This document shows, piece after piece, positions 1 to 64,000 of a stretch of DNA of 64,000 nucleotides (positions within the stretch are counted from its first letter, which is position 1; every line of letters begins with the position of its first letter). The translations under genes were made by a program, and so were the position numbers. This stretch comes from Phallusia mammillata (lineage: Eukaryota), in assembly GCA_965637545.1 (NCBI GenBank), contig OZ281496.1, forward strand, positions 6,696,001 through 6,760,000, in the 5' to 3' direction. Below the pieces are notes generated by a model. The model was not told the origin of the DNA. It ran no database searches and was given only the letters and a program-made list of their open reading frames with translations.

Positions 1-78
1 GTGGATAAGAGAGTGTGTTTAAAACTTAAAAAAGTTAGTCAAAATATAGGTGAATTTATTCATCATATTATTTTGTAG

Positions 79-3000
79 CACTGCAGACGACTGCAATACC
101 ACCACTCGGTACTTTCTCCAATCCTGCCCGTTCATGTGTTGAACTGAAAGATGCTGGGTTAAAAGATGGAATCTACGTCATAAAACCGTCACTAAAATCG
201 TTTGAGGTAGATACCTTTTATACATTTAAAAAAATGTTTTTCAGATATACTAACTCTTAAAATATCTTATATCTTCTTGGTTTTACACCAGTGATACGCA
301 ACAAACAGTTCAGTAATTGTTTTTTACTTTGCATTAGGTTAATTTTTGTCGTTTATTTTAGCGGTTCAAGGGTAAAAAGTGTTCTGTAAAACACGGTCAT
401 TTGTGTTTGAAAGCAGATTAAGTGTCTACAACCATTTCCATTTTAATTCCCATTTACAAAAAAATGATCTGGAAAGCACTTGTTCGTAGGTTTATTGCGA
501 CATGAAAGCTGCTGGTGGTGGATGGATTCTAGCAGCAACTATTAACGACAATCTCAATATAAGAGAAACTTATGATGATTTGTGGTTTCTTACGACAAAC
601 ACTAACCAAACTTCTTTGGGTAAACTATGTAACATTAATTACACCGAAAATATATACTTATTTTTTTATTTACGATTTAAGGCTACCAAAACTGGATGAA
701 CACAAATACGTTTGGATCACTTGAAACTTGCACAAGTTCAGACTTTAAAAGTCAAGCTTATTATGAATATCAGGCAAATAACGTGTGACGTAAAAATATG
801 CTTTAAATACAACAAGGAAAACTTTCTAGGGCAAAGACATTATGTTGCGCCATGTTCCAAACCAAACACCACTGAATTTTAGCAGAGAGCAGAGTTTTCT
901 GCAATACCAAACTGCAAACGGATTTATGGAAAATTATGGAGGAAATTTGCAAAAAATATACAATCACCATTACCCACTGAAGCCAGCGAATGGTATTGCT
1001 TTTTTGTTTGACGGTTCTAATAAAAAACATTGCTGATGCTACAAGTTGCTGTATTTGGGCATGCATTAAATACCACCACTGCTACTGAAAGAACCGACCT
1101 GTTATAAATTAGCTAAAGTTTAGTTTAAAACCAAAATATATCGTTTTTTCATTGTTTGTAATTTCAGCTTTTTACCCTGATGTGAATTCAATCCTGGATG
1201 GGCTTGCTGCAAAATCAACAGAAATCACAAATTTAATTTCTGATTTCTATTTTTACGACTACGGTTCAAGCGCTAATCGGCTCCATGATAATAATTTGTT
1301 TGGGGAAAATTACGGAATGGAGGTACGTGATCTAAGTTTCACATTGTCGTTCGAATTTAAACGATAATTGATTATTTAGATCTCATTCTACACATTTCAA
1401 TATTGCTATTTCAAGTATGGATCTTGTCAGACCCGCCCGTTAACCTACGGATTGGATTACAAGTAAGTCAAATTTGTCAAGTCTACTTTTCGATGTGAGA
1501 TTTACGTTTTTATTAAGATGCGACCTTGGCAACATTATGCAGTCCAGCAGAAAAATACATCCATTCGTTGCTTTGTTTGCTGTGGGAAATTTTGGTCAGT
1601 GCCCCGGTTCCATAAGAATTTACGTAAGCGCAAATTGCGTGATGACCTTGTTGCATTTTAAATGGGTCCTTGATTTTTCAGGTGGACGGCCGTCGACCGG
1701 TAACGGATTCAAACGTTCTGTACAAAGGCAATCACACTCTCAACAGTTTCTTTTTACATTATGAAGCGGGATGTAAATATGGCGTGACGAATGCCAGCTT
1801 GTGTGATGTTTTGTTTTATACCATCAATGTTAAGGTAAATAGTGTTGGTCTGCTATTACTGCGCATAGATATAATTACTTCACAAATGTTGTTTTGAACT
1901 TCCTGTCTGCTAAAGCAGTGCTGGTAAAATATAAGCGATTGAAATATTAAAAAAATTAAAAAAATGTTGTCCATTTTGGCCATGGCTCTAAGTAGTTTTT
2001 GTGTAAGTTTCTGATGTATGTTGTAGTGATTTATCATCATTTTTTTCCAAATTATTTAACAAAAGTCAGTCCGAAATATTTGGCAAAATGTTTGCCTGTA
2101 GAATAAAAGTAGAAAAAACTTGAATAAAATGAATAATTTATATTTATTTATTTCTGAAAACAAAACTGTGCATTAGAATAAGATTGACAGTAACAATTTT
2201 GTTGACAATATCCTTCTGCTATCACACAGGATTGGAAATCATCCGGAATTCCCGAAATTAGTTTAAGCAACTATCAATACAGTACATACTATGATTTTGA
2301 TTGGAGAATTTACAGCGCTGTATCCAACACGCTTTTTGGTTACACATTGATTTCGAGGTAAACTGTTGTTCAATGGTCTGTTGTTTAAACAAAACTTTTG
2401 GAAAATTGTTGATTAATTTTAATATTCAGAAAAGGTGGCGTTTTAATTCCTGAAGCAGAGATCAACAATGTTACTTACAAAATATTGGAAATAATTTCAG
2501 AAACAGACAACTTTTGTAAGTAAAAAATTATCAGTTTACACGTCAATCATTTATGCATGCTTAACTATTGAAAAGGTGAAAAACATTATTCGTTATGTAT
2601 ACTATTTTTTAAGCATTGTCGTCATCGGTGCACAGAGATTGTCGAAACGTCTGAACGATGTATTCTATATACACCAGTACCTTGGCAGTAATGTTTATGC
2701 TTAAATTACTTTTCAAGTCCGTGTATAGTGTTCCTAAGTAGACTATTTTTTTTCTTAATTGTGCTTAAGCTTTCCTATTACTTTAATCACTTTTGTTTTT
2801 GCTTAAGGCCCGGATTGCTTTTATGATGATGACGTACTTTCAGTACCAGTTCAATTTTCCATCGGAAACGATTCAGTGGTTAACTCGATGCTGCCACCAA
2901 GTGTAAAACCTCTACCGACCGGTTTTGTTCAGTTTCGTGCTTATGGAAGAACTGGGAGCATCTACGCAATGTGTCCTGCTGTAAAGTAAGACTGCTATGT

Positions 3001-3446
3001 ACAAAACAGTGGTTGTAGAGTACGTGTAGATATCACACCACCCTTTTGACTAAAATTAAATAAATATTCAAACATTGTTCAATTGACACTAAAGGGGGAT
3101 TATTGAATTTATAAATCTGTATAAGGTGGTACAAAAAAAGTTTAGGTAAGACTTATTTAGTGGGATGTACTTTTTAAAAGCTCCAATTTGTTTAGAGTGA
3201 ACGATTGGCGAAGCGAATTTGTTTGTGTTGGAGGAATGAAAAATCCAGATTCTCGATACTTGGACGATTGCAATGATTTTACAAGTAACTTTTCTGTTTC
3301 TTTTAAAGTTTTCTTTGAACTTATCTTTTATTCTCACTGTAGATTGGAATGGATTGCTGTTTACCATCTTGAACGAAACGACTCCAGTTGAATATTCTCA
3401 TTCACAAAGTGATTTAGATTCAACAATTATGATATTTTATCGTTAA
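79..3446 (+). CDS. Intelectin-like gene copy A, multi-exon, 5' exons lie before the window; reading frame intact
   Basis: Hand-spliced exons translate to PLGTFSNPARSCVELKDAGLKDGIYVI..FE|VYCDMKAAGGGWILAATI..|YQNWMNTNTFGSLETCTSSDFKSQAY|GKDIMLRHVPNQTP..LQYQTANGF..YPLK ... TGFVQFRAYGRTGSIYAMCPAVK|VNDWRSEFVCVGG..DDCNDFT|DWNG..DSTIMIFYR*. These match intelectin hallmarks (RSC, CDM-GGGW, NW-N-NTFG, GFVQFR, terminal FYR). All introns are GT-AG except one GC-AG (774), phases are consistent, and no stops were found. Confidence 0.92.
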
Positions 3447-4444
3447 CTTTTTATCCAAATCGACATCAATTTCGGATAATTACGGGGACTATACCACTTG
3501 ATATGAGGCTGTTTATTTCGCACGATTAATTAGATTGTTACATAAACAAAATCTATCACCCAATTATTTTGTAGGTTTGCTGTACTTGTGTATATAAAAT
3601 TTAACCTGGTTTGATCATATTCTGTTAGGTTTTAATAAGAATGAGTTGTACTGCAATCGTTTATATCGTTGTTATTTTTTACATCATCGTTGTTAAACAA
3701 ATTCAGACAGGCCAGTAAAAATAAATACCAATGCATTTTGGCTATGACACTATTATTATTATCCAGTGGTTTGGGGGTGAAACATCTACGAAACATGTTA
3801 TCGTAGTCTTATTATTTAATTGCAAACCAAATCGTCATGCACTTTGAGTTACTTAAGATCGGATAAGTTGCCAAAGGTGTTGCAGGAAACCGTGATTATA
3901 TACTTACCATCGCATCACGGCTGTTGACACAAATTTATTTTGTACTTCACCCTTGATCACTTTGTTGTTTTTTTAACCTAATTATTTTTTCAGATGAAAT
4001 AACTGTGTGTAAGGAGCTTATTTGTCTGCAAAACATCCGTTATAAATTACTCACTTACAACTTACAAATGCAATGTAAAGCTGCTACATTGGGCTTCGTG
4101 TAACTAGTTTAGTTCAGGTTTTAACAGTTAGTATAAAGTAGCTAAGTTCTAATATTAATACATTTCAACAGTTAAAATACTGTAGCTGAGTTTTAAATTT
4201 TATTTTTTTATCGATTTGAAACAGATGAAGACGAACGTGCTTCAACCAATTAAGTAACCTGCAGTTTATGGCATTTTAATCCGCAAAACAGTTTTCTGCC
4301 TTTTTCAAATACGTCTTGTCCAGTTTATTTAGCTTCAATGCTGCTTGTGCTTTTCGAATAGTGAAACCAATTATTTACGCGAAACTTATTTGTACCAAGC
4401 TTTCAATATCAATGTTTAACAATATGAGTATTGATAATGAATTA

Positions 4445-4856
4445 GAAGAACAGGAAGCGTTTACGAAATGTGTCCTGCTGTTAAGTAAGTCGCTCCAGGT
4501 TCATAAAACTGTACAAAAAATACAACAGTAAATATAAAAAAATTATTAAAGGTTTTAAAGTTACTGGGCTCTAATTAATGCCTAATTATACATCATCCGA
4601 ATTTAAGGTAAATGATTGGCGAAGGGAATTTGTGTGTGTTGAAGGAATGAAGAATCCAGATAATTCCTACTTGGATGACTGCAATAACTTTACAAGTACA
4701 AACAGTTTGTGTGCTCAAATATTTTTCTTCAAATATATTTTGTGTCAACCAGATTGGAACGGATTACCGAACAATGTAGTAAAGAAACTTACTCCAGTTG
4801 ATTATGCTCATTCTCAGAGAGACTTGGATTCGACAATTATGATATTTTATCGATAA
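4445..4856 (+). pseudogene. Orphan 3' fragment of an intelectin-like gene (end of the GFVQFR exon plus the last two exons)
   Basis: RTGSVYEMCPAVK|VNDWRREFVCVEGMKNPDNSYLDDCNNFT|DWNGLPNNVVKKLTPVDYAHSQRDLDSTIMIFYR*. No upstream exons. The acceptor before VNDW reads TTTAAG-GTA, one base short of the phase used in the paralogs. Confidence 0.85.
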
Positions 4857-5228
4857 AAGTGATAAGTTACAAACTGTAAAAAGGTTATGTCGCTTCATTG
4901 TTTTGGCTATCACTGTAAATGTAAACTGAACCGATTTAATTCTTTTTGATGTTATTAATGAATATGGATTAATATACTTTCCTGTATTCACTTACGCATA
5001 GCCGCCGAGTAGGCGTTGGCGCCGCCACCTTGGGTTTCTAAAGCACGGTGGCGGTCACCGTGGATCTTTTGGTTAGATTGTTGCGATATCGTACGAAATA
5101 TCGTCTAAAATTCCAAGAAAACTAAGAACGATTTTGTGTTTAAACTAGCGTGCTAGCGATTCAGCCACAAACCGTGGATTAAAACTGCAACCTCTTTTTT
5201 GGTTATTGTCTTGTTTATGACTTCAAAC

Positions 5229-5675
5229 TAGAGATTATTCGGCCGAATTGGCCACTTTTGCAAAGATTCGGTTTCAGTCGAATATTTTTTTGCGATTCGG
5301 TCGAAACCGACTCTTTTACGAACACACATTTAAAGCCTTAAACGGGTCTTTTCTGCTTAGTACCAACGAAAATCGCGTCGATCAATTTATATTTTGCTAC
5401 ATTTTAGCTTTTTCCCACTGCAGACAATTGAAAATCAGTGATTCATTGTCGGATTGGCAATCATGCTTGATACAATTTTAAACCCCACAGAACTAAAGTA
5501 AAAAGTGAAACACAACCATTCTGCACTAATTGCCTGGTAGATTATGTTTTCATGTGAAACGCGTAGGGTACGACTTCGCGTGACGTCATAAATGATTCGG
5601 TCGAATTCATTCGGCAAAACCGCCGAATATTCGGTTTCGGTCGAATTAAAATTTCACCGATTCGGTGCATCACTA
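5229..5675. mobile_element. hAT-type MITE
   Basis: Perfect 8-bp TSD CTTCAAAC at 5221-5228 and 5676-5683. Imperfect TIRs (TAGAGATTATTCG / TTCGGTGCATCACTA) and subterminal TTCGG/CCGAA repeats. Same TIR family as 51931-52358. Confidence 0.8.
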
Positions 5676-7047
5676 CTTCAAACACACTATTGTTCTCTAG
5701 TGAATGTATGTTCATTATTGTGTACAACAACAACTTGACGAAACAGTTTTAAACGTTGCTAATCCAGTGATAAACGTTACAGCAATGTGTTGCAATTGCC
5801 AACTAAATATTATTTCAAACATATCGATTTTTTTATTTTGACGAACGTTGCATTGTATGGGAAGTTTGTCGGACTTTGAGTTCTTGTGGGACGCATTAGC
5901 GACGTCACATAAATTGACGTCATATTTTATGTTCGCCATCTTGCATTTTTGTAAAACTCGGCATCAATTCACTTACCGATGCTTGTATTTGTGTTTTGTT
6001 TATCACATTATACGCCCATTTATTGATTTGAACATGTTTTGTAGCGAAAGATATATATTGTGTTCTGTTTAAAGAAATTCTGATGCAGGGAAAACGTTGG
6101 TGTTGCATCTTTAATTTTTTTCTATGATATCCGGCTAATTAAATCAAAATATTAAAATAAGTTCCATTCCTGTGTTTGTTTGGTAAAAATTATATGTCGT
6201 ACCATATCACTTACGTTGTCGTGGGCGTGTTATGCATTGGCAAAGTGAGCATTGAATAGATAAGCCAAATGTGACATATCTTTAAACAACCTAGGCCTGG
6301 CCATTATTACTTATCAAACATAAATATCAGGACAGTGTATTTTCGTAATAAACTTTTATTCTGTCTAAAAACTGTACAAAGTTAAACTGTCAAAAAGCTT
6401 TACTTTACATAGTACTGTCAGTGAAGATTCAACCGAATCATTTTGTAAAGTACTGTACTATGGTATATGCAAAGGGTGTACAACCTGTGGGTCGCTGAAT
6501 AATGATCGATCGGCATGCGAAGACGATTGAATTTTTCCCGTATGTATCTGTTGTAAGGCAATGAAGTCGTGCTTCTGATGATACAAACGCGTGTTGCGAA
6601 CATCGACACTTTATGGTAAAACGATTTAGGTTCCAAAACATCAAGTCGATTAGAACAGCAAATTTACTTTTTTTTATACTAAACAGTTACTCATTTGCGG
6701 ACCCATAAGTATTTACCAAACCTTAATGCGACCCTTTATTCTCTTAGTCACCTATTTAAATTTGAGACGATCAAATCTGCTAGTGGTTGCCAAGCACACG
6801 CGTTTAGATAGTAAGGACAATGCCCTTCCTCTCAAGTTGCACACCGCGGACAAATGCAATATGTCAACGATTAATCCGCAGTGCATATCGTAGTAGTATC
6901 AGCATGTTTTTAAATATGAAACTTTTAACTCAAGTATGAGTGCAAAAAGATAGCCCTTAAAGCGTAGCAATAAAGTTTTCCACACGTACTCGAATAGAAT
7001 TGTTTGATACGCGCGAACAGAATGAATGAATGGTAGATTTTGTATAG

Positions 7048-7140
7048 GGACACGTTGGAAAAGGAAATTGTTGCAAAGCTGACTGCCACATTGCAATGCC
7101 TGTTGAAGTCGTTAAGCTTGTACCTTCAGCGGACAATTAG
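7048..7140 (+). repeat. Decayed copy of the dispersed repeat associated with the zinc-finger arrays
   Basis: GGAAAAGGAAATTGTTGCAAAGCTGACTGCCACATTGC aligns with copies at 32894, 33310, 35039, 40880 and 50601. Downstream flank (to about 7420) aligns with about 41050-41570. Confidence 0.75.
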
Positions 7141-9320
7141 ACATTGCAAAAACCTAATTGCATAATGTTGTCCAGTTTTAATTGTTTGGTGTTGTAAACG
7201 TTATATTACGCCAAAGACTTCTTTTTAGGTAAGCAAGGAAGTTAATGTTTTAATAACATAACTTTAATTTTAATTCTAAGCTGAAATTAGCACCCAAAAA
7301 GACATTGGTGAGCGTACGGAATAGTTATCATAATGAAAGTTTGTGACCAACCATCTGAACAACATTACAGGCTTCTTCTGTTTTAGCTGATTGTAAATTG
7401 CATGCTTTATTTTGTTGCTGGTTGAGTCTGGCATTTTATTCAGTTTCAGCAAGCAACGTTTTTAGAATACGTTACACTGTGGCGACCTCTCTTGCATGTG
7501 TACAATCGTGTTTATCGAAGCGTGCGTTTTGCCTTTTTCTCGCATTGTCGTTGTTGCCTTATAAGCGCGTTTTTGTTGTTGCGCGTTCTTCTTTATTATC
7601 GAACTGCAATGAAATAAAGCATCCGCTTTAACACAACATTATTTTGAGCAGCAAATTGGCAGCTGAAGCTTACAGCACCAGCTTGTTGTTTGATACGTTA
7701 CTGCTTTCTTTGACGAATCCTGTGTTCTATAAACACAAAACGTAAAGTTTAATTTAAAAAAGAAACAAGGGGGAAGTAATTATTTTTGACCAGGTTTTAA
7801 TTTGTCATGTAGTTATGTGCAATGTCAGTTTGTTTTGTACACACGTATTAGTCTCTGATTGCAACAAAAATGGGACATCGAAACTTGGAATAGGTCTCGC
7901 GAGGCAAAAAAATGTAAGACACATAGGTCTAACACACAAATAAAAATTGACCAATTTATAGTCTGGTCCAGTAAAAGTGACCTGATCAACATTTTATCAC
8001 AATTGAACTTATATCCCCACCTCTTCGCGACTTTCGGCGTGTCATTTAAATCTGACTGTAAAAAAACGTAATTATTTTTTTAGAATCTATTAATCATCTG
8101 ATAGAGTTGGAAATTAAGACAGTTGCAAACAAGTGTCAACAAATTAAGATAATTACAAAAAAGTGCCAACAAATTGCTGTATTTCTATTGAAACTGTTTC
8201 TTTCAGTCTAAGCGGGAAGGCGTTGTATATTAAGTCCAAATTAACAGAATCAACAGGATAAACAATAAAAAAGAAAACTTACCGAATCTACCAGACCTTT
8301 GCCATGCACAATCATCAAATACGAAATTAAGAAAATCAGACAGATTTCTTTCTTCATTGTCGGTTGTCTTTACAAAAGTAAACTCAGCCTCAACTTTGCG
8401 ACCGTCCATCCAGAAATTTTGCTATAATACTTGTGCTTCTGCGTTTTAGCCACAAACCGGATGTTTTTAGTCTGCGATCTAACACTGTCTTTGATGGCGA
8501 AGTTGACATGAACAATTGTCTTCATAAAAATGTAAAATGATTTCTAAGAAATGTTTTGACATGAAAGGGCCAAAAACAAAATGTTTGCACATCTATTGTT
8601 TTTGCAAAAAAAAATCTTGTGTTTTTTTCTGCGTCGCTCTGTGGTGCGACATGTGCTGTATGAGCGTTAACACAGTCGGTTTAGTGTAGTGTTTTATGCG
8701 TTGATAGTATTACATCCATAAGACAACAATATTATCAATATAAATTTAAGTTTTATTTCAAACCCTGTTTGCTTAAACAAAAACGCACACGTTCTGTATT
8801 GGCCGAAACCCTTTGAAGTCGCTTACTGTCTATTATAAATAAACAGCATATATTACGAAAGCAATCGTTCCAACAAACATCGACCACCTTTGTGCAACTT
8901 GTCGAAAAATTACGCAGAGAAATTTGGATTAATGTTTTGAAAACTCGCAACTTGCCAAGTTTACAGATTTTCACTAGCGAACCATCAGTGGTTAAGTATT
9001 CTCAGTATGACATAGTTAATAGAAATCGTTTGGGCGCTGTGATCTGCAGTAAATCAATGTCCTGTTATGTTTCGTAATAACTTCATAAATCTAGTGATCT
9101 AAGTTTTTATTAAAACGTTTTAACGTGCGTTTTATTTTGCACGTCAAAGCAGCAGAGAGCAGCTTTTTGGCAATATCATACAGAAAACGAACTTATGAAA
9201 AAAAAAAAATTAATTTAAACCAGCTGAGACGTTCTGATTTTAGAGTATATCTGAATGATTTTGATCAACTGTTCCATGGTGCTCCTAAATTCCACTAAGA
9301 AATATTGATAATTTCAACAG

Positions 9321-10190
9321 TTATCTCTGCTTCCAAACAACGGAATATGTCGTCGAAGTCCACGGAAATCGCAAATTTAATTTCTGATTTCTATTTTTAA
9401 GATTGTGCTATTGACCCCTCCCGTTTGTATGACAGTGAGTTATTTGACGATGCTTGCGACATATCGGTAGATTTGTTGTATTACACGTGTAGTTGTGAAT
9501 GGAACAGTTCCTACACATGTTTCCTTGGAAACACGGCATGTTTATTATCCAACAGAGTACCAAATCAATTGTCCAAACAACCCAAGTATGTTGTGTGATG
9601 GATTTTGAATAAGTTTTTTCATTTTTATTATACCTTGTTTCTTTACCCATGTTCTCTTTATGTCTTTTTGGTGAGGAAAAGAACAGAGACCTAGGTAACA
9701 CAATTCACAATACTTTATTTTTTGCTCTGTTTGCCTAAAAACTTTGATTACTGCATTAGTTACTTTGATTTTATGATAAGTGAACACTGCGTTATTGCTT
9801 CTTTCAAAGATTTATGGGCCCAAATCTTACGCTAACGACGGAAATAAATGCGCAAGGTCAAAGCATCATGGAGCGTAAAAAGGAGAAGGATACAACTGTT
9901 GGCTCATAAATAAACGAAATATAGCTGTACCGCATTCATGACACATAATACTAGATAGTGTGAATGATTTTATAAAGATACGACAGAAACCAAAGATAAA
10001 GGGGCCATTTTAGTTCTTGCTTTAGAACTGATTGTACTTTGGTCCTGACGCGGATATAATTGCACCAGTGCAAGTCCGGTTTGTATTTTCCATCTGTAAT
10101 TTCTGCGGTAAAATGACATCACGCTCTAGCGAACGTTGACCTACCAAGGATATCTCTGTGCACACAATGGGGTAATTCCCAGTTCGTGCG
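9321..10190 (+). pseudogene. Highly diverged intelectin-like pseudogene fragments
   Basis: Exon 9321-9466 has a phase-1 acceptor and reads ..SSKSTEIANLISDFYF*DCAIDPSRLYDSELFDDACDIS|GT, colinear with AAKSTEITNLISDFYFYDY..GME of copy A; TAA at 9398-9400. 10027-10190 shows TDCT, APVQ..FSICN, LP..G..QF(R)A, resembling the PDC..VPVQFSIGN..LPP..GFVQFRA exon with frameshifts. Confidence 0.65.
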
Positions 10191-10899
10191 TCAGTGCATT
10201 GAATCTCGAATAATATCCATCAGAAAACAAACAAACTGGAAGAGGGTTATTGAATACCAGTATGTTTTTTACCGTGCAACTTTAAAATTCGCCAACACAA
10301 ATCAACTAGGATAGAAGTAACAATGTACAGGAAACACAAAAACATTTTGTTATGAGATGTTTGTGTTTCTTTATGGGCACAGCCGCTGTAATTGTTCGTC
10401 AAATGTTGCGTTGTTAAATTGGTAGTGAACAAGCAACGCTTCGCAGAAAAGTGGTTGCGAACACTAACTTTACACGTACAAATAGAAACAGACCACTTTG
10501 TTAATGCGCTATATAAAAACGTCTATTAATACGCTTTTTATCTGCTTTAGCAAATAGACAAAGCACACTTTTTGCACCCAATTAACCCAAGACATATGTG
10601 GTTTTCCGACTGCAAATAATTCTATTTATTTTTAGTTGTATCAACATCTTGATACCGACTGTTAGCTGATTTTCTATATAAAGGGCAATTGTACACCATC
10701 ACTGTTTTTATTTAGTCTCCTGTAATTGTAGATTTCTGATTTTTATGTGTTATTTATGCAATATTATTTTATGTTTTTTGAGATTTATTAGTTTATTTTC
10801 ATGGTTGAATTTTTTATTGACTTCCCATATTCTTTGTTCACATTTAACATTGTTTTTAATTATAATACTTTATTTTTTTGCACGAGCAACATTTTTTAA

Positions 10900-11125
10900 T
10901 GATACGTTCTCACATACCGCACGAATGCCTGCCTAGTCAATTACTGTCTCGCACTGATGATTTGGACGTCGACGTGTCGCGCGTGGACAATTGTAAGATC
11001 ATGTGACTTTTTGACTGTCTTGCTCCATTGTGGCACGAGAGTCAGTTCTCGCTTGGATCTCGTGGTGTTTGGAGTGTAGTTAATAAACGTGGTAGTGCTG
11101 TGTCCCGTTGTTTTGTGCTGGAAAC
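10900..11125 (+). mobile_element. Possible solo-LTR remnant
   Basis: GC-richer block with AATAAA, ending in ...GGAAACA. No TSD or left TG terminus could be fixed. Confidence 0.3.
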
Positions 11126-11476
11126 AGGGCTGCTCTAAAAAGCGACTTAACGCAAACTATAGTTTATACACAATCTACTCGTAAAACTAGTGAAGAAGAT
11201 GTTGACGGTTGAGCTATTGGGGTCAGGATGAGGGCTTCGTAATGCAAATAACTTTATAATTCAATCTCAGATACTCTTTTGCACCTAATTTTCTTGCAAG
11301 TGTAAACACGCGGTACCATACGGCGTTTAGTACCACCCTCACCACACATAAGAACATGAGGCCAAAAAGGGGTATATGAAATTCAATTACAGTGTTATTT
11401 TTAGTATAAACTCGCACCCAGACCCTAAAAGCCCTAACCGTAGATTGCGTAGATTGCGTGTTTTAGAGGAGTCTCT
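11126..11476. mobile_element. Possible MITE with imperfect TIRs
   Basis: Left GGGCTGCTCTAAAA versus right TTTTAGAGGAGTCTC, plus internal inverted CAATCTAC/GTAGATTG. TSD not resolved. Confidence 0.35.
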
Positions 11477-13239
11477 GGAAGTCGCACATCCGTAAGCCTA
11501 AGTTAGGAGCAGTGATCCCGCTATAATCTTGGATAGGTTTGCGTAAGCTTATATTATTTAGTAAAAGTTAACCACGTCACCTTTTCCAAAAATCACCGAC
11601 CAAATTCGAGATCACCTAACTGATTTCCGTTACAATTTAATTAATTTATAAGTAAACTGAGAGGTGAACAGTCAGTCCGTTATTGCTACTTAGGCAAGTC
11701 TAAATATTATATTTGAATAATTTGTGAGTATACAGAGAGACTTGTAAGTATACCTAAAATAATAATAATTTAGAAACAAATCTAGTGTTCTTTTGAGTGA
11801 TAAAAGAACACCAGGGCCTGTAGTCAGTGCACAATACCACTTTTTTCGTCTGGACATCGTGCAATATTTTTTACCTAAACTATGTTGGTAATAACCATTT
11901 TGGAAAACGTCACCCTTAATTTATTATTTAGAAATACACATCAATAAACAAAACGAGGTTTAAATCAATATTTATCGTTAGTGATAACGGGGCTTTAAAT
12001 ATCGCCATATTTACGTACAAAAAAACAACATGTAAAGCACTTTCTGTTTAGGCTACCATCTGGCAATACATTCGCTTTATTTGGTTTACCAGATAAGACA
12101 AAATGTAATTAAGGGAGAAAGGAAATTAACGGATGTATTATGTTGGCTGAACTGGAGAACGAAATTGTACTGAAATTTTATCAAAAGCAAACAGTATAAA
12201 GCGTGGAAAGGAATGTTAGATGTCATTGATGTACCTCGGCATAACTTGTTTTAATGACTGAAAATATATAGAGATGGATAGGACAATTGGTGAATCATGA
12301 TTGAACGCGTCTATATGTAGCACACTTGATATACAGCACTTTCGGTTTAGGCTGACACATGTCAGTAACCCGGTTTGTAGTAAGAGAAAGGAGAAAATGA
12401 ACTGCTGTGTAGTGTTGACTTTACCAGACAAAAAGGCATCATATTAAAACTAACACTAAAGCGCAGACAGTATGAAACAATAAATAGTGCAACTAAAAAC
12501 ACACTTAAAACCAATCATATAATGTGAACCTTGTTGGTATATTTTTACGTGTTGCAGATATCATATAAACATGAGTCATACTTATGAAATAGAACATTCC
12601 GAAGAGAACAAAACTATCGTGTTCAAAGAAGTACAAATTACACAAAATAACCCCAATACAATAAATGAAGGTAAAAAAGGTTCAGCAAAACAACGACATA
12701 CTCTGAAATACTGTATAGTCTGAAATATTTTTGTTTTTCAAAAACTAGAAAATCAAGAGACCTTCTTCAATGAGTACGCGGGATCGTCAACAAACGCACA
12801 TGAAGATCCTATCGAATCAACAAGACCAGTAGCTGATACCGAGCAAGGTGTCGGTAAGTTGTCCTTTTAAATATCACGTAGTGTATATTAGTCTGATATG
12901 TGCGTGTTTTTACGGGTGTGTATGTGTGTGAGCATCAATTTGATTAATTTCAACTGTTATATCCTGCATTGATTGTCCAAAGTTGTGTGTTTTATAGAAC
13001 CTGACAAAGGGCAACCGCCCTTTTTCTGAATCCTCAATTTCATAGACATGTGGTGTATCGTGTATTACAGAACCAAGGCGCAAATATCGAACGAGTTACT
13101 GTGATTGCATGAACGTTGTATTTCGTCATCGTCACTTTGTCCGTGCTCGACCTCGATTGTCATTTGTCGCCACTTCACACCTTTTACCATCTGTACAGTT
13201 ACGTCATCGCCACCTTTCTCACTATATATATTCACGTGT

Positions 13240-13518
13240 GTTGTAACGATACCAGAGGAGAATCAGCGACAAGCTTTCTCTCACATGAGAGACTACCTAT
13301 CTCTCTCTCTCTCTCTCGCTCTAACAATATCGACGATGCTACTAGCTAACTCAATAAACCAACTTTAACGTCCAACGCCGTCCAATATATCGGACTAAGC
13401 TCAGACAAGCAGTAGCTCAGATAGTCAAGGAATTAAGGGTGCATAACATCTACAGCCAAAGATACTTCTGTAGTGAAAGTACGACGTCATCAGGACAAAT
13501 AACCCCTACAGACACACA
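13240..13518 (+). mobile_element. LTR-like insertion in the transmembrane exon region of copy B
   Basis: Starts TGTTGTAACG, contains (CT)n and AATAAA, ends in ..CA. Absent from the equivalent exon of copy C. Boundaries uncertain and no perfect TSD. Confidence 0.4.
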
Positions 13519-14853
13519 GGTGTGTGATATTTGCTAATATATAAACTCTAAAACAAAATGCTTTGTTTGTTTCTTTTTTGTTTCAGAATCAAAATGAAGA
13601 AACCTATGAATGTAAAATGCTCTGTTTATTTCTTTTTTGTTTCAGAATCAAAATGAAGAAACCTATGAATGTAAGTCCACGACCAAGAAATTTCAACCAA
13701 AGAAGTTTGATTTGTTTTTTGCATTTTACCTTAAAAGGAATTCTGGTCCAAACTTTGCTGTTTTTCTACATTCTTTAGTTAAAATCACTAAAAATTGTTA
13801 CCCTTTAGTAAAATATGTTAACTTGGTAAAGAAACATGTACATGAATAAACGACTTCCAAATATACAATTATGGCAGATAAAATAAAGTGCTTTTGAGAA
13901 CTCATGTCAGCATAAGATGTGAAATTCTTAATCATGATTATTATCTATAATTTCACACCAATACAGGCAACGGGTCAAACTTTTTATAACACAACTAAGT
14001 TTGTACCAACAAGACCACCGCTTGGTACTTTCCCCAATCCCGCCCGTTCGTGTGTTGACCTTAGAGACGCTGGGTTTAAAGATGGAATCTACGTCATACA
14101 ACCGTCGCTCAAATCGTTTGAGGTTTTAAACGGAATTTAAAGTTTGATAAATACAGTTAGATACAGCAAATTAATTTTCATGTCTGAACGTAGATTCCAT
14201 CTTTAAACCCAGCGTCTCTCAGGTCATTTGATAAATACAGCAAATTGATTTTCATGTCTGAACAAGCGTTTCTGTCACAAAACAATGAACAACTATTTGC
14301 GAATTTCTAGAAAGATAAACACCGTCCCCTCTCTTGTGCATAGGTTTACTGTGACATGATAGCTGTTGGTGGTGCATGGATTCTCCCGGCCACTATAAAC
14401 AATATTGTGCCTGAATCTGATTATCAATCATGGTTTCCTACGACAAATGATAATCACCGGAAGAACTTTGGTGAAAAAATTTGAAGTAGCCTAAATATTG
14501 ACAATTTTTTTAACCTACACGTTGTTCAATTGTAGATCACCAAAACTGGATGAACACAAACATATTTGGATCATTTGATAATTGCACGAAATCAGATTTC
14601 AAAAGTCAAGTTTATTTTGAATATCAGGCAAACTATCTAGTTTTAGGTTCTTAAGTTTGTGTTACACACGAGTATTACTTTAGGGAAAGGACATTATGTT
14701 TCGTCATGTCCCAAATCAAACACCACTGGAGGCCAATAGAGAGCAGAGTTTTCTGCAATATCAAACTGAAAACAGTTTTTTGGGATATTATGGAGGAAAT
14801 TTGCATAGAATTTTCAATTTGCATTACCCATTGAAACAAGCTAATGGTTAGAT

Positions 14854-15442
14854 CAGTGGTTCCCAACCGGGGAGGAATTTTATGAGTTCAGGGGAGAAGT
14901 TTCAAAAAAAACTGTAAAAAAAATACATTACAAATGTTTCAAAATATTTTTGTAAATACATTGATGTCCATTAAAATTTGTACGCGGTTCACATTTGAAA
15001 CCGGTTGTAAAGGATTCTGAAAGAGACATCCCTAACTATAAGGTCTACTTGTATATACGGCCGCATGGTACGTTTTAGGCGCTTAAATTAATCGATTATT
15101 GTCGTAACAAAGTCCATTGTTTTAACTTTTTTTGACAGTCTGGCTGTTGCTTAGTTGCTTAAAAACTGAACAGTTTACAGTTAGTAAACAGTGTATGTAA
15201 TGAAACTAGATTGTTAGTTACGTATCATTCTCTTGTGTAGATTTTAGCTGTAGCCACTGTCACAAACTGCGCCGCGTGTACAACTTTCCAGAGCGCAAAC
15301 AAGAGCAAATTTCGCATTGAGTCGTAATGTGAAATAAATTGCTATAATTTTTTTATGTTGTATTTTTTGTCTTATGGGGAGGAATGAATAGTTCGAAAAT
15401 GGGCAAAGGGAGGAATGTAGCAAAAAAGGTTGGGAACCACTG
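14854..15442. mobile_element. hAT-type MITE (589 bp)
   Basis: Perfect 15-bp TIR CAGTGGTTCCCAACC / GGTTGGGAACCACTG. 8-bp TSD GGTTAGAT at 14846-14853 and 15443-15450. Confidence 0.95.
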
Positions 15443-17989
15443 GGTTAGATCAATAAGTGCGGCAGATCAATACCGTATGACTGATTGATGTACCAGCAAG
15501 AATGTCGAAGCTTTAAGTGGAATTGGTACCCAGGAAATAAGCTTAACAAACCCAGCACGTTTTAAACCAAACTTTTTAAATTGATTTTTCACAATCATAC
15601 CAATGTTTAATCTTTTTTTGTACTTGAAGTTTTTTATCCTGATGTAAGTTCAATGTTGGATCGACTTGCTGCAAAATCAACAGAAATTACAGACTTAATT
15701 TCTGATTTCTATTTTTACGATTATGGTAATAGTTCATATTTGCTCTATGACGAAGGACTGTTTGGAACCGAACACGGAATGAGGGTAGGTCATATAGGTT
15801 TTCTTATCCTTGTCCTAAAAAAGTGTTTGTGGAGATTTTATCCAGCGCCGGTCAAAGATGCAAAATAGGCAACTGTCCAAATGACTATGTTGAATATGGG
15901 TTGGATGATGGGTAGGTCAAACCGTACATCAATTTTCGTTTTTACTTTAGTTTTGTTTTTCACATTGAAACTAAAGATGTGGAAATGGGAACTTGATGCA
16001 ATCAAGGAGAAAGATTCATCCCTTCATTGTTTTTTTTTGCTGTGATAAATACGGAACACTGTTTGGACGACCTCCGATTCGTTGTACGAGAATATGGCGG
16101 TAAAATGTTTCAAAATTAAACTTTGATTATTCACTGTTACAGCTGTACGGTCGACTACCAAACACCGATTCAACAGTTAAATATACCGGAGGCCACACTC
16201 ACAACAACTTCTTTTTATATTATGAAGCGGGTTGCAGATATGGTTTGCCTTATGCCAGCTTGTGTGATGTTTGGTTTTATGTCATCAATAAAAAGGTCTG
16301 TTGCATTTGTTGTCAAATATATTTTTAGTCCAAATTTTGATTTTATGTTTTGAGGATTGGAAATCATCGGACTCTCCAAATGCATTTTTTAGAAAGTCTT
16401 CATCTAGCATATATTATACTTTTGAATGGGAAATTTACTAACCGGTATCCAACACACTCTTTGGTTACACAATGGTTACAAGGTAAATTACTATTTCTGC
16501 AGATAAGGAAAAAAAAATAAAGTACGAAATAAAAGTATCGAAATTGAACAAACACAAATTTTTGGAGTTTTGATTATCCAAACAGAGATAAACGCAGTCA
16601 CCAACAAAATGCTGGAAATTATTTCCGAATATGACAACTTGTGTATGTAAAACTTATGTTCGGTTATTTACCTATAATTATATGGCATGCGGCTCCTCCA
16701 GTCTTTGGTTGTTTCAGGTCCGGATTGCACTTATGATGACGACGTACTTTCAGTACCAGTTCAATTTTCCATCGGAAACGATTCAGTGGTTAACTCGATG
16801 CTGCCACCAAGTGTAAATCCTCTACCGACCGGTTTTGTTCAGTTGCGTGCTTATGGAAGAACTGGGAGCGTCTACGCAATGTGTCCTGCCGTTCAGTAAG
16901 TAAGACCGGTGTATATATAATGATTTACACTAAGATAGAGCAAGAGTACAGAAAACCTCGTTCGCGCTGTAATGTCTTTGTAACAGCTATTGTTAATTGT
17001 TTTTGGTAGGGTAAACGATTGGCGAAGCGAATACGTGTGTATTGGAGGAATGAAAAACCCAGACTCTCGATATTATGATGACTGCAGTGATTTTACAAGT
17101 AATTATACAAGTTATTTTTTTGGACATATTTACGTACTAGTTTGTAAAACATTTTTGTATTAAACAGACTGGGACGGATTGCCGAAAACCTTGTTGCACG
17201 AAACAACTCCAGTTGATTATGCTCATTTTCAGAGAGATTTGGATTCAACAATTATGATATTTTATCGATAAATTTTGTCAAATTGAAGTAACACATTTGT
17301 TCAAAATACTACTTTTAAGGATTTTATTGAAATAACTGTATACTTTGGTTATAAATAATAATTCCTGCTTATATGTTGGATAATCTCCTAGAGTTCATTG
17401 TTAACTCATATCTTTGTTTGTAGATATATTGTAAAAATAATTACAAGATTACCTAATCAATTAATTTGTTGATATATGTCCGATAATCTTTTTGAAATCA
17501 TTTTGACTCTTGTAGCGGCCACGTGCTTCATTTGTAGATGCATTGTAATTACAAATACAAGACAATAAAATCCATGTAACCACAAAAATATGTATTTTAT
17601 TTGAGATACCTAGAATGAAACGTTTTAGGGTCAAATTCAGCAAGTTGGATTAAACCTATATTAATGATGGGATAATTCCTGAAAGTGGTATTTACCAATC
17701 GAGATGAAATTTTAATCTGGGATTAAATAGGCAAAATTTTAATCCTGTCCTCCCAGGTTTTAGGATGGATTAAGTCGAATTCTGGGGTGTTTTGGGTATT
17801 TATCCTTAGAAAAAGTCGGTTTTGTGTTTAATCAAGCTATATTTGCAGTTGTTAACCACAAATCATAAAATAGTATTTAATAAAAAAATCGAATTAAACA
17901 AGGATATTATTGGCCGGTGCTTAAGGATGCAGTAGTCGCCTTGTGTCACCCCCCAGAAATCACGTCGTACGCCCATGGTTCCCAGCAGA

Positions 17990-18850
17990 GTAGGATATCC
18001 AAATGCTGGACTACGTCACTAAGTATGGAAAGGCCTGTGCAATTAAAGATTAATGTGCTAAAAGCGTGGCAAATGAGCTTGTTTCCAAATTGCCGCTTGA
18101 CACCTGGAACTTACGCTGAGAAAATTCAAGCAGAACTCCGCACTGCATTCAAAATCGCACGTGACCATGGATCCAGCAAAAACGGCAAAAAAACATTGTA
18201 CGATAAGCGAATTCATGGTCCCCTTTTCCGTGTGGGCGACTTCATTTTCACGAACCGGTGATGACGAAGGGGACTCGTAAGAAGTTTTGGAAGCCCAGGG
18301 TTGGACCTTTTAAAGTCATTAAGGTGTTGAGTAACTCAACTTATCGGATTCAGTCAATGGTTTAGCTTTGACAAGTTAAAACCATTCCGTTTGCGTGACC
18401 ATCAGAAAACAGGCGCTGAAGGTAACGAGTTGCCGCAGGAAGATATGACGCTGTCAGATGATGAAACCGAAATGGATGATATCGTGGGTGCTCCACAGTC
18501 TATTGAGCAGAGCAGTACACACGGCGTGGTCGTTGTGTCCGCCCTGCCCGGCAATTGGGCGTTTAGGATTGTGGTTAACGGGAGTGCAAATGTTTTGGTA
18601 TTGTGCCCCTTTCGTTCTTGTCGCCTGTGTTGTTGCCGAGTCTGTTTTGTAGTTTGCGGGTCGCAAACCTATTTAGAAAGGAGCTCTGTAACGATTATAA
18701 CTTATGTGTTTAAGTTTTGGAATCGAGATTACGCGAGGTTGTCGCCCGTTTGTCTCGTGGTGTGGCTATATTGCTGTGTTTTTTGTATCTGCAATTATCG
18801 CATTTAATCGTTGGATTCTATTTGAGTAAAGCAAACTAATGTAACAACAA
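17990..18850 (+). mobile_element. Ty3/Gypsy remnant: degenerate integrase C-terminus and probable 3' LTR start
   Basis: YAEKIQAELRTAFKIARD..YDKRIHGPLFRVGD..KKFWKP-VGPFKVIKVLSNSTYRI across frameshifts (GPY/F-type domain). Purine tract TAGAAAGGAG precedes TGTAACGA near 18684. Confidence 0.7.
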
Positions 18851-18888
18851 AACTGTTTTGGTAACCTACAAAAAGTGTGGAACTTTGC

Positions 18889-18966
18889 AGATGTGTTACT
18901 TGTGATAAAAGATTTACACAAAGTGGAAGTTTGAAAATCCACATGTTGGCTCACAGTAAAGAGAAA
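18889..18966 (+). pseudogene. Isolated single C2H2 finger remnant
   Basis: RCVTCDKRFTQSGSLKIHMLAHSKEK, same style as the arrays at 33.9-57.9 kb. Confidence 0.75.
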
Positions 18967-21426
18967 TTTTACTGGCTTAATGTTCATTAAAAAGATTACT
19001 TGGGCTGAAAAAATTGCCTTTTTGTATGGATTCTGTTTCAGTGTAAAAAAACATGAATTGCGCAGAGTAAACATTAAAACGGTAACACTACAGTTGAAGT
19101 TATTCTCCAAACCATTCACATCTACTGTAATTCAAATATAATATGCGGCAGTAAATGGAATATTTTACATACATCCTATTGTTTTACGTTAGAATTGGGC
19201 CTGCCTAAACTAAGCATAATTCACGCATTCACGGGAAAATGGGCCGGTGAAATTTTGCAGCTCCCAATCCAGGATTAGCTGGATCTTTATTAGGGCTTTG
19301 GTCATGCTTTGTCGCACCTAGCGGAAAATATGAGTAGATGCGCTGTGCGAACGTTATGTCCAGAAAATGTTTGTGTCAAATTGTTGTCAGAACAGCCGAT
19401 TGGTGTCAAACATTCGCAATAAATACTATACTTAAAGGTGTTTGCCAGGAATGCCGTAGCGTACCCACCGGTTGAGAACCACAGCGATAGATGGTAAGCT
19501 GTGCAGCCATCCAATGGCGCTCCAGTATGTTGGGAGTAACAGACTAAAATCCATGCTTCACCTTTTCTGTTGGATGCAATTGGGCATTAACCACAGAGTA
19601 AACTGGCTAACAAATGCCAATCAACTGCTTGGTAACCAATCAGTGCACACTGTTTCGACCTATAAGGTCTCATGATCAAGACCCATGCGATACTTTTACG
19701 GATTAATTAACTAGTTATATAAACGACATCCATGTATGACAGGCCCTCAACTACGATGAAGAGACGCAGCGGGCTCCTCTAAAACAGATAGATGGCATTT
19801 CATTAATGAGTTGGTTTTTAGTAATCTCGGACATTTTAACGAATTTTGTTTTTTTGGGTCGATTATATTGTCTGCATCAATATTGTTTGATTTGTGCTTT
19901 GTTATATAGACCATCACATTAAATTGGATTGTTTACCAAGCGTTTGTTTATATCTGCCATTACATTCAAATCGCAAATCACAACAAATATAATACTGTTA
20001 TGTTTCTTATTTTGATAACAAATGTACCAACAAAGTTCGTGCCAGTAAAAAACCGCTGAGGTATTTCTGCCATTACCCCGTCCACATGTTAAGTTGTATG
20101 GTAGGCAAAATACGCCACGTGATTAATCGCTATATGGGCTTCCACAGTCACTTGAATCTGTAAATAAAATGTGACCAATCAAATTAAATTCCTGTGAAAC
20201 TTGCAAAAAGCAACTTTGTCTATAGTAATACAGTTTGAGAAAATGTCAGTCTGTGTAGCAATAAGCAGTTGTTGTTTTATGAAGTAGGAATCTATCCCAA
20301 ATGCCATTGGTGAGCGAAAGTTTTATTGCCAGAGTAACTTAATGTATGTGTGCAATGAAATAAATTTCCAACAATATGCCATAAAACATAAAACTAAAGA
20401 AAAAATCTGTTTATAGTTGCCTTTTCTGCTTGTATTACTCGATTGAAGGTTTTCGATAAATAACTTTCAGACAAAAATAGTAATTTTATTGCTGCATTAT
20501 TTACTATTGTCTAGGCATTGGTCGAGCTTAAAAATGTACAGAAAACGTCGAAAAATTGCTGAGAAATGTTTCGACAATCAGTTTGTTCCAATCCGTTCGC
20601 ATGTTTTGCAACAAATGGCAGTTGTTTCTGATTTTATAATATTGTTACGAATAGTTAAAGCTTTACTTGTTACAATAGTAAAGCTTTGATCTAAAGTTTT
20701 TGCCATTTTTCGCTTTATCTGTTTCACAAGAATGTAGCAATCAGCTTAATTTCCACAGTGTTGTTACGTTTTGCATTATATGCACTGTGTTGTGATTTTG
20801 AATTCATTTCGAATTGCATGATATAAACATTATTTATGATAATGCAAAATCAGTAAAGGTTATTTGGTTTGTTCGAAACTCAGAAGTAAACTGTGGAGTC
20901 TTTATTGAACACAACCTGGTGAAGTATCATAAACCAAAAGTATGACTTTCAAAATAAACATTCCGAATGCGAGTATTGTATCTTTTGATATCTCTCTTGA
21001 ACTATCTAAAACAACAGAATAATATTGACCAAAGATTCACAACACTAATACATTACATCTTCTTACTTTTTATTGTCCTCCACAGTTTATTTAGAATTTC
21101 TTGGTGTGTCTGATGCTACGTTTCTGCATTGAAAAGATATGGCAACGTATCAAATAAATTGTTAGACTTGTATGCAAAACAAGTTCCTGATTTGACTTTA
21201 ACTGTTACCTTGTGTAGCAAAGTTTAACATTATTACGAAGCAACCAACCATAGACCCGAAAGGAATTGGTTCAAACCCCGATGTAGTTTTGTGTTTAGTC
21301 GAAGCAATTGAAAACGTCAGTGTTAAAGACAACTCCATAGCGCCAAGAAGGCCACTCGTTTATTGTGAGTCGGGCGAAAGCAGTGGTTATCAAATACAGC
21401 AAAAAAACGAATTTTGCCCGAACTTT

Positions 21427-21860
21427 TTACCCGTCGACATTTTTGTTATCTCCTGGAGGTAAAGGAGCTTCATCTGTCTGTAAAAAAAAAACGTTAAAAC
21501 TTTCATCTAAATCACCAACAATGCTGATAAGTTTGACACAAATAATTTGGAGTTTTTTGGAGAAAATTAAACAAAGTTTGCGCTTTGGTTCGGTAATATA
21601 GACATTTCATTCACTGTACAAAGTAGCTATAAACACAACAAATGATAGCATATCTTATTTCATGGTACTTAGATATCATCAATTATGTCACAAATGAAAC
21701 AAAAAACGACGATATTGTTCGCTTTATGTGCCATTGCATTTTTGAACTTCTAATTTTACTGATAGGCAAATTAACGTACTTTGTCCGACCAATTCCATTT
21801 CCCTGCAACCATTGGCAAAACAAGAGTAATTATTAACATCAGGCAAATTGCTTTCTTCAT
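21427..21860 (-). CDS. Candidate two-exon small secreted peptide (43-aa precursor)
   Basis: Exon 21860-21780 MKKAICLMLIITLVLPMVAGKWNWSDK with a GTACGT donor. Exon 21477-21427 TDEAPLPPGDNKNVDG* after a T-rich CAG acceptor. Both are phase 0, and the N-terminus has signal-peptide character. Confidence 0.45.
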
Positions 21861-23374
21861 GTTTCTTTTTATTTGTCTAAATCCGATAAGTTTGTTGTCC
21901 TATTTGCCACTGAAACAAAACAACTGTGTTTTTAAACTGGTCTCTCATATTTTCTGTTGCAGCGTTTTTTTTTTTTGATGAACGTATAGGACATGCTGAC
22001 AACTTAAAAAGAAACTATGTGGCAAACAGTTGGTTTCAAACCTTTTGCTTCCGGTATTTGTTCTTACTTACATGTTTTGCTCTTTCAAGCATACGTAGCT
22101 GACAGGGCTTCAATTTCATTCTTTTGAAAATATTTCTGTTTTGCCTGTAGCCATTTTGAAAACTTTACACACCTAAAGGGTATGCTGTTTTAAACTATTG
22201 ATTTACTGAGGGTGCGTCTCCAAACCAAAGCCCAAAACGGCCGAGTGTTCATAAGGTTGTGCGTTCTAATCCTGTCCCGATTGCTTGTGCTTAATGTGGT
22301 TTCTTGAACGGTCATCTGTTACCTGGTTCAAGTAACATTTAGTCACGGCAGGGTATAATTTCTCCTGCTCCATGTACGATGTAATTATTGAAAGTTCGTG
22401 CTCGTAACCAACGCTAAGGCATTTTTGCTAGGACCCACATGTTAGGTTTCATGGCAGAAAAAATATGCCATGTAATTAATTACTATATGAGCTTTCACAG
22501 TCACGTGGATCTGTAACAAAAATGTGATCGATCAGAATATTTAAATTATCTTCCTGTGAAATTTGCTGAAAGCAACTTTCCTATACAGCTGCAGCAAATG
22601 TCATTGTATGTAGCAATAAGCAATTGCAGTGTTATGAAATTCTATCACCAGGCAATAGATGAATCTATAAAACACGTTTTATTACCGGAACAATGTAATA
22701 AAACTGTGAACAAAAACTGTTTACAGTTGCCTCTTCTGCTTGTACTACTCGTTTCAAGATTTTATTTTAAAAATCTTATTTTTTACTGATAATAACAGTT
22801 GTCTTATTATTTTTTGCCAACAGTTTTTTAGGCAGTTGTCTAGCTTAAAAACGTATAGGAAGCGTCAAAATATTGCTGAGAAAGGGTCTGACAACCAGAT
22901 TGTTGTATACATTTCGTTTCCGCAGTTTTTTATCGCAAGTTTTGCAGCAAATCGCGGCGGTTACTATTTTTATACCGTCGTTAAAAATAGTTAGGCTTTA
23001 TTTGCAGCGACTTTCTGAACTCTTTGCCGTGTGTCGCTATGTTTAAGAAAATGTAGCGACAAGCTTAATTCACACAGTTTTGTTATGTTTTTCATTATAT
23101 GCGCTGTGCTTTCGAAATCATGTCGAAGTGTAAGATATGAAAAATATCTCTAATAATGCAAAATCAATAAAAGTTGATTAGTTGTTAGTATGCACAAAAG
23201 TATCATAGACGAAAAGCAAGAATTATAAAATTCCGAATACGAGTCTTGTATCTTTTAATTCTCTTTTGAATTATCTAAAACAACAGAACAATATTGACAA
23301 GAGCTTCACATCACCAATGCATTACATCTTGTTACCCTTTTTTCCCTTCCAAATGTTTTTGTCAAAGCGAACTT

Positions 23375-23767
23375 TTTACCTGTCGACATTTCTGTTATCT
23401 GCTGGACGTAAATGAGCTAAAACTTTTATTTAAATCGCCAACAATGGTGATAAGTTTGACACCAATAATTTAAAGTTGTCAAAATTAGAAAAGATTGCTT
23501 ATTTGCTCGAAAAAGGTGATTTATTGTACAATGTAGCTATAAACACGACAAATGATAGCATATCCTATGTCATGATACTTTTATGTCACATAGTAAACAA
23601 AATACGAGGATATATTTCGCTTTATGTTCCATTGCATTTTTAAACTGGATTAAATGTTATTAAAATGCAAATTAACTTACACCCGACTACCATTTTTGTA
23701 AACAATTCTCTGCAATCAGTGGCAATACAAGAAAAATCAGTAACATTAGGCAAAGTGCTTTCTTCAT
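23375..23767 (-). pseudogene. Disabled paralog of the candidate secreted peptide
   Basis: MKKALCLMLLIFLVLPLIAENCLQKW*SG with a GTAAGT donor (TAG at 23689-23687). Last exon AHLRPADNRNVDR* with the original acceptor deleted. Confidence 0.45.
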
Positions 23768-25492
23768 GTTTTTCTTTTATTGGTCTAAATCCGATAAGTT
23801 TGTTGCCCTATTTGCCACTGAAACAAAACAACTGTGTTTATAATTTCTACTAGTCTCCCATATTTTCTGTTCCAACTCTTTTTTTGATGAACGTATAGGA
23901 TATGCCGACAACTTGAAAAGAAACTGTGAGGCAAACAGATGGTTTGAAACCTTTTGCTTCCGGTATTTGTTCTGACTGCCATAATTTGCTTTCAAGCAAA
24001 CAGCTAATAGGGCTTAAATTGTATTATTATGAAAATATTTTTGTTTTGCTTGCAGCCATTTTGTAAACTTTAAACACGTTTAGGGTTAAGCCATTGGTTT
24101 AACAAGGGTGAATCGCCAAACCAATGTTGCCAAGATGGCCGAGTGTTCATAAGGTTGTGTGTTCTAAACCGGGTCTCGGTTGCTGGTGTCTCCTTGAGTA
24201 AAGAAATTTAGCCATTCGAACCGGATCGACGGTGGACTGAAGCATTCAGGCGTTGCCCGTCCACCGGCGATAAAAAAGAAAAAGTGTTTACATTTCTTAT
24301 GCATTATTTTTGAGATTTCACACACTGTTCTTACTTGAGAACCAGAACAACACAGCCTTTTTTTAATCAGAATTTTCCCTTTAAGCATTGCGTTAGAACA
24401 CTTCGATTTCTATCTCACTGCTTTACTGCCGAGCGGTTACTGTAAAATTAAATTATTTGCTGTAATATTCTTTGCGTAGGGAGACTGAAATGATTTTCTA
24501 TTACAAACCAAAATCAATGCAACAAGCTTTTACATTTATTCAATAACCAAATCAGCAGCATCCACTTCGAGGGGCAATAATCAACCAAGAATAGCCCAGA
24601 CATAAATAACTCATATCACAGGCCAAATACAACGTTAGCAACAAACCACAGCAGGTATTAAAATACAAAAACTGGATGACAAAGATCCTGTAAGGTTTGA
24701 TAGTTACTTCGTATGGACGTTTAGTTGTCAAATGTGTAGCCTCAAGCGTTTCAGCGACATGTCTCAAACTAACAACTGGATTTGCAAAGTATTTTCAGGC
24801 TGCAGCAATTGTCTGAATTGCACGTTTTTTGTTTCTCTATTTCTATTTCTTAAAATAATGCTAGTACACTACCAAAGGACATCATCCCACTGGGCTATTT
24901 GCAGACAACTGCAGTTCGTGAATTGATTGGGTGTTGGCCTTTTTTGAGTTTATGTGTCACCGTTTCAATCGTTTACAAACGAAAGGCATAAGGGTTATTA
25001 TGCGACTTACCATATGACTTTTGTAAAAAAACGCCAGATAAAAAGTTTGAATCTCACCGCCGCATGAATTCATCCAGAAACACAACATTTTCTTGTCTTC
25101 ACAATCAAAATGACTAGTTTCGTTCAATACGTTGTTGTTTGTTTGCTTCGTTTTTGTCATCGGTAGTTGAAAACGGCATAACTTTTTGTACAAATACATT
25201 TGTTAACTCATACATTTGAGCAGGATTGTTTACTACGCGATTATTGCACATTAAAGAATTGGTATGGTGTTGATAAGTGCGCTTAAACAGTATATTTCCG
25301 TTTTTAATCAAACCCTTTTATTCAGGAGATTGGCAACTGATTACATTGACAGTATAAGTTCCAAAGCATATGAGGAAACCCGTGTAAAGCATTAGAAGTG
25401 TTTTATCAGCAAGGCATTGTAAACCTGGAAAAACACAGCCTGTTTGTATCGTTGGCATCCAGTCGAAACTTCCTTGAGCGTTTAAAAACAAC

Positions 25493-25916
25493 ACACAATG
25501 CATTCCACTCTACCAACTAAACACGTTTGTGAATGCGCGGTTAAACTAAAATTCAAGTCAACACATAAATTATTACATTATTCAATAAACAAGAGAACTG
25601 AGAGTGGAACTCTGAAACAACATCCAGCTTGCGTTTGTATGACTAATAGGCGGATACTGCTTCGCATTTCACAAGAGACGTAACATCCTTAATATAATTC
25701 CTTCGAGTGCTTGTCAAAACACAATGCATCCCACTCAACCAACCAAACACGTTTGTGCATACGCGAATAAACAAAGATTCGAGTCAACACATTAATAGCT
25801 ATTATTACACGATTGAATAAACAACAGAACTGAGAGTGGAACTCTGAAACAACATGTTGTGTTGGTTTGACTAACAGGCGGGGGCTGCTTCGCTTTTCAC
25901 AACAGACGCAACATCT
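25493..25916 (+). repeat. About 225-bp tandem duplication upstream of copy C
   Basis: Units start at 25493 and about 25719 and share AGAACTGAGAGTGGAACTCTGAAACAACAT exactly. Confidence 0.85.
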
Positions 25917-26168
25917 GTAGTGTTAAATCCTCCATTTAACTCGTTCACTGTTTGTCAATTATTCACTAATGTTGGAATGCTTATGATAATAAGAACATGT
26001 TCTTTGTTCGTCTGTGGTCATTAGGCGGGTTTGCTTTGGTTCATGATTTACTTGACAAGGTTTATTATAAAAACAACTCAGGCAACTTATATAACATAAT
26101 CAAATATTTATGTCTGGAAAGGAGTAAAAAATTGTAAATGTGTTCTTAGATTTTCACTGAATTCAATC

Positions 26169-29100
26169 ATGAATTATGGTGGTGTTAATATTGATGCTAA
26201 TGCCTATGAAACTATTCAGATGAACGAAGGACAAAATCATCATGTTCCAGGTAATAAAGTAACGCCAGGTAAATGTCTATAAAGTTAATGTATAAAATTA
26301 GTTTGATTGTATTTTTTGCAAACCTACAACAAATAGTTAAAACTGAACAAGATAAATTGGTAATAGTCCATTCAACAAAACTTAAATCTACGTGATACCT
26401 TTATTTGATGATCACTTCTAACACTTAACTGCAAAATGTTTTGGTCTCTGGCTAATCATGTATCTTGTATTAATCAAGCAGAATTCTGGGAAACATCCTC
26501 AAATGTGTATGAAAAACCTATATCAAAGTTTCATAGAGAAAATGGCGATACATCAAGTACCCCAGGTGCATTTGTGCAAGAATATGGTAAGGTTTTTCTG
26601 AAAAAGTTTATCGAAATCCTAATATCGTTAAACATTTTTACTTGAACTCAGAAAATGTTAAAATACAATCCAAAAGAAGTGAAAAAAAGTGTGTGCAAAA
26701 ACCAAGCTTCTCTAAACTAAGTATTATGTTGGTGTGTGTGATTGTAATCCTTGCTGCTTTGGCGATAGTTTTCGGAATGTTTTATTTCATGAAAGACCAG
26801 GTGTGTAGTGTTTGTTTAGTCAAAAAGAATATGCAATTTTTTATGCAACAACATTTTTTGCTTCAGAACGAAAGGGAAAAAGTTAATGAAAGTAAGTCAT
26901 ATATTCGAAGAGATCCTTTTCAAGATTTTTAACTTTCTTGGGGTTAATAAATTGGTTCAAAAGTAGTAACATTACCGAATTTGAGAAACAAGATCTGAAA
27001 ATTAAGGACATTTTATGAAAAGTAGTAAAAATTCACAAAGCTGTCCAAGGGATCGTAATGTTAGTTTCACAAATTTGCTCAGAAACTCACGGTATAGTTT
27101 TTTCATGGATATTTAATTCCTCATTGTTTTCTTATACGTTTGCAAATATCATTTGCATAGCACCAAGGACAACTGGACGAACAAGTTTAAACACAACTGA
27201 GTATGTGACAACAAAACCCACTTTTGGTAAAGTTATATAGTTGTTGTTTGTATATTCAGTTTAATTTGTGTTGACAAATTATTTTTTCAGCATCACAGAC
27301 CACTGGTCAAACAGCTTTGAACAGAACTAAATATGTGACAACAAAGAAACCATTTGGTAAAGATGTATAGTTGCTTCAAAATGCGGTTCAATTTTAGTGT
27401 TGACAAATTATTATTTTAGCACCGCTGACAACTGGACAAATAAAGTTTAACACAACTGAATCACTACCAGCCGCAAAATCACCGCTTGGTACTTTCCCTA
27501 ACCCTGCCCGTTCATGTGTAGAACTGAGAGATTCTGGATTCAAAGATGGAATCTACGTCATTAAAACGTCACTAAAATCGTTTGAGGTATTTTTCAAATC
27601 ATTGAGGTATTTTTCAAATCAAGTCTTTATTTTTTTATCATTGTTTAAACATGTTTCTCAAACCTTACGTTTTAAACTTATGAGATATGCAACAAATGTT
27701 TTGTAAACTACTTGCTAAAAGGCTTTCTTTAAGAGAAACCAGTTATTATTTTTTTTAGTATTTGGAATGCAGATAATCAATGCAGAAGTGTGTGAAAAAA
27801 ATGAAAAATAAAAACAAATGTGGAAAATGATAGAAATACAGAAATTTATCTTGAATTTTCGAAAATGATTTAGTTTTTTCTTGCATTTAGGTTTACTGTG
27901 ACATGATAGCTGCTGGTGGTGGATGGATTCTCGCGGCAACCATTAACAATAATAATTTTAATACGACTGGGGCTAATGGTGGATCATGGTTTCTTATGAC
28001 GTCAAACAATCACCAAAATTACTTGAGTAAATTTAACAATGTGACACAAATTGCAACAGCGTTTCAAAATTTTAATAATTCCAGATTATCAAAACTCGAT
28101 GAACACAAATACATTCGGAACATTTGACAATTGTACAAGATCAGATTTCAAAAGTCAAGCTTATTCTGAATATCAGGTAAATATTATGTGCTGTAAAAAT
28201 GTGGTATATTTTTTACAACGGGAAATTTCCAGGGAAAAGACATTATGTTACGTCACGTTCTAAACCAAACACCACTGGGAGCCAGCAGAGAGCAAGTTTT
28301 TTTGCAATATCAAACGGAGAACGGTTTTATGAAAGATTATGGAGGAAATTTGCACAATTTGTTTAATAATCATTATCCATTGAAACCAACAAGTGGTAAT
28401 ATACTTAAGCTTGCCATAATTTGTTCTTGACAGTGGTTGTCATATTGTTTTTTATTTTTCTGTAAACAAAGCATATTACGCATACAAAGTAAAGAATCAT
28501 TTTTGGTAACAAACAACAATAAATACAAATTAGTCATATCGAGTATTCGTAAGCGAGTATGTTAACAATTGTCTTTGGAAAGATAGTTTATTTGATTGCA
28601 CTTCTGAAACACCTTATTTATTTCTTACACTTTACTTTTGTTCTATTTTCAGTTTTTTACCCCAAAATAAATTTGATGTTGGATCGATTTGTAGCACAAT
28701 CTTCAGAAATCCGAAACCGCATCTCTGATTTCTATTATTATGATTATAGTATTCATTCAAGCGGGCTATTCGATAGTAATGTTTATTCGTCTCACGGAAT
28801 GCAGGTAAGTTATCTGCATGACCGTCTTTTTGTGGAATTACAAACAACAAGTTTTTACACAGGTGTCATCTAGCACAACTCAGTCTTGCTATCCAAGCTC
28901 GTATAAAGCAAATTGTCAATTAGGGAGTTTTCGATATGGGTTGGATTATACGTAAGTCAAATATTGCTTTTGGTTTTCCGGTTTGCTGGTTTCACGTCAA
29001 CACTTACTTTTTCGAAACTAAAAAGATGCGACCTTGGCAATATGTTTCGATCAAGCCGCAAAACGCACCCCTTCATTGCTTTGTTTGCTGTGGGAAACTT

Positions 29101-30582
29101 TGATCATTGCTTTTCCAACATAAACCTTTGGGTAAAGAAATACTGCATTAACAATTTGTCTCAATAAATCCCATTGTATGTTTGATATGTTCAGGTTTTA
29201 TCTTTTCGACCGAATACAGATTCAATACATTTGTACAAAGGAAATCAAACTCTCAACAATTTCTTTTTACATTATGAAGCACAATGTAGATATGGGTCGT
29301 CACATGCCAGCTTGTGTGATGTTTGGTTTTACGTCATTAACACCGGAGTAAGCAGCGTTCTTGTATGTGTTTGATCTTGTTTTCGCAAATGCCATAACCA
29401 AACCATTTTTATACCATTTCGGTAATATATGAACATTTTATGCAACTCCATCAGATTCGTTTAAGTAGTATTAAATTACTTTCAAATTCTAATCATCTCT
29501 TTTTTGCTCTTTGTCACGTAGAATTGGAATTCATCTGCAGCGCCAACTACAGAACCGTACAAAATAACACATTCATCACACTATTATTTTGGATGGAGAA
29601 TTCGTGAAGCTGTATCTAACACACTTTTTGGTTACACAATGGTTTCAAGGTAAACCGTTTTAGCTGAATGTTGTGTGTAAAACTGACTTAGACATCGTAA
29701 TATTTTCTATTGCATATGACTTTATTGACATGTTTAGGAAAAATGGAATTTTGATACCTAAAACAGAGTTCAACGCTTTTATTTACAAAACACTTGAAAT
29801 TATTTCAGAGACAGACAACTTTTGTGAGTATCAGAAGTTTGAAATAGCTAATACCCTTTGTTTAAATTTAAAGTTAATTGCCATGCAAATATAAGTTTAT
29901 TGATTTTTTTTAATTCCCTTTTTTCAATTTACCAGTGAGTTTCCAAATTATTTTTTAAATCTTACTTGCATGTACATTAAATAGCTAAAGCTTTTCGATA
30001 CTTTTTCTCACTTCAGGTCCGAATTGTTTCTATGATGATGACGTACTTTCAGTACCAGTTCATTTTTCCACTGGAAACGATTCAGTGGTTAACTCGATGC
30101 TGCCACCAAGTGTTAAACCTCTACCGACCGGTTTTGTTCAGTTTCGTGCTTATGGAAGAACTGGTAGCGCCTACGCAATGTGCCCTGCTGTGAAGTAAGT
30201 CGCTTTTTTGGTAAACTGTTTAAAACATACATTTACAGTAATCGATTTAAAGATTTGTAGTTTCATGATGTGCCTAAACTAAACAAATTGAATTATTTAT
30301 CTATTTTCTGAATTTTTTAGAGTGAACGATTGGAGAAGCGAATTTGTGTGTATCGGAGGAATGAAGAATCCAGATACTTCCTATTTGGATGACTGCAATG
30401 ATTTTACAAGTAAATTACCATTTAGTGCCCTTGTCCATTAAACATTTTTTAACTTGTAAACTTTTCAATTAAACCCAGATTGGAACGGAATGCCGAATAC
30501 TGTAGTCCAAGAAGTTACTCCAGTTGATTATTCTCATTCTCAGAGAGATTTGGATTCGACAATTATGATATTTTATCGATAA
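26169..30582 (+). CDS. Intelectin-like gene copy C, complete: type II transmembrane intelectin with Thr-rich stalk and inserted module
   Basis: ATG 26169 MNYGGVNIDANAYETIQ..; exon 26479-26586; TM exon 26652-26800 (SIMLVCVIVILAALAIVFGMFYFM); 25-nt exon 26867-26891; stalk exons at 27161, 27291 and 27420; then all intelectin and insert exons to ..STIMIFYR* (TAA 30580-30582). Every intron is GT-AG, phases are consistent, and no stops were found. Confidence 0.9.
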
Positions 30583-32134
30583 ACACGATGAGTTGACAAA
30601 CTGTAAATTGTTTAAGTCGCTTTTTTGGTTGGTTCACTGTACATATATGATGAACTGATTTATTTTTTCTGATGTGTTTCCAATCCTTAAAATTAAAATG
30701 TTTCAACCCGTATTTACTTACCTATACTTGAATCTGTGTTACAGTAATTAAATTATTTCACGAACTTTTTTTCTCGTGATATAATGTTGTTACCATGAGA
30801 ATTTATCGTTAAGTTTGTCACAGTTTATCACGTCCCGTTACAGTTCATAGTAAATACTTACATCTGCAGTGTATTTTCTACATCCTCAAATTTAATTGTA
30901 TAATACTATCTTTCTTGTGATTGTAGACCTGTTATTTGCATAAATTAATGTTTATTATTTAAATTGCCTGAACCAAACTATATGAAGTGGTTTGTAGACC
31001 ATTAATTTTTTTTTCAAACCAGCATCATGTGTGGGCAGATGATAAACATTTCGAACAGCCAGGCTAGGTACATAAAACGTCCTACTTCGTATTTGCCTGC
31101 GTTTTGGATCCTTTTCCTCTTATTGCCTCATACAAAATATTTAAAAAATTGATTGCATATTAATTAAACGCAAAAAAGTATTTATCGGAATGGTCACGTG
31201 TTTGATCAATACAAAATAGCAGCTTCAGTATACCACGTGCAATTGGTTGCTTGTTGAATGCTCATGCAAAAACGATGCCATACTTAACATTGAAAACAGT
31301 AGTTATGGCGTCACAAATGTGACGATATATTTTTTCCATTAGTTCCTGTGTGTTAACAAGATTTATGTTGAACGGTTTTTAACTTCGTATTGGCATGCAG
31401 GTCAAAGAGTGTATTTATGCTTGTTATATATTCAACCGTATTACGGCCGTGTTTATTGTTTCCCACCAGAGTGATTGATTATAATCATTATATAATATAT
31501 TGATACATTATATTGATTATATAATAATTATTTGCTTGCTCGTAAAAGACGCCACCCACCCTTTTCCACTCGACCAGCCAAACACGTATGAGAAGCGGTT
31601 AAATTAAGACTCTAGTCAGCACACGCATAGTACATTCTTGCATAAACAACATTTGCGACCGAACGCGTATAAATTAAAACTTCGGTGTACATGTTAAACC
31701 GGCTAAAATTTATTCTCCACTGTATGACAAAACAATAATTTAGAATGCATATAGTGTAATTAGCTGTCTGTTACGTTTTGTTCTTGGTATTGCAAGCAAA
31801 TGGTCAGGAAGTTTCAAACAGCCACTTGTTTGTCAGTACCGTTTTGGGTCACATTAGATCAAAACCAGTAGCTCGCAGTAAGTAAACGAGTTTCTGGGTG
31901 TATTAAAATAAAACCAACTACACTTGGAACCAACTAGCAACTCCTGCAAAACACGTTGTCCAAAATGTTGTATTAATTAATAGACGGGTATTGTTTCTTT
32001 GCTTCCCACAGTAGACGTTACTACCTTTAAATAAAATGCCCACTGTTTGTTGGAGAATGCATGCGTTAAAATAAAACTCTAGTGTTCAAATTATACACAT
32101 ACTTTTGTTTTTTTAATTTCTGGAATAAACACCG

Positions 32135-32165
32135 ACTGGGACATATTGCCAAAAACCTTGCTGAA
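32135..32165 (+). pseudogene. Short remnant of the intelectin last exon
   Basis: ACTGGGACATATTGCCAAAAACCTTGCTG (WDILPKTLL) versus copy B ACTGGGACGGATTGCCGAAAACCTTGTTG (WDGLPKTLL). Confidence 0.6.
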
Positions 32166-32893
32166 GTATTATATTGTTTGTCCGTTGAGCTCCATTGGAA
32201 TCCATGTACAGTTCGCAATAATGCGATAATCTAACTTTTAATTCCTGTATACATAAGTATAATCGTTTAATGAATAGCCAATATACTTCAATTTGATAAG
32301 TTTGTTGACATGTTGATTAATTGTGCTTTGTTGTTGGTTATATAAGTTACAAATATTTAAAATCGGCCGTTTAACGAAAAATACCCAGATATAGCGGCCA
32401 TGATACACTATATACATTCACATTGAATACATTCTCGTTAGCTTTTATTTAAGTATTTTGAGGAAATTTTAGATTGATAATTATCAAGTAAATTATATTT
32501 TAATAAGCTTCGCATTGCGAATATTATGAGATGAGTTGAACAAAATGTTTGCAAAAGTCGAATGCTTGTAAATATTTTCTGGTCCTCTCACGCTTTTAGG
32601 ACTTAACAAATGCATACTGTTGCTTTTTAAAGTCGAAAGCCAAACTCGGCAATAAACCAACAAGCACTGGCTGCGACGTCGACCGCTTATTGTAAAAAAG
32701 CAACTTTGTCACGTGTGTTCGAAAGGTATTGGTTGTTTTTCACATTGGCGACAGTGAGACGTATTGTTTCAGGTTAAAGTCACACAAACATCGCTCAAAA
32801 AATAATAAACATATAAGTTTTTATTAAAGCACTGGAGAAAGCATTTTGATTTTACCAGCGCCAGTGGACTGTGTTCGATTAGTGGTTTTATAA

Positions 32894-33411
32894 ATGACGC
32901 TTGTAATCGGATACGATGGAAAAGGAAAGTGTTGCACAGCTGACTGCCGCATTGTGAAGCCAGTTGAAGTCGGTTAGCTCAACACTTCAGTCGAGAATTA
33001 TACTGTAGTGAATCGCATAAGCATTTGTTCTGTTTAAACGACATTTGTTTGGTTCTGTAAATGTTCTAATGTGCCGACGAGTTTGTTTTGGCAAAGCAAG
33101 TCAAGAAATGTCAACCAAAGTTTCGATTGTTTATTGAGACGCAATACAATTTATTTTATGTTAGCAGGCATGTTTTAACATAACAACGCTTTTAGCCTAA
33201 CCGTTTACTAAATTTGACGTGAATGTGACAGTGGCCTAATTTGCCCACATCAGATTATGTTTTGTTAAAGTTGGTGACCCACCATTTAGTTTGGCATAGT
33301 TTCGATCCAATGAGGCTTGTAATCAGACACACTGGAAGAGAAGACTGTTACACAGCTGACTGCCACATCGCATGGCAAGTTGATACTGGTTGGTTTATAT
33401 CGTCAGTTTAG
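32894..33411 (+). repeat. Two copies of the dispersed repeat associated with the zinc-finger arrays (32894-32977, 33310-33411)
   Basis: Share ATGACGCTTGTAATC..TGCACAGCTGACTGCC with copies at 35039, 40880, 50601 and 7048. Confidence 0.8.
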
Positions 33412-33885
33412 AATTACGATTTGCAGATAATTAATCGCTTCAATTCGTATTTTGTTTATATGGCCGATATTTAGTTAAAAAAACATTATAATGCGCTGCA
33501 GAGTTTAATTTGAGTGTTGAGATTTAATAGAATTTAGTTACTCTTATACTTGATATGTTTACTGAGTGTTTCGCATTTCGGTCAATACAACACAGTAGTT
33601 TTGAGCAGTGCATTTTAGCTTCACACAGGTTGTTGGAAATTTGTAGTATGGCGAAAGTATAACTATACCCATACTTCCAAGGTTACATTCTAGGACGGAG
33701 TAAGTTTGTTCAAATAATTTGTGTTAAACAAGTTTAAACATTATATTCCTTTTTTAAAAACTTATGAACAAAAAAGCATCTAAAATAATAGTGAAAATCC
33801 TAACTTCTTGTTTCACCTCATAACTTAGTACTGGTAAGTTAGATAGAACAATTTATTGAAATGTCGGAACAAGAAATTTGCAGAG

Positions 33886-34976
33886 ATGAAGTTTAAGCAT
33901 TTTGACTTCGAGCAAAGTGGTATTTGTGGTAAAAGGCTTCTTGAAGGTGGAAATGTAAAAAGACATATGCTGACACCAAGCATGGAGAAACATCATCGAT
34001 GTGATGTTTGTGAAAAAAAATTTAAACAACGTTTAAATTTGAAACGACACATCTTGACCCACACCAAAGAAAAACCTCATCGATGTGATGTTTGTGAAAA
34101 ACAGTTTGCTCGTGGCGGGATTTTGAAAAGACACATGTTGACTCACACAAAAGAAAAACCTCATCAAAGTGATGTTTGTAGAAAAAGCTTTGCTCGTAGT
34201 GGAAATTTGAAAAACCACATGTTGACTCACACCAAAGAAAAACCTCATCGATGCGTATGCAAGATTTAAAACACACATTTTAAACCATTTAAAAGAGAAA
34301 ACACATCGATGTGTGAAAAAAGGTTTGATCGTCGTGGAGATTTGAAAACGCACATGTTGACCCACGCGAATGCGAAACCACATCGATGTGATGTTTGTGA
34401 AAAGATATTCCGTGTCATTTCAAAATTGAAAAGGCACATGTTGACTCACACTAAAGGGAAACCACATCGTTGTGGTACTTGTGATAAAAAAAATTTGCCC
34501 AACGTGGAAGTTTGAAAACCCACATGTTGATTCACACTAGAAAGAAACCTTATCGATGCTATGTTTGTGATAAAACATTTACCCAATCTGGAAATTTGAA
34601 AAGACATATGTTTACTCACATTGAAATGAAGGTCCATCGATGTGATGTTTGTGAAAAGTCATTCAATGTTATTTTAAGTTTGAAAAGACACATGTTGACT
34701 CACACTAAAGAGAAACCATATCGATGTGTTGTTTGTGAAAAGACATTCAATGATAGTTCACATTTGAAAACACACATGTTGACTCACACCAAAGAGAAAC
34801 CTCATCGGTGTAATGTCTGTGAAAAAAACTTTAGTGTCATTTCAACTTTGAAAACACACATGTTGACCCACACCAAAGAGAAACCACATCGATGTGATAC
34901 TTGTGAACAAAGATTTACCCAAAGTGGACATTTGAAAACCCACACGCTGATTCAAACTAAAGAGAAACCACATTGA
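33886..34976 (+). pseudogene. C2H2 zinc-finger array ZF1, frameshifted
   Basis: About ten CxxC-12-HxxxH fingers with TKEKPHR linkers spread over three frames (ORFs 33856-34269, 34309-34515, 34512-34976). Ends in a CGA-to-TGA stop. Confidence 0.88.
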
Positions 34977-35614
34977 TGTGTCGTTTGTGAAAAGACATTC
35001 AATGATAGTTCAAATTTGACAGTTTTGGACTAAGATAAGTGACGCTTGTAATCGGACATGTTAAAAAAGGAAATTTTTGCACAGCTGACTGTCACAGTAT
35101 TATGCAGATAGAAAGTCGCGTTTATTCTCTTTAATTAAAATAAACTCGGTTGAAAACAAAAATTCAACAACAGCAAAGATAGCAATGGAAGGTACATCGT
35201 TTTGACGTCGTGACGTAGCTGTTCTTGCATCCGCTTTGTAACTTTTTTCTTCTGCGAAAGAACTTTAATATCTTCGATACCAATATGCTTGTAACTCGTT
35301 CAATTGGTAGATCACATTATTTTTGCCAATCTACTCTGTTGTGTTTCTTTGTATTGTTCGTTCAAAGAGTAACATAGAATGAGTCACGAATAAACGACAC
35401 AAGCATTTATAGTTGGGATAATTACCAATTTACATAGCACACACGAAACACTACAGAGAAAACAGTAATGATGTTGGACAATTACCGAATCACGTGACTG
35501 TGGAATGCTGGTACGCGATTCACTGTCTTAAGAAAAGCCCACGAAGCGCAACCACAACAGATACTATACAGGTATTCATAATAGTTTTTATTTTAGAAAA
35601 AAATTATTAGGAGT

Positions 35615-35810
35615 TCTGTGGTTAAGTCGAATCTGCCACCAACGGTAAAACTGTTTTTTTTTTCAGTTTCGTGCTAAATTTTGCACCTACATTTGTTTTG
35701 TTTCATTATTTTTGTAATAATCGCAGACTGGGACAATTTGGCCTAAACCTTGCACGACAGACTCCAGTAAATTATGCTCATTCTAAGAGAGTTGTTATTT
35801 CAACAACTAG
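35615..35810 (+). pseudogene. Intelectin 3' remnants (part of the GFVQFR exon and the last exon)
   Basis: SVVKSNLPPTVKL..CAGTTTCGTGCT (QFRA) versus SVVNSMLPPSVKP..QFRA. Then CAG|AC TGG GAC..TPVNYAHSKR versus TPVDYAHSQR, with a stop and a deletion. Confidence 0.75.
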
Positions 35811-36249
35811 ACATTCTTCCGGAATTCCATAATCCATGTGTTCTTTGCAACAATGCAACAGACAAAATAAGCGACAAAAAATTGTAATGATGTTTTGAAT
35901 TTTAATTTCTGTAGGCTTAAGTATATTTTTTTCTAAGCTACTTTTGTTTGGTTCATAAAATGTAAATTCTTTTGTTGTTGTTTTGATTTGATACGTTTGT
36001 GAACATGTTCATTATTTGATGATTTAGTCATGCTTTGTTGCTGATGAACGGATTTATACAACTTGTTAATAAAAATACAACGACGTGTTAATAAAAATAC
36101 ACAGACGTGTGGGCCATGATTAATTTAAGTAATTTGCCTTCTTTAATTAATTAGCAAATAAACACGTTTTGTTTGATGAATATACGTTAATTGGATGAAT
36201 TGCCTCGCCCTCGTTACATTTTTCGTGGGATTGTGTTGGGTAAAGCATG

Positions 36250-37450
36250 AAGGCTAAGAAGATCAAATCAAATGCAGGACGACTACATGCCAAGCCTGGA
36301 AAGACTTCGAGAAGTGCCACCGTTCCGGTTTTCCTGCATTAATCACGGAGCAATGTTTGGAAGTAGCAAGAAAATGGGTACAGCGTCTCGCGCCGCCTAA
36401 AGAAAAAGCAGACCAACATAGAATAGCTTGGGCTACATCGTTTCCACGGCTTCTCACGTTTACCACGAAAGAAAGGAATCTACAACCGCTCGCTAAAATC
36501 GTTTACAAAAATGCTTTAACCATCGGGAATGTTCTTACCAACTACAGAGGCTTGGCACATGGACGTATGAAACAAATTGCCACCGGCCAATCGCGTCCAT
36601 GCAAAAAGTGCGCGTTGTGCGGAAACCATAGCGTACATAAGGCGATGGTGTATGAGCAGTGTAATTTTGCCACACGCGGCAAAGATATTAGATTAAAACA
36701 GGTGCTGAACTGCAAAAACTATGCTGTGTATGCGGCCACTTGCCGCATGAGTAAAGAACAATACATCGGGCAATCAAAAAACCGTTTTAGCACCCGATGG
36801 AACCACCATAGATCGGTATGGAAAGAACATGTTATTAAAGAAGGTAACGATAATGCAGCGCTGTTGCGCCATTACGAAGTTAAACACCCTGAATTCTTCG
36901 CCACCTATCCCGATATTGCAGAGTGTTTTTGTGTCACGTTTTTAGAACAGCCGCCTTTTAAAGACTTGGACGCTTGTGAAGCCAAGTGGCTTAAAATTAA
37001 AGCTACTATTAACATTCAAAAAATGGTTTTGCCCAGGGTGCGATAACATCATTTTATTATTTTATATATTTTTTTATTTCTTTTACTGGTTTTTAACGGT
37101 TTTATTTGATTTTTCATTTGAATTGGGTTGTTTGTTTGTGTCCACTCCAGAGTTTTTTCGTTGCCCCTGGACTAGACGGTTATCTCGTCTCTCCGCTTTT
37201 CCTCCTTTTTTATCAGGTTGCACTGTTCCCTTGTCGCTTGTTGCAGTGTGTGCCTTTGGTGTAGCTTAGACGCAGTTCTGTTGCAGATCTTGCATAGTTA
37301 GCAAGGGCTTGTAGCAGGTTGCCGTTTCTCTTTGATGTGGTTAATATGTATTTAGTTCATTGCTTGGTTTGTCTTACTTTTACACCCGTTGTTTCACAGA
37401 ACGACTGAAGATGCCCTTTTGGGGTGAAATATATATCGTTTAACAACTTT
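36250..37450 (+). mobile_element. 5'-truncated Penelope-like element, family A (thumb, Cys linker, GIY-YIG; ORF 36357-37046)
   Basis: CKKCALCGNH linker, CKNYAVYAATC..YIGQSKNRFSTRWNHH GIY-YIG domain, T-rich 3' tail with a hammerhead motif. Paralogous to 59093-60547. Confidence 0.9.
37400..37440 (+). ncRNA. Minimal type I hammerhead ribozyme motif
   Basis: AACGA CUGAAGA U GCCC-UUUUG-GGGU GAAA UAUA UA UCGUU: stem I AACGA/UCGUU, conserved core, palindromic loop III. Confidence 0.75.
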
Positions 37451-37479
37451 GTTGACTGATTTTGATTAGGAAGCACTGT

Positions 37480-38080
37480 TGCTTCGTCAATTATTCTTAC
37501 TTTAGCGATATGATTAAAAGGTTTACTTGGGCTGAAAGTTGTGGAGAGTGTGCAATGCTTTGTAGAGAGTGCGATCTCAATCTCAACGATTTACATCGGC
37601 GATACGGGGCGGTCTTTGAATACGCGCCGAAAAGAACACAAAAGGAATGTTGCAAAGAAAGATGAAAAATTAGATATTAGCAAAACATGCTACTGTCCAT
37701 AATCGCACCAATAACTTTTCTGCTGCCTAGGTGTTAGATAGGGAAACCGACGTTCACAAGCGAGGTTTCCTAGGATCGCGGAAAATACCTTTTCACACCA
37801 ACATGATAAACGTTAAAACGGACGACGTTCTAATGCCGATAACTTCGCTTTTGCACCATTGATCTAGGTGTTATGAGATTATCACTCGACCATTGCGTTT
37901 TCACCACCGCGTTTGTGTGTGTTTTACCACCATTGTTGCTATATAACAACTTTGTCTCGAATTATTTGTCATTATCCTGATGATGGTGTCTCGTATGGGA
38001 CATCGAAACGTCGGCATATTATAATAATAAACTGCTGGAGCAGCTAAAAATTTGTTATTGTGTAGTATGTTTCACCTTAT
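37480..38080 (+). mobile_element. Degenerate Penelope-like element, family B (GIY-YIG end plus 3' tail)
   Basis: Homologous to 56200-56720 and, inverted, to 54760-55370. Hammerhead-like CCUGAUGAUGGUGUC..GACAUCGAAACGUCGG at 37976-38014. Confidence 0.8.
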
Positions 38081-38269
38081 CACGCATGTTGTTGGAATTT
38101 TTAGTAAGTTATGATATATATATATATATATCTGTGCTTTTACGTTCTGAAACGTAACAAATTTTGTCATTTATATTTGTGTAAAATAATTTTTAATTAA
38201 TATTCCAGTGTTTCAAACGGATCAACGACGAACCATCTAACATAATTGTGTACATCCTAACACCTTGTT

Positions 38270-39010
38270 TCAGTGAGTATAATGTTACCAGTTACTACCA
38301 GGCGTATTGCAAACACCTTTCTTTATACTTTCTCGAATGTTAACAAATCGTCCGACGCTACGACATCCCATACCAGACGTCTTCATCAGGATAATGTCAG
38401 TTATCCAACACAATCTTTGGAACCCAGAGAGTAAACACGTGAAAGACAATGACGTAGATAAAAACCGTTGTTCAACAGTGTGAAGCGACCGATATGTAAT
38501 CGACATTAGAACATCAGTTTTTATGTTCATCGTGTTGACGCGCCGTTGAATGTTACACGATTTTAAAAGCCTCTTTTTTGTAAACTGTCTCTTTGGCAAC
38601 CGCAGCAGCAGCTGCAGAATTAATAAACTAGACCGATTTCAATGAAACCCATTATGCTATGTATCTTTGGTGTTCCTTCAGGCGCCGGTTCAATAACCTG
38701 TCTGGCACTTTAATATACAAAGGCTTTGGTTTAACGGGTGTTGGGACTTCAACTGTAAGAACCTGGATGTACTGGTTTGTTTGTAGACAAAAACGAGAAT
38801 ATTTTATTCCTGGATACAGAAATTTCGACACCACCGGAAAGGTACACTCTTGGTATGCGTGCATCACAAACCAACCAGTATTACAAGGTACCTGCAGTTC
38901 AGAATGAACATAAAAACAGATGTTCTAATGCCGATTAGCTATCGGTCGCATTTGCTGCACTTAACTCACTCTATTGCTGTTATCAGAACGATTTATAAGA
39001 CGTCGAAACA
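38270..39010. mobile_element. Nested Penelope-like fragments, duplicated at about 56740-57420
   Basis: Minus-strand LYIKVPDRLLNRRLKEHQR (degenerate GIY-YIG). Colinear with 56740-57420. Confidence 0.6.
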
Positions 39011-39145
39011 TCGAATGACTTGTTTAAATTTTCCAGACGAAAAAAACATCCTTTTTTCTATCTTTTTTCAGCTCACAACATATTAATCGTAAATCAGCTT
39101 TACCATTTTTTACTTATAATACCTGAAAAACTAATTCAAAGAGAG

Positions 39146-39909
39146 ATGACATCGACGGATTTGGACTTGGATCAAAGTGATATTTGTGATCAAAGGTTTT
39201 TGGAAGCTGGAAATAGAAAACGACATATGTTGAAACACAGCATTGAGAAACTTAAGCGATGTGATGTTTGTGAAAAAACTTTTACCCAGGCTTGGATTTT
39301 GAAAAGACACATGTTGATTCACACCAAAGAAAAGCCTCATCAGTGTACTGTTTGTGGAATGACATTTGGTCGGTTTGGAATATTGAAAGAACACATGGAG
39401 ACACACACGAATGAATAACCTCATCAATGGGACGTTTGTGAAAAAAGGTTTGCTCGTGTAGGAAGATTAAAAAGGCACTTGTTGACTCACACTAAAGAGA
39501 AACCTTATCGATGTGATGTTTGTGAGAAACGGTTTGCTCGTATGGGAATTTTAACAACACACATGTTGATTCACACAAAAGAGAAACCGTATCGATGTTT
39601 TGTTTGTGAAAAACGGTTTGCTTGTGGTAGACATTTGAAAACACACATGTTGATTCACACTAAACTAAAGAGAAATCGCATCGATGTAATGTTTGTGAGA
39701 AACGGTTTGCTCAAGGTATAGATTTGAAAAGACATATGTTGACTCACACTAAAGAAAAACCTCATCAATGTGATGTTTGTGAGAAACGGTTTGCTCGTTG
39801 GAGTGCTTTGAAAAGACACATATTGATTCACACTAAAGAGAAACCTCATCGATGTGATGTTTGCGAAATAAGATTTAATGTCATTTCAAGTTTAAAAAGC
39901 ACTTATTGA
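39146..39909 (+). pseudogene. C2H2 zinc-finger array ZF2 with stop and frameshifts
   Basis: MTSTDLDLDQSDICDQRF.., about seven fingers, in-frame TAA at 39416-39418, frameshift near 39660. Confidence 0.88.
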
Positions 39910-41689
39910 ATCACAATAAACAGTAACTTTGCCGATCTGATGTTCATGAAAATATTTGCTTTGGCTGAAAAACCACCTATTTGTACAACTTTGGTGTCCT
40001 AACAATGTAAAAAAATCATGTACCACACAGAGTCACAATGTAAACGCTGATGTTTTTCACATACATGATCATCTGTTTGAAAGCAATTAAATATTTAATT
40101 TCATTCTCGCTACTATCAGGCTCACCACACTTTGAGCTAGTTGAAAACTGCAATTTGAGTAGTTTTATCTTACTTGCTTTGATAAGAGCTCATCGGTAAA
40201 CCAAACGATCATGTTTTTGTGATGTTTTATGTCGACCGGTGAAATGTTGCATGGTTTAAACAAAAATAAGTTTACTGTATGTCGTGATTTGTGTTTTCAT
40301 GCAACTCATACAAACACACAACGTGATCAATCAACAGTGTATTAATTTTGAAAACATACTGCTTGATTACATCAGGAATCGAAATCATGAACCATACTTT
40401 TATAATTTGAGACGTTTGGCCCAGTACGGCACCACAATCAAAACTTTTGTAGGTTTGTGCGCGCTCTACGTATAGTGTAACCGCATCCACTATTTCCTGG
40501 CTGAATACAAGCAAAGTGCATCATTTGCAAAAAAGAGCTCACAAATATTTTAAAATCTTATCTACAGTTGCTAATATCCAGATGCCTCAGATAACTCCAA
40601 TGTATGCACCTTTTTAATCAAACAGTGTTCACTCAATTGGTGTTTTTTTAAACTTTACTTACTTTTCCTCACTTATTTTGCAATAAGCCACAACAGGCAA
40701 ACTTGAAAGGTGTTTACTTGTTTGTTATATTGGCTACAGCGAGACATATTGCTTCATATTCAAGTTGCAGCTGTTTTGCGTATTACACATGTAGATCTAC
40801 ATTAAATTACTGAACAAACTTTGGGATTTTCCCAGCGTCTGTCTTACCAGTTGGTTTTGCCAGTTTCGAAACAATAGAAATGACGCTTGCAATCGGACAT
40901 GCTGAAAAAGGATATTGTTGCACACCTGACTGCCATATTGCGAAGCCAGTTGATATCGGTTATAGCTTGTACCTTCACTGAAAAATTAGGCTTTGCAAAA
41001 AGATAATCGCACAAATAATACCCTGTTTCAAAGACTTTTGTTTGGTTTTGTAAACGGTATAACGCGCCAAAGAGTTATTTTCGGCTAAGCAAATGAGACG
41101 AAGTTAATATTATTATAAAAGATATTAACTTCGTCTCTGAATTCAAAGCTCTAATTAGTACATAAAACGTCATTGGTGAACTTGCGTAAAAGTTTATTAT
41201 AATAACGTCATACACATTAACGTTTATACTTGAAATTAAGTGACGTTACATATGCTAGCTTTGACAGGTACTTCAGACTTGACAGGATAACCAGAAACGC
41301 TACAGTGTAGTGGGATGCAAAAAAACTAATTTTATGTTAACGTTCGCAGCATTACGAACATTTCGATCTACACGCGGAATTAATGGATTTAACGGCACGT
41401 GTTAACATAAAAACACTTTCCGCCTAAAACGAAACGAAAACCGCAAACGAAATTGACATGAATGTGATATATTTTTATTTTCCAAATAATGTTTTGTGAT
41501 AGTTTATAATCGTATCAACAGCGTTGTAAGCTTTTTTTTTGGTTTTAGCTGATAGCAAGTTGCATACTTTATTTTTAACTAATTTGTCGTTCACGTGGTG
41601 TAATGCTAAACAAAATACTAGTTGTTTTATTAAGAACTTGTATTTTTGCCAATGTTTCGCTCACCAGAACGGTCACTGTAGCTAAATGA

Positions 41690-42960
41690 GTGTGTAACAT
41701 CACGCCGCGTAGTTGAAACCTAAATTGGAATTCAAAGCACAGGCTAAGTATACGCTGCTAAACGTTAATTGATTGACTGCATGCCCTGAGTCAAACTAGT
41801 CAATAGCTTACTGTAACACAAACTCGTGCAAACGTCGGAGATCGCACCTACACAACTAATTTCTGTCTACATTATTTTGTGTACGGGCAACAACTGGTCA
41901 TAGTAAGCCAGATTAAAACGTCAGCTAGGAATTTTCACTTGCATATATAAGGCCGATGCTAGGTTTAGAAAACATTATGATGCGCCGCAAAGGTCTCTTA
42001 TATCTGCGAATTTGTTCAAACAAACTATAATTAAATCCCTGTCGTGGGATTCCATCGCATGTTAGATTTTTCTGGTCTGCTCCTTGTGCAAATTTAAGCG
42101 AGATTGGCATATATTGCAATTATTGTCCAACAGTATTTCGTTTGATTATGTTTCTTGATGGTAATATTTCCTAAAATTCAATTGTTTCAAAGTTTGCCTT
42201 AATTTCTATGTGGAAAATTTCTGAATTTCTTTTCCTTTATGCTGAACAATGTCGCATCATCAGTGTTATAAAATATGTTATAGCTTCAAGCAGTTTTTCT
42301 TTGCGTTGTAAATATGCTTAAGATTCGTGGTTCCGCTCGTAAGAACATATCCTAGAAGCCACACTTTTCAACACTTAACTTTTAAATAAACACTAACAAC
42401 CCTTAATTTAAAGGCAAATGAACCCCGGCTGAGGATTCTCTGGTACTCCGATTTGTATACTTCTCCTCAGCAGTTTGGTGATGACGAGTAAATGACTTTT
42501 TCGTAACACACCAAGCAAAAACGTTTGAAAATTAATTTTGCATCATATAAAAACGAATAAATGTAATCAAATAGTTAACATTTGGAAAAACAACGTGTAA
42601 ACTACTTGTTGGCTTGCATCACGCAATTTGAGGTGTTAACTGACACTTTGTGCAATTTCGTTTCCCTATTCAGAAAAACGCTTCGTCCCAATGTTGTGTA
42701 CAACCACATGCAAAGTGTTCACACGCGTCACTGTAGCTGAATGAGTGTGTAACATCACGCATAGTTGACACCTAAATTGTCATTCAAAAAGCAGTCAAAA
42801 CGTACGCTGCCAAACGTTCTATTGAAAAAACGCTACATGCACCATTCGTCCCTGACTGTATGCCCTGAGTCAAACTAGTCAATTGCTTCCTGTAATACAA
42901 AAATGTGCAAACGTCGGAGGACGCAGCTGCATAACCGATTACTGCTTGAAGTACTTCGTG
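41690..42960 (+). repeat. Two diverged direct repeats of about 220 bp (41690-41900, 42728-42960)
   Basis: Share GTCACTGTAGCT(A/G)AATGAGTGTGTAACATCACGC and ATGCCCTGAGTCAAACTAGTCAAT. Confidence 0.75.
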
Positions 42961-43934
42961 TATGCGAAGCAACTGGAAACAGTAGCCCAGTTGAGGGATT
43001 TTCAGTAGCGAGGTAAAGCTAATGAAAAGATGAATTGATTTGTTAGGACGATTCTTTATTGTTTATAACACACAGGTATAATATTTCACAAGCGGTTTGC
43101 TGAGGTTTCTTGTAATATTTTCCACAAAAGGTAATAAAAATGGCGCAAAAGTGTTTTCACCGGAGTGTTAGTACCTGGCCTGTTACAGCGAGAATTGCTT
43201 AAATGTGCCTTCTTTCTCTGTTTACCAGTGGTATGACTTCATTGACTATGACGTAACAAAGCGTTTGCCAGGATTGGTCAGAAATCTCCAAACGTAACAA
43301 TGCGTGTGATGTCATTAGTGTCGCAATCTTGTGCTGACCACGTTTTACAGTTTCTTTCTGTGCTGTGAGCAGGCTTTTTAGTAGTTGCAGTTGTGGTAGA
43401 TCTAATGTAGTTTTTTGTAGATATTTATGTGCTAACAATATAGTGTATTATGTGCAGCTATAAAAACATGAAAGCTAAAGTTATTAAAAAGCTGAAACGT
43501 CTTAGTCCGTCAAAGTGCCTGTAATTCAGTCCTGGACTCCTAACAAGTTGGTACGTAATTGAATGTGTAAATTGTGTTAGTTAAATGTCGTGATAATATT
43601 TGTGTATGAGTTAAGAGGTGTTGACTTTCTTAATGTAACATATTCTTGTGTAAGTTTATCGGCCATATTGAATGTGTGTATTGTTGCCGATTGTGACACG
43701 TTTCTGTTCGTTTAACAGAGAACCAATGCTGTTGTGCAACCGAGGAGAAATTTGTACCTTCAGGCAGACAGTGTTGCGTTCAAGACAAATTAGGAAACCC
43801 CCTAGTGCGGCGGTCGGTGCAGATCCAGGCTGCATAGATTTTTAAGTAAATTACGGCCGCTACATTAAAGTTCTCAACTTTGGGACACACGACGACCTGA
43901 AGTTTGATAAAAGACGTTTCTCGAATATTGCAAC

Positions 43935-46900
43935 ATGGTTGTAACGAAGACATCGCTGAAGGCGATAGTGGACAAACTAAATTCTCTCTACCGAGAAGCA
44001 GAAGAATTAATGATCGATAAACAGAATGTAAAAGTCCTGAAGGAGAAGCAGAAGCAAGTCTCTTTAACTTTCGAAGAGTACGTCGAAATGCACTTTGATT
44101 ACGTCAGTGCTTTGAAACGTAAGAATGCCAAGTCTAAGGCTAAGGAGGAGCTTAGCAGCTTGCGCAAGGGCAAAGAAGAATTCGAAAATCGCATCGACGA
44201 GTGGCTGTCTGGCATTGAAGAGAATCACGACGATATTGTTACCGTGAAGTCAAAGCGAAGTCACAATTCGCATGCGTCAAAGTCAGCTACTGTGCGATCA
44301 TCGATTGCCAGTTCTCGTTCAAGTACGAAACGCACCGAAGCTATCGTTAGAAAGGAACTAGCTGTTCTCAAGAGAAAGCAACTTGAGGAAAGACATCGAG
44401 CAAAATTGCAAGTTGATCTCTTAGAAGCAGAACACGAGATTCAAGCCGCAGCGGTTGAAGCTGATATCTGGGAACGTCGTTCGTTTGTTGGAACACGCGA
44501 CGTACAGAATTTAGATTCCGTTTCTACGACGTCAGTCCCTTGTCGAATCGAGGAACATGTGAAGGAAACGCCGAAATCACCGTCGCGGCCAGAATTGAAA
44601 TCAAAGACCGCTTTGGAAACCCCAGCTGCGCAAGAGCCGTTACTGGCCGAAAACCAACTAGATTTGTCTAACGGTGACCCACCGAACATGGTTAGTGTTG
44701 AGCACAAACCACAGGTCAGTGATTTAATGCACGTTGCTTCACTATTGAAATATGGCCTCCATTTACCCAAGCCCGAGTTACTGCATTTCGATGGCAACCC
44801 GTTACATTACACCCGTTTTATGACAACGTTTGATGAATGTATTGCTAGCCGTGTGCAAAGTGACAAGTCCAAACTAAACTATCTCATTCAGTATTGTTCT
44901 GGTGAGGCCGAAAAAATGATATTGTTTTGTTCGTGTATGGACGATGACGGCTGCCGCAAGGCACGGAAAGTTTTGCATGACCATTATGGTCGTCCGTTTA
45001 TTATAGCCAGGTCCTATGTTCAACGTCTGACCCAGGGTCCGTATTTGAAAGCCGATGACAGCGAAGGGCTGCAGGAGCTTGCACGTCACTTGGATGAATG
45101 TCATGTCACTTTGTCTCATTTGGGTTATTTTGCTGATATAAATAACTTTGAACATCTCCTAAGTATTGCTAGACGTTTGCCACTAAACATGCAACACAGG
45201 TGGAAACGACATGCTGGCGAGATCGAGCTGCGTGGAAGCGAACCGCAGTTTTCGCATTTGGTGGAGTTCGTCCAGAATGAAGCGCTGATTGCGAACACAC
45301 TGTTTGGAAGAATGATGACGTCTAAGAAGGACAGCGGACCACCGAAACCGGTCAAGCCCCCGCCAAGGATGTTAAGAGCCTCGTCACATGCTGCTTCCGT
45401 GTCAACAGGTTACGACGGAAGGCAAGCATCGACAAGCAAGCCGTCAGGTGACGAGTGTCCAATCTGTAATGTGTCTCACGCTTTAGCGCAATGTAAAGTG
45501 TTCAAAGGAAAGCAGTTCGGAGAACGGCTGCGGATAGTGCGAAGAGCTAGGCTCTGTGACAACTGTTTTGCTAAAGGTCACATCGCTAGGAATTGTACAT
45601 TGCAGAGTTCTTGTTCACTAGAAGGATGTCGTCGAAGACATCACATGCTATTACCTCATGATTTACCTGAACCAGAGTCGGACAACCTTTCACAGCGAAG
45701 AGAGCAAAGGCCAAGTCCAGCAAAGAATGGAAGTGCCTCAAAGACCGTGGTAACCTCAACTTCGTGTGCAGCCAAGTCGTCCGCACCTCAGGTTGGCCAA
45801 AACGTATATATGAATATTGTCCCAGTACGGGTCAGTGGCAAAAACGGAAAGGAGGTTGAAACGTACGCCTTTCTGGATTCCGGTTCAAACTCGACGATGT
45901 GCTCGAGACGACTGCTAGATATGCTTAACCTGACAGGTGACAAGATTGAATTTACACTTTCAACGATTAATGGGAAAACACAGAACAACAACGGTTCTGT
46001 CGTTAGTCTATCTGCTAGACCGCTAGATGGCGCAGGAGTTGTTGACCTGCCATATGTGATTATGGTAGATAATTTACCTGTTGTTCCGAATAGGTGCGAT
46101 AAAAAATGGTCGCATCTTCGTGACGTTAAATTCACGACGCCATTAAATGATGAAGTTCTACTGCTGATCGGACTGGATGTACCAGAAGCATTTTGGATCG
46201 AAGATGAGAGAAGAGGACGACGCGGAGAGCCGAGCGCAGTCAAGACAGTTCTCGGTTGGTCTCTGTTCGGTACTGCTTCGTCTCGTTCTGGCAGATGCAG
46301 TGTGCAGCACGTCCAGGTGAACCACGTTAACTTGTCTAATGAGTTGTTGCATCAACAAGTAAAGAAGATGTGGGAAACTGAGTTTAAAGATTCCAGTCTA
46401 GGTTCCAGTGTCGGTATGTCAAAGGAGGACAAATACGCGATGAAGCTAATGAACGACTCTGTGAAATTAGAAGATAACCATTACTGTTTGCGATTGCCGT
46501 GGCGTGCAGGATCGCCCAATCTGCCAAACAACCGCACACAGGCTGTGCAAAGGCTGAGCTACCTAAAGCGTCGTTTGAATAACGACAGTCACTTGTGTCA
46601 GAAGTACAAGGAGACGATTAACGGCTATCTGAAGAATGGATACGCGCAGCGTCTCAAAGCGGATGATCGAAAGGAAGAGAAGAGGTCAATTTGGTATTTG
46701 CCACATCACCCGGTTCTGCACCCGCAGAAGCCAGGGAAGGTCAGAGTGGTGTTTGACTGCGCGGCAAAATTTCGGGACACGTCCTTAAACAAGCAGCTGT
46801 TGCAAGGTCCCGACCTAATGAATAGCCTGGTTGGCGTTCTTTTACGGTTCCGGCAAGAGGCTATTGCCATTGTTGCCGACGTGGAGGCTATGTTCCACCA

Positions 46901-47753
46901 AGTGAGAGTGGATCCTAGGGATATTGACTGTTTGCGATTCGTGTGGTGGCCGGACGGAGACATGACGAGGCGGCCAGTAGATTTCCGAATGTTGGTCCAT
47001 TTGTTTGGAGCGACGTCGTCGCCGTGTTGTGCAAGTTTTAGTTTGCGGCGTACCGCAGACGACAATTGTCATGCATTTTCAGAAGAGACCGTTGCTACAG
47101 TGCGACGCAATTTTTATGTGGACGACTGTTTAAAGTCTGTCGCTACTTTACAGGAAGCCAAGCAGTTGGTGCAGGAGATTCGCGCGCTTTTGCAGCGTGG
47201 CGGTTTTCACTTGAGGAAGTGGTTAAGCAACGACGAAAGAGTCTTAGATGATGTACCTAAGAGCGACTCAGCGAAGTCTTCATTCTCTTTGAAAGATGAC
47301 ACCGGTCAAGTGGAACGTATTCTTGGGGTGAGCTGGAATTATCGTACCGATACGTTTCAATTTGATGTCAAGGTAAAGGAAAAGCCGATCACCAGACGAG
47401 GCATATTGTCTGTAGTGAGTTCTCTTTTTGATCCTTTGGGGTTTGTTGCTCCAGTTGTCTTGCAGGCGCGAATGTTGCTGCAAGAGTTGTGCAGACAGGG
47501 TGTTGGATGGGACGAGGAAGTACCAGAAGATATTGCCACAGCGTGGCGCCATTGGATTTCCGAGTTGCCGGAACTTTCCTCTGTTCAAATACCCAGATGT
47601 TTGAAGGCAAGCCGATTGGGAAGAATCAAGGTATGCGAGTTGCACCATTTTGCCGATGCATCATCGCATGGTTACGGAACCGTGTCATACCTGAGGGTTG
47701 AAGATTTAATAGGCGTGTGTGTTGTACCCTTTTGTTTGCAAAAGCTAGACTAG
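43935..47753 (+). CDS. BEL/Pao Gag-Pol, N-terminal part (Gag, three Cys/His knuckles, protease, RT, RNase H start)
   Basis: LPKPELLHFDGNP Gag motif, CPIC..H..C, CDNC..H..C, CSLEGC..HH, AFLDSGS protease, YVDD RT, HHFADAS RNase H. Confidence 0.95.
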   Translation: MVVTKTSLKAIVDKLNSLYREAEELMIDKQNVKVLKEKQKQVSLTFEEYVEMHFDYVSALKRKNAKSKAKEELSSLRKGKEEFENRIDEWLSGIEENHDDIVTVKSKRSHNSHASKSATVRSSIASSRSSTKRTEAIVRKELAVLKRKQLEERHRAKLQVDLLEAEHEIQAAAVEADIWERRSFVGTRDVQNLDSVSTTSVPCRIEEHVKETPKSPSRPELKSKTALETPAAQEPLLAENQLDLSNGDPPNMVSVEHKPQVSDLMHVASLLKYGLHLPKPELLHFDGNPLHYTRFMTTFDECIASRVQSDKSKLNYLIQYCSGEAEKMILFCSCMDDDGCRKARKVLHDHYGRPFIIARSYVQRLTQGPYLKADDSEGLQELARHLDECHVTLSHLGYFADINNFEHLLSIARRLPLNMQHRWKRHAGEIELRGSEPQFSHLVEFVQNEALIANTLFGRMMTSKKDSGPPKPVKPPPRMLRASSHAASVSTGYDGRQASTSKPSGDECPICNVSHALAQCKVFKGKQFGERLRIVRRARLCDNCFAKGHIARNCTLQSSCSLEGCRRRHHMLLPHDLPEPESDNLSQRREQRPSPAKNGSASKTVVTSTSCAAKSSAPQVGQNVYMNIVPVRVSGKNGKEVETYAFLDSGSNSTMCSRRLLDMLNLTGDKIEFTLSTINGKTQNNNGSVVSLSARPLDGAGVVDLPYVIMVDNLPVVPNRCDKKWSHLRDVKFTTPLNDEVLLLIGLDVPEAFWIEDERRGRRGEPSAVKTVLGWSLFGTASSRSGRCSVQHVQVNHVNLSNELLHQQVKKMWETEFKDSSLGSSVGMSKEDKYAMKLMNDSVKLEDNHYCLRLPWRAGSPNLPNNRTQAVQRLSYLKRRLNNDSHLCQKYKETINGYLKNGYAQRLKADDRKEEKRSIWYLPHHPVLHPQKPGKVRVVFDCAAKFRDTSLNKQLLQGPDLMNSLVGVLLRFRQEAIAIVADVEAMFHQVRVDPRDIDCLRFVWWPDGDMTRRPVDFRMLVHLFGATSSPCCASFSLRRTADDNCHAFSEETVATVRRNFYVDDCLKSVATLQEAKQLVQEIRALLQRGGFHLRKWLSNDERVLDDVPKSDSAKSSFSLKDDTGQVERILGVSWNYRTDTFQFDVKVKEKPITRRGILSVVSSLFDPLGFVAPVVLQARMLLQELCRQGVGWDEEVPEDIATAWRHWISELPELSSVQIPRCLKASRLGRIKVCELHHFADASSHGYGTVSYLRVEDLIGVCVVPFCLQKLD

Positions 47754-49711
47754 CCCCACTGAAAGTCGTTTCTATTCCGCGACTTGAGCTGACAGCAGCT
47801 ACACTTGCTGTGAAAATGGACCAGGTTCTGAGAAAGGAGTTGGACCTGAATATTGAAAAATCAACTTTCTGGACAGATTCTACGTCTGTACTGCGATGCA
47901 TCAACAACACGTCCAAGCGTTTTCCTGTCTTTGTGGCAAATCGGCTGACGAAGATAGATGAAGGATCTGATGCTTCACAGTGGAAACATGTACCAACGGC
48001 GCTGAATCCGGCTGACGACGCGTCGCGGGGTTTGAGAGTTGCTGCGTTGGTAAAATGCGAGAGATGGTTTGCTGGACCACTGTTTTTGTGCAAGTCAGAG
48101 GATCAATGGCCTACGAGTCCTTTGATTCCAAACGTTCTACCCGAGGAGTTTGTGCTAAAAGAGCGAAAGGAAGTCGCAGTTCATCTTGTTTCTCCGAAAT
48201 TCGACTGCATAAATCAGTTGATCAATCGATACTCGTCATGGAAAAGACTGAAGAAGGCTGTGGCATGGCTGCTACGGTTTGTCGAGTTTATTCGAACGAA
48301 AAAGAAGCTACAAGTTGCCAATCCGATAAGCGTTGCGGAACTGCAAAATGCAGAGCTTGCAGTGATGAAATACGTTCAGCAGCAGGAGTTTACTGAAGAA
48401 ATTCGTGCACTTTCACAGCGCGATCATAAGTGTGCTGTGAGCAAGCGTGAATCGAGGAAATCTGGAAGGTCTTTGCAGAGGCTGAATCCCATTTTGGTTG
48501 ATGGTGTTTTACGTGTTGGAGGTCGCTTGCATCGTGCACCGGTGGCATATGACTTGAAGCATCCGGTGATTCTGCCCAACAAACACCACGTGACAAATCT
48601 GATTATCGAGGATCATCACAATACCGTTCAGCATTCTGGCATGGGTCTAACATGGACATCGCTACGACAGAAGTACTGGGTTGTTCGTGGTGGAGTTGCA
48701 GTAAGGCGTGTGTTGGGACAATGCATATTTTGTCGTCGACGCAACGCACCCATCGGCCGACAGATGATGGCAAACTTACCACGTGAACGAATAACGCCAG
48801 GAGAGCCTCCATTCACGTACGTTGGAGTGGATTATTTTGGGCCTTTGTTGGTAAAGCAAGGGAGGAGCGAGGTTAAGCGCTACGGATGTATATTTACGTG
48901 TCTGACAGTTCGTGCTGTGCACATTGAAATCGCACACTCGCTGTCAACGGATTCTTTTATTGACGCCCTTCGGAGGTTCATTGGTCGCCGAGGAAAACCG
49001 AAGAAAATCTTCAGCGACAACGGGACCAACTTTATTGGAGCTAATCGCGTTTTGCGCGACTCGTTGAAGGCTTGGAATCAAGCGCAGATTTATGATCGTC
49101 TCAGGCAGCGTGACATTGAATGGGCTTTCAATCCGCCTACTGCAAGTCACATGAGTGGAGTTTGGGAGCGGCTCATTCGGTCTGTGCGGAAAATACTGAC
49201 TGCTCTCATGTCTGAACAAACGCCAAATGATGAAACTCTCATTACCTTTATGGTAGAAGTGGAAGCGATACTTAATTCTCGACCACTCACTCCAGTTACT
49301 ATGGATACAGAAAGTGACGAACCTTTAACGCCAAATCATCTGGTGTTGCTGGGGCATTATGATACACTGCCGCCAGGGATTTTTGATAAGAAGGACAACT
49401 ACGTTAGACGTCGTTGGCGCCAGGTGCAATACCTAGCCAACCAATTCTGGTCTAGATGGGTCAACGAGTACCTGCCGACTTTACAAGTTCGGCAAAAATG
49501 GACTGTTCCAGAGCGCAATCTAGCGCATGATGATCTTGTTCTTCTCGCGGACAACTCCGTCCCGCGAGGCAGATGGCTGACGGGGAGAGTCGTGGATACT
49601 TACCCTGCAGAGGATGGATCGGTACGCACCGTACTGGTCAAAACCAAAAATGGGACTTTGAAAAGGCCAATTGCTAAATTGTGCCTGATTCGCAAAGCGG
49701 GCGAAAACTAG
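47717..49711 (+). CDS. BEL/Pao Pol, C-terminal part (RNase H end and integrase), frameshifted relative to the upstream ORF
   Basis: LLFAKARLAP, WTDS, HHCC zinc finger, GVDYFGP, FSDNGTNF, EAILNSRPL, WPRG-like PRGRW motif. Confidence 0.93.
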   Translation: MCCTLLFAKARLAPLKVVSIPRLELTAATLAVKMDQVLRKELDLNIEKSTFWTDSTSVLRCINNTSKRFPVFVANRLTKIDEGSDASQWKHVPTALNPADDASRGLRVAALVKCERWFAGPLFLCKSEDQWPTSPLIPNVLPEEFVLKERKEVAVHLVSPKFDCINQLINRYSSWKRLKKAVAWLLRFVEFIRTKKKLQVANPISVAELQNAELAVMKYVQQQEFTEEIRALSQRDHKCAVSKRESRKSGRSLQRLNPILVDGVLRVGGRLHRAPVAYDLKHPVILPNKHHVTNLIIEDHHNTVQHSGMGLTWTSLRQKYWVVRGGVAVRRVLGQCIFCRRRNAPIGRQMMANLPRERITPGEPPFTYVGVDYFGPLLVKQGRSEVKRYGCIFTCLTVRAVHIEIAHSLSTDSFIDALRRFIGRRGKPKKIFSDNGTNFIGANRVLRDSLKAWNQAQIYDRLRQRDIEWAFNPPTASHMSGVWERLIRSVRKILTALMSEQTPNDETLITFMVEVEAILNSRPLTPVTMDTESDEPLTPNHLVLLGHYDTLPPGIFDKKDNYVRRRWRQVQYLANQFWSRWVNEYLPTLQVRQKWTVPERNLAHDDLVLLADNSVPRGRWLTGRVVDTYPAEDGSVRTVLVKTKNGTLKRPIAKLCLIRKAGEN

Positions 49712-51079
49712 CGTCGCGTTGTGTTTGATTGTACATAGTGTATGTGTTTGAATGTGCTCGCTGTATTGTTGTGTTAAATTGGATGTGACGAACGGATTCG
49801 CACATCGGGGCCGGGAATGTTACAGAGAGAATTGCTTAAATGTGCCTTCTTTCTCTGTTTACCAGTGGTATGACTTCATTGACTATGACGTAACAAAGCG
49901 TTTGCCAGGATTGGTTAGAAATCTCCAAACGTAACAATGCGTGTGATGTCATTAGTGTCGCAATCTTGTGCTGACCACGTTTTACAGTTTCTTTCTGTGC
50001 TGTGAGCAGGCTTTTTAGTAGTTGCAGTTGTGGTAGATCTAATGTAGTTTTTTGTAGATATTTATGTGCTAACAATATAGTGTATTATGTGCAGCTATAA
50101 AAACATGAAAGCTAAAGTTATTAAAAAGCTGAAACGTCTTAGTCCGTCAAAGTGCCTGTAATTCAGTCCTGGACTCCTAACAAGTTGGTACGTAATTGCA
50201 TGTGTAAATTGTGTTAGTTAAATGTCGTGATAATATTTGTGTATGAGTTAAGAGGTGTTGACTTTCTTAATGTAACATATTCTTGTGTAAGTTTATCGGC
50301 CATATTGAATGTGTGTATTGTTGCCGATTGTGACACGTTTCTGTTCGTTTAACAGAGAACCAATGCTGTTGTGCAACCGAGGAGAAATTTGTACCTTCAG
50401 GCAGACAGTGTTGCGTTCAAGACAAATTAGGAAACCCCCTAGTGCGGCGGTCGGTGCAGATCCAGGCTGCATAGATTTTTAAGTAAATTACGGCCGCTAC
50501 ATGGCCAATTGAAATGATTTTTCACATATCTTAAAGTACAGGTTTAAGCATTTGGACTAAGCAGTTACCAGTCCCCAGGCCCAGTTTATGACCGTTATGA
50601 ATGACGGTTGCAATCGTACACGCTGGAAAAGAAAATTGTTGCATAGCTGACTGCAGCATTGCGAAGCAAGTTAATGCCAGTTAGCGGCAACACTGAACAC
50701 AGTGGAAAATTAGACTATGCGTAATCAAAAGTGTTTGTTCTGTTTAAAAATCTTTTGTTTGGTTCTGTTAACTTTGTAATGTTTCCAACAAAGCAAGTCC
50801 AGAAATGTCCACAAAAGTTTCGTTTCTTTATTGGGATGGTATACAATTTATTTTATGTGCACATTTACACATTGCAGCATTTTTAACACTTTGGTCTACA
50901 CACTAAAGCAGTGGTGGGAAGTTTGTTTTACTAAATTTATGCAAAACAATTGTAAAATAATATTTCATGGTTTCAAACGGATGAACAACAAAGCTAACAT
51001 CTTGTTTCAGGTCGTAACATAGTACTCGAAAGTCAGATAAAACTTTTCTTTATAATATCTGAACAACTATATTGACGAG

Positions 51080-51907
51080 ATGAAATCACAGGATTTCGAC
51101 TTCGAGTTAAGTGATGTTTTTGATCAGAGGTTTATGGAACGTGGAAATGTAAAACGACATATTCTGACACCCACTATTAAAAAACATTATCGATGTGATG
51201 TTTGTGAAAAAACTTTTGTCCAAAGTGGAAATTTGAAAATACATATGTTGACTCACACCAAAGAAAAACCTCATCGATGTGATGTTTGTGAAAAAGGCTT
51301 TGCTCGGGGTGGAGATTTGAAAACACACATGTTGATTCACACTAAAGAGAAACCACATGGATGTGTTGTTTGTGAAAAGAGTTTCAGTATCAATTCAAAT
51401 TTGAAAAGGCACATGTTGACGCACACTAAGAACAAACCCAATCGATGTGATGTTTGTGAAAAAAGATTTGCTGACAGTGGAAGTTTAAACAGACACATGT
51501 TGACCCACACTCAAACGAAATCTCATCAATGTGAAGTTTGTGAAAAGAAATTCAGTATCAATTCAAATTTGAAAAGACACATGTTGACGCACACTATGGA
51601 TAAACCCCATCGATGTGATATTTGTGATAAACGATTTTCCCAAAGCGGAAATTTGAAAACCCACATGTTAATTCACACTAACGAGAAACCTCTTCGATGT
51701 AATGTTTGTGAAAAAAGGTTTTCTCGAAGTGGATATTTCAAAACACACATGTTGATCCACACTGGAGAGAAACCACATCGATGTGATACTTGTGATAAAC
51801 GATTTACCCAAAGCGGACATTTGAAAGCCCACATGTTGCTTCATACAAAACAAAAACCCATTAATATTTTGGTTTCGGAAAAAGATTTAATGTTATTTCA
51901 AGTTTGA
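51080..51907 (+). CDS. Intact C2H2 zinc-finger protein ZF3, 275 aa, eight complete fingers
   Basis: Uninterrupted ORF with eight CxxC-12-HxxxH units and mostly T(K/M/N)EKP-type linkers. No KRAB, SCAN, BTB or ZAD domain visible in this exon. Confidence 0.9.
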   Translation: MKSQDFDFELSDVFDQRFMERGNVKRHILTPTIKKHYRCDVCEKTFVQSGNLKIHMLTHTKEKPHRCDVCEKGFARGGDLKTHMLIHTKEKPHGCVVCEKSFSINSNLKRHMLTHTKNKPNRCDVCEKRFADSGSLNRHMLTHTQTKSHQCEVCEKKFSINSNLKRHMLTHTMDKPHRCDICDKRFSQSGNLKTHMLIHTNEKPLRCNVCEKRFSRSGYFKTHMLIHTGEKPHRCDTCDKRFTQSGHLKAHMLLHTKQKPINILVSEKDLMLFQV

Positions 51908-51930
51908 AAAGACACTTGTTGAGTCACAAT

Positions 51931-52358
51931 TATTGATGCACCGAACCCGCCTAATAAGGTTCGGGCCGAAACTGAATATTTGGCCACGATGCCGAATAAT
52001 TTCGGCCGAATGAGGCCCAACCTAAAATCCTGTTTTTATGGATGTTTTCAACTGAACCTTGTGTCGTTGATGCGAGTGAAGTGAATTATGACAAATCAAA
52101 ATCACTTACACCATCTGGAAGCTTTACTAAACTTGTAATATTTTGCAGACAAAGTGGCTCGTATTTAATAGATACAACAATTAGTTGATTTATGACGTTT
52201 TGTATTGGTGAAAATGCTAGTTTGGGCATTAATTCCTTGCAATCAAAAAGTTCGGTTTCGGCCAAATTTTTAAAAAAGTTAGGGCCGAAACCGAAACATC
52301 GAAAAACAGCGTATTTGGCCGAAATGTTTCGGCCAACTGAAACTTCGGTGCATCACTA
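51931..52358. mobile_element. hAT-type MITE
   Basis: TIR TA(T/G)TGATGCACCGAA. 8-bp TSD GTCACAAT/ATCACAAT. The empty site is visible in the paralogous tails at about 39910 and 58015. Confidence 0.9.
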
Positions 52359-54759
52359 ATCACAATAAACAGTAAATTTACCGATTTGATCTTCGCAAAA
52401 ATATTTGCCTTGACTGAAAAACCACCTATTTTTACAGCTTTGGTGGCCTAACAATGTTTTTTTTCCACAAAGAAAGCACAGCCGCGTACATGCAAGTTAA
52501 TACTTAACCGTGTTTGTGAAACATTAAACATACTATTAAATATTTAAAATAGGTTTTGAATTCTTATATATATTTCCGCTAATTGCTGTATTCTATTTAA
52601 CTACGATTTCTATTAGAATAATACTTCTTGAAATATTTCTCTCGCTTATAACCAAATAAACCAACAATGTAGTCAACGGATTACACAAGTGGTGTTTTCT
52701 GAAATTTATCTCCAAGGAATCTTGAGGCAGCAGTTTTAACTATAAACTTAGTTAGGCTCATAGCGCAAACCTATTGCGTTGTTAATTCGTGAGAGTAGCA
52801 TTCGCAGTACCTTGAAGAACCCACGCGACCGCGAACTACACTTTGTGAACTCTCTATGTACATGCAGGACAATCTTTTTCACAACAATTATATATTTAAT
52901 TTCCTTCTTACAAATATCAGGATTTCTAAATATGAGCTATTTGCAAACGAAAACATATCTTACTTGTTTTAATAAGAGCCCATCGGTAAGCAAATGATCA
53001 TGTTTTTGTAGTGTTTTCTGTTGTTCGTAGTTTGTCGAACCGTTGAAATGTTACTTGCTTCAACACAATAAATTTGCTGTATACCGTTACTTTTGGTTTT
53101 CATGCAACTCATACAAACGAAATTGTATTAATATTATTCATGTAGCGACACTTTGCCACATGAACATGCTTGGTAAACGGCTGATTGTTTGGCTAAATAT
53201 AATTTATGTTTAAGGGTGCCGTGATCGTTTGATTGCAAAGTTGTTACACCTATAACGTAGTCAAACACTTGGAGAAATACGGAACAGCATCACCATCTAC
53301 AAATCGTTAGTAAAACCACTTGAGTTTTCAAAATATAGATTAAACGATGTAAGGTGGGGCAAATATTCAAACATTATTCATCACACAGTGTAGAAAAAAT
53401 ATAGTCATGTTCCTTCCTCGAAAAAATATAAGTTTGACGACATCAATATCTGACCGAAAAGACCCGATTACACTATGCTAGGTGGTCTTACCTTACCTTG
53501 CGATCCTTCCCTTAGCACAGCGATTGTTTACGCTTCCCTTAGTTTGCCAAATGAAATGCTTGACGTCATTTTTCGCTCGTAATAACTGTTGATGGCCATA
53601 AATCACCAAGACTGTATTGTCATAAAATTTCGATCCAAAAACAGTTTGTATCAATCTAATTTAAATAATATTTTGTGAGTAAACATGATTTGTACATTGG
53701 TAATCATACAAGATGATACTGGATGTTATTGTTCAGATTAGTTGAATGCTTACCATGTGCTGGGTTAAATGCACAAACTTGTCAAACACAACATGTAATT
53801 TAATCATAGCAATGTCATAAATAATTATATTTAAGGTAAATAGAGCATCTTCATTTACTTTTGCCAACAAACTATGAACTACAGGATCAAGCTACTTAAC
53901 ACGCAGAAAAACGCATGGTAGGCGAATTCTCGCTTATTTCTGCGCGATTCAAGCGCCCGAAATTTGTTAAGCGCAAAACTAGACAGGAAAAATGAAGCAA
54001 ACAAACTTTTTGTAGGTCTGAGTGCAACGTTTTTGCCTTTTGACTACACAAATCCTGCTACAAGTAAACGTAAACCTAGACCTGAGCTGTTATGAGATGC
54101 ACTAAGTATTTTTTTATTAACAAGGAGTTGCTGGAACAGATTGTATTTGGCCAAAATTATGCATATTATCATATGCTATGTGTCATGGCTCGTATAAAAA
54201 CAAAGATTTGTTCAAAACGTTTGTTTTGTATTAAAATTTCATTTTTCGGTTGTTCTCATTTTTTGTTTCAAGTCGATGGCAACCCTGATTATTGGTAAAA
54301 ATAAAAGCTCAAAATTAAGTTACATCTTATCTATACTTTCTAATATAGCTTTGACTGCTTTAATACAGCTTTGACTTACTTACACATCTGTTTGTTGCGC
54401 GTGTCTGTGCTAACACAAAGCAAGCAATTAGTAACAAATGACCAACTAGAAAAGTGTATACTCGTTCGTTACATTGACTCCAGCCAGCTATATTGCTTCA
54501 GATGAAAGTTGCCGGTAATTCCCTTATTACATATGCAGGTGAATATTAAACACTTGGGAATTGTAATTAGACTGTAATGTGCGGACCAAGATGGTTCCGG
54601 CAAACTTATATACATTTTGATGTGCAGATTGTTGATTGCACTAATGTTTATTCTTGTCTGTACATTGCTTAGGAAACATTAAAATGCCACAAAGAATCTT
54701 TATGTTTGCAAATTTGAGATTGAATATAAATTAGTTGCTTTACATGTTATGTTAACCTA

Positions 54760-56720
54760 ATGTTTTATACTTTGGTCTTTATTACATTGAGGAAAGTAAT
54801 GTGTAGTAGGAAAAAACTGTTGCTGCCAGGTGTAAGGTATCAAGAAAACATTGGCTCTTCCAGCAGTTTTTGTTTTAATATGCCGACGTTTCGATGGCCC
54901 ATAAGAGACACCATCTTCAGGGTAATGACATAAATTGAGACACAAAGTTGTTACATAGCAACAAGGGTGGTAAAACACACACAACACGCAGGGGCAAATA
55001 AAGCAGTGCGCATCAATGGTCGAGTGATAACACCTAGCTCAATGGTGCAAATGCAACCGATAATTTATCGGCAGTTGAACGACCGTTCATCGTGTTGGTG
55101 TGAGAATGTATGTTCAACGACTCTAGGAAACTCACTTGTGGAAGTCGGTTTCCTTTGCTAACACTTTGGCAGTAGAAAAACTAATGGTGTGATTATGCAC
55201 AGTAGCATGTTGTGATAATGCCGATTTTTTTGCATCTTTCTTGGCCACATTTCCTTTGTGTTCTGTTCGGCGCTTATTTAAAGACCTCCCCGTCTGGCCG
55301 ATGTAAATCTCCTTGAGACCGCACTCTCCACAAGGTATTGCGTACACCACGCAACTTATTGCGTTTGTATCTATCTAACATGCGACGTATTACATCCGTT
55401 AACTTAGAAATGTTTGGCAAAGTGACAACAGCACGCCTTTAGGAGTGAAACTTTTTCCATGCAATCTTTTCGGTCAGGGATAATCCAGTTCGGGTGCGGT
55501 TTAACCGCAGCGCCTCGTCTACCCTTCGTAATTCTATGTTTTAGAGGACATTTTTGCAAACAAGTGTATGGCACGGTCATTGACTGTCCAGTGTCGGTGG
55601 TCGTTGCCAAGATGATCATGGCGTCGGTGGAGGAACGCGCTCTTCAAACGTTTGTTACACCACCACGATTCTGGCAAAGATATGTAGCTGACACATTCGG
55701 CATCATCAATAATTGCCAGGTAACAGCTTTTTTGAATCACTCATTCAACGGGCAGGACGGAACGCATTCACCATGGAGTTGCAAATTACCAACCGGTTAC
55801 ACTTTCTGGTTTAGAGATTTACTAGCGCAGACCGAAAAGTTCCCACGCGAGTGTATCACAAACCAACGAGCACCAGGCGTTACTTGCATTTCACATCTTA
55901 CCATCCTCTACGCAAAAAGATAGCTGTGTCAAAAGCACTTACAGATCAGGCCCGACGTTTGACCACAGGACGAGGAATGCTCCTAACGGAATTACGAAGG
56001 GAACACGAGGCCCTGCGGTTAAACGGCTACCCGAACTGGATTATCCGTGACCGAAAAAACAAGGTTGTGCGAAAAAAACGTTTTATACCAAACAGCGTGC
56101 TTCTGTCACTTTGCCTTACCTTCCTAAGTTAACAGATATAATCCGTCGCATGTCAGATAGATGCAAACGCGACAAAGGGCTTGGTGTACTGAATACTTTG
56201 TGGAGAATGCGGTCTAAATGAGATTTACATCGGCCAGACGGGGAGGTCTTTGAAGACCCGCCGAAAAGAACACAAAAATGATGTGGCAAGGAATAGTGCA
56301 AAAAATCGGTGTGAGCAAAACATGCTAATGTGCATAATCACACCAATAAATTTTCTGCTGCCAAGGTGTTAGCGAGGAAAACCGACATCCACAAGCGACG
56401 TTTTCTCGTGGAACATACATTTTCACACCAACATGGTGAACGTTAAAACGGACGTTCGAAATGCCCATAACTTATCGGACGCTTTTGCACCATTGAGCTA
56501 GGTGTTATGTGATTATCACTCTATCATTGCGTTTTTATCACCGCGTTTGTGTGTGTTTTACCGCCCTCTTTGCTATATAGCAACTTTGCGTTTTCACTTT
56601 ATGCCATTACCCTAATAAAGGTGTCTAGTATAGGACATCGAAACTTTGGCATATTATAATAAAAACTACTGGAAGAGTTAAAAATTTGTTGATGTGTAGA
56701 ATGTCGGATAAAGAAAAACA
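54760..56720. mobile_element. Old inverted pair of Penelope/Poseidon-like family B copies (minus arm about 54760-55512, plus arm about 55513-56720)
   Basis: Minus arm VYAIPCGECGLKEIYIGQTGRSLNKRRTEHK. Plus arm has degenerate RT (KQVYGTVIDCPVSVVVAK, RYVADTF) and GIY-YIG. Hammerhead-like motif on the minus strand at about 54882-54921. Confidence 0.85.
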
Positions 56721-57465
56721 CATGCAAAACAACTGTGTAAATCCTAACATCGTGTTTCAGTGAATATGGTGTTACTACCAGGCACATTTCAAACACCTTT
56801 CTGTAAACATCCGACAAACGTCAACAAATCACACGTCGGGGTGTCTTCATCAAGATAATGTCAGCTAACCAACGCAGTCGTGAACACGAGAAAGACAATG
56901 TCACAAAAACGTAGATAAAAACCGATAGGTAATCCATATTAGAACATCAGTTTTTATATTCACCATGTTGACGCGCCAGTGAATGTTCCACGATTTTGAA
57001 AAACACTTTTTTGTAAACTGTCTATTTGACAATCGCAGCAGCTACAAAATTGATAAACTCATATCGTCGTTGCATGGCTTGCCTAGACCGATTTCAATGA
57101 AACCCATTATGCTATGTATCTTTGGTGTTCCTTCAGGCCCCCGTTTCATGACCTGCCTGGCTCTTTGATATACAAAGGCTTTGGTTTAACGGTGGTGGGA
57201 CTTCAACTGTAGGTTCCTGGATGTGCTGGTTGGTTTGTAGACAAAAACGAGAATATTTTATTCCTGGATACAGAAATTTCGACACCCCTGGATGGTACAC
57301 TTTTGTTAAGCGTGCATCACAAACCAACCAGTATTACAAGGTACCTACACTTCAAAATGAATTTCAAAACAGTTGTTCTAATGCCGATTAGCTGTCGGTC
57401 GCATTTGTAGGACTTAACTACGATTTTTATCAACGTATTATCGTCGTTTTCGCGTCAGTGTCTAG

Positions 57466-57960
57466 ACGATGTGATGTTTGTGAAAAAACTTTTAAAAAGA
57501 GTTCGAACTTAAAAAGACACATGTTGACTCACACCAAAGAAAAACCTCATCAGTGTACTGTTTGTGGAAAGACATTTGGTCGGTTTGGAATATTGAAACA
57601 ACACATGGTGACACACACCAATGAGAAACCTTATCGATGTGAGGTTTGTGAAAAAAAGTTTGCTCGTAAAGGTGATGTGACAGAGCAAATGCTGACACAC
57701 GTCAATGAAAAACCTCACCGATGTGGTGTTTGTGAAAAACAATTCGCTCGTGTTGGAACTTTGAAAAGACACATGTTGCCTCACACTAAAGAGAAACCTC
57801 ATCGATGTGATGTTTGTGAGAAACGGTTTTCCCAAAGTTGCAGTTTAAAAAGACATATATCAGTTCACACTAAGGAGTAATCTCATGGATGTGATGTTTG
57901 TGTAAAAAAGTTTGCTCGTAGTGGAGATTTGAAAATCCTCATGTTGGTTTACTCTAACCC
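57466..57960 (+). pseudogene. C2H2 zinc-finger array ZF4, 5'-deleted, with stop
   Basis: Five fingers, then TAA at 57878-57880, then a further degenerate finger. Lacks the N-terminal leader seen in ZF1-3. Confidence 0.85.
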
Positions 57961-58692
57961 CATCACGGAGAAGCCCCATTGGCGTGTTGATCAAGTTTGA
58001 TAGACACTTTTTGACTCACAATAAACAGTAACTCAACCGTGGAAAGACTTGTTTGGGCTGAAATTTCACCTTATTCTTCGAGTTTTATTTTTACCAATTG
58101 AAAAAAAACATGTATCACACAGAGTAACAATGAAAACAGTTACTTTTTGTGCAGTAACACTGTTCACTAAACCATTCAAGTCCAAACTAAATTATGTAAC
58201 ACAATATGTTCCGGTCGATGAGATATTATGAGATAAATTTAGGTCGACTTCATCAGGGTATGAGATGCATTTCAGTTCGCCTTCACCAGGGTAAATAACA
58301 CTAAATGCGCGTAGTAAATTGCACGAAAAACAAAGGTAAAACCAATTGAACGCAAGTACGTCACATCGCAACGAAAACACTGCGCGATAACAAATGATTG
58401 GGCCTCTAATATATGAGCATCAGTTTGTAACAAGCTGAAAGGATCAAGTCTGTTTTAATGTTAATTGTGTTGCCCCGTTGTTGAATATCCCACGACTCAT
58501 GAAATAGTCTTTTGCTGTTTACATTACTCCTCACACATTCTTTCTTAAGTTAGAAATTGTCGTGGATGGGCAATATCTAAACCTCCAACAGCCGCCATGC
58601 ATACCGACGATAACTGTGCAAATTGTTAAAAGACTCGAAATTTGAGAGGACTGTCTCAACTGCCAACAGAATCAGTCAGTAAATTAGAAAGT

Positions 58693-58733
58693 AGGAATAT
58701 ATATTTCGCCTAATAATGGCATCATCAGTTCCT
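58693..58733 (-). ncRNA. Minimal type I hammerhead ribozyme motif
   Basis: Reverse complement of the motif at 61027-61067. Confidence 0.8.
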
Positions 58734-59092
58734 GAAAAACGCAATAGATCAACACCAAAATATCAAGAATGTAAAACAAACACAATGTTCTAAGCAACTC
58801 AACAACGCGAGTGTCGCCAAACACAAAATCGTTAAACACCTTGCAACGCCTGGAAAACCTAAAGGTAACACCTGTGAAAAGCTGACAAGACCTACACCGT
58901 GGACAGATGTAAAGAGAAAAAGGGGGGTGGGAACCAAGGCGTTCGCAACTAAAAGCCGATAAAACGATAAAAAAGATAAAATGAAGATAAAATTAAAAAA
59001 TTAAACTGCCGTAAACCGTACCCAAAGGCCGTGAAATTACTAACCACAGACACACACAAGTCACACACAAGTATGAAACACGATCACGAAAA

Positions 59093-60547
59093 TTATCGAA
59101 TCTTGGGCAACAACATCTTTTCAATATTAAGCCCGCCGCCAGTAAGTTTCAGCCATTTCGCTTCGCAGTGATCCAAACGATCAACATTGGGTTGCTCCAC
59201 AAGGGTGACCGTAAAACATTCCGCGATATCTGGTCTCTTCATAAATATATCGTGGTGGTGGATGGCGAAGTGATGGCCCAGCGAGGCGTTGTCATTGTCA
59301 CCGCTGGTTTTAAACGTGTTCCACACTGTTCTATGGCCAGACCAACGGGTAGAAAATTTGTTTTTAGTTTGGCCCACGTATCTGCTGTTACAAATCCTGC
59401 GAGTGGCCACATAGATGCCAAAATTGCTGCAATCCAGGGACTGCCTCAGAGCAATTGTTCTATCGTCTATGCAAAGTTTGTGTTCAGTAGACACCATATA
59501 TGTATGTGCACCGTAATGTCCGCATAAAGCACATCTTCCGCAGGGAGCCGATTTAGCAATGACCTCCTGGCTATAATGTGCCAGGCGCCTGTAATTAAGT
59601 AAATAGTTGCCCAACGTAGGTGGCTTCTTGTAGACAACTCTTGCCTCAGGCTTTAGTGTTTGTTCTTTTTTGGTCAAGCGAAGGAACCTGGGAAACGACG
59701 TTGCCCAGGGGACCACTTCCGTGCTGCGGGTTTTCGATGGAGGTTTGAACCTGTCTTTCCAGCTTTTTGCAGTTTCTATGCAAATACTGATGATGGGGTC
59801 TGGAAACGCGGATTTCTTGCATTTAACCGCGAGCCGCAGCAGACTCGCTTTGAAATCGTCATCCTTTTCGTTAAGCCTTCTTAGGCGAGACGCTTCTCCC
59901 AAAATAACAGCGCGGTAGATATGCCTGGGGTGGTGTGAAGTGCCATGTAGAAAACATCTGTCTGTCGCCGTTGCCTTCACGTGGTCCTGTGTTACAAACC
60001 CACAGGGTGACGATGACGAATGCACGTGGTCTACATCTAAAAACTCGACTCTTCCATTGTCATTTCTCGGGTCGAGAACGCGGAAGGTAAGATTGAGGCC
60101 TTCCCTAGCAAAGGCGTACTGCAACTTTGAACTGATGTGGGATGTGGTTTTGATCCCTGATGAGACCCAAATGATGTCGTCGATATAACGTTTAAACACC
60201 TCGGCCCGCTTCAAGGTAGCCGCGATGGACTTAATGATAAAATGCATTGCGATATTGGCAATAGAGACTGAGTGGTTGTCACCTGCAATGATGCCCTTTT
60301 GTTGACGGTAAAGGGCATCGCCATATTGGACAACAACAGCATCGAGAGTGTACATTGTGAAATCAACCAGGCACTTGCGATCGTTGTCGTCAAAATCGGA
60401 TTGTCCCTGTAATGCATCGGTAATAGAACGCTGGATAAGATCTTTGCCGACGCTTGGGTACAATGCAACCACGTCGGCTGCTACAACATACAATTCTGAT
60501 GAGTTTTTCGAACCAGATTGTGCTATACATTTTTGCCATTTGATCAA
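59093..60547 (-). CDS. 5'-truncated PLE RT plus GIY-YIG endonuclease
   Basis: ADVVALYPSV, QQKGIIAGDNHSVSIANI, RYIDDII, FLDV, CGRCALCGH linker, GIYVAT..YVGQT..RWSGH. The frame stays open upstream to about 60610. Confidence 0.92.
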   Translation of the reverse strand: MIKWQKCIAQSGSKNSSELYVVAADVVALYPSVGKDLIQRSITDALQGQSDFDDNDRKCLVDFTMYTLDAVVVQYGDALYRQQKGIIAGDNHSVSIANIAMHFIIKSIAATLKRAEVFKRYIDDIIWVSSGIKTTSHISSKLQYAFAREGLNLTFRVLDPRNDNGRVEFLDVDHVHSSSSPCGFVTQDHVKATATDRCFLHGTSHHPRHIYRAVILGEASRLRRLNEKDDDFKASLLRLAVKCKKSAFPDPIISICIETAKSWKDRFKPPSKTRSTEVVPWATSFPRFLRLTKKEQTLKPEARVVYKKPPTLGNYLLNYRRLAHYSQEVIAKSAPCGRCALCGHYGAHTYMVSTEHKLCIDDRTIALRQSLDCSNFGIYVATRRICNSRYVGQTKNKFSTRWSGHRTVWNTFKTSGDNDNASLGHHFAIHHHDIFMKRPDIAECFTVTLVEQPNVDRLDHCEAKWLKLTGGGLNIEKMLLPKIR

Positions 60548-61026
60548 TTCTTTTAAATAATGTTGGCTGTCTTGGCAGAACTCGTTTACTTTGCACGAGC
60601 AGTATCTTTGGCTGATGGCTGAAACTTACTGGCGCCACACTTAATATTCAAAAGATGTTGCTGCCCAAGATTCGATAATTTTTGTGATCGTGTTTCATAC
60701 TTGTGTGTGTCTGTGGTTAGTAATTGCACGGCCTTTGGGTACGGTTTACGGCAGTTTAATTTTTTAATTTTATCTTAATTTTATCGTTTTATCGGCTTTT
60801 AGTTGCGAGCGCCTTGGTTTCTTTTTCCCACCCCCCTTTTTCTCTTTACATTTGTCCACGGTGTAGGTCTTGTCAGGTTTTCACAGGTGTTACCTTTAGG
60901 TTTTCCAGGCGTTTTGCAAGGTTTTTAACGATTTTGTATTTGGCGACACTCGCGTTGTTGAGTTGCTTAGAACATTGTGTTTGTTTTACATTCTTGATAT
61001 TTTGGTGTTGATCTATTGCGTTTTTC

Positions 61027-61067
61027 AGGAACTGATGATGCCATTATTAGGCGAAATATATATTCCT
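61027..61067 (+). ncRNA. Minimal type I hammerhead ribozyme motif
   Basis: AGGAA CUGAUGA U GCC-AUUAUUA-GGC GAAA UAUA UA UUCCU: stem I AGGAA/UUCCU, stem II GCC/GGC, palindromic loop III, predicted cleavage after UA. Confidence 0.8.
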
Positions 61068-61839
61068 ACTTTCTAATTTACTGACTGATTCTGTTGGCAG
61101 TTGAGACAGTCCTCTCAAATTTCGAGTCTTTCTTAAGTTTTAGATCAAATTGTGGAATAACTGGATTGTCTCGTTACCCAGTCGAAATTTTTCTTGTGCT
61201 TTTCCCCGGCTTGGGAACAGCTTTATTCTGCATTTCTGTCGAAAATCTACCTTCTGCCATTGTTACATAACACGGAAATGCGAGATATATCTGTATTGTG
61301 CAGTGACATCGGCCAAGCGTGCAAAAGCCAAACTTGGCACAAACAAAAACGCCAGATATGGCGGGTAGATAGCGACATGCGCTGTCGCTTGTTTGTCGAC
61401 ATTTGGCATTAAATCATCATCAGCACACACAAAAAGGCGTGTTACAAAATATCCTTTTTGTGATAAACTTGACGAATAAAAACTGGTAGGTTGCTACTTG
61501 ACATTGTTTTTTTTAATTATGCGAGATTCCATTCTGTGCTCAAAAAGAGACATTGATTTTAATGATCAAGTTCGCTTGGTTTTAATGATCAACGGAATTG
61601 CAATAAAACCTGGCACCTCGACGGCGGGCTTATTTTCAGGCGTTGTCCGCCTACCAAGAATAAAAATGAAACAAACAAACAGCGTGAGAAAGTAACAAAA
61701 CCGTGAGGCATTGTGATGCAAACGCACCAACCAATCAACCCTAACCTCAAAGTTTCAAACAAATTTCAATTGTGACGTTGTCCAATCACAGCAAAGTTCC
61801 AATTCGGGATAACCAAAATGTCGGTCGTTATGTCTGGAG

Positions 61840-62301
61840 CAGTGCTCTTCAACCGGGGTTCCGCGGAACCCTAGGGTTCCGTACAACCCTTACAGGGGTT
61901 CCGTGAACTTTGAGTTGCACAGGGGTTCACAGCAGTTTGGTGTAGCAATTCAAACACGAATGATTCATAATGTCATTGTTGTGAACAGCAATGCTCGCCT
62001 GTACGATCCAGTTAACCTTGGTTACACCATTGATCAACTGTGACGTAATAAACACAGTCTTGATACACTTTGGCTAAGTTGCGATTTGCGACATAAATGT
62101 AGAAACGACCGATGCAAGTAACATGGCAATGCGTTTCAGTGAATCGTTTAATTGAAGTCAACTTTTGCGCTTGGGGTGTGCAAAATGCATGTTTTTTTCT
62201 ATGATACTTGTATTACATTAAATTTATTTTATGGTGGGTTCCGCAAAGTTTGACAAAACACATTGAGGGTTCCGTGCCACTAAAAAGGTTGAAGAGCACT
62301 G
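61840..62301. mobile_element. hAT-type MITE (462 bp)
   Basis: Perfect 15-bp TIR CAGTGCTCTTCAACC / GGTTGAAGAGCACTG. 8-bp TSD GTCTGGAG at 61832-61839 and 62302-62309. Confidence 0.95.
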
Positions 62302-62469
62302 GTCTGGAGACACACTGCATGGCGTGGTGTAGAAAGATGCGTGGTTAAAATCGGTTGTAGAGGTAGTGAATACTAGTAAATTTTCCATAATTGTTTCCCG
62401 AAATTGTGTGTCAACAACTGGTAGTAATCTGAAATTAGTTCTGTTGGATCTAGCCTAGCTTTTGCTGAA

Positions 62470-64000
62470 ATGCCGCGTTACAAAAGCCAAAGAACCGCGT
62501 ACAAACCGTATGATACTGTAAGTAGGCAGCAAAAGTGGTCACGAAACAAGTTGGCCACAGACGATCACATTGTTACACCTGAGTTATCCGACAGCACAGA
62601 AAGTGAAACAACTCCATGTTGGCAAGATTGCTCTGAATCAAGCGAAGACAATCTCTGTACAACATTTGATAATAACTGTACCGAAAGACCAGCACTTACG
62701 TTGCAGCAGGTTTTAACGAACTGGGTATTAACTGAAAGTAATGTACCAAAATTGGCTGTAACCCGACTTTTGAAAAGTCTGCACCAATTTCATGACAATT
62801 TGCCGAAATCCTACAAGACATTGCTTCCAACTCCAGCATTAAACTATCAACAAATGGGTCAAGGTGAATATGTTCACTTTTATAATTGGATAAGCACTCT
62901 CAAAGATGTGCTGTGCACATATGCCTGCTATCAACGTGGGAATGTCAGTTACATGTTAATTATCAATATTGATGGGTTGCCATTATTTGTTCATTCGCCG
63001 GACTACAAATTATACCCGATTCTAGCAACAGTGTATGGAATTAAAATGCGACCGATCTGCATTGGTATATACTGCAGCAACAAGTCTTTGAACAGGGAAA
63101 TGCCCTCACCAGATATCTTTCTGAAGGATTTTTTTGTTGATAATGACTTTCTTAACAGGAACCTTCTTACATCTGACAAAAACAGATTTTATTTGTCTAA
63201 TCATGTTGCATTCATTTGTGATGCTCCTGCTAGATCCACTTTAAAATGTATAAAAACTCACACTGGGTACTCTGCTTGTGAAAGATGTGAAATAGTGGGT
63301 GATTATTGTCATAGAAGAGTTTGCTTGCCTTATAAAAGTTCCAAAAAAGAACTAATCAATCTTTTGTGGCACAAACAGACAATGAACACCATAAGGGAAC
63401 ATCTGTTCTGGTACATCACGGAATCAAAATGGTTTCCAACTTTATACTTGATTACATGCATCTCACTTGTCTTGGTGTCATGAAGCGCTTGCTAAGCTGG
63501 TGGAAAGGTGTCTCCCTAGGTGCGAAAGATGTCCCTCAGTTCTTCAGCCGCATTTGTTTAATAAATAGTTATATATATCTGTTGTGTTTCAGACAGTTCC
63601 TGGGTAAATTGTCTCCTGGAGCTGTGTGTTCTAAACGAAGCAATTTCAGAAGTAAAAGAAAACATTCCTGTTGAACTTAAAAGAAAGATGAGAAACCTTC
63701 GTGATTTAGCGTACTCGAAAGCATCTCAGCTTAGGTTATTTATGCTTTACATTGGGATTGTAATCCTTAAAAACAAAAAGATCATGTCTCGTAAAATGTA
63801 TTGTCATTTTTTACAGTTTTCATTGCCAATGCGATATTTGTTAAAAACTAATTGTACAGATGAGGAGTTGTTTTTTTGTAATGAACAACTCTTTAGTTTT
63901 GATTTAAATTGGAATGACATTTATGGCAAAGCTTTTGTATCTTATAACGTTCATAGGATTACTAACTTGCCAGGTGACTATAACCTTTATGGTTCTCTCG
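62470..64000 (+). mobile_element. EnSpm/CACTA (CMC)-like transposase, one frameshift, probable intron, runs off the window
   Basis: INIDGLPLF, ICDAPARSTLKCIKTHTGYSACERC, RTNQSF..EHH, DYMHLTCLGVMKRLL, KASQLRLFMLY, SYNVH, YGSL. Frameshift in an A6 run near 63343. GT-AG intron about 63508-63593. Confidence 0.85.

What the first reader, a model, noticed from the sequence alone, without database searches (positions are those of the whole stretch)
1168..2515. Six-exon, 237-codon module inserted inside the intelectin domain, flanked by phase-1 introns
Seen: six exons (155+83+106+153+128+86 = 711 nt in copy A) sit between ..YPLKPAN and (G)PDCFYDDD.. in copies A, B and C. Both flanking introns are phase 1, so skipping them gives YPLKPANGPDCFYDDDVLSVPV, nearly colinear with human [20 protein letters not shown]. 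The module has six conserved Cys and I do not recognise it as a known domain. Inference: exon-shuffled domain insertion into a lectin loop, with a possible short canonical isoform.
Basis: partly seen in the sequence, partly recalled or inferred. Interest (0 to 1): 0.85.

Follow-up and report, generated by a model that had tools for sequence, protein, structure and literature searches.

The report
Extra domain nested inside sea-squirt intelectins
Three neighbouring sea-squirt genes for intelectin-like sugar-binding proteins each carry six extra exons that place a whole additional ~237-residue beta-sandwich domain inside the lectin fold, an old and conserved sea-squirt layout that I found in no paper and no domain library, and whose function is untested.

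Summary
In copy A, six GT-AG exons (155+83+106+153+128+86 = 711 nt, 1168-2515) lie between two phase-1 introns inside an intelectin-like gene. The upstream exon ends at 992, not 1012. Copy C (28653-29823) has the same intact layout. Copy B (15630-16642) has a TAA stop and a 1-nt insertion in the module, but intact flanking exons.

The module codes for protein: A-C dN/dS is 0.40, against 0.21 for the lectin parts. It sits at the same site, with the same exon sizes and phases, in Ciona and Clavelina genes, so it is an ancient, fixed part of an ascidian intelectin subfamily. The window is Phallusia mammillata or a very close relative.

Spliced RNA contigs from paralogues join module exons 5 and 6 to the 3' lectin exon. 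I saw no skipping joint, and the Ciona hits held no module-less isoform, so the proposed short isoform is unsupported though not excluded.

Pfam, PHROGs, NCBIfam and PDB sequences give no match. An AlphaFold model of the Ciona homologue (pLDDT 80.5) is a beta supersandwich. It resembles unnamed phage proteins (TM 0.75) and, more weakly, the N-terminal domains of GH65-type glycosidases (Z 9.1).

The same module was already noted by this scan elsewhere in this genome.

The parts
84..992 (+). Copy A, 5' half of the intelectin domain (exons 84-206, 490-619, 682-782, 830-992). Its upstream exons lie outside the window.
   Evidence: Spliced alignment, all GT-AG, open frame. Weak Fibrinogen_C match in exon 490-619. 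Colinear with vertebrate intelectins.
1168..2515 (+). Copy A nested module: six exons 1168-1322, 1380-1462, 1518-1623, 1682-1834, 2230-2357, 2430-2515 (711 nt, 237 codons), with a phase-1 intron on each side.
   Evidence: dN/dS against copy C is 0.40. Homologous to the Ciona module P0003:255-492.
2808..3446 (+). Copy A, 3' half of the intelectin domain (exons 2808-2985, 3196-3284, 3343-3446 including the stop).
   Evidence: RNA contigs join 2517->2810 and 2981->3192.
14015..14846 (+). Copy B, 5' intelectin exons (14015-14122, 14344-14470, 14536-14639, 14684-14846), intact.
15630..16642 (+). Copy B module: exons 15630-15784, 15835-15911, 15977-16083 (1-nt insertion in a T run), 16143-16295, 16355-16482 (TAA stop), 16536 or 16568-16642.
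16718..17271 (+). Copy B, 3' intelectin exons (16718-16895, 17010-17098, 17168-17268 plus the stop), intact. Joined directly to 14846 they give an open canonical-length frame.
26169..28395 (+). Copy C, 5' part. Cytoplasmic tail, transmembrane and stalk-repeat exons (26169-27592), then intelectin exons 27891-28026, 28085-28176, 28233-28395.
   Evidence: P0002 residues 1-222 match at 78-100%. Transmembrane segment read from the frames. Exon model.
28653..29823 (+). Copy C nested module: exons 28653-28804, 28863-28951, 29026-29131, 29195-29347, 29522-29649, 29738-29823 (714 nt), intact.
30017..30582 (+). Copy C, 3' intelectin exons (30017-30194, 30321-30409, 30479-30582 including the stop).
4447..4853 (+). 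Relic of the last intelectin exons of a further copy.
   Evidence: tblastn, 57-85% identity to residues 457-532 of the copy A protein.
9347..9532 (+). Relic resembling module exons 1-2.
   Evidence: tblastn, 37% identity, E 2e-6.

Best explanation
The six exons encode a separate, folded domain of about 237 residues. It is a beta supersandwich with short N-terminal helices and a long C-terminal helix. It is a permanent part of the protein, nested in the loop (human [20 protein letters not shown]) that links the fibrinogen-like first half of the intelectin fold to the second half, which carries the sugar site.

The genes belong to an old ascidian subfamily of intelectin-like proteins, seen here in Phallusia, Ciona and Clavelina. 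Most members are type II membrane proteins; one Ciona savignyi member has a collagen tail instead. They are distinct from the canonical secreted intelectins that tunicates also have.

Shown: the gene structure, coding constraint, conservation of site, exon sizes and phases across three genera, inclusion of the module in spliced RNA of paralogues, and the fold class of a Ciona homologue.

Inferred: the domain is displayed beside the lectin head and acts as a second ligand-binding surface, most likely for glycans. This would make a two-headed surface recognition receptor that has diversified by tandem duplication. Copy B is a recently disabled copy.
For: Gene models with canonical splice sites and open frames in A and C.

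Module dN/dS is 0.40 over 236 codons, against 0.21 for the lectin parts.

An exon-4 profile search of 1.84 billion proteins found only ascidian proteins. At least 9 Ciona intestinalis genes, plus Clavelina and C. savignyi proteins, carry the module at the same site.

Exon sizes 106/103, 153, 128/131 and 86 and both phase-1 borders are conserved in the Ciona and Clavelina loci.

The Phallusia mammillata protein P0002 links tail, transmembrane segment, stalk, lectin half and module in one product.

Spliced RNA contigs join exon 5 to 6, exon 6 to the 3' lectin exon (2517->2810 in two runs), and on to the next exon.

The AlphaFold model has pLDDT 80.5 and pTM 0.84. BFVD hits reach TM 0.75 at E 5e-8. 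VIA-align hits of Z 9.1-6.5 are almost all supersandwich domains of carbohydrate-active enzymes, and the Atlas gives GH65_N at TM 0.52.

HMMER splits the lectin match to XEEL/intelectin-1 around the module.
Against: The RNA contigs are 83-96% identical to copy A, so they come from paralogues or alleles. Copy A's own transcript was not shown, and exon 830-992 had no cover.

The fold was modelled on the Ciona homologue (about 30-40% identical to the window's module), not on the window's own protein.

The whole-ectodomain model failed (pLDDT 43.8), so the nested geometry rests on sequence alignment only.

Z of about 9 is only slightly above the background best scores stated by the tool.

No binding function was tested, and the module could equally mediate oligomerisation or protein contacts.

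I did not check whether the Phallusia protein records derive from cDNA or from gene models.
Confidence: 0.75

Rival explanations
1. The module is an optional cassette. Because both flanking introns are phase 1, the six exons can be skipped together to give a canonical short intelectin next to the long form.
For: The phase 1-1 symmetry keeps the frame when the module is skipped. In copy B the skipped form is an open 289-codon lectin frame although the module carries a stop and a frameshift.
Against: No 992->2808 joint appeared in four runs, although cover of the upstream exon was nil. All joints seen include module exons. No module-less isoform of the Ciona genes appeared among the 120 best hits of 277, where it would have scored near the top. 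B's module has the same pairwise dN/dS (0.37-0.39) as A-C, so its damage is recent and fits a young pseudogene. B's frameshift lies in a run of nine T and could be an assembly error.
Confidence: 0.12
2. The six exons belong to a separate gene nested in an intron of the intelectin gene.
For: None beyond the fact that the module folds on its own. P0001 is a 166-residue Phallusia record that contains module sequence only.
Against: There is no start or stop of its own, and the frame is continuous with both lectin halves in A and C. RNA contigs splice exon 6 onto the 3' lectin exon. P0002 and all Ciona and Clavelina products contain both lectin halves and the module. P0001 starts in the middle of the exon 1/2 junction, so it is a fragment.
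Confidence: 0.02
3. On origin: the module was captured by an ascidian ancestor from a phage or bacterial surface protein (horizontal transfer), rather than coming from an older animal domain.
For: The best structural matches are unnamed phage and viral proteins (TM 0.75, 0.55 and 0.59). There is no animal family in Pfam. Within the searches run, the module occurs only in ascidians.
Against: There is no sequence-level match to phages by tblastn, PHROGs or an IMG/VR scan. The language-model search points to unnamed cnidarian clusters at 0.94, which hints at an animal source. The module has old spliceosomal introns shared by three genera.
Confidence: 0.2

Closest known systems
Intelectins / X-type lectins (human ITLN1, Xenopus XEEL and XCGL-1, ascidian plasma lectins)
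   Same: Both halves of the domain align to solved XEEL and intelectin-1 (E 2.7e-46 for the Ciona homologue). The window copies are colinear with vertebrate and Styela intelectins. They keep the YCDM..GGGW, HVPN, GFVQFR and IMIFYR motifs and the Trp aligned with W288.
   Different: About 237 extra residues interrupt the fold. Copy C and most relatives have a cytoplasmic tail and a transmembrane segment instead of a signal peptide. Residues aligned with N260 and H263 of ITLN1 are replaced (R and F in A and C). The role of N260, E262 and H263 is from my memory of Wesener et al. 2015; W288, Y297 and E274 are as cited in PMC12800186. The exon structure differs from a canonical Styela gene.
Galactose-mutarotase-like beta supersandwich domains (N-terminal domains of GH65 enzymes/kojibiose phosphorylase, C-terminal domain of heparinase III, aldose 1-epimerase)
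   Same: Overall fold class. VIA-align gives Z 9.1 (177 residues aligned, rmsd 4.0) to 7fe3 and Z 9.1 to 3wiq, and nearly all of the top 50 hits are domains of this kind. The Atlas gives GH65_N at TM 0.52.
   Different: There is no sequence similarity (4-10% identity; no Pfam match to PF03636). Foldseek TM is only about 0.3. Here the domain is nested in a lectin of an animal, not attached to an enzyme.
Unnamed viral proteins in BFVD (A0A8S0HZG8; A0A6J5NIC1 and A0A6J5PYY2 of uncultured Caudovirales phages)
   Same: These are the best structural matches: TM 0.75 by the query, E 5e-8, probability 1.00.
   Different: Identity is 9-14%. No sequence search links them to the module. Their function is unknown.
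Domain-in-domain (nested) architectures and 1-1 exon-shuffled modules of animal extracellular proteins
   Same: A self-contained domain sits in a loop of a parent domain, and the module is bounded by symmetrical phase-1 introns.
   Different: The module was found in no other gene family. No intron exists at the site in the one canonical tunicate intelectin examined.

Membership tests
Intelectin (X-type lectin) family | Sequence homology to solved intelectins over both halves of the domain, including the fibrinogen-like start | tested here: met
   XEEL E 2.7e-46 and ITLN1 E 2.6e-45, in two blocks, for Ciona homologue P0003; window copies A and C colinear; partial Fibrinogen_C match.
Intelectin (X-type lectin) family | Ligand-site residues of ITLN1 (N260, E262, H263, E274, aromatic box W288/Y297) | tested here: inconclusive
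   in A and C, E262 and W288 are kept, N260 becomes R and H263 becomes F. The E274 and Y297 columns are ambiguous. W288, Y297 and E274 are taken from PMC12800186; the rest are from memory.
Intelectin (X-type lectin) family | Secreted, soluble oligomer | tested here: not met
   Copy C's 5' exons encode a tail and a hydrophobic transmembrane stretch and match P0002 residues 1-222. This is read from sequence only. Copy A's 5' end is outside the window.
Galactose-mutarotase-like supersandwich / Glyco_hydro_65N | Shared fold with clear structural score | tested here: inconclusive
   Z 9.1-6.5 to many such domains and TM 0.52, but Foldseek against PDB gives nothing below E 1e-3, and Z 7-8 is the stated background.
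Galactose-mutarotase-like supersandwich / Glyco_hydro_65N | Sequence membership (Pfam PF03636 or related) | tested here: not met
   No Pfam hit on the module of P0003, P0025, P0023 or P0002, or on the window's exons.
Exon-shuffled mobile module (class 1-1) | Symmetrical intron phases at both borders | tested here: met
   Phase 1 on both sides in A, B and C and in the Ciona and Clavelina loci.
Exon-shuffled mobile module (class 1-1) | Same module present in unrelated genes | tested here: not met
   All sequence hits are intelectin-like proteins of ascidians. The searches were limited by quota and by the word filter.
Exon-shuffled mobile module (class 1-1) | Pre-existing intron at the insertion site in module-less relatives | tested here: not met
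   In the Styela clava canonical intelectin locus L001, the site lies inside exon 2754-2976. Only one gene was examined.
Alternatively spliced cassette | Transcripts joining the flanking exons directly | tested here: inconclusive
   No such joint, but there was no cover of exon 830-992 and only contigs were laid, not reads. No module-less Ciona isoform.

The most novel reading that the evidence does not exclude
Ascidians built a family of membrane-anchored, two-headed recognition receptors by wedging a virus- or bacterium-derived supersandwich domain into the intelectin fold. The nested domain, not the altered canonical sugar site, would then be the main and diversifying ligand-binding surface.
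Probability: 0.2. Interest if true: 0.75.

Novelty: new variant of a known kind. Interest (0 to 1): 0.55.

Why it matters
Intelectins are studied as soluble, single-domain innate immune lectins of chordates. This is a conserved, multi-copy ascidian subfamily that is membrane-anchored and carries a whole extra domain of an unnamed family inside the lectin fold. That would be a new receptor architecture in the sister group of vertebrates. It is also a clear case of domain nesting, with intact exon boundaries that can be dated to before the split of Ciona, Phallusia and Clavelina. The domain has no family entry, so defining it would also name its phage relatives. In four full-text searches I found no paper describing it, and NCBI calls the Ciona genes 'uncharacterized'.

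Tried and rejected
Searches that found nothing:
- Pfam on single exons gave nothing for the module.
- PHROGs, NCBIfam, and PDB sequence searches with one module and with a profile gave nothing.
- An IMG/VR scan with the C. savignyi module gave no relative.
- tblastn against 50,697 phage genomes gave no match.

Runs that failed or were uninformative:
- The whole-ectodomain AlphaFold run with 8 sequences failed (pLDDT 43.8), so I could not show the nested geometry or the distance to the sugar site.
- The look-up of encoding contigs had no record for P0008.
- No listed holder of the stretch is on record as RNA. The four runs laid are RNA by the tool's guess and held only 1-3% of copy A's words, and what was laid came from paralogues.
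- The protein-atlas feature search gave only unnamed cnidarian clusters without identifiers. This is a lead I could not follow.

Corrections to my own earlier readings:
- My first model of copy B, with A as template, suggested four frameshifts. Better templates reduced this to one frameshift and one stop, and an alternative acceptor at 16536 rescues exon 6.
- I rejected B as evidence for a module-less product, because its module shows the same long-term constraint as A and C.

Full report
**What is in the window**

The window is AT-rich animal DNA with no N. tblastn with the spliced copy A product finds three tandem intelectin-like genes on the + strand: A (84-3446), B (14015-17268) and C (27482-30579). 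It also finds a relic of 3' exons at 4447-4853 and a relic of module sequence at 9347-9532.

The Phallusia mammillata protein P0002 (CAB3262707.1) matches copy C's upstream exons 26169-27592. The first exon is 100% identical and two others about 95%. The window is therefore P. mammillata or something very close. The rest of P0002 is at most 71% identical to any copy here, so it comes from another paralogue or haplotype.

**Checking the observation**

I wrote a small spliced protein-to-genome aligner. It allows GT-AG introns in three phases and penalises frameshifts.

| Exon | Coordinates | Length (nt) |
|---|---|---|
| 1 | 1168-1322 | 155 |
| 2 | 1380-1462 | 83 |
| 3 | 1518-1623 | 106 |
| 4 | 1682-1834 | 153 |
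| 5 | 2230-2357 | 128 |
| 6 | 2430-2515 | 86 |

- They sum to 711 nt and are flanked by exon 830-992 and exon 2808-2985. Both flanking introns are phase 1.
- The whole 13-exon model is open to the stop at 3444-3446.
- 237 open codons at this composition would occur by chance about 2e-8 of the time.
- Copy C has the same layout (152, 89, 106, 153, 128, 86 nt) and is intact once the donor of its third lectin exon is placed at 28176.
- Six cysteines are shared by A, B and C.

**Copy B**

With better templates (copy C and P0002), B's module shows two lesions:
- a 1-nt insertion inside a run of nine T in exon 3;
- a TAA in exon 5 where A has AGC and C has GAA.

Exon 6 can still be read in frame from an alternative acceptor at 16536. 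B's seven lectin exons are intact, and joined directly they give an open frame.

B's module has the same pairwise dN/dS against A and C (0.39, 0.37) as A against C (0.41). It was therefore constrained for most of its history, and the damage is recent. The frameshift could also be a homopolymer error. I read B as a young pseudogene or a variant, not as evidence for a module-less product.

**Is the module coding, and is it part of the lectin transcript?**

Between A and C the module has dN/dS 0.40 (236 codons, 56% amino-acid identity). The lectin parts have 0.21 (79% identity). Exon 2 is the least conserved (12 of 27) and exon 4 among the best (34 of 51).

No listed holder of the stretch is on record as RNA. 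Two runs of unrecorded kind hold about 70% of its words, and the runs the tool guesses to be RNA hold only 1-3%. I laid contigs of four of those guessed RNA runs, from four studies, at 90% likeness. They show these spliced joints:
- exon 5 to exon 6 (2354->2456/2458, with an in-frame divergent stretch);
- exon 6 to the 3' lectin exon (2517->2810 in X13 and X5, which is the 2515|2808 intron shifted by two letters);
- that exon to the next (2981->3192);
- the first lectin exon to the second (192->488).

The pieces differ from copy A by 2-17%, so they come from paralogues or alleles. They show that family members splice the module into the lectin message. They do not show that copy A itself is expressed. 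No 992->2808 joint was seen, but exon 830-992 had zero cover, so this test is weak. The high depth at 2506-2839 comes from a repeat in the intron at 2632-2740.

**Relatives**

A profile of exon 4 from A, B and C, searched against 1.84 billion representative proteins, found only five true hits. All are ascidian: two from P. mammillata and three from Ciona intestinalis.

- With Ciona P0003, the module (residues 255-492) finds at least nine C. intestinalis genes. All are named 'uncharacterized' or 'intelectin-like'.
- An ectodomain profile adds Clavelina lepadiformis P0023 (99% cover) and Ciona savignyi P0025 (99% cover). After these come only canonical intelectins covering 24-40% of the query.
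- In a family alignment the module sits at the same place in all members.
- P0025 has a collagen-like tail instead of a transmembrane segment. Its module is less derived (INDGGHDMFDSGN where the others read DGG..(M)F) and aligns at 23-33% identity over the whole length.
- No Ciona protein among the 120 best hits (of 277) is a module-less isoform of these genes. The shorter Ciona entries are fragments that contain the module or only the N-terminus.

**Gene structure in other genera**

I fetched three loci and aligned each product to its own DNA at 100% identity.

| Locus | Module exons (nt) | Borders / note |
|---|---|---|
| Clavelina L002 | 94, 106, 153, 131, 86 | both phase 1 |
| Ciona L003 | 174, (11), 53, 103, 153, 128, 86 | both phase 1; the 11-nt exon is probably a model artefact |
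| Styela clava L001 (canonical intelectin) | none | no intron at the insertion site, which lies inside exon 2754-2976; its other introns also differ |

The last four module exons and both borders therefore predate the split of these genera. The phase symmetry is real. However, neither a donor gene nor a recipient intron was found, so exon shuffling remains only compatible with the data.

**Where in the lectin fold**

HMMER aligns P0003:95-605 to XEEL (E 2.7e-46), human intelectin-1 (2.6e-45) and lamprey serum lectin in two blocks:
- query 7-158 to chain 16-168;
- query 397-511 to chain 177-289.

About 238 residues thus replace about 8 residues of the loop between '...YPV' and 'DNGPxxPV'.

In an alignment with the module removed, A and C keep E262 and W288 of ITLN1, but have R at N260 and F at H263. 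The Ciona members have D, Q and Y at 260, 262 and 263. W288, Y297 and E274 as site residues are taken from PMC12800186. N260, E262 and H263 are from my memory of Wesener et al. 2015. The canonical calcium and diol site is therefore probably altered, but the alignment is ambiguous at two positions.

**What the module is**

- No Pfam, PHROGs or NCBIfam family and no PDB sequence matches it, whether as exons, as whole modules or as a profile.
- I could not reference the window's spliced protein, so I modelled the Ciona homologue P0003:255-492 with a 20-row alignment that included the window's exons. The result has pLDDT 80.5 and pTM 0.84. It has two short helices, about twelve strands and a long C-terminal helix.
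- Foldseek against PDB gives nothing below E 1e-3.
- BFVD gives three confident viral hits, the best with TM 0.75 and E 5e-8. All are unnamed.
- VIA-align against 48,161 chains gives Z 9.1 to GH65 alpha-1,2-glucosidase and to kojibiose phosphorylase N-domains. The list continues down to Z 6.5 and consists almost entirely of supersandwich domains of glycoside hydrolases, phosphorylases, polysaccharide lyases and aldose epimerases.
- The ESM Atlas gives GH65_N at TM 0.52.
- These Z values are only modestly above the tool's stated background. I therefore claim the fold class, not family membership.
- Sequence searches against phages found nothing.
- Language-model look-alikes are unnamed cnidarian clusters, which is a lead only.
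- The whole-ectodomain model failed (pLDDT 43.8).

**Reading**

The module is a constitutive nested domain of an ascidian subfamily of mostly membrane-anchored intelectin-like proteins. From the fold class, the altered canonical site and the tandem, diverging copies, I infer that it most likely adds a second ligand-binding surface, probably for glycans. This function is not shown.

A separate nested gene is contradicted by the spliced joints and by the continuous frames.

**Literature and earlier notes**

Four full-text searches found papers on canonical ascidian intelectins but none on a split or membrane-anchored form.

This scan has already noted the same module at other places in this genome. 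Those notes gave me the leads 'shared with Ciona', 'beta-sandwich' and 'phage relatives', which I re-tested here.

- conservation of the exon and phase structure across three genera;
- the lack of an intron at the site in a canonical Styela gene;
- the supersandwich fold class;
- the collagen-tailed C. savignyi member;
- the state of copy B.

Noticed in passing
window 26169-27592: Copy C's upstream exons encode a tyrosine-containing cytoplasmic tail, a transmembrane stretch and three ~22-residue stalk repeat exons. They match the first 222 residues of Phallusia protein P0002, whose remainder belongs to a different paralogue.
   Followed up: partly
window 43935-49711 (+): Two long overlapping ORFs (1272 and 664 aa) with Pao peptidase, reverse transcriptase, integrase and DUF5641 matches. 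This is a near-intact BEL/Pao LTR retrotransposon, and it accounts for the GC-rich stretch.
   Followed up: partly
window 51080-51907 (+): A 275-aa ORF made of C2H2 zinc fingers.
   Followed up: no
window 59093-60547 (-) and 36357-37046 (+): A reverse-transcriptase fragment, and an ORF with a weak GIY-YIG match. These are probably further transposon remains.
   Followed up: no
window 2632-2740: A short repeat inside the intron after module exon 6. It attracts many unrelated RNA contigs, including an inverted joint, and produces the depth peak in the read table.
   Followed up: no
window 4447-4853 and 9347-9532: Relics of further family copies: the last lectin exons, and a piece resembling module exons 1-2.
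   Followed up: partly
window 1380-1462, 15835-15911, 28863-28951: Module exon 2 is the most variable part. Its length is 83, 77 and 89 nt in A, B and C, only 12 of 27 residues are shared between A and C, and it is bracketed by cysteines. The corresponding stretch (with most of exon 1) is missing in Clavelina.
   Followed up: partly
P0025 (Ciona savignyi): A collagen-tailed, apparently secreted intelectin carries a less derived version of the same module (motif INDGGHDMFDSGN). The module is therefore not tied to the membrane-anchored form.
   Followed up: partly

What the first reader, a model, noticed from the sequence alone, without database searches (positions are those of the whole stretch)
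26169..30582. Type II transmembrane intelectin family: a candidate lectin-receptor system
Seen: copy C joins, in frame and with canonical splice sites, an N-terminal tail with no signal peptide, a hydrophobic segment of about 24 aa, a Thr-rich stalk and a complete intelectin domain. Copy B has colinear tail exons. Known: characterised intelectins (human ITLN1, Xenopus XEEL, ascidian and amphioxus forms) are secreted with a signal peptide, whereas type II topology is known for FIBCD1, a different fibrinogen-type domain. Inference: this cluster encodes cell-surface glycan receptors built on the intelectin fold, expanding by birth and death like an immune-receptor locus.
Basis: partly seen in the sequence, partly recalled or inferred. 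Interest (0 to 1): 0.85.

Follow-up and report, generated by a model that had tools for sequence, protein, structure and literature searches.

The report
Membrane-anchored split intelectin gene
A sea-squirt gene, copied into RNA, encodes an intelectin-type sugar-binding domain that appears anchored in the cell membrane by its front end instead of being secreted, a layout found unnamed in several sea-squirt annotations and in no paper I could find.

Summary
Copy C (26169-30582, + strand) splices with GT..AG at every intron. It gives an 85-aa tail with no signal peptide, one 23-aa hydrophobic helix, three 22-aa Thr-rich repeat exons and an intelectin domain.

Spliced RNA contigs join part of exon 2, the helix exon, the stalk exons and the first intelectin exons in one 591-nt piece with no mismatch. 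Exon 1 has no RNA cover.

The mRNA also includes six more exons (238 codons) inside the intelectin domain. The real product is therefore about 712 aa, not 474.

The genome is most likely Phallusia mammillata. The same layout occurs in about a dozen Styela clava RefSeq models, one Ciona model and an intronless transcript contig from another run. All are unnamed or called intelectin-like. A Clavelina relative instead has a signal peptide and collagen.

Copy B keeps tail exons but has no helix exon and carries a stop codon. Two further fragments support birth and death of copies.

Surface location, glycan binding and signalling remain inferred. I found no paper on membrane intelectins.

The scan has already noted this family on other DNA of the same genome (s1-392394, s1-410945, s1-388442, s1-395744, s1-368973).

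Verdict: a real, new variant of a known kind, of moderate to high interest.

The parts
26169..26250 (+). Exon 1. Start codon and the first 27 aa of the cytoplasmic tail, including Y13 in YETI. An alternative donor lies at 26268.
   Evidence: First in-frame ATG after the stop at 26097. Phase-1 donor. The Tyr-Glu motif sits at the same distance from the start as in Styela tails. No RNA contig covers it.
26479..26586 (+). Exon 2, tail (Y38 YEKP; first residues of Y63 YENV).
   Evidence: In frame, phase 1 to 1. Positions 26506-26586 are covered by X6 contig 9, shown by bin depths of 5.89 and 10.1 that match a depth of 15.1.
26652..26800 (+). Exon 3: basic juxtamembrane stretch and the single transmembrane helix (residues 86-108).
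   Evidence: Hydropathy 3.25. Flank charge +5 on the N side against -1 on the C side. RNA joint 26800>26867 in X6 and X8.
26867..26891 (+). Exon 4, 25-nt extracellular juxtamembrane exon.
   Evidence: RNA joint. A 25-nt counterpart lies in copy B at 13646-13670.
27161..27356 (+). Exons 5 (27161-27226) and 6 (27291-27356): two 66-nt phase 1-1 Thr-rich stalk repeat exons, each with an N-glycosylation sequon.
   Evidence: RNA joints 27226>27291 and 27356>27420 in X6, X8 and X25.
27420..27586 (+). Exon 7: third stalk repeat and the start of the fibrinogen-like part of the intelectin domain.
   Evidence: RNA joint 27586>27891 in X6, X8 and X26.
27891..28395 (+). Exons 8 (27891-28026), 9 (28085-28176) and 10 (28233-28395): N-terminal half of the intelectin domain with the YCDM...GGGW motif.
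   Evidence: RNA joints 28026>28085 and 28395>28653. Aligns with Styela and vertebrate intelectins.
28653..29823 (+). Six module exons: M1 28653-28804, M2 28863-28951, M3 29026-29131, M4 29195-29347, M5 29522-29649, M6 29738-29823. Together 714 nt, 238 codons, flanked by phase-1 introns and inserted inside the intelectin domain.
   Evidence: RNA joints E10>M1, M2>M3, M3>M4 and M4>M5. M6 of copy C has no contig cover, but it is needed for the frame and a paralogue's contig carries 100 letters there. Homologous exons are present in copies A and B and in Styela, Clavelina and Ciona.
30017..30582 (+). Exons 11 (30017-30194), 12 (30321-30409) and 13 (30479-30582, with the stop): C-terminal half of the intelectin domain with the ligand-site region.
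   Evidence: RNA joints 30194>30321 and 30409>30479. Best PDB sequence matches are XEEL and ITLN1.
102..3443 (+). Copy A: exons homologous to E7-E13 and M1-M6, all open. Its 5' part lies outside the window.
   Evidence: tblastn.
4447..4853 (+). Partial duplicate: end of E11, then E12 and E13.
   Evidence: tblastn, 82-83% identity.
9165..9572 (+). Decayed remnant of E10, M1 and M2 with an in-frame stop.
   Evidence: tblastn.
12571..17268 (+). Copy B. It has exons like E1, E2 and E4, one stalk repeat, and the intelectin and module exons. It has no transmembrane exon, a stop inside M5 (16355-16480), and GGAW in place of GGGW. Probably decaying, although a transcript model exists.
   Evidence: P0002 (Phallusia mammillata CAB3257380.1) matches its exons at 94-100%.

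Best explanation
Copy C is an expressed gene of an ascidian, most likely Phallusia mammillata. It encodes a single-pass type II membrane protein of about 712 aa.

Shown:
- The exon structure and the RNA joints from exon 2 onward.
- A single strongly hydrophobic helix 85 residues from the start, with no signal peptide.
- Three repeat exons forming a Thr-rich, sequon-bearing stalk.
- An intelectin domain whose two halves flank a 238-aa inserted module.
- The same architecture in Styela and a short-tail form of it in Ciona.

Inferred:
- The helix acts as an uncleaved signal anchor, leaving the tail in the cytosol and the glycosylated stalk holding the lectin head outside the cell.
- The head, with its inserted beta-rich module, binds a carbohydrate or other surface ligand, probably with a calcium site altered relative to human ITLN1.
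- The tail tyrosines (YETI, YEKP, YENV) couple binding to uptake or to phosphotyrosine signalling. FIBCD1 and type II C-type lectin receptors work in this way.

The cluster turns over by duplication and decay.
For: Gene model:
- 19 exons, all GT..AG, in frame, 712 aa.

RNA:
- Spliced contigs in X6, X8, X25 and X26 show 13 joints. One 591-nt contig without mismatch links E2-E3(TM)-E4-E5-E6-E7-E8.

Start codon:
- There is an in-frame stop at 26097.
- The Tyr-Glu motif sits 12-14 residues from the start, as in Styela tails.

Topology:
- One hydropathy peak of 3.25, next best 1.16.
- Flank charge +5 on the N side against -1 on the C side.
- No N-glycosylation sequon in the tail and 10 in the ectodomain.
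- All but two of the 16 cysteines lie after the helix.

Family:
- 12 of the 17 Styela clava and related models scored (P0009-P0025) have a 33-158-aa tail followed by a 19-22-aa helix.
- Ciona P0044 has a short tail plus a helix.
- Logan contig L001 (2140 nt, no introns) carries a complete 681-aa ORF of this layout, with stops upstream of its ATG.

Fold:
- The model of the Styela ectodomain (pLDDT 81.6) matches human ITLN1, XEEL and lamprey LSVL at a target TM-score of 0.81-0.83 across the insertion.

Sequence and tree:
- Phallusia paralogue P0003 hits XEEL and ITLN1 at E 9e-7 to 4e-6.
- Copy C groups with the module-bearing ascidian forms, SH-aLRT 94.
Against: - E1 and its junction to E2 have no RNA cover, so the 5' end rests on sequence logic and on a short conserved motif.
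- No topology predictor or experiment was available. The cell surface, as opposed to Golgi, ER or a shed form, is not shown.
- The ligand site is only partly kept: R in place of N260, F in place of H263, and no clear equivalent of E274. Glycan binding of the ITLN1 type may therefore be lost or changed.
- The tail motifs are short and degenerate, and the similarity of copy C's tail to Styela tails is a handful of residues.
- The runs are only guessed to be RNA by the index. That they are rests on their spliced joints.
- The structure was modelled for a Styela homologue, not for copy C itself.
Confidence: 0.6

Rival explanations
1. A membrane-tethered precursor of a soluble lectin. The helix only targets the protein to the secretory pathway, and the ectodomain is then released by cleavage in the stalk, so the working form is secreted like other intelectins.
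For: Many type II lectins are shed (general knowledge). The Clavelina relative P0027 of the same module-bearing clade is secreted, with a signal peptide and collagen repeats. The stalk is long and probably exposed.
Against: No furin-type site lies in residues 109-200. The long tails, with a conserved N-terminal tyrosine motif in Styela and Phallusia, suggest selection on the cytosolic part. A helix 85 residues from the start is not a cleavable signal peptide.
Confidence: 0.2
2. A resident type II protein of the Golgi or ER, with the tail-anchor-stem-globular-head layout of glycosyltransferases. It would act inside the secretory pathway rather than as a surface receptor.
For: The layout of short tail, signal anchor and Ser/Thr-rich stem is the classic Golgi type II layout (general knowledge). 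Ciona P0044 has only about 23 aa before the helix.
Against: Copy C and most Styela members have tails of 33-158 aa and helices of 19-23 residues. The head is a lectin fold with no enzyme similarity. The family expands and decays in tandem, as recognition genes do.
Confidence: 0.1
3. A surface recognition molecule whose ligand is not a microbial glycan. With an altered calcium site and a variable inserted module, it might bind proteins or self glycans, as in gamete, allo- or cell-cell recognition.
For: N260 and H263 equivalents are replaced. The module exons, M2 above all, are the least conserved between copies: 38-43% identity, against 93% for E11. Copy C sits on a long branch.
Against: W288, Y297, E262 and D282 equivalents are kept in copy C. 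Every characterised relative binds carbohydrate (PMC12800186, PMC8185196).
Confidence: 0.15
4. An artefact: the tail and helix exons belong to another transcript or are chance open frames, and the real gene starts at the stalk or lectin exons.
For: E1 has no RNA cover.
Against: One contig without mismatch joins E2, the helix exon, the stalk and the lectin exons. The architecture recurs in three other species' models and in an independent transcript contig.
Confidence: 0.03

Closest known systems
Secreted intelectins / X-type lectins (human ITLN1, Xenopus XEEL, lamprey LSVL; PDB 4WMQ, 4WMO, 7E1E)
   Same: The same fold and family. The fibrinogen-like start carries YCDM...GGGW and the intelectin-specific C-terminal half ends in ...FYR. 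A close homologue's model matches at TM-score 0.81-0.83 and sequence E-values reach about 1e-6. Equivalents of W288 and Y297, the aromatic box, and of E262 and D282 are present in copy C.
   Different: There is no signal peptide. Instead it has an 85-aa tail, a membrane helix and a Thr-rich stalk. A 238-aa module is inserted in the loop that corresponds to about residues 196-199 of ITLN1. N260 and H263 equivalents are replaced by R and F. The cysteines that make ITLN1 a disulfide-linked trimer were not examined.
FIBCD1 (tetrameric type II transmembrane endocytic receptor with a fibrinogen-related domain; PMC9994688, PMC10825690)
   Same: Type II single-pass layout with a C-terminal fibrinogen-superfamily recognition head. 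This is the nearest working analogue for a surface pattern receptor built on this superfamily.
   Different: The head here is of intelectin type, not a classic fibrinogen C domain: Foldseek gives E 1e-19 to ITLN1 against 1e-4 to FIBCD1 over about 140 columns. The stalk is Thr-rich repeats rather than a coiled coil. The nested module has no counterpart in FIBCD1.
Type II C-type lectin receptors with tyrosine-motif tails (Dectin-1, CLEC-2, Mincle class; PMC8185196 for Mincle topology)
   Same: The same logic: N-terminal cytosolic tail with tyrosines, signal anchor, stalk and C-terminal lectin head. They also lie in tandem gene clusters that turn over.
   Different: The lectin fold is unrelated. 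The tail motifs here (YETI, YEKP, YENV; Styela Y-E-x-A-[IM]-R-Y-E-N) do not match the hemITAM consensus of an acidic triad plus YxxL (from memory). Signalling is untested.
Unnamed RefSeq/UniProt models of ascidians (Styela clava XP_039258423.2 and about a dozen paralogues; Ciona intestinalis LOC100177669; Clavelina lepadiformis LOC143452591)
   Same: True family members: tail, helix, stalk and intelectin with the same inserted module. They form one clade with copy C.
   Different: Tail lengths range from 23 to 158 aa. Some Styela members carry two tandem modules (850-908 aa). The Clavelina member is secreted, with a collagen region. None is named or, to my knowledge, studied.

Membership tests
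Intelectin (X-type lectin) family | N-terminal fibrinogen-related subdomain with the YCDM...GGGWTLV motif | tested here: met
   Copy C reads VYCDMIAAGGGWILAAT in exon 8. PF00147 is recorded on the Styela homologues.
Intelectin (X-type lectin) family | Intelectin-specific C-terminal region and overall fold like ITLN1 and XEEL | tested here: met
   Exon 11 alone has XEEL and ITLN1 as its only PDB hits, though weakly (E 0.5). Paralogue P0003 reaches E 9e-7. The Styela homologue model gives a target TM-score of 0.81-0.83 and E 1e-19. The fold was tested on a homologue, not on copy C itself.
Intelectin (X-type lectin) family | Ligand-site residues of ITLN1 (E274, W288, Y297 per PMC12800186; N260, E262, H263, D282 from memory of Wesener 2015) | tested here: inconclusive
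   By the HMMER alignment, carried over to copy C, W288, Y297, E262 and D282 are kept. N260 becomes R and H263 becomes F. E274 aligns to S/T, or to D if the alignment is shifted by one residue.
Intelectin (X-type lectin) family | Cleavable N-terminal signal peptide; secreted soluble protein | tested here: not met
   The first 40 aa are hydrophilic (maximum 9-aa hydropathy 0.11). The only hydrophobic segment is at residues 86-108. This is the feature that makes it a variant.
Intelectin (X-type lectin) family | Calcium-dependent binding of exocyclic vicinal diols of microbial glycans | not testable with these tools
   Needs recombinant protein and a glycan array.
Type II membrane lectin receptors (FIBCD1 / C-type lectin receptor class; analogy, not homology) | Single-pass topology with the N-terminus inside and the C-terminus outside | tested here: met
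   In silico only: one helix, positive-inside charge bias (+5 against -1), sequons 0 inside and 10 outside, and the disulfide-rich head after the helix.
Type II membrane lectin receptors (FIBCD1 / C-type lectin receptor class; analogy, not homology) | Cytosolic sorting or signalling motif (YxxPhi, hemITAM, ITAM/ITIM) | tested here: inconclusive
   YETI fits YxxPhi and YENV fits YxN. Styela tails share Y-E-x-x-[IMV]-R-Y-E-N. There is no acidic triad plus YxxL and no ITAM spacing.
Type II membrane lectin receptors (FIBCD1 / C-type lectin receptor class; analogy, not homology) | Presence at the cell surface and ligand-driven uptake or signalling | not testable with these tools
   Needs localisation and functional assays.
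Ficolin-like collagenous lectins | Signal peptide plus collagen G-X-Y region ahead of the recognition domain | tested here: not met
   Absent in copy C. Present in the Clavelina clade member P0027.

The most novel reading that the evidence does not exclude
Ascidians evolved their own family of signalling pattern-recognition receptors on the intelectin fold. These would be type II surface proteins whose tyrosine-motif tails recruit SH2 adaptors, convergent with vertebrate Dectin-1 and CLEC-2. Their specificity would be diversified by tandem birth and death and by a fast-evolving nested module that reshapes or supplements the sugar site.
Probability: 0.2. Interest if true: 0.8.

Novelty: new variant of a known kind. 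Interest (0 to 1): 0.58.

Why it matters
Every intelectin studied so far, from lamprey to human, is a soluble secreted lectin. A conserved, expressed, membrane-anchored form with a cytosolic tyrosine-bearing tail would show that the closest invertebrate relatives of vertebrates also used this fold as a cell-bound receptor. That would parallel FIBCD1 and the type II C-type lectin receptors.

It gives a concrete, clonable candidate for how ascidian cells, which lack adaptive immunity and filter sea water constantly, sense microbial or other surfaces. It also warns that genome surveys counting 'intelectins' by domain alone merge at least three architectures: secreted, collagen-linked and membrane-anchored.

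Two things temper its weight. The models already exist unnamed in public annotation, and function is untested.

Tried and rejected
I worked with single-exon references and with database homologues instead.
- PDB search with exon 7 gave only a chance collagen hit.
- The whole-library HMMER search with exon 11 gave just 8 hits. Two of them (P0001, P0007) are repetitive proteins unrelated to the family.
- The first word-seeded search found only Styela proteins. A profile that included Phallusia fragments and window exons added Clavelina and Ciona, but no full-length Phallusia model.
- The first mixed alignment, A1, misplaced the short tail exons and was not used for searching.
- Copy B: BLAST of the copy C tail exons gave nothing significant. 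Its tail exons were found by eye and by phase. An exhaustive scan for a helix exon was negative.
- An alternative signal-peptide first exon in intron 4 (26892-27160) was considered. One open frame runs into exon 5, but the RNA depth there is near zero, so I dropped it.
- Translation from the Met at residue 89, inside the helix exon, was considered. I rejected it because the frame stays open through exons 1-3 and the tail motif is conserved.
- Papers: five searches found no membrane-bound intelectin. Yan et al. 2013 (22 tunicate intelectins, cited in PMC6321704) and Wesener et al. 2015 are not held. I could not check whether the former mentions membrane forms.
- The hemITAM reading of the tail was rejected as a membership claim because the consensus is not met.
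Full report
**Gene model.** The window is AT-rich (32-36% G+C around the finding) and has short introns, as expected of an ascidian. Reading 26169-30582 on the + strand, I placed 13 exons whose boundaries are all GT..AG. They join in frame into 474 codons. From the start these give:
- an 85-aa hydrophilic tail;
- one hydrophobic stretch at residues 86-108;
- a 25-nt exon;
- three 22-aa Thr-rich units, the first two on 66-nt exons of phase 1-1 and the third opening exon 7;
- an intelectin-like domain that begins with the YCDM...GGGW motif and ends in ...FYR.

**RNA evidence.** Two look-ups for runs found several that hold only the exonic fraction of the stretch. I laid four of them (X6, X8, X25, X26; contigs, not raw reads) on 25400-31300. 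This gave GT..AG joints at:
- 26800>26867;
- 27226>27291;
- 27356>27420;
- 27586>27891;
- 28026>28085;
- 30194>30321;
- 30409>30479.

These are exactly my exon borders, so the runs carry cDNA. Contig 9 of X6 is 591 nt long and has no mismatch. Its piece 26651-26797 sits at record positions 82-228, and its piece 27419-27584 at positions 388-553. The 160 letters between equal the last 3 nt of E3 plus E4 (25), E5 (66) and E6 (66). The 81 letters before fit 26506-26586 of exon 2, and this reproduces the bin depths (5.89 and 10.1 for a contig depth of 15.1). The exon with the hydrophobic helix is therefore joined, in one molecule, to a tail exon upstream and to the stalk and lectin exons downstream. 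X8 repeats this.

Exon 1 has no contig cover, so the 5' end remains unproven by RNA. Its donor could be at 26250 or at 26268. Both leave phase 1.

**The inserted module.** Exon 10 is not spliced to exon 11. It joins 28653, followed by joints 28951>29026, 29131>29195 and 29347>29522. With a sixth exon at 29738-29823 this adds 714 nt, or 238 codons, between phase-1 introns. The full model has 19 exons and 712 aa, still open. M6 of copy C has no contig over it, but it is required for the frame, and a paralogue's contig in X25 carries 100 letters at that place.

The same six exons are conserved in copies A and B. The 'complete intelectin domain' is therefore a split domain. Other first-reader notes on this window (s1-408625, s1-408766) describe the insert, and I confirm that it is transcribed.

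**Organism and relatives.** A whole-library HMMER search with exon 11 returned only eight proteins. Look-up showed that two are Phallusia mammillata transcript models. One of these, P0002 (CAB3257380.1, 'intelectin-like protein'), matches copy B's exons at 94-100%. The window is therefore Phallusia mammillata or something very close to it.

Another hit led to Styela clava XP_039258423.2 (707 aa). It has a 158-aa tail, then a 20-aa helix, then the intelectin domain with the same module. Searching from it, and from a profile that included window exons, gave:
- about 17 Styela paralogues, called 'uncharacterized protein', 'intelectin-1-like' or 'intelectin-2-like';
- a Ciona intestinalis model (LOC100177669) with a short tail and a helix;
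- a Clavelina lepadiformis model with a signal peptide and collagen repeats ahead of the same split domain.

Twelve of the 17 Styela clava and related models scored (P0009-P0025) have a 19-22-aa segment of hydropathy 2.4-3.6 lying 33-158 residues from the start, with more Lys/Arg on its N side. The five without one look truncated at the N-terminus.

P0019 comes from a 2140-nt Logan contig (SRR3402057). The contig has no introns, and two in-frame stops lie upstream of its ATG. It is independent transcript-level evidence for the whole layout in another species.

A quick tree of the lectin core, without the module, places copy C with the Clavelina and Styela module-bearing forms. They are separated from classical secreted intelectins of Ciona, Phallusia, amphioxus and vertebrates with SH-aLRT 94. 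Copy C sits on a long branch.

**Start codon and tail.** The ATG at 26169 is the first in frame after a stop at 26097. An AG 21 nt upstream could serve as a spliced-leader acceptor, which I did not test. Copy C has Tyr-Glu at residues 13-14 (N-A-Y-E-T-I). Styela tails have N-A-Y-E-C-A-M-R-Y-K-N, D-T-Y-E-T-A-I-R-Y-E-N and N-P-Y-E-H-A-M-R-Y-E-N at the same distance from their start. The match is short, but it supports exon 1 as coding. Copy C's tail also holds YEKP (Y38) and YENV (Y63).

**Topology, in silico only.**
- Residues 86-108 are the only window above hydropathy 1.2 (3.25 against 1.16).
- The 15 residues before the helix carry a net charge of +5. The 15 after carry -1.
- The tail has no NxS/T sequon. 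The part after the helix has ten, four of them in the stalk.
- All but two of the 16 cysteines lie after the helix.
- There is no furin-type site in the stalk.

These points favour the N-terminus inside and the C-terminus outside. No dedicated predictor was available.

**Fold and ligand site.** I could not submit copy C's spliced product. I therefore modelled the ectodomain of the Styela homologue P0017 with a 35-row family alignment (mean pLDDT 81.6). Foldseek matched human ITLN1, XEEL and lamprey LSVL over the whole of the targets (target TM-score 0.81-0.83, E about 1e-19), with the alignment spanning the insert. Ficolins and FIBCD1 matched only the fibrinogen-like part, at E about 1e-4. The insert is predicted as helices around a beta-rich body, with weak hits to the N-terminal domains of GH65 enzymes. 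I did not pursue this, as other reports of the scan deal with the module.

I mapped copy C's residues onto ITLN1 through the HMMER alignment of the Phallusia paralogue P0003 to ITLN1. I checked its numbering against E274, W288 and Y297 as given in PMC12800186. By this mapping copy C:
- keeps the equivalents of W288, Y297, E262 and D282;
- has R for N260 and F for H263;
- has no clear E274.

The roles of N260, E262, H263 and D282 are from my memory of Wesener 2015, which is not held. Glycan binding is thus plausible but may differ from that of ITLN1.

**The cluster**.
- Copy A (102-3443) is open in every exon that the window holds.
- Copy B has exons like E1 (12571-12670, 100 nt, phase 1), E2 (12749-12853) and E4 (13646-13670, 25 nt), and one stalk repeat.
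- Copy B has no phase-compatible exon with a hydrophobic segment between them (best 0.42, against 3.25 for the copy C control).
- Copy B also has a stop inside M5 and GGAW in place of GGGW.
- The odd ORF of P0002, which starts out of frame in module exons, fits a decaying but transcribed copy B.
- Fragments lie at 4447-4853 and at 9165-9572, the latter with a stop.

However, 'copy B has colinear tail exons' must be qualified: it lacks the membrane exon.

**Literature.** Five full-text searches combined intelectin with transmembrane, type II, membrane-bound, ascidian, Ciona, tunicate or amphioxus. None found a paper describing a membrane-anchored intelectin. Reviews describe intelectins as soluble (PMC8185196, PMC12800186). 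PMC6321704 cites Yan et al. 2013 for 22 tunicate intelectins, and I could not read that paper. FIBCD1 is documented as a tetrameric type II endocytic receptor with a fibrinogen-related head (PMC9994688, PMC10825690). It is the nearest working analogue.

**Earlier notes of the scan.** The same family has been reported at several other places of this genome: s1-392394, s1-410945, s1-388442, s1-395744, s1-368973 and s1-368984. Those follow-ups reached similar readings. I treat them as leads only. My conclusions rest on the calls cited above.

**Verdict.** The architecture is a conserved ascidian family trait. It is deposited in public annotation without a name and, as far as I could search, undescribed. 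Its role as a surface glycan receptor with a signalling or endocytic tail is a reasonable but untested inference. I rate it a new variant of a known kind, with interest about 0.58.

Noticed in passing
window 43935-49711 (+): Two long overlapping ORFs (1272 and 664 aa) in a stretch of 46-48% G+C. They carry DUF1759, aspartyl protease, reverse transcriptase, Pao peptidase A17, integrase and DUF5641. This is a nearly intact BEL/Pao-type LTR retrotransposon with one frame change near 47717-47753.
   Followed up: partly
window 51080-51907 (+): A 275-aa ORF made of about eight C2H2 zinc fingers, just downstream of the retrotransposon.
   Followed up: no
window 59093-60547 (-) and 36357-37046 (+): A 484-aa ORF with a weak reverse-transcriptase match and a 229-aa ORF with a weak GIY-YIG match. 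They may be remnants of other retroelements.
   Followed up: no
window 25400-25989: Unspliced contigs of the RNA runs X6 and X8 cover this stretch just upstream of copy C at low depth, and stop about 180 nt before the start codon. It is unclear whether this is a neighbour's UTR, a non-coding transcript or part of copy C's 5' end.
   Followed up: no
window 26147-26148: An AG preceded by a pyrimidine run lies 21 nt upstream of the ATG of copy C. It is a possible spliced-leader trans-splice acceptor, as is common in ascidians.
   Followed up: no
window 28863-28951 (M2) and its counterparts at 1380-1460 and 15871-15906: The second module exon is by far the least conserved exon between copies: 43% identity to copy A and barely detectable in copy B, against 88-93% for exon 11.
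   Followed up: partly
P0010, P0011, P0012, P0026 (Styela clava): Some Styela family members carry two tandem copies of the inserted module inside the intelectin domain (812-908 aa).
   Followed up: no
P0027 (Clavelina lepadiformis LOC143452591): The same split intelectin domain sits behind a signal peptide and a collagen G-X-Y region. This is a ficolin-like secreted architecture within the module-bearing clade.
   Followed up: partly
P0002 against window 16222-17268: The deposited Phallusia 'intelectin-like protein' ORF starts out of frame within module exons of copy B and skips M6. This fits the in-frame stop seen in copy B's M5.
   Followed up: partly
window 21722-21814 and 23620-23649: Two weak, stop-containing similarities to exon 11 lie about 1.9 kb apart, each followed by a weak M3-like stretch. 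They may be very old remnants or chance matches (E 0.2-2).
   Followed up: no
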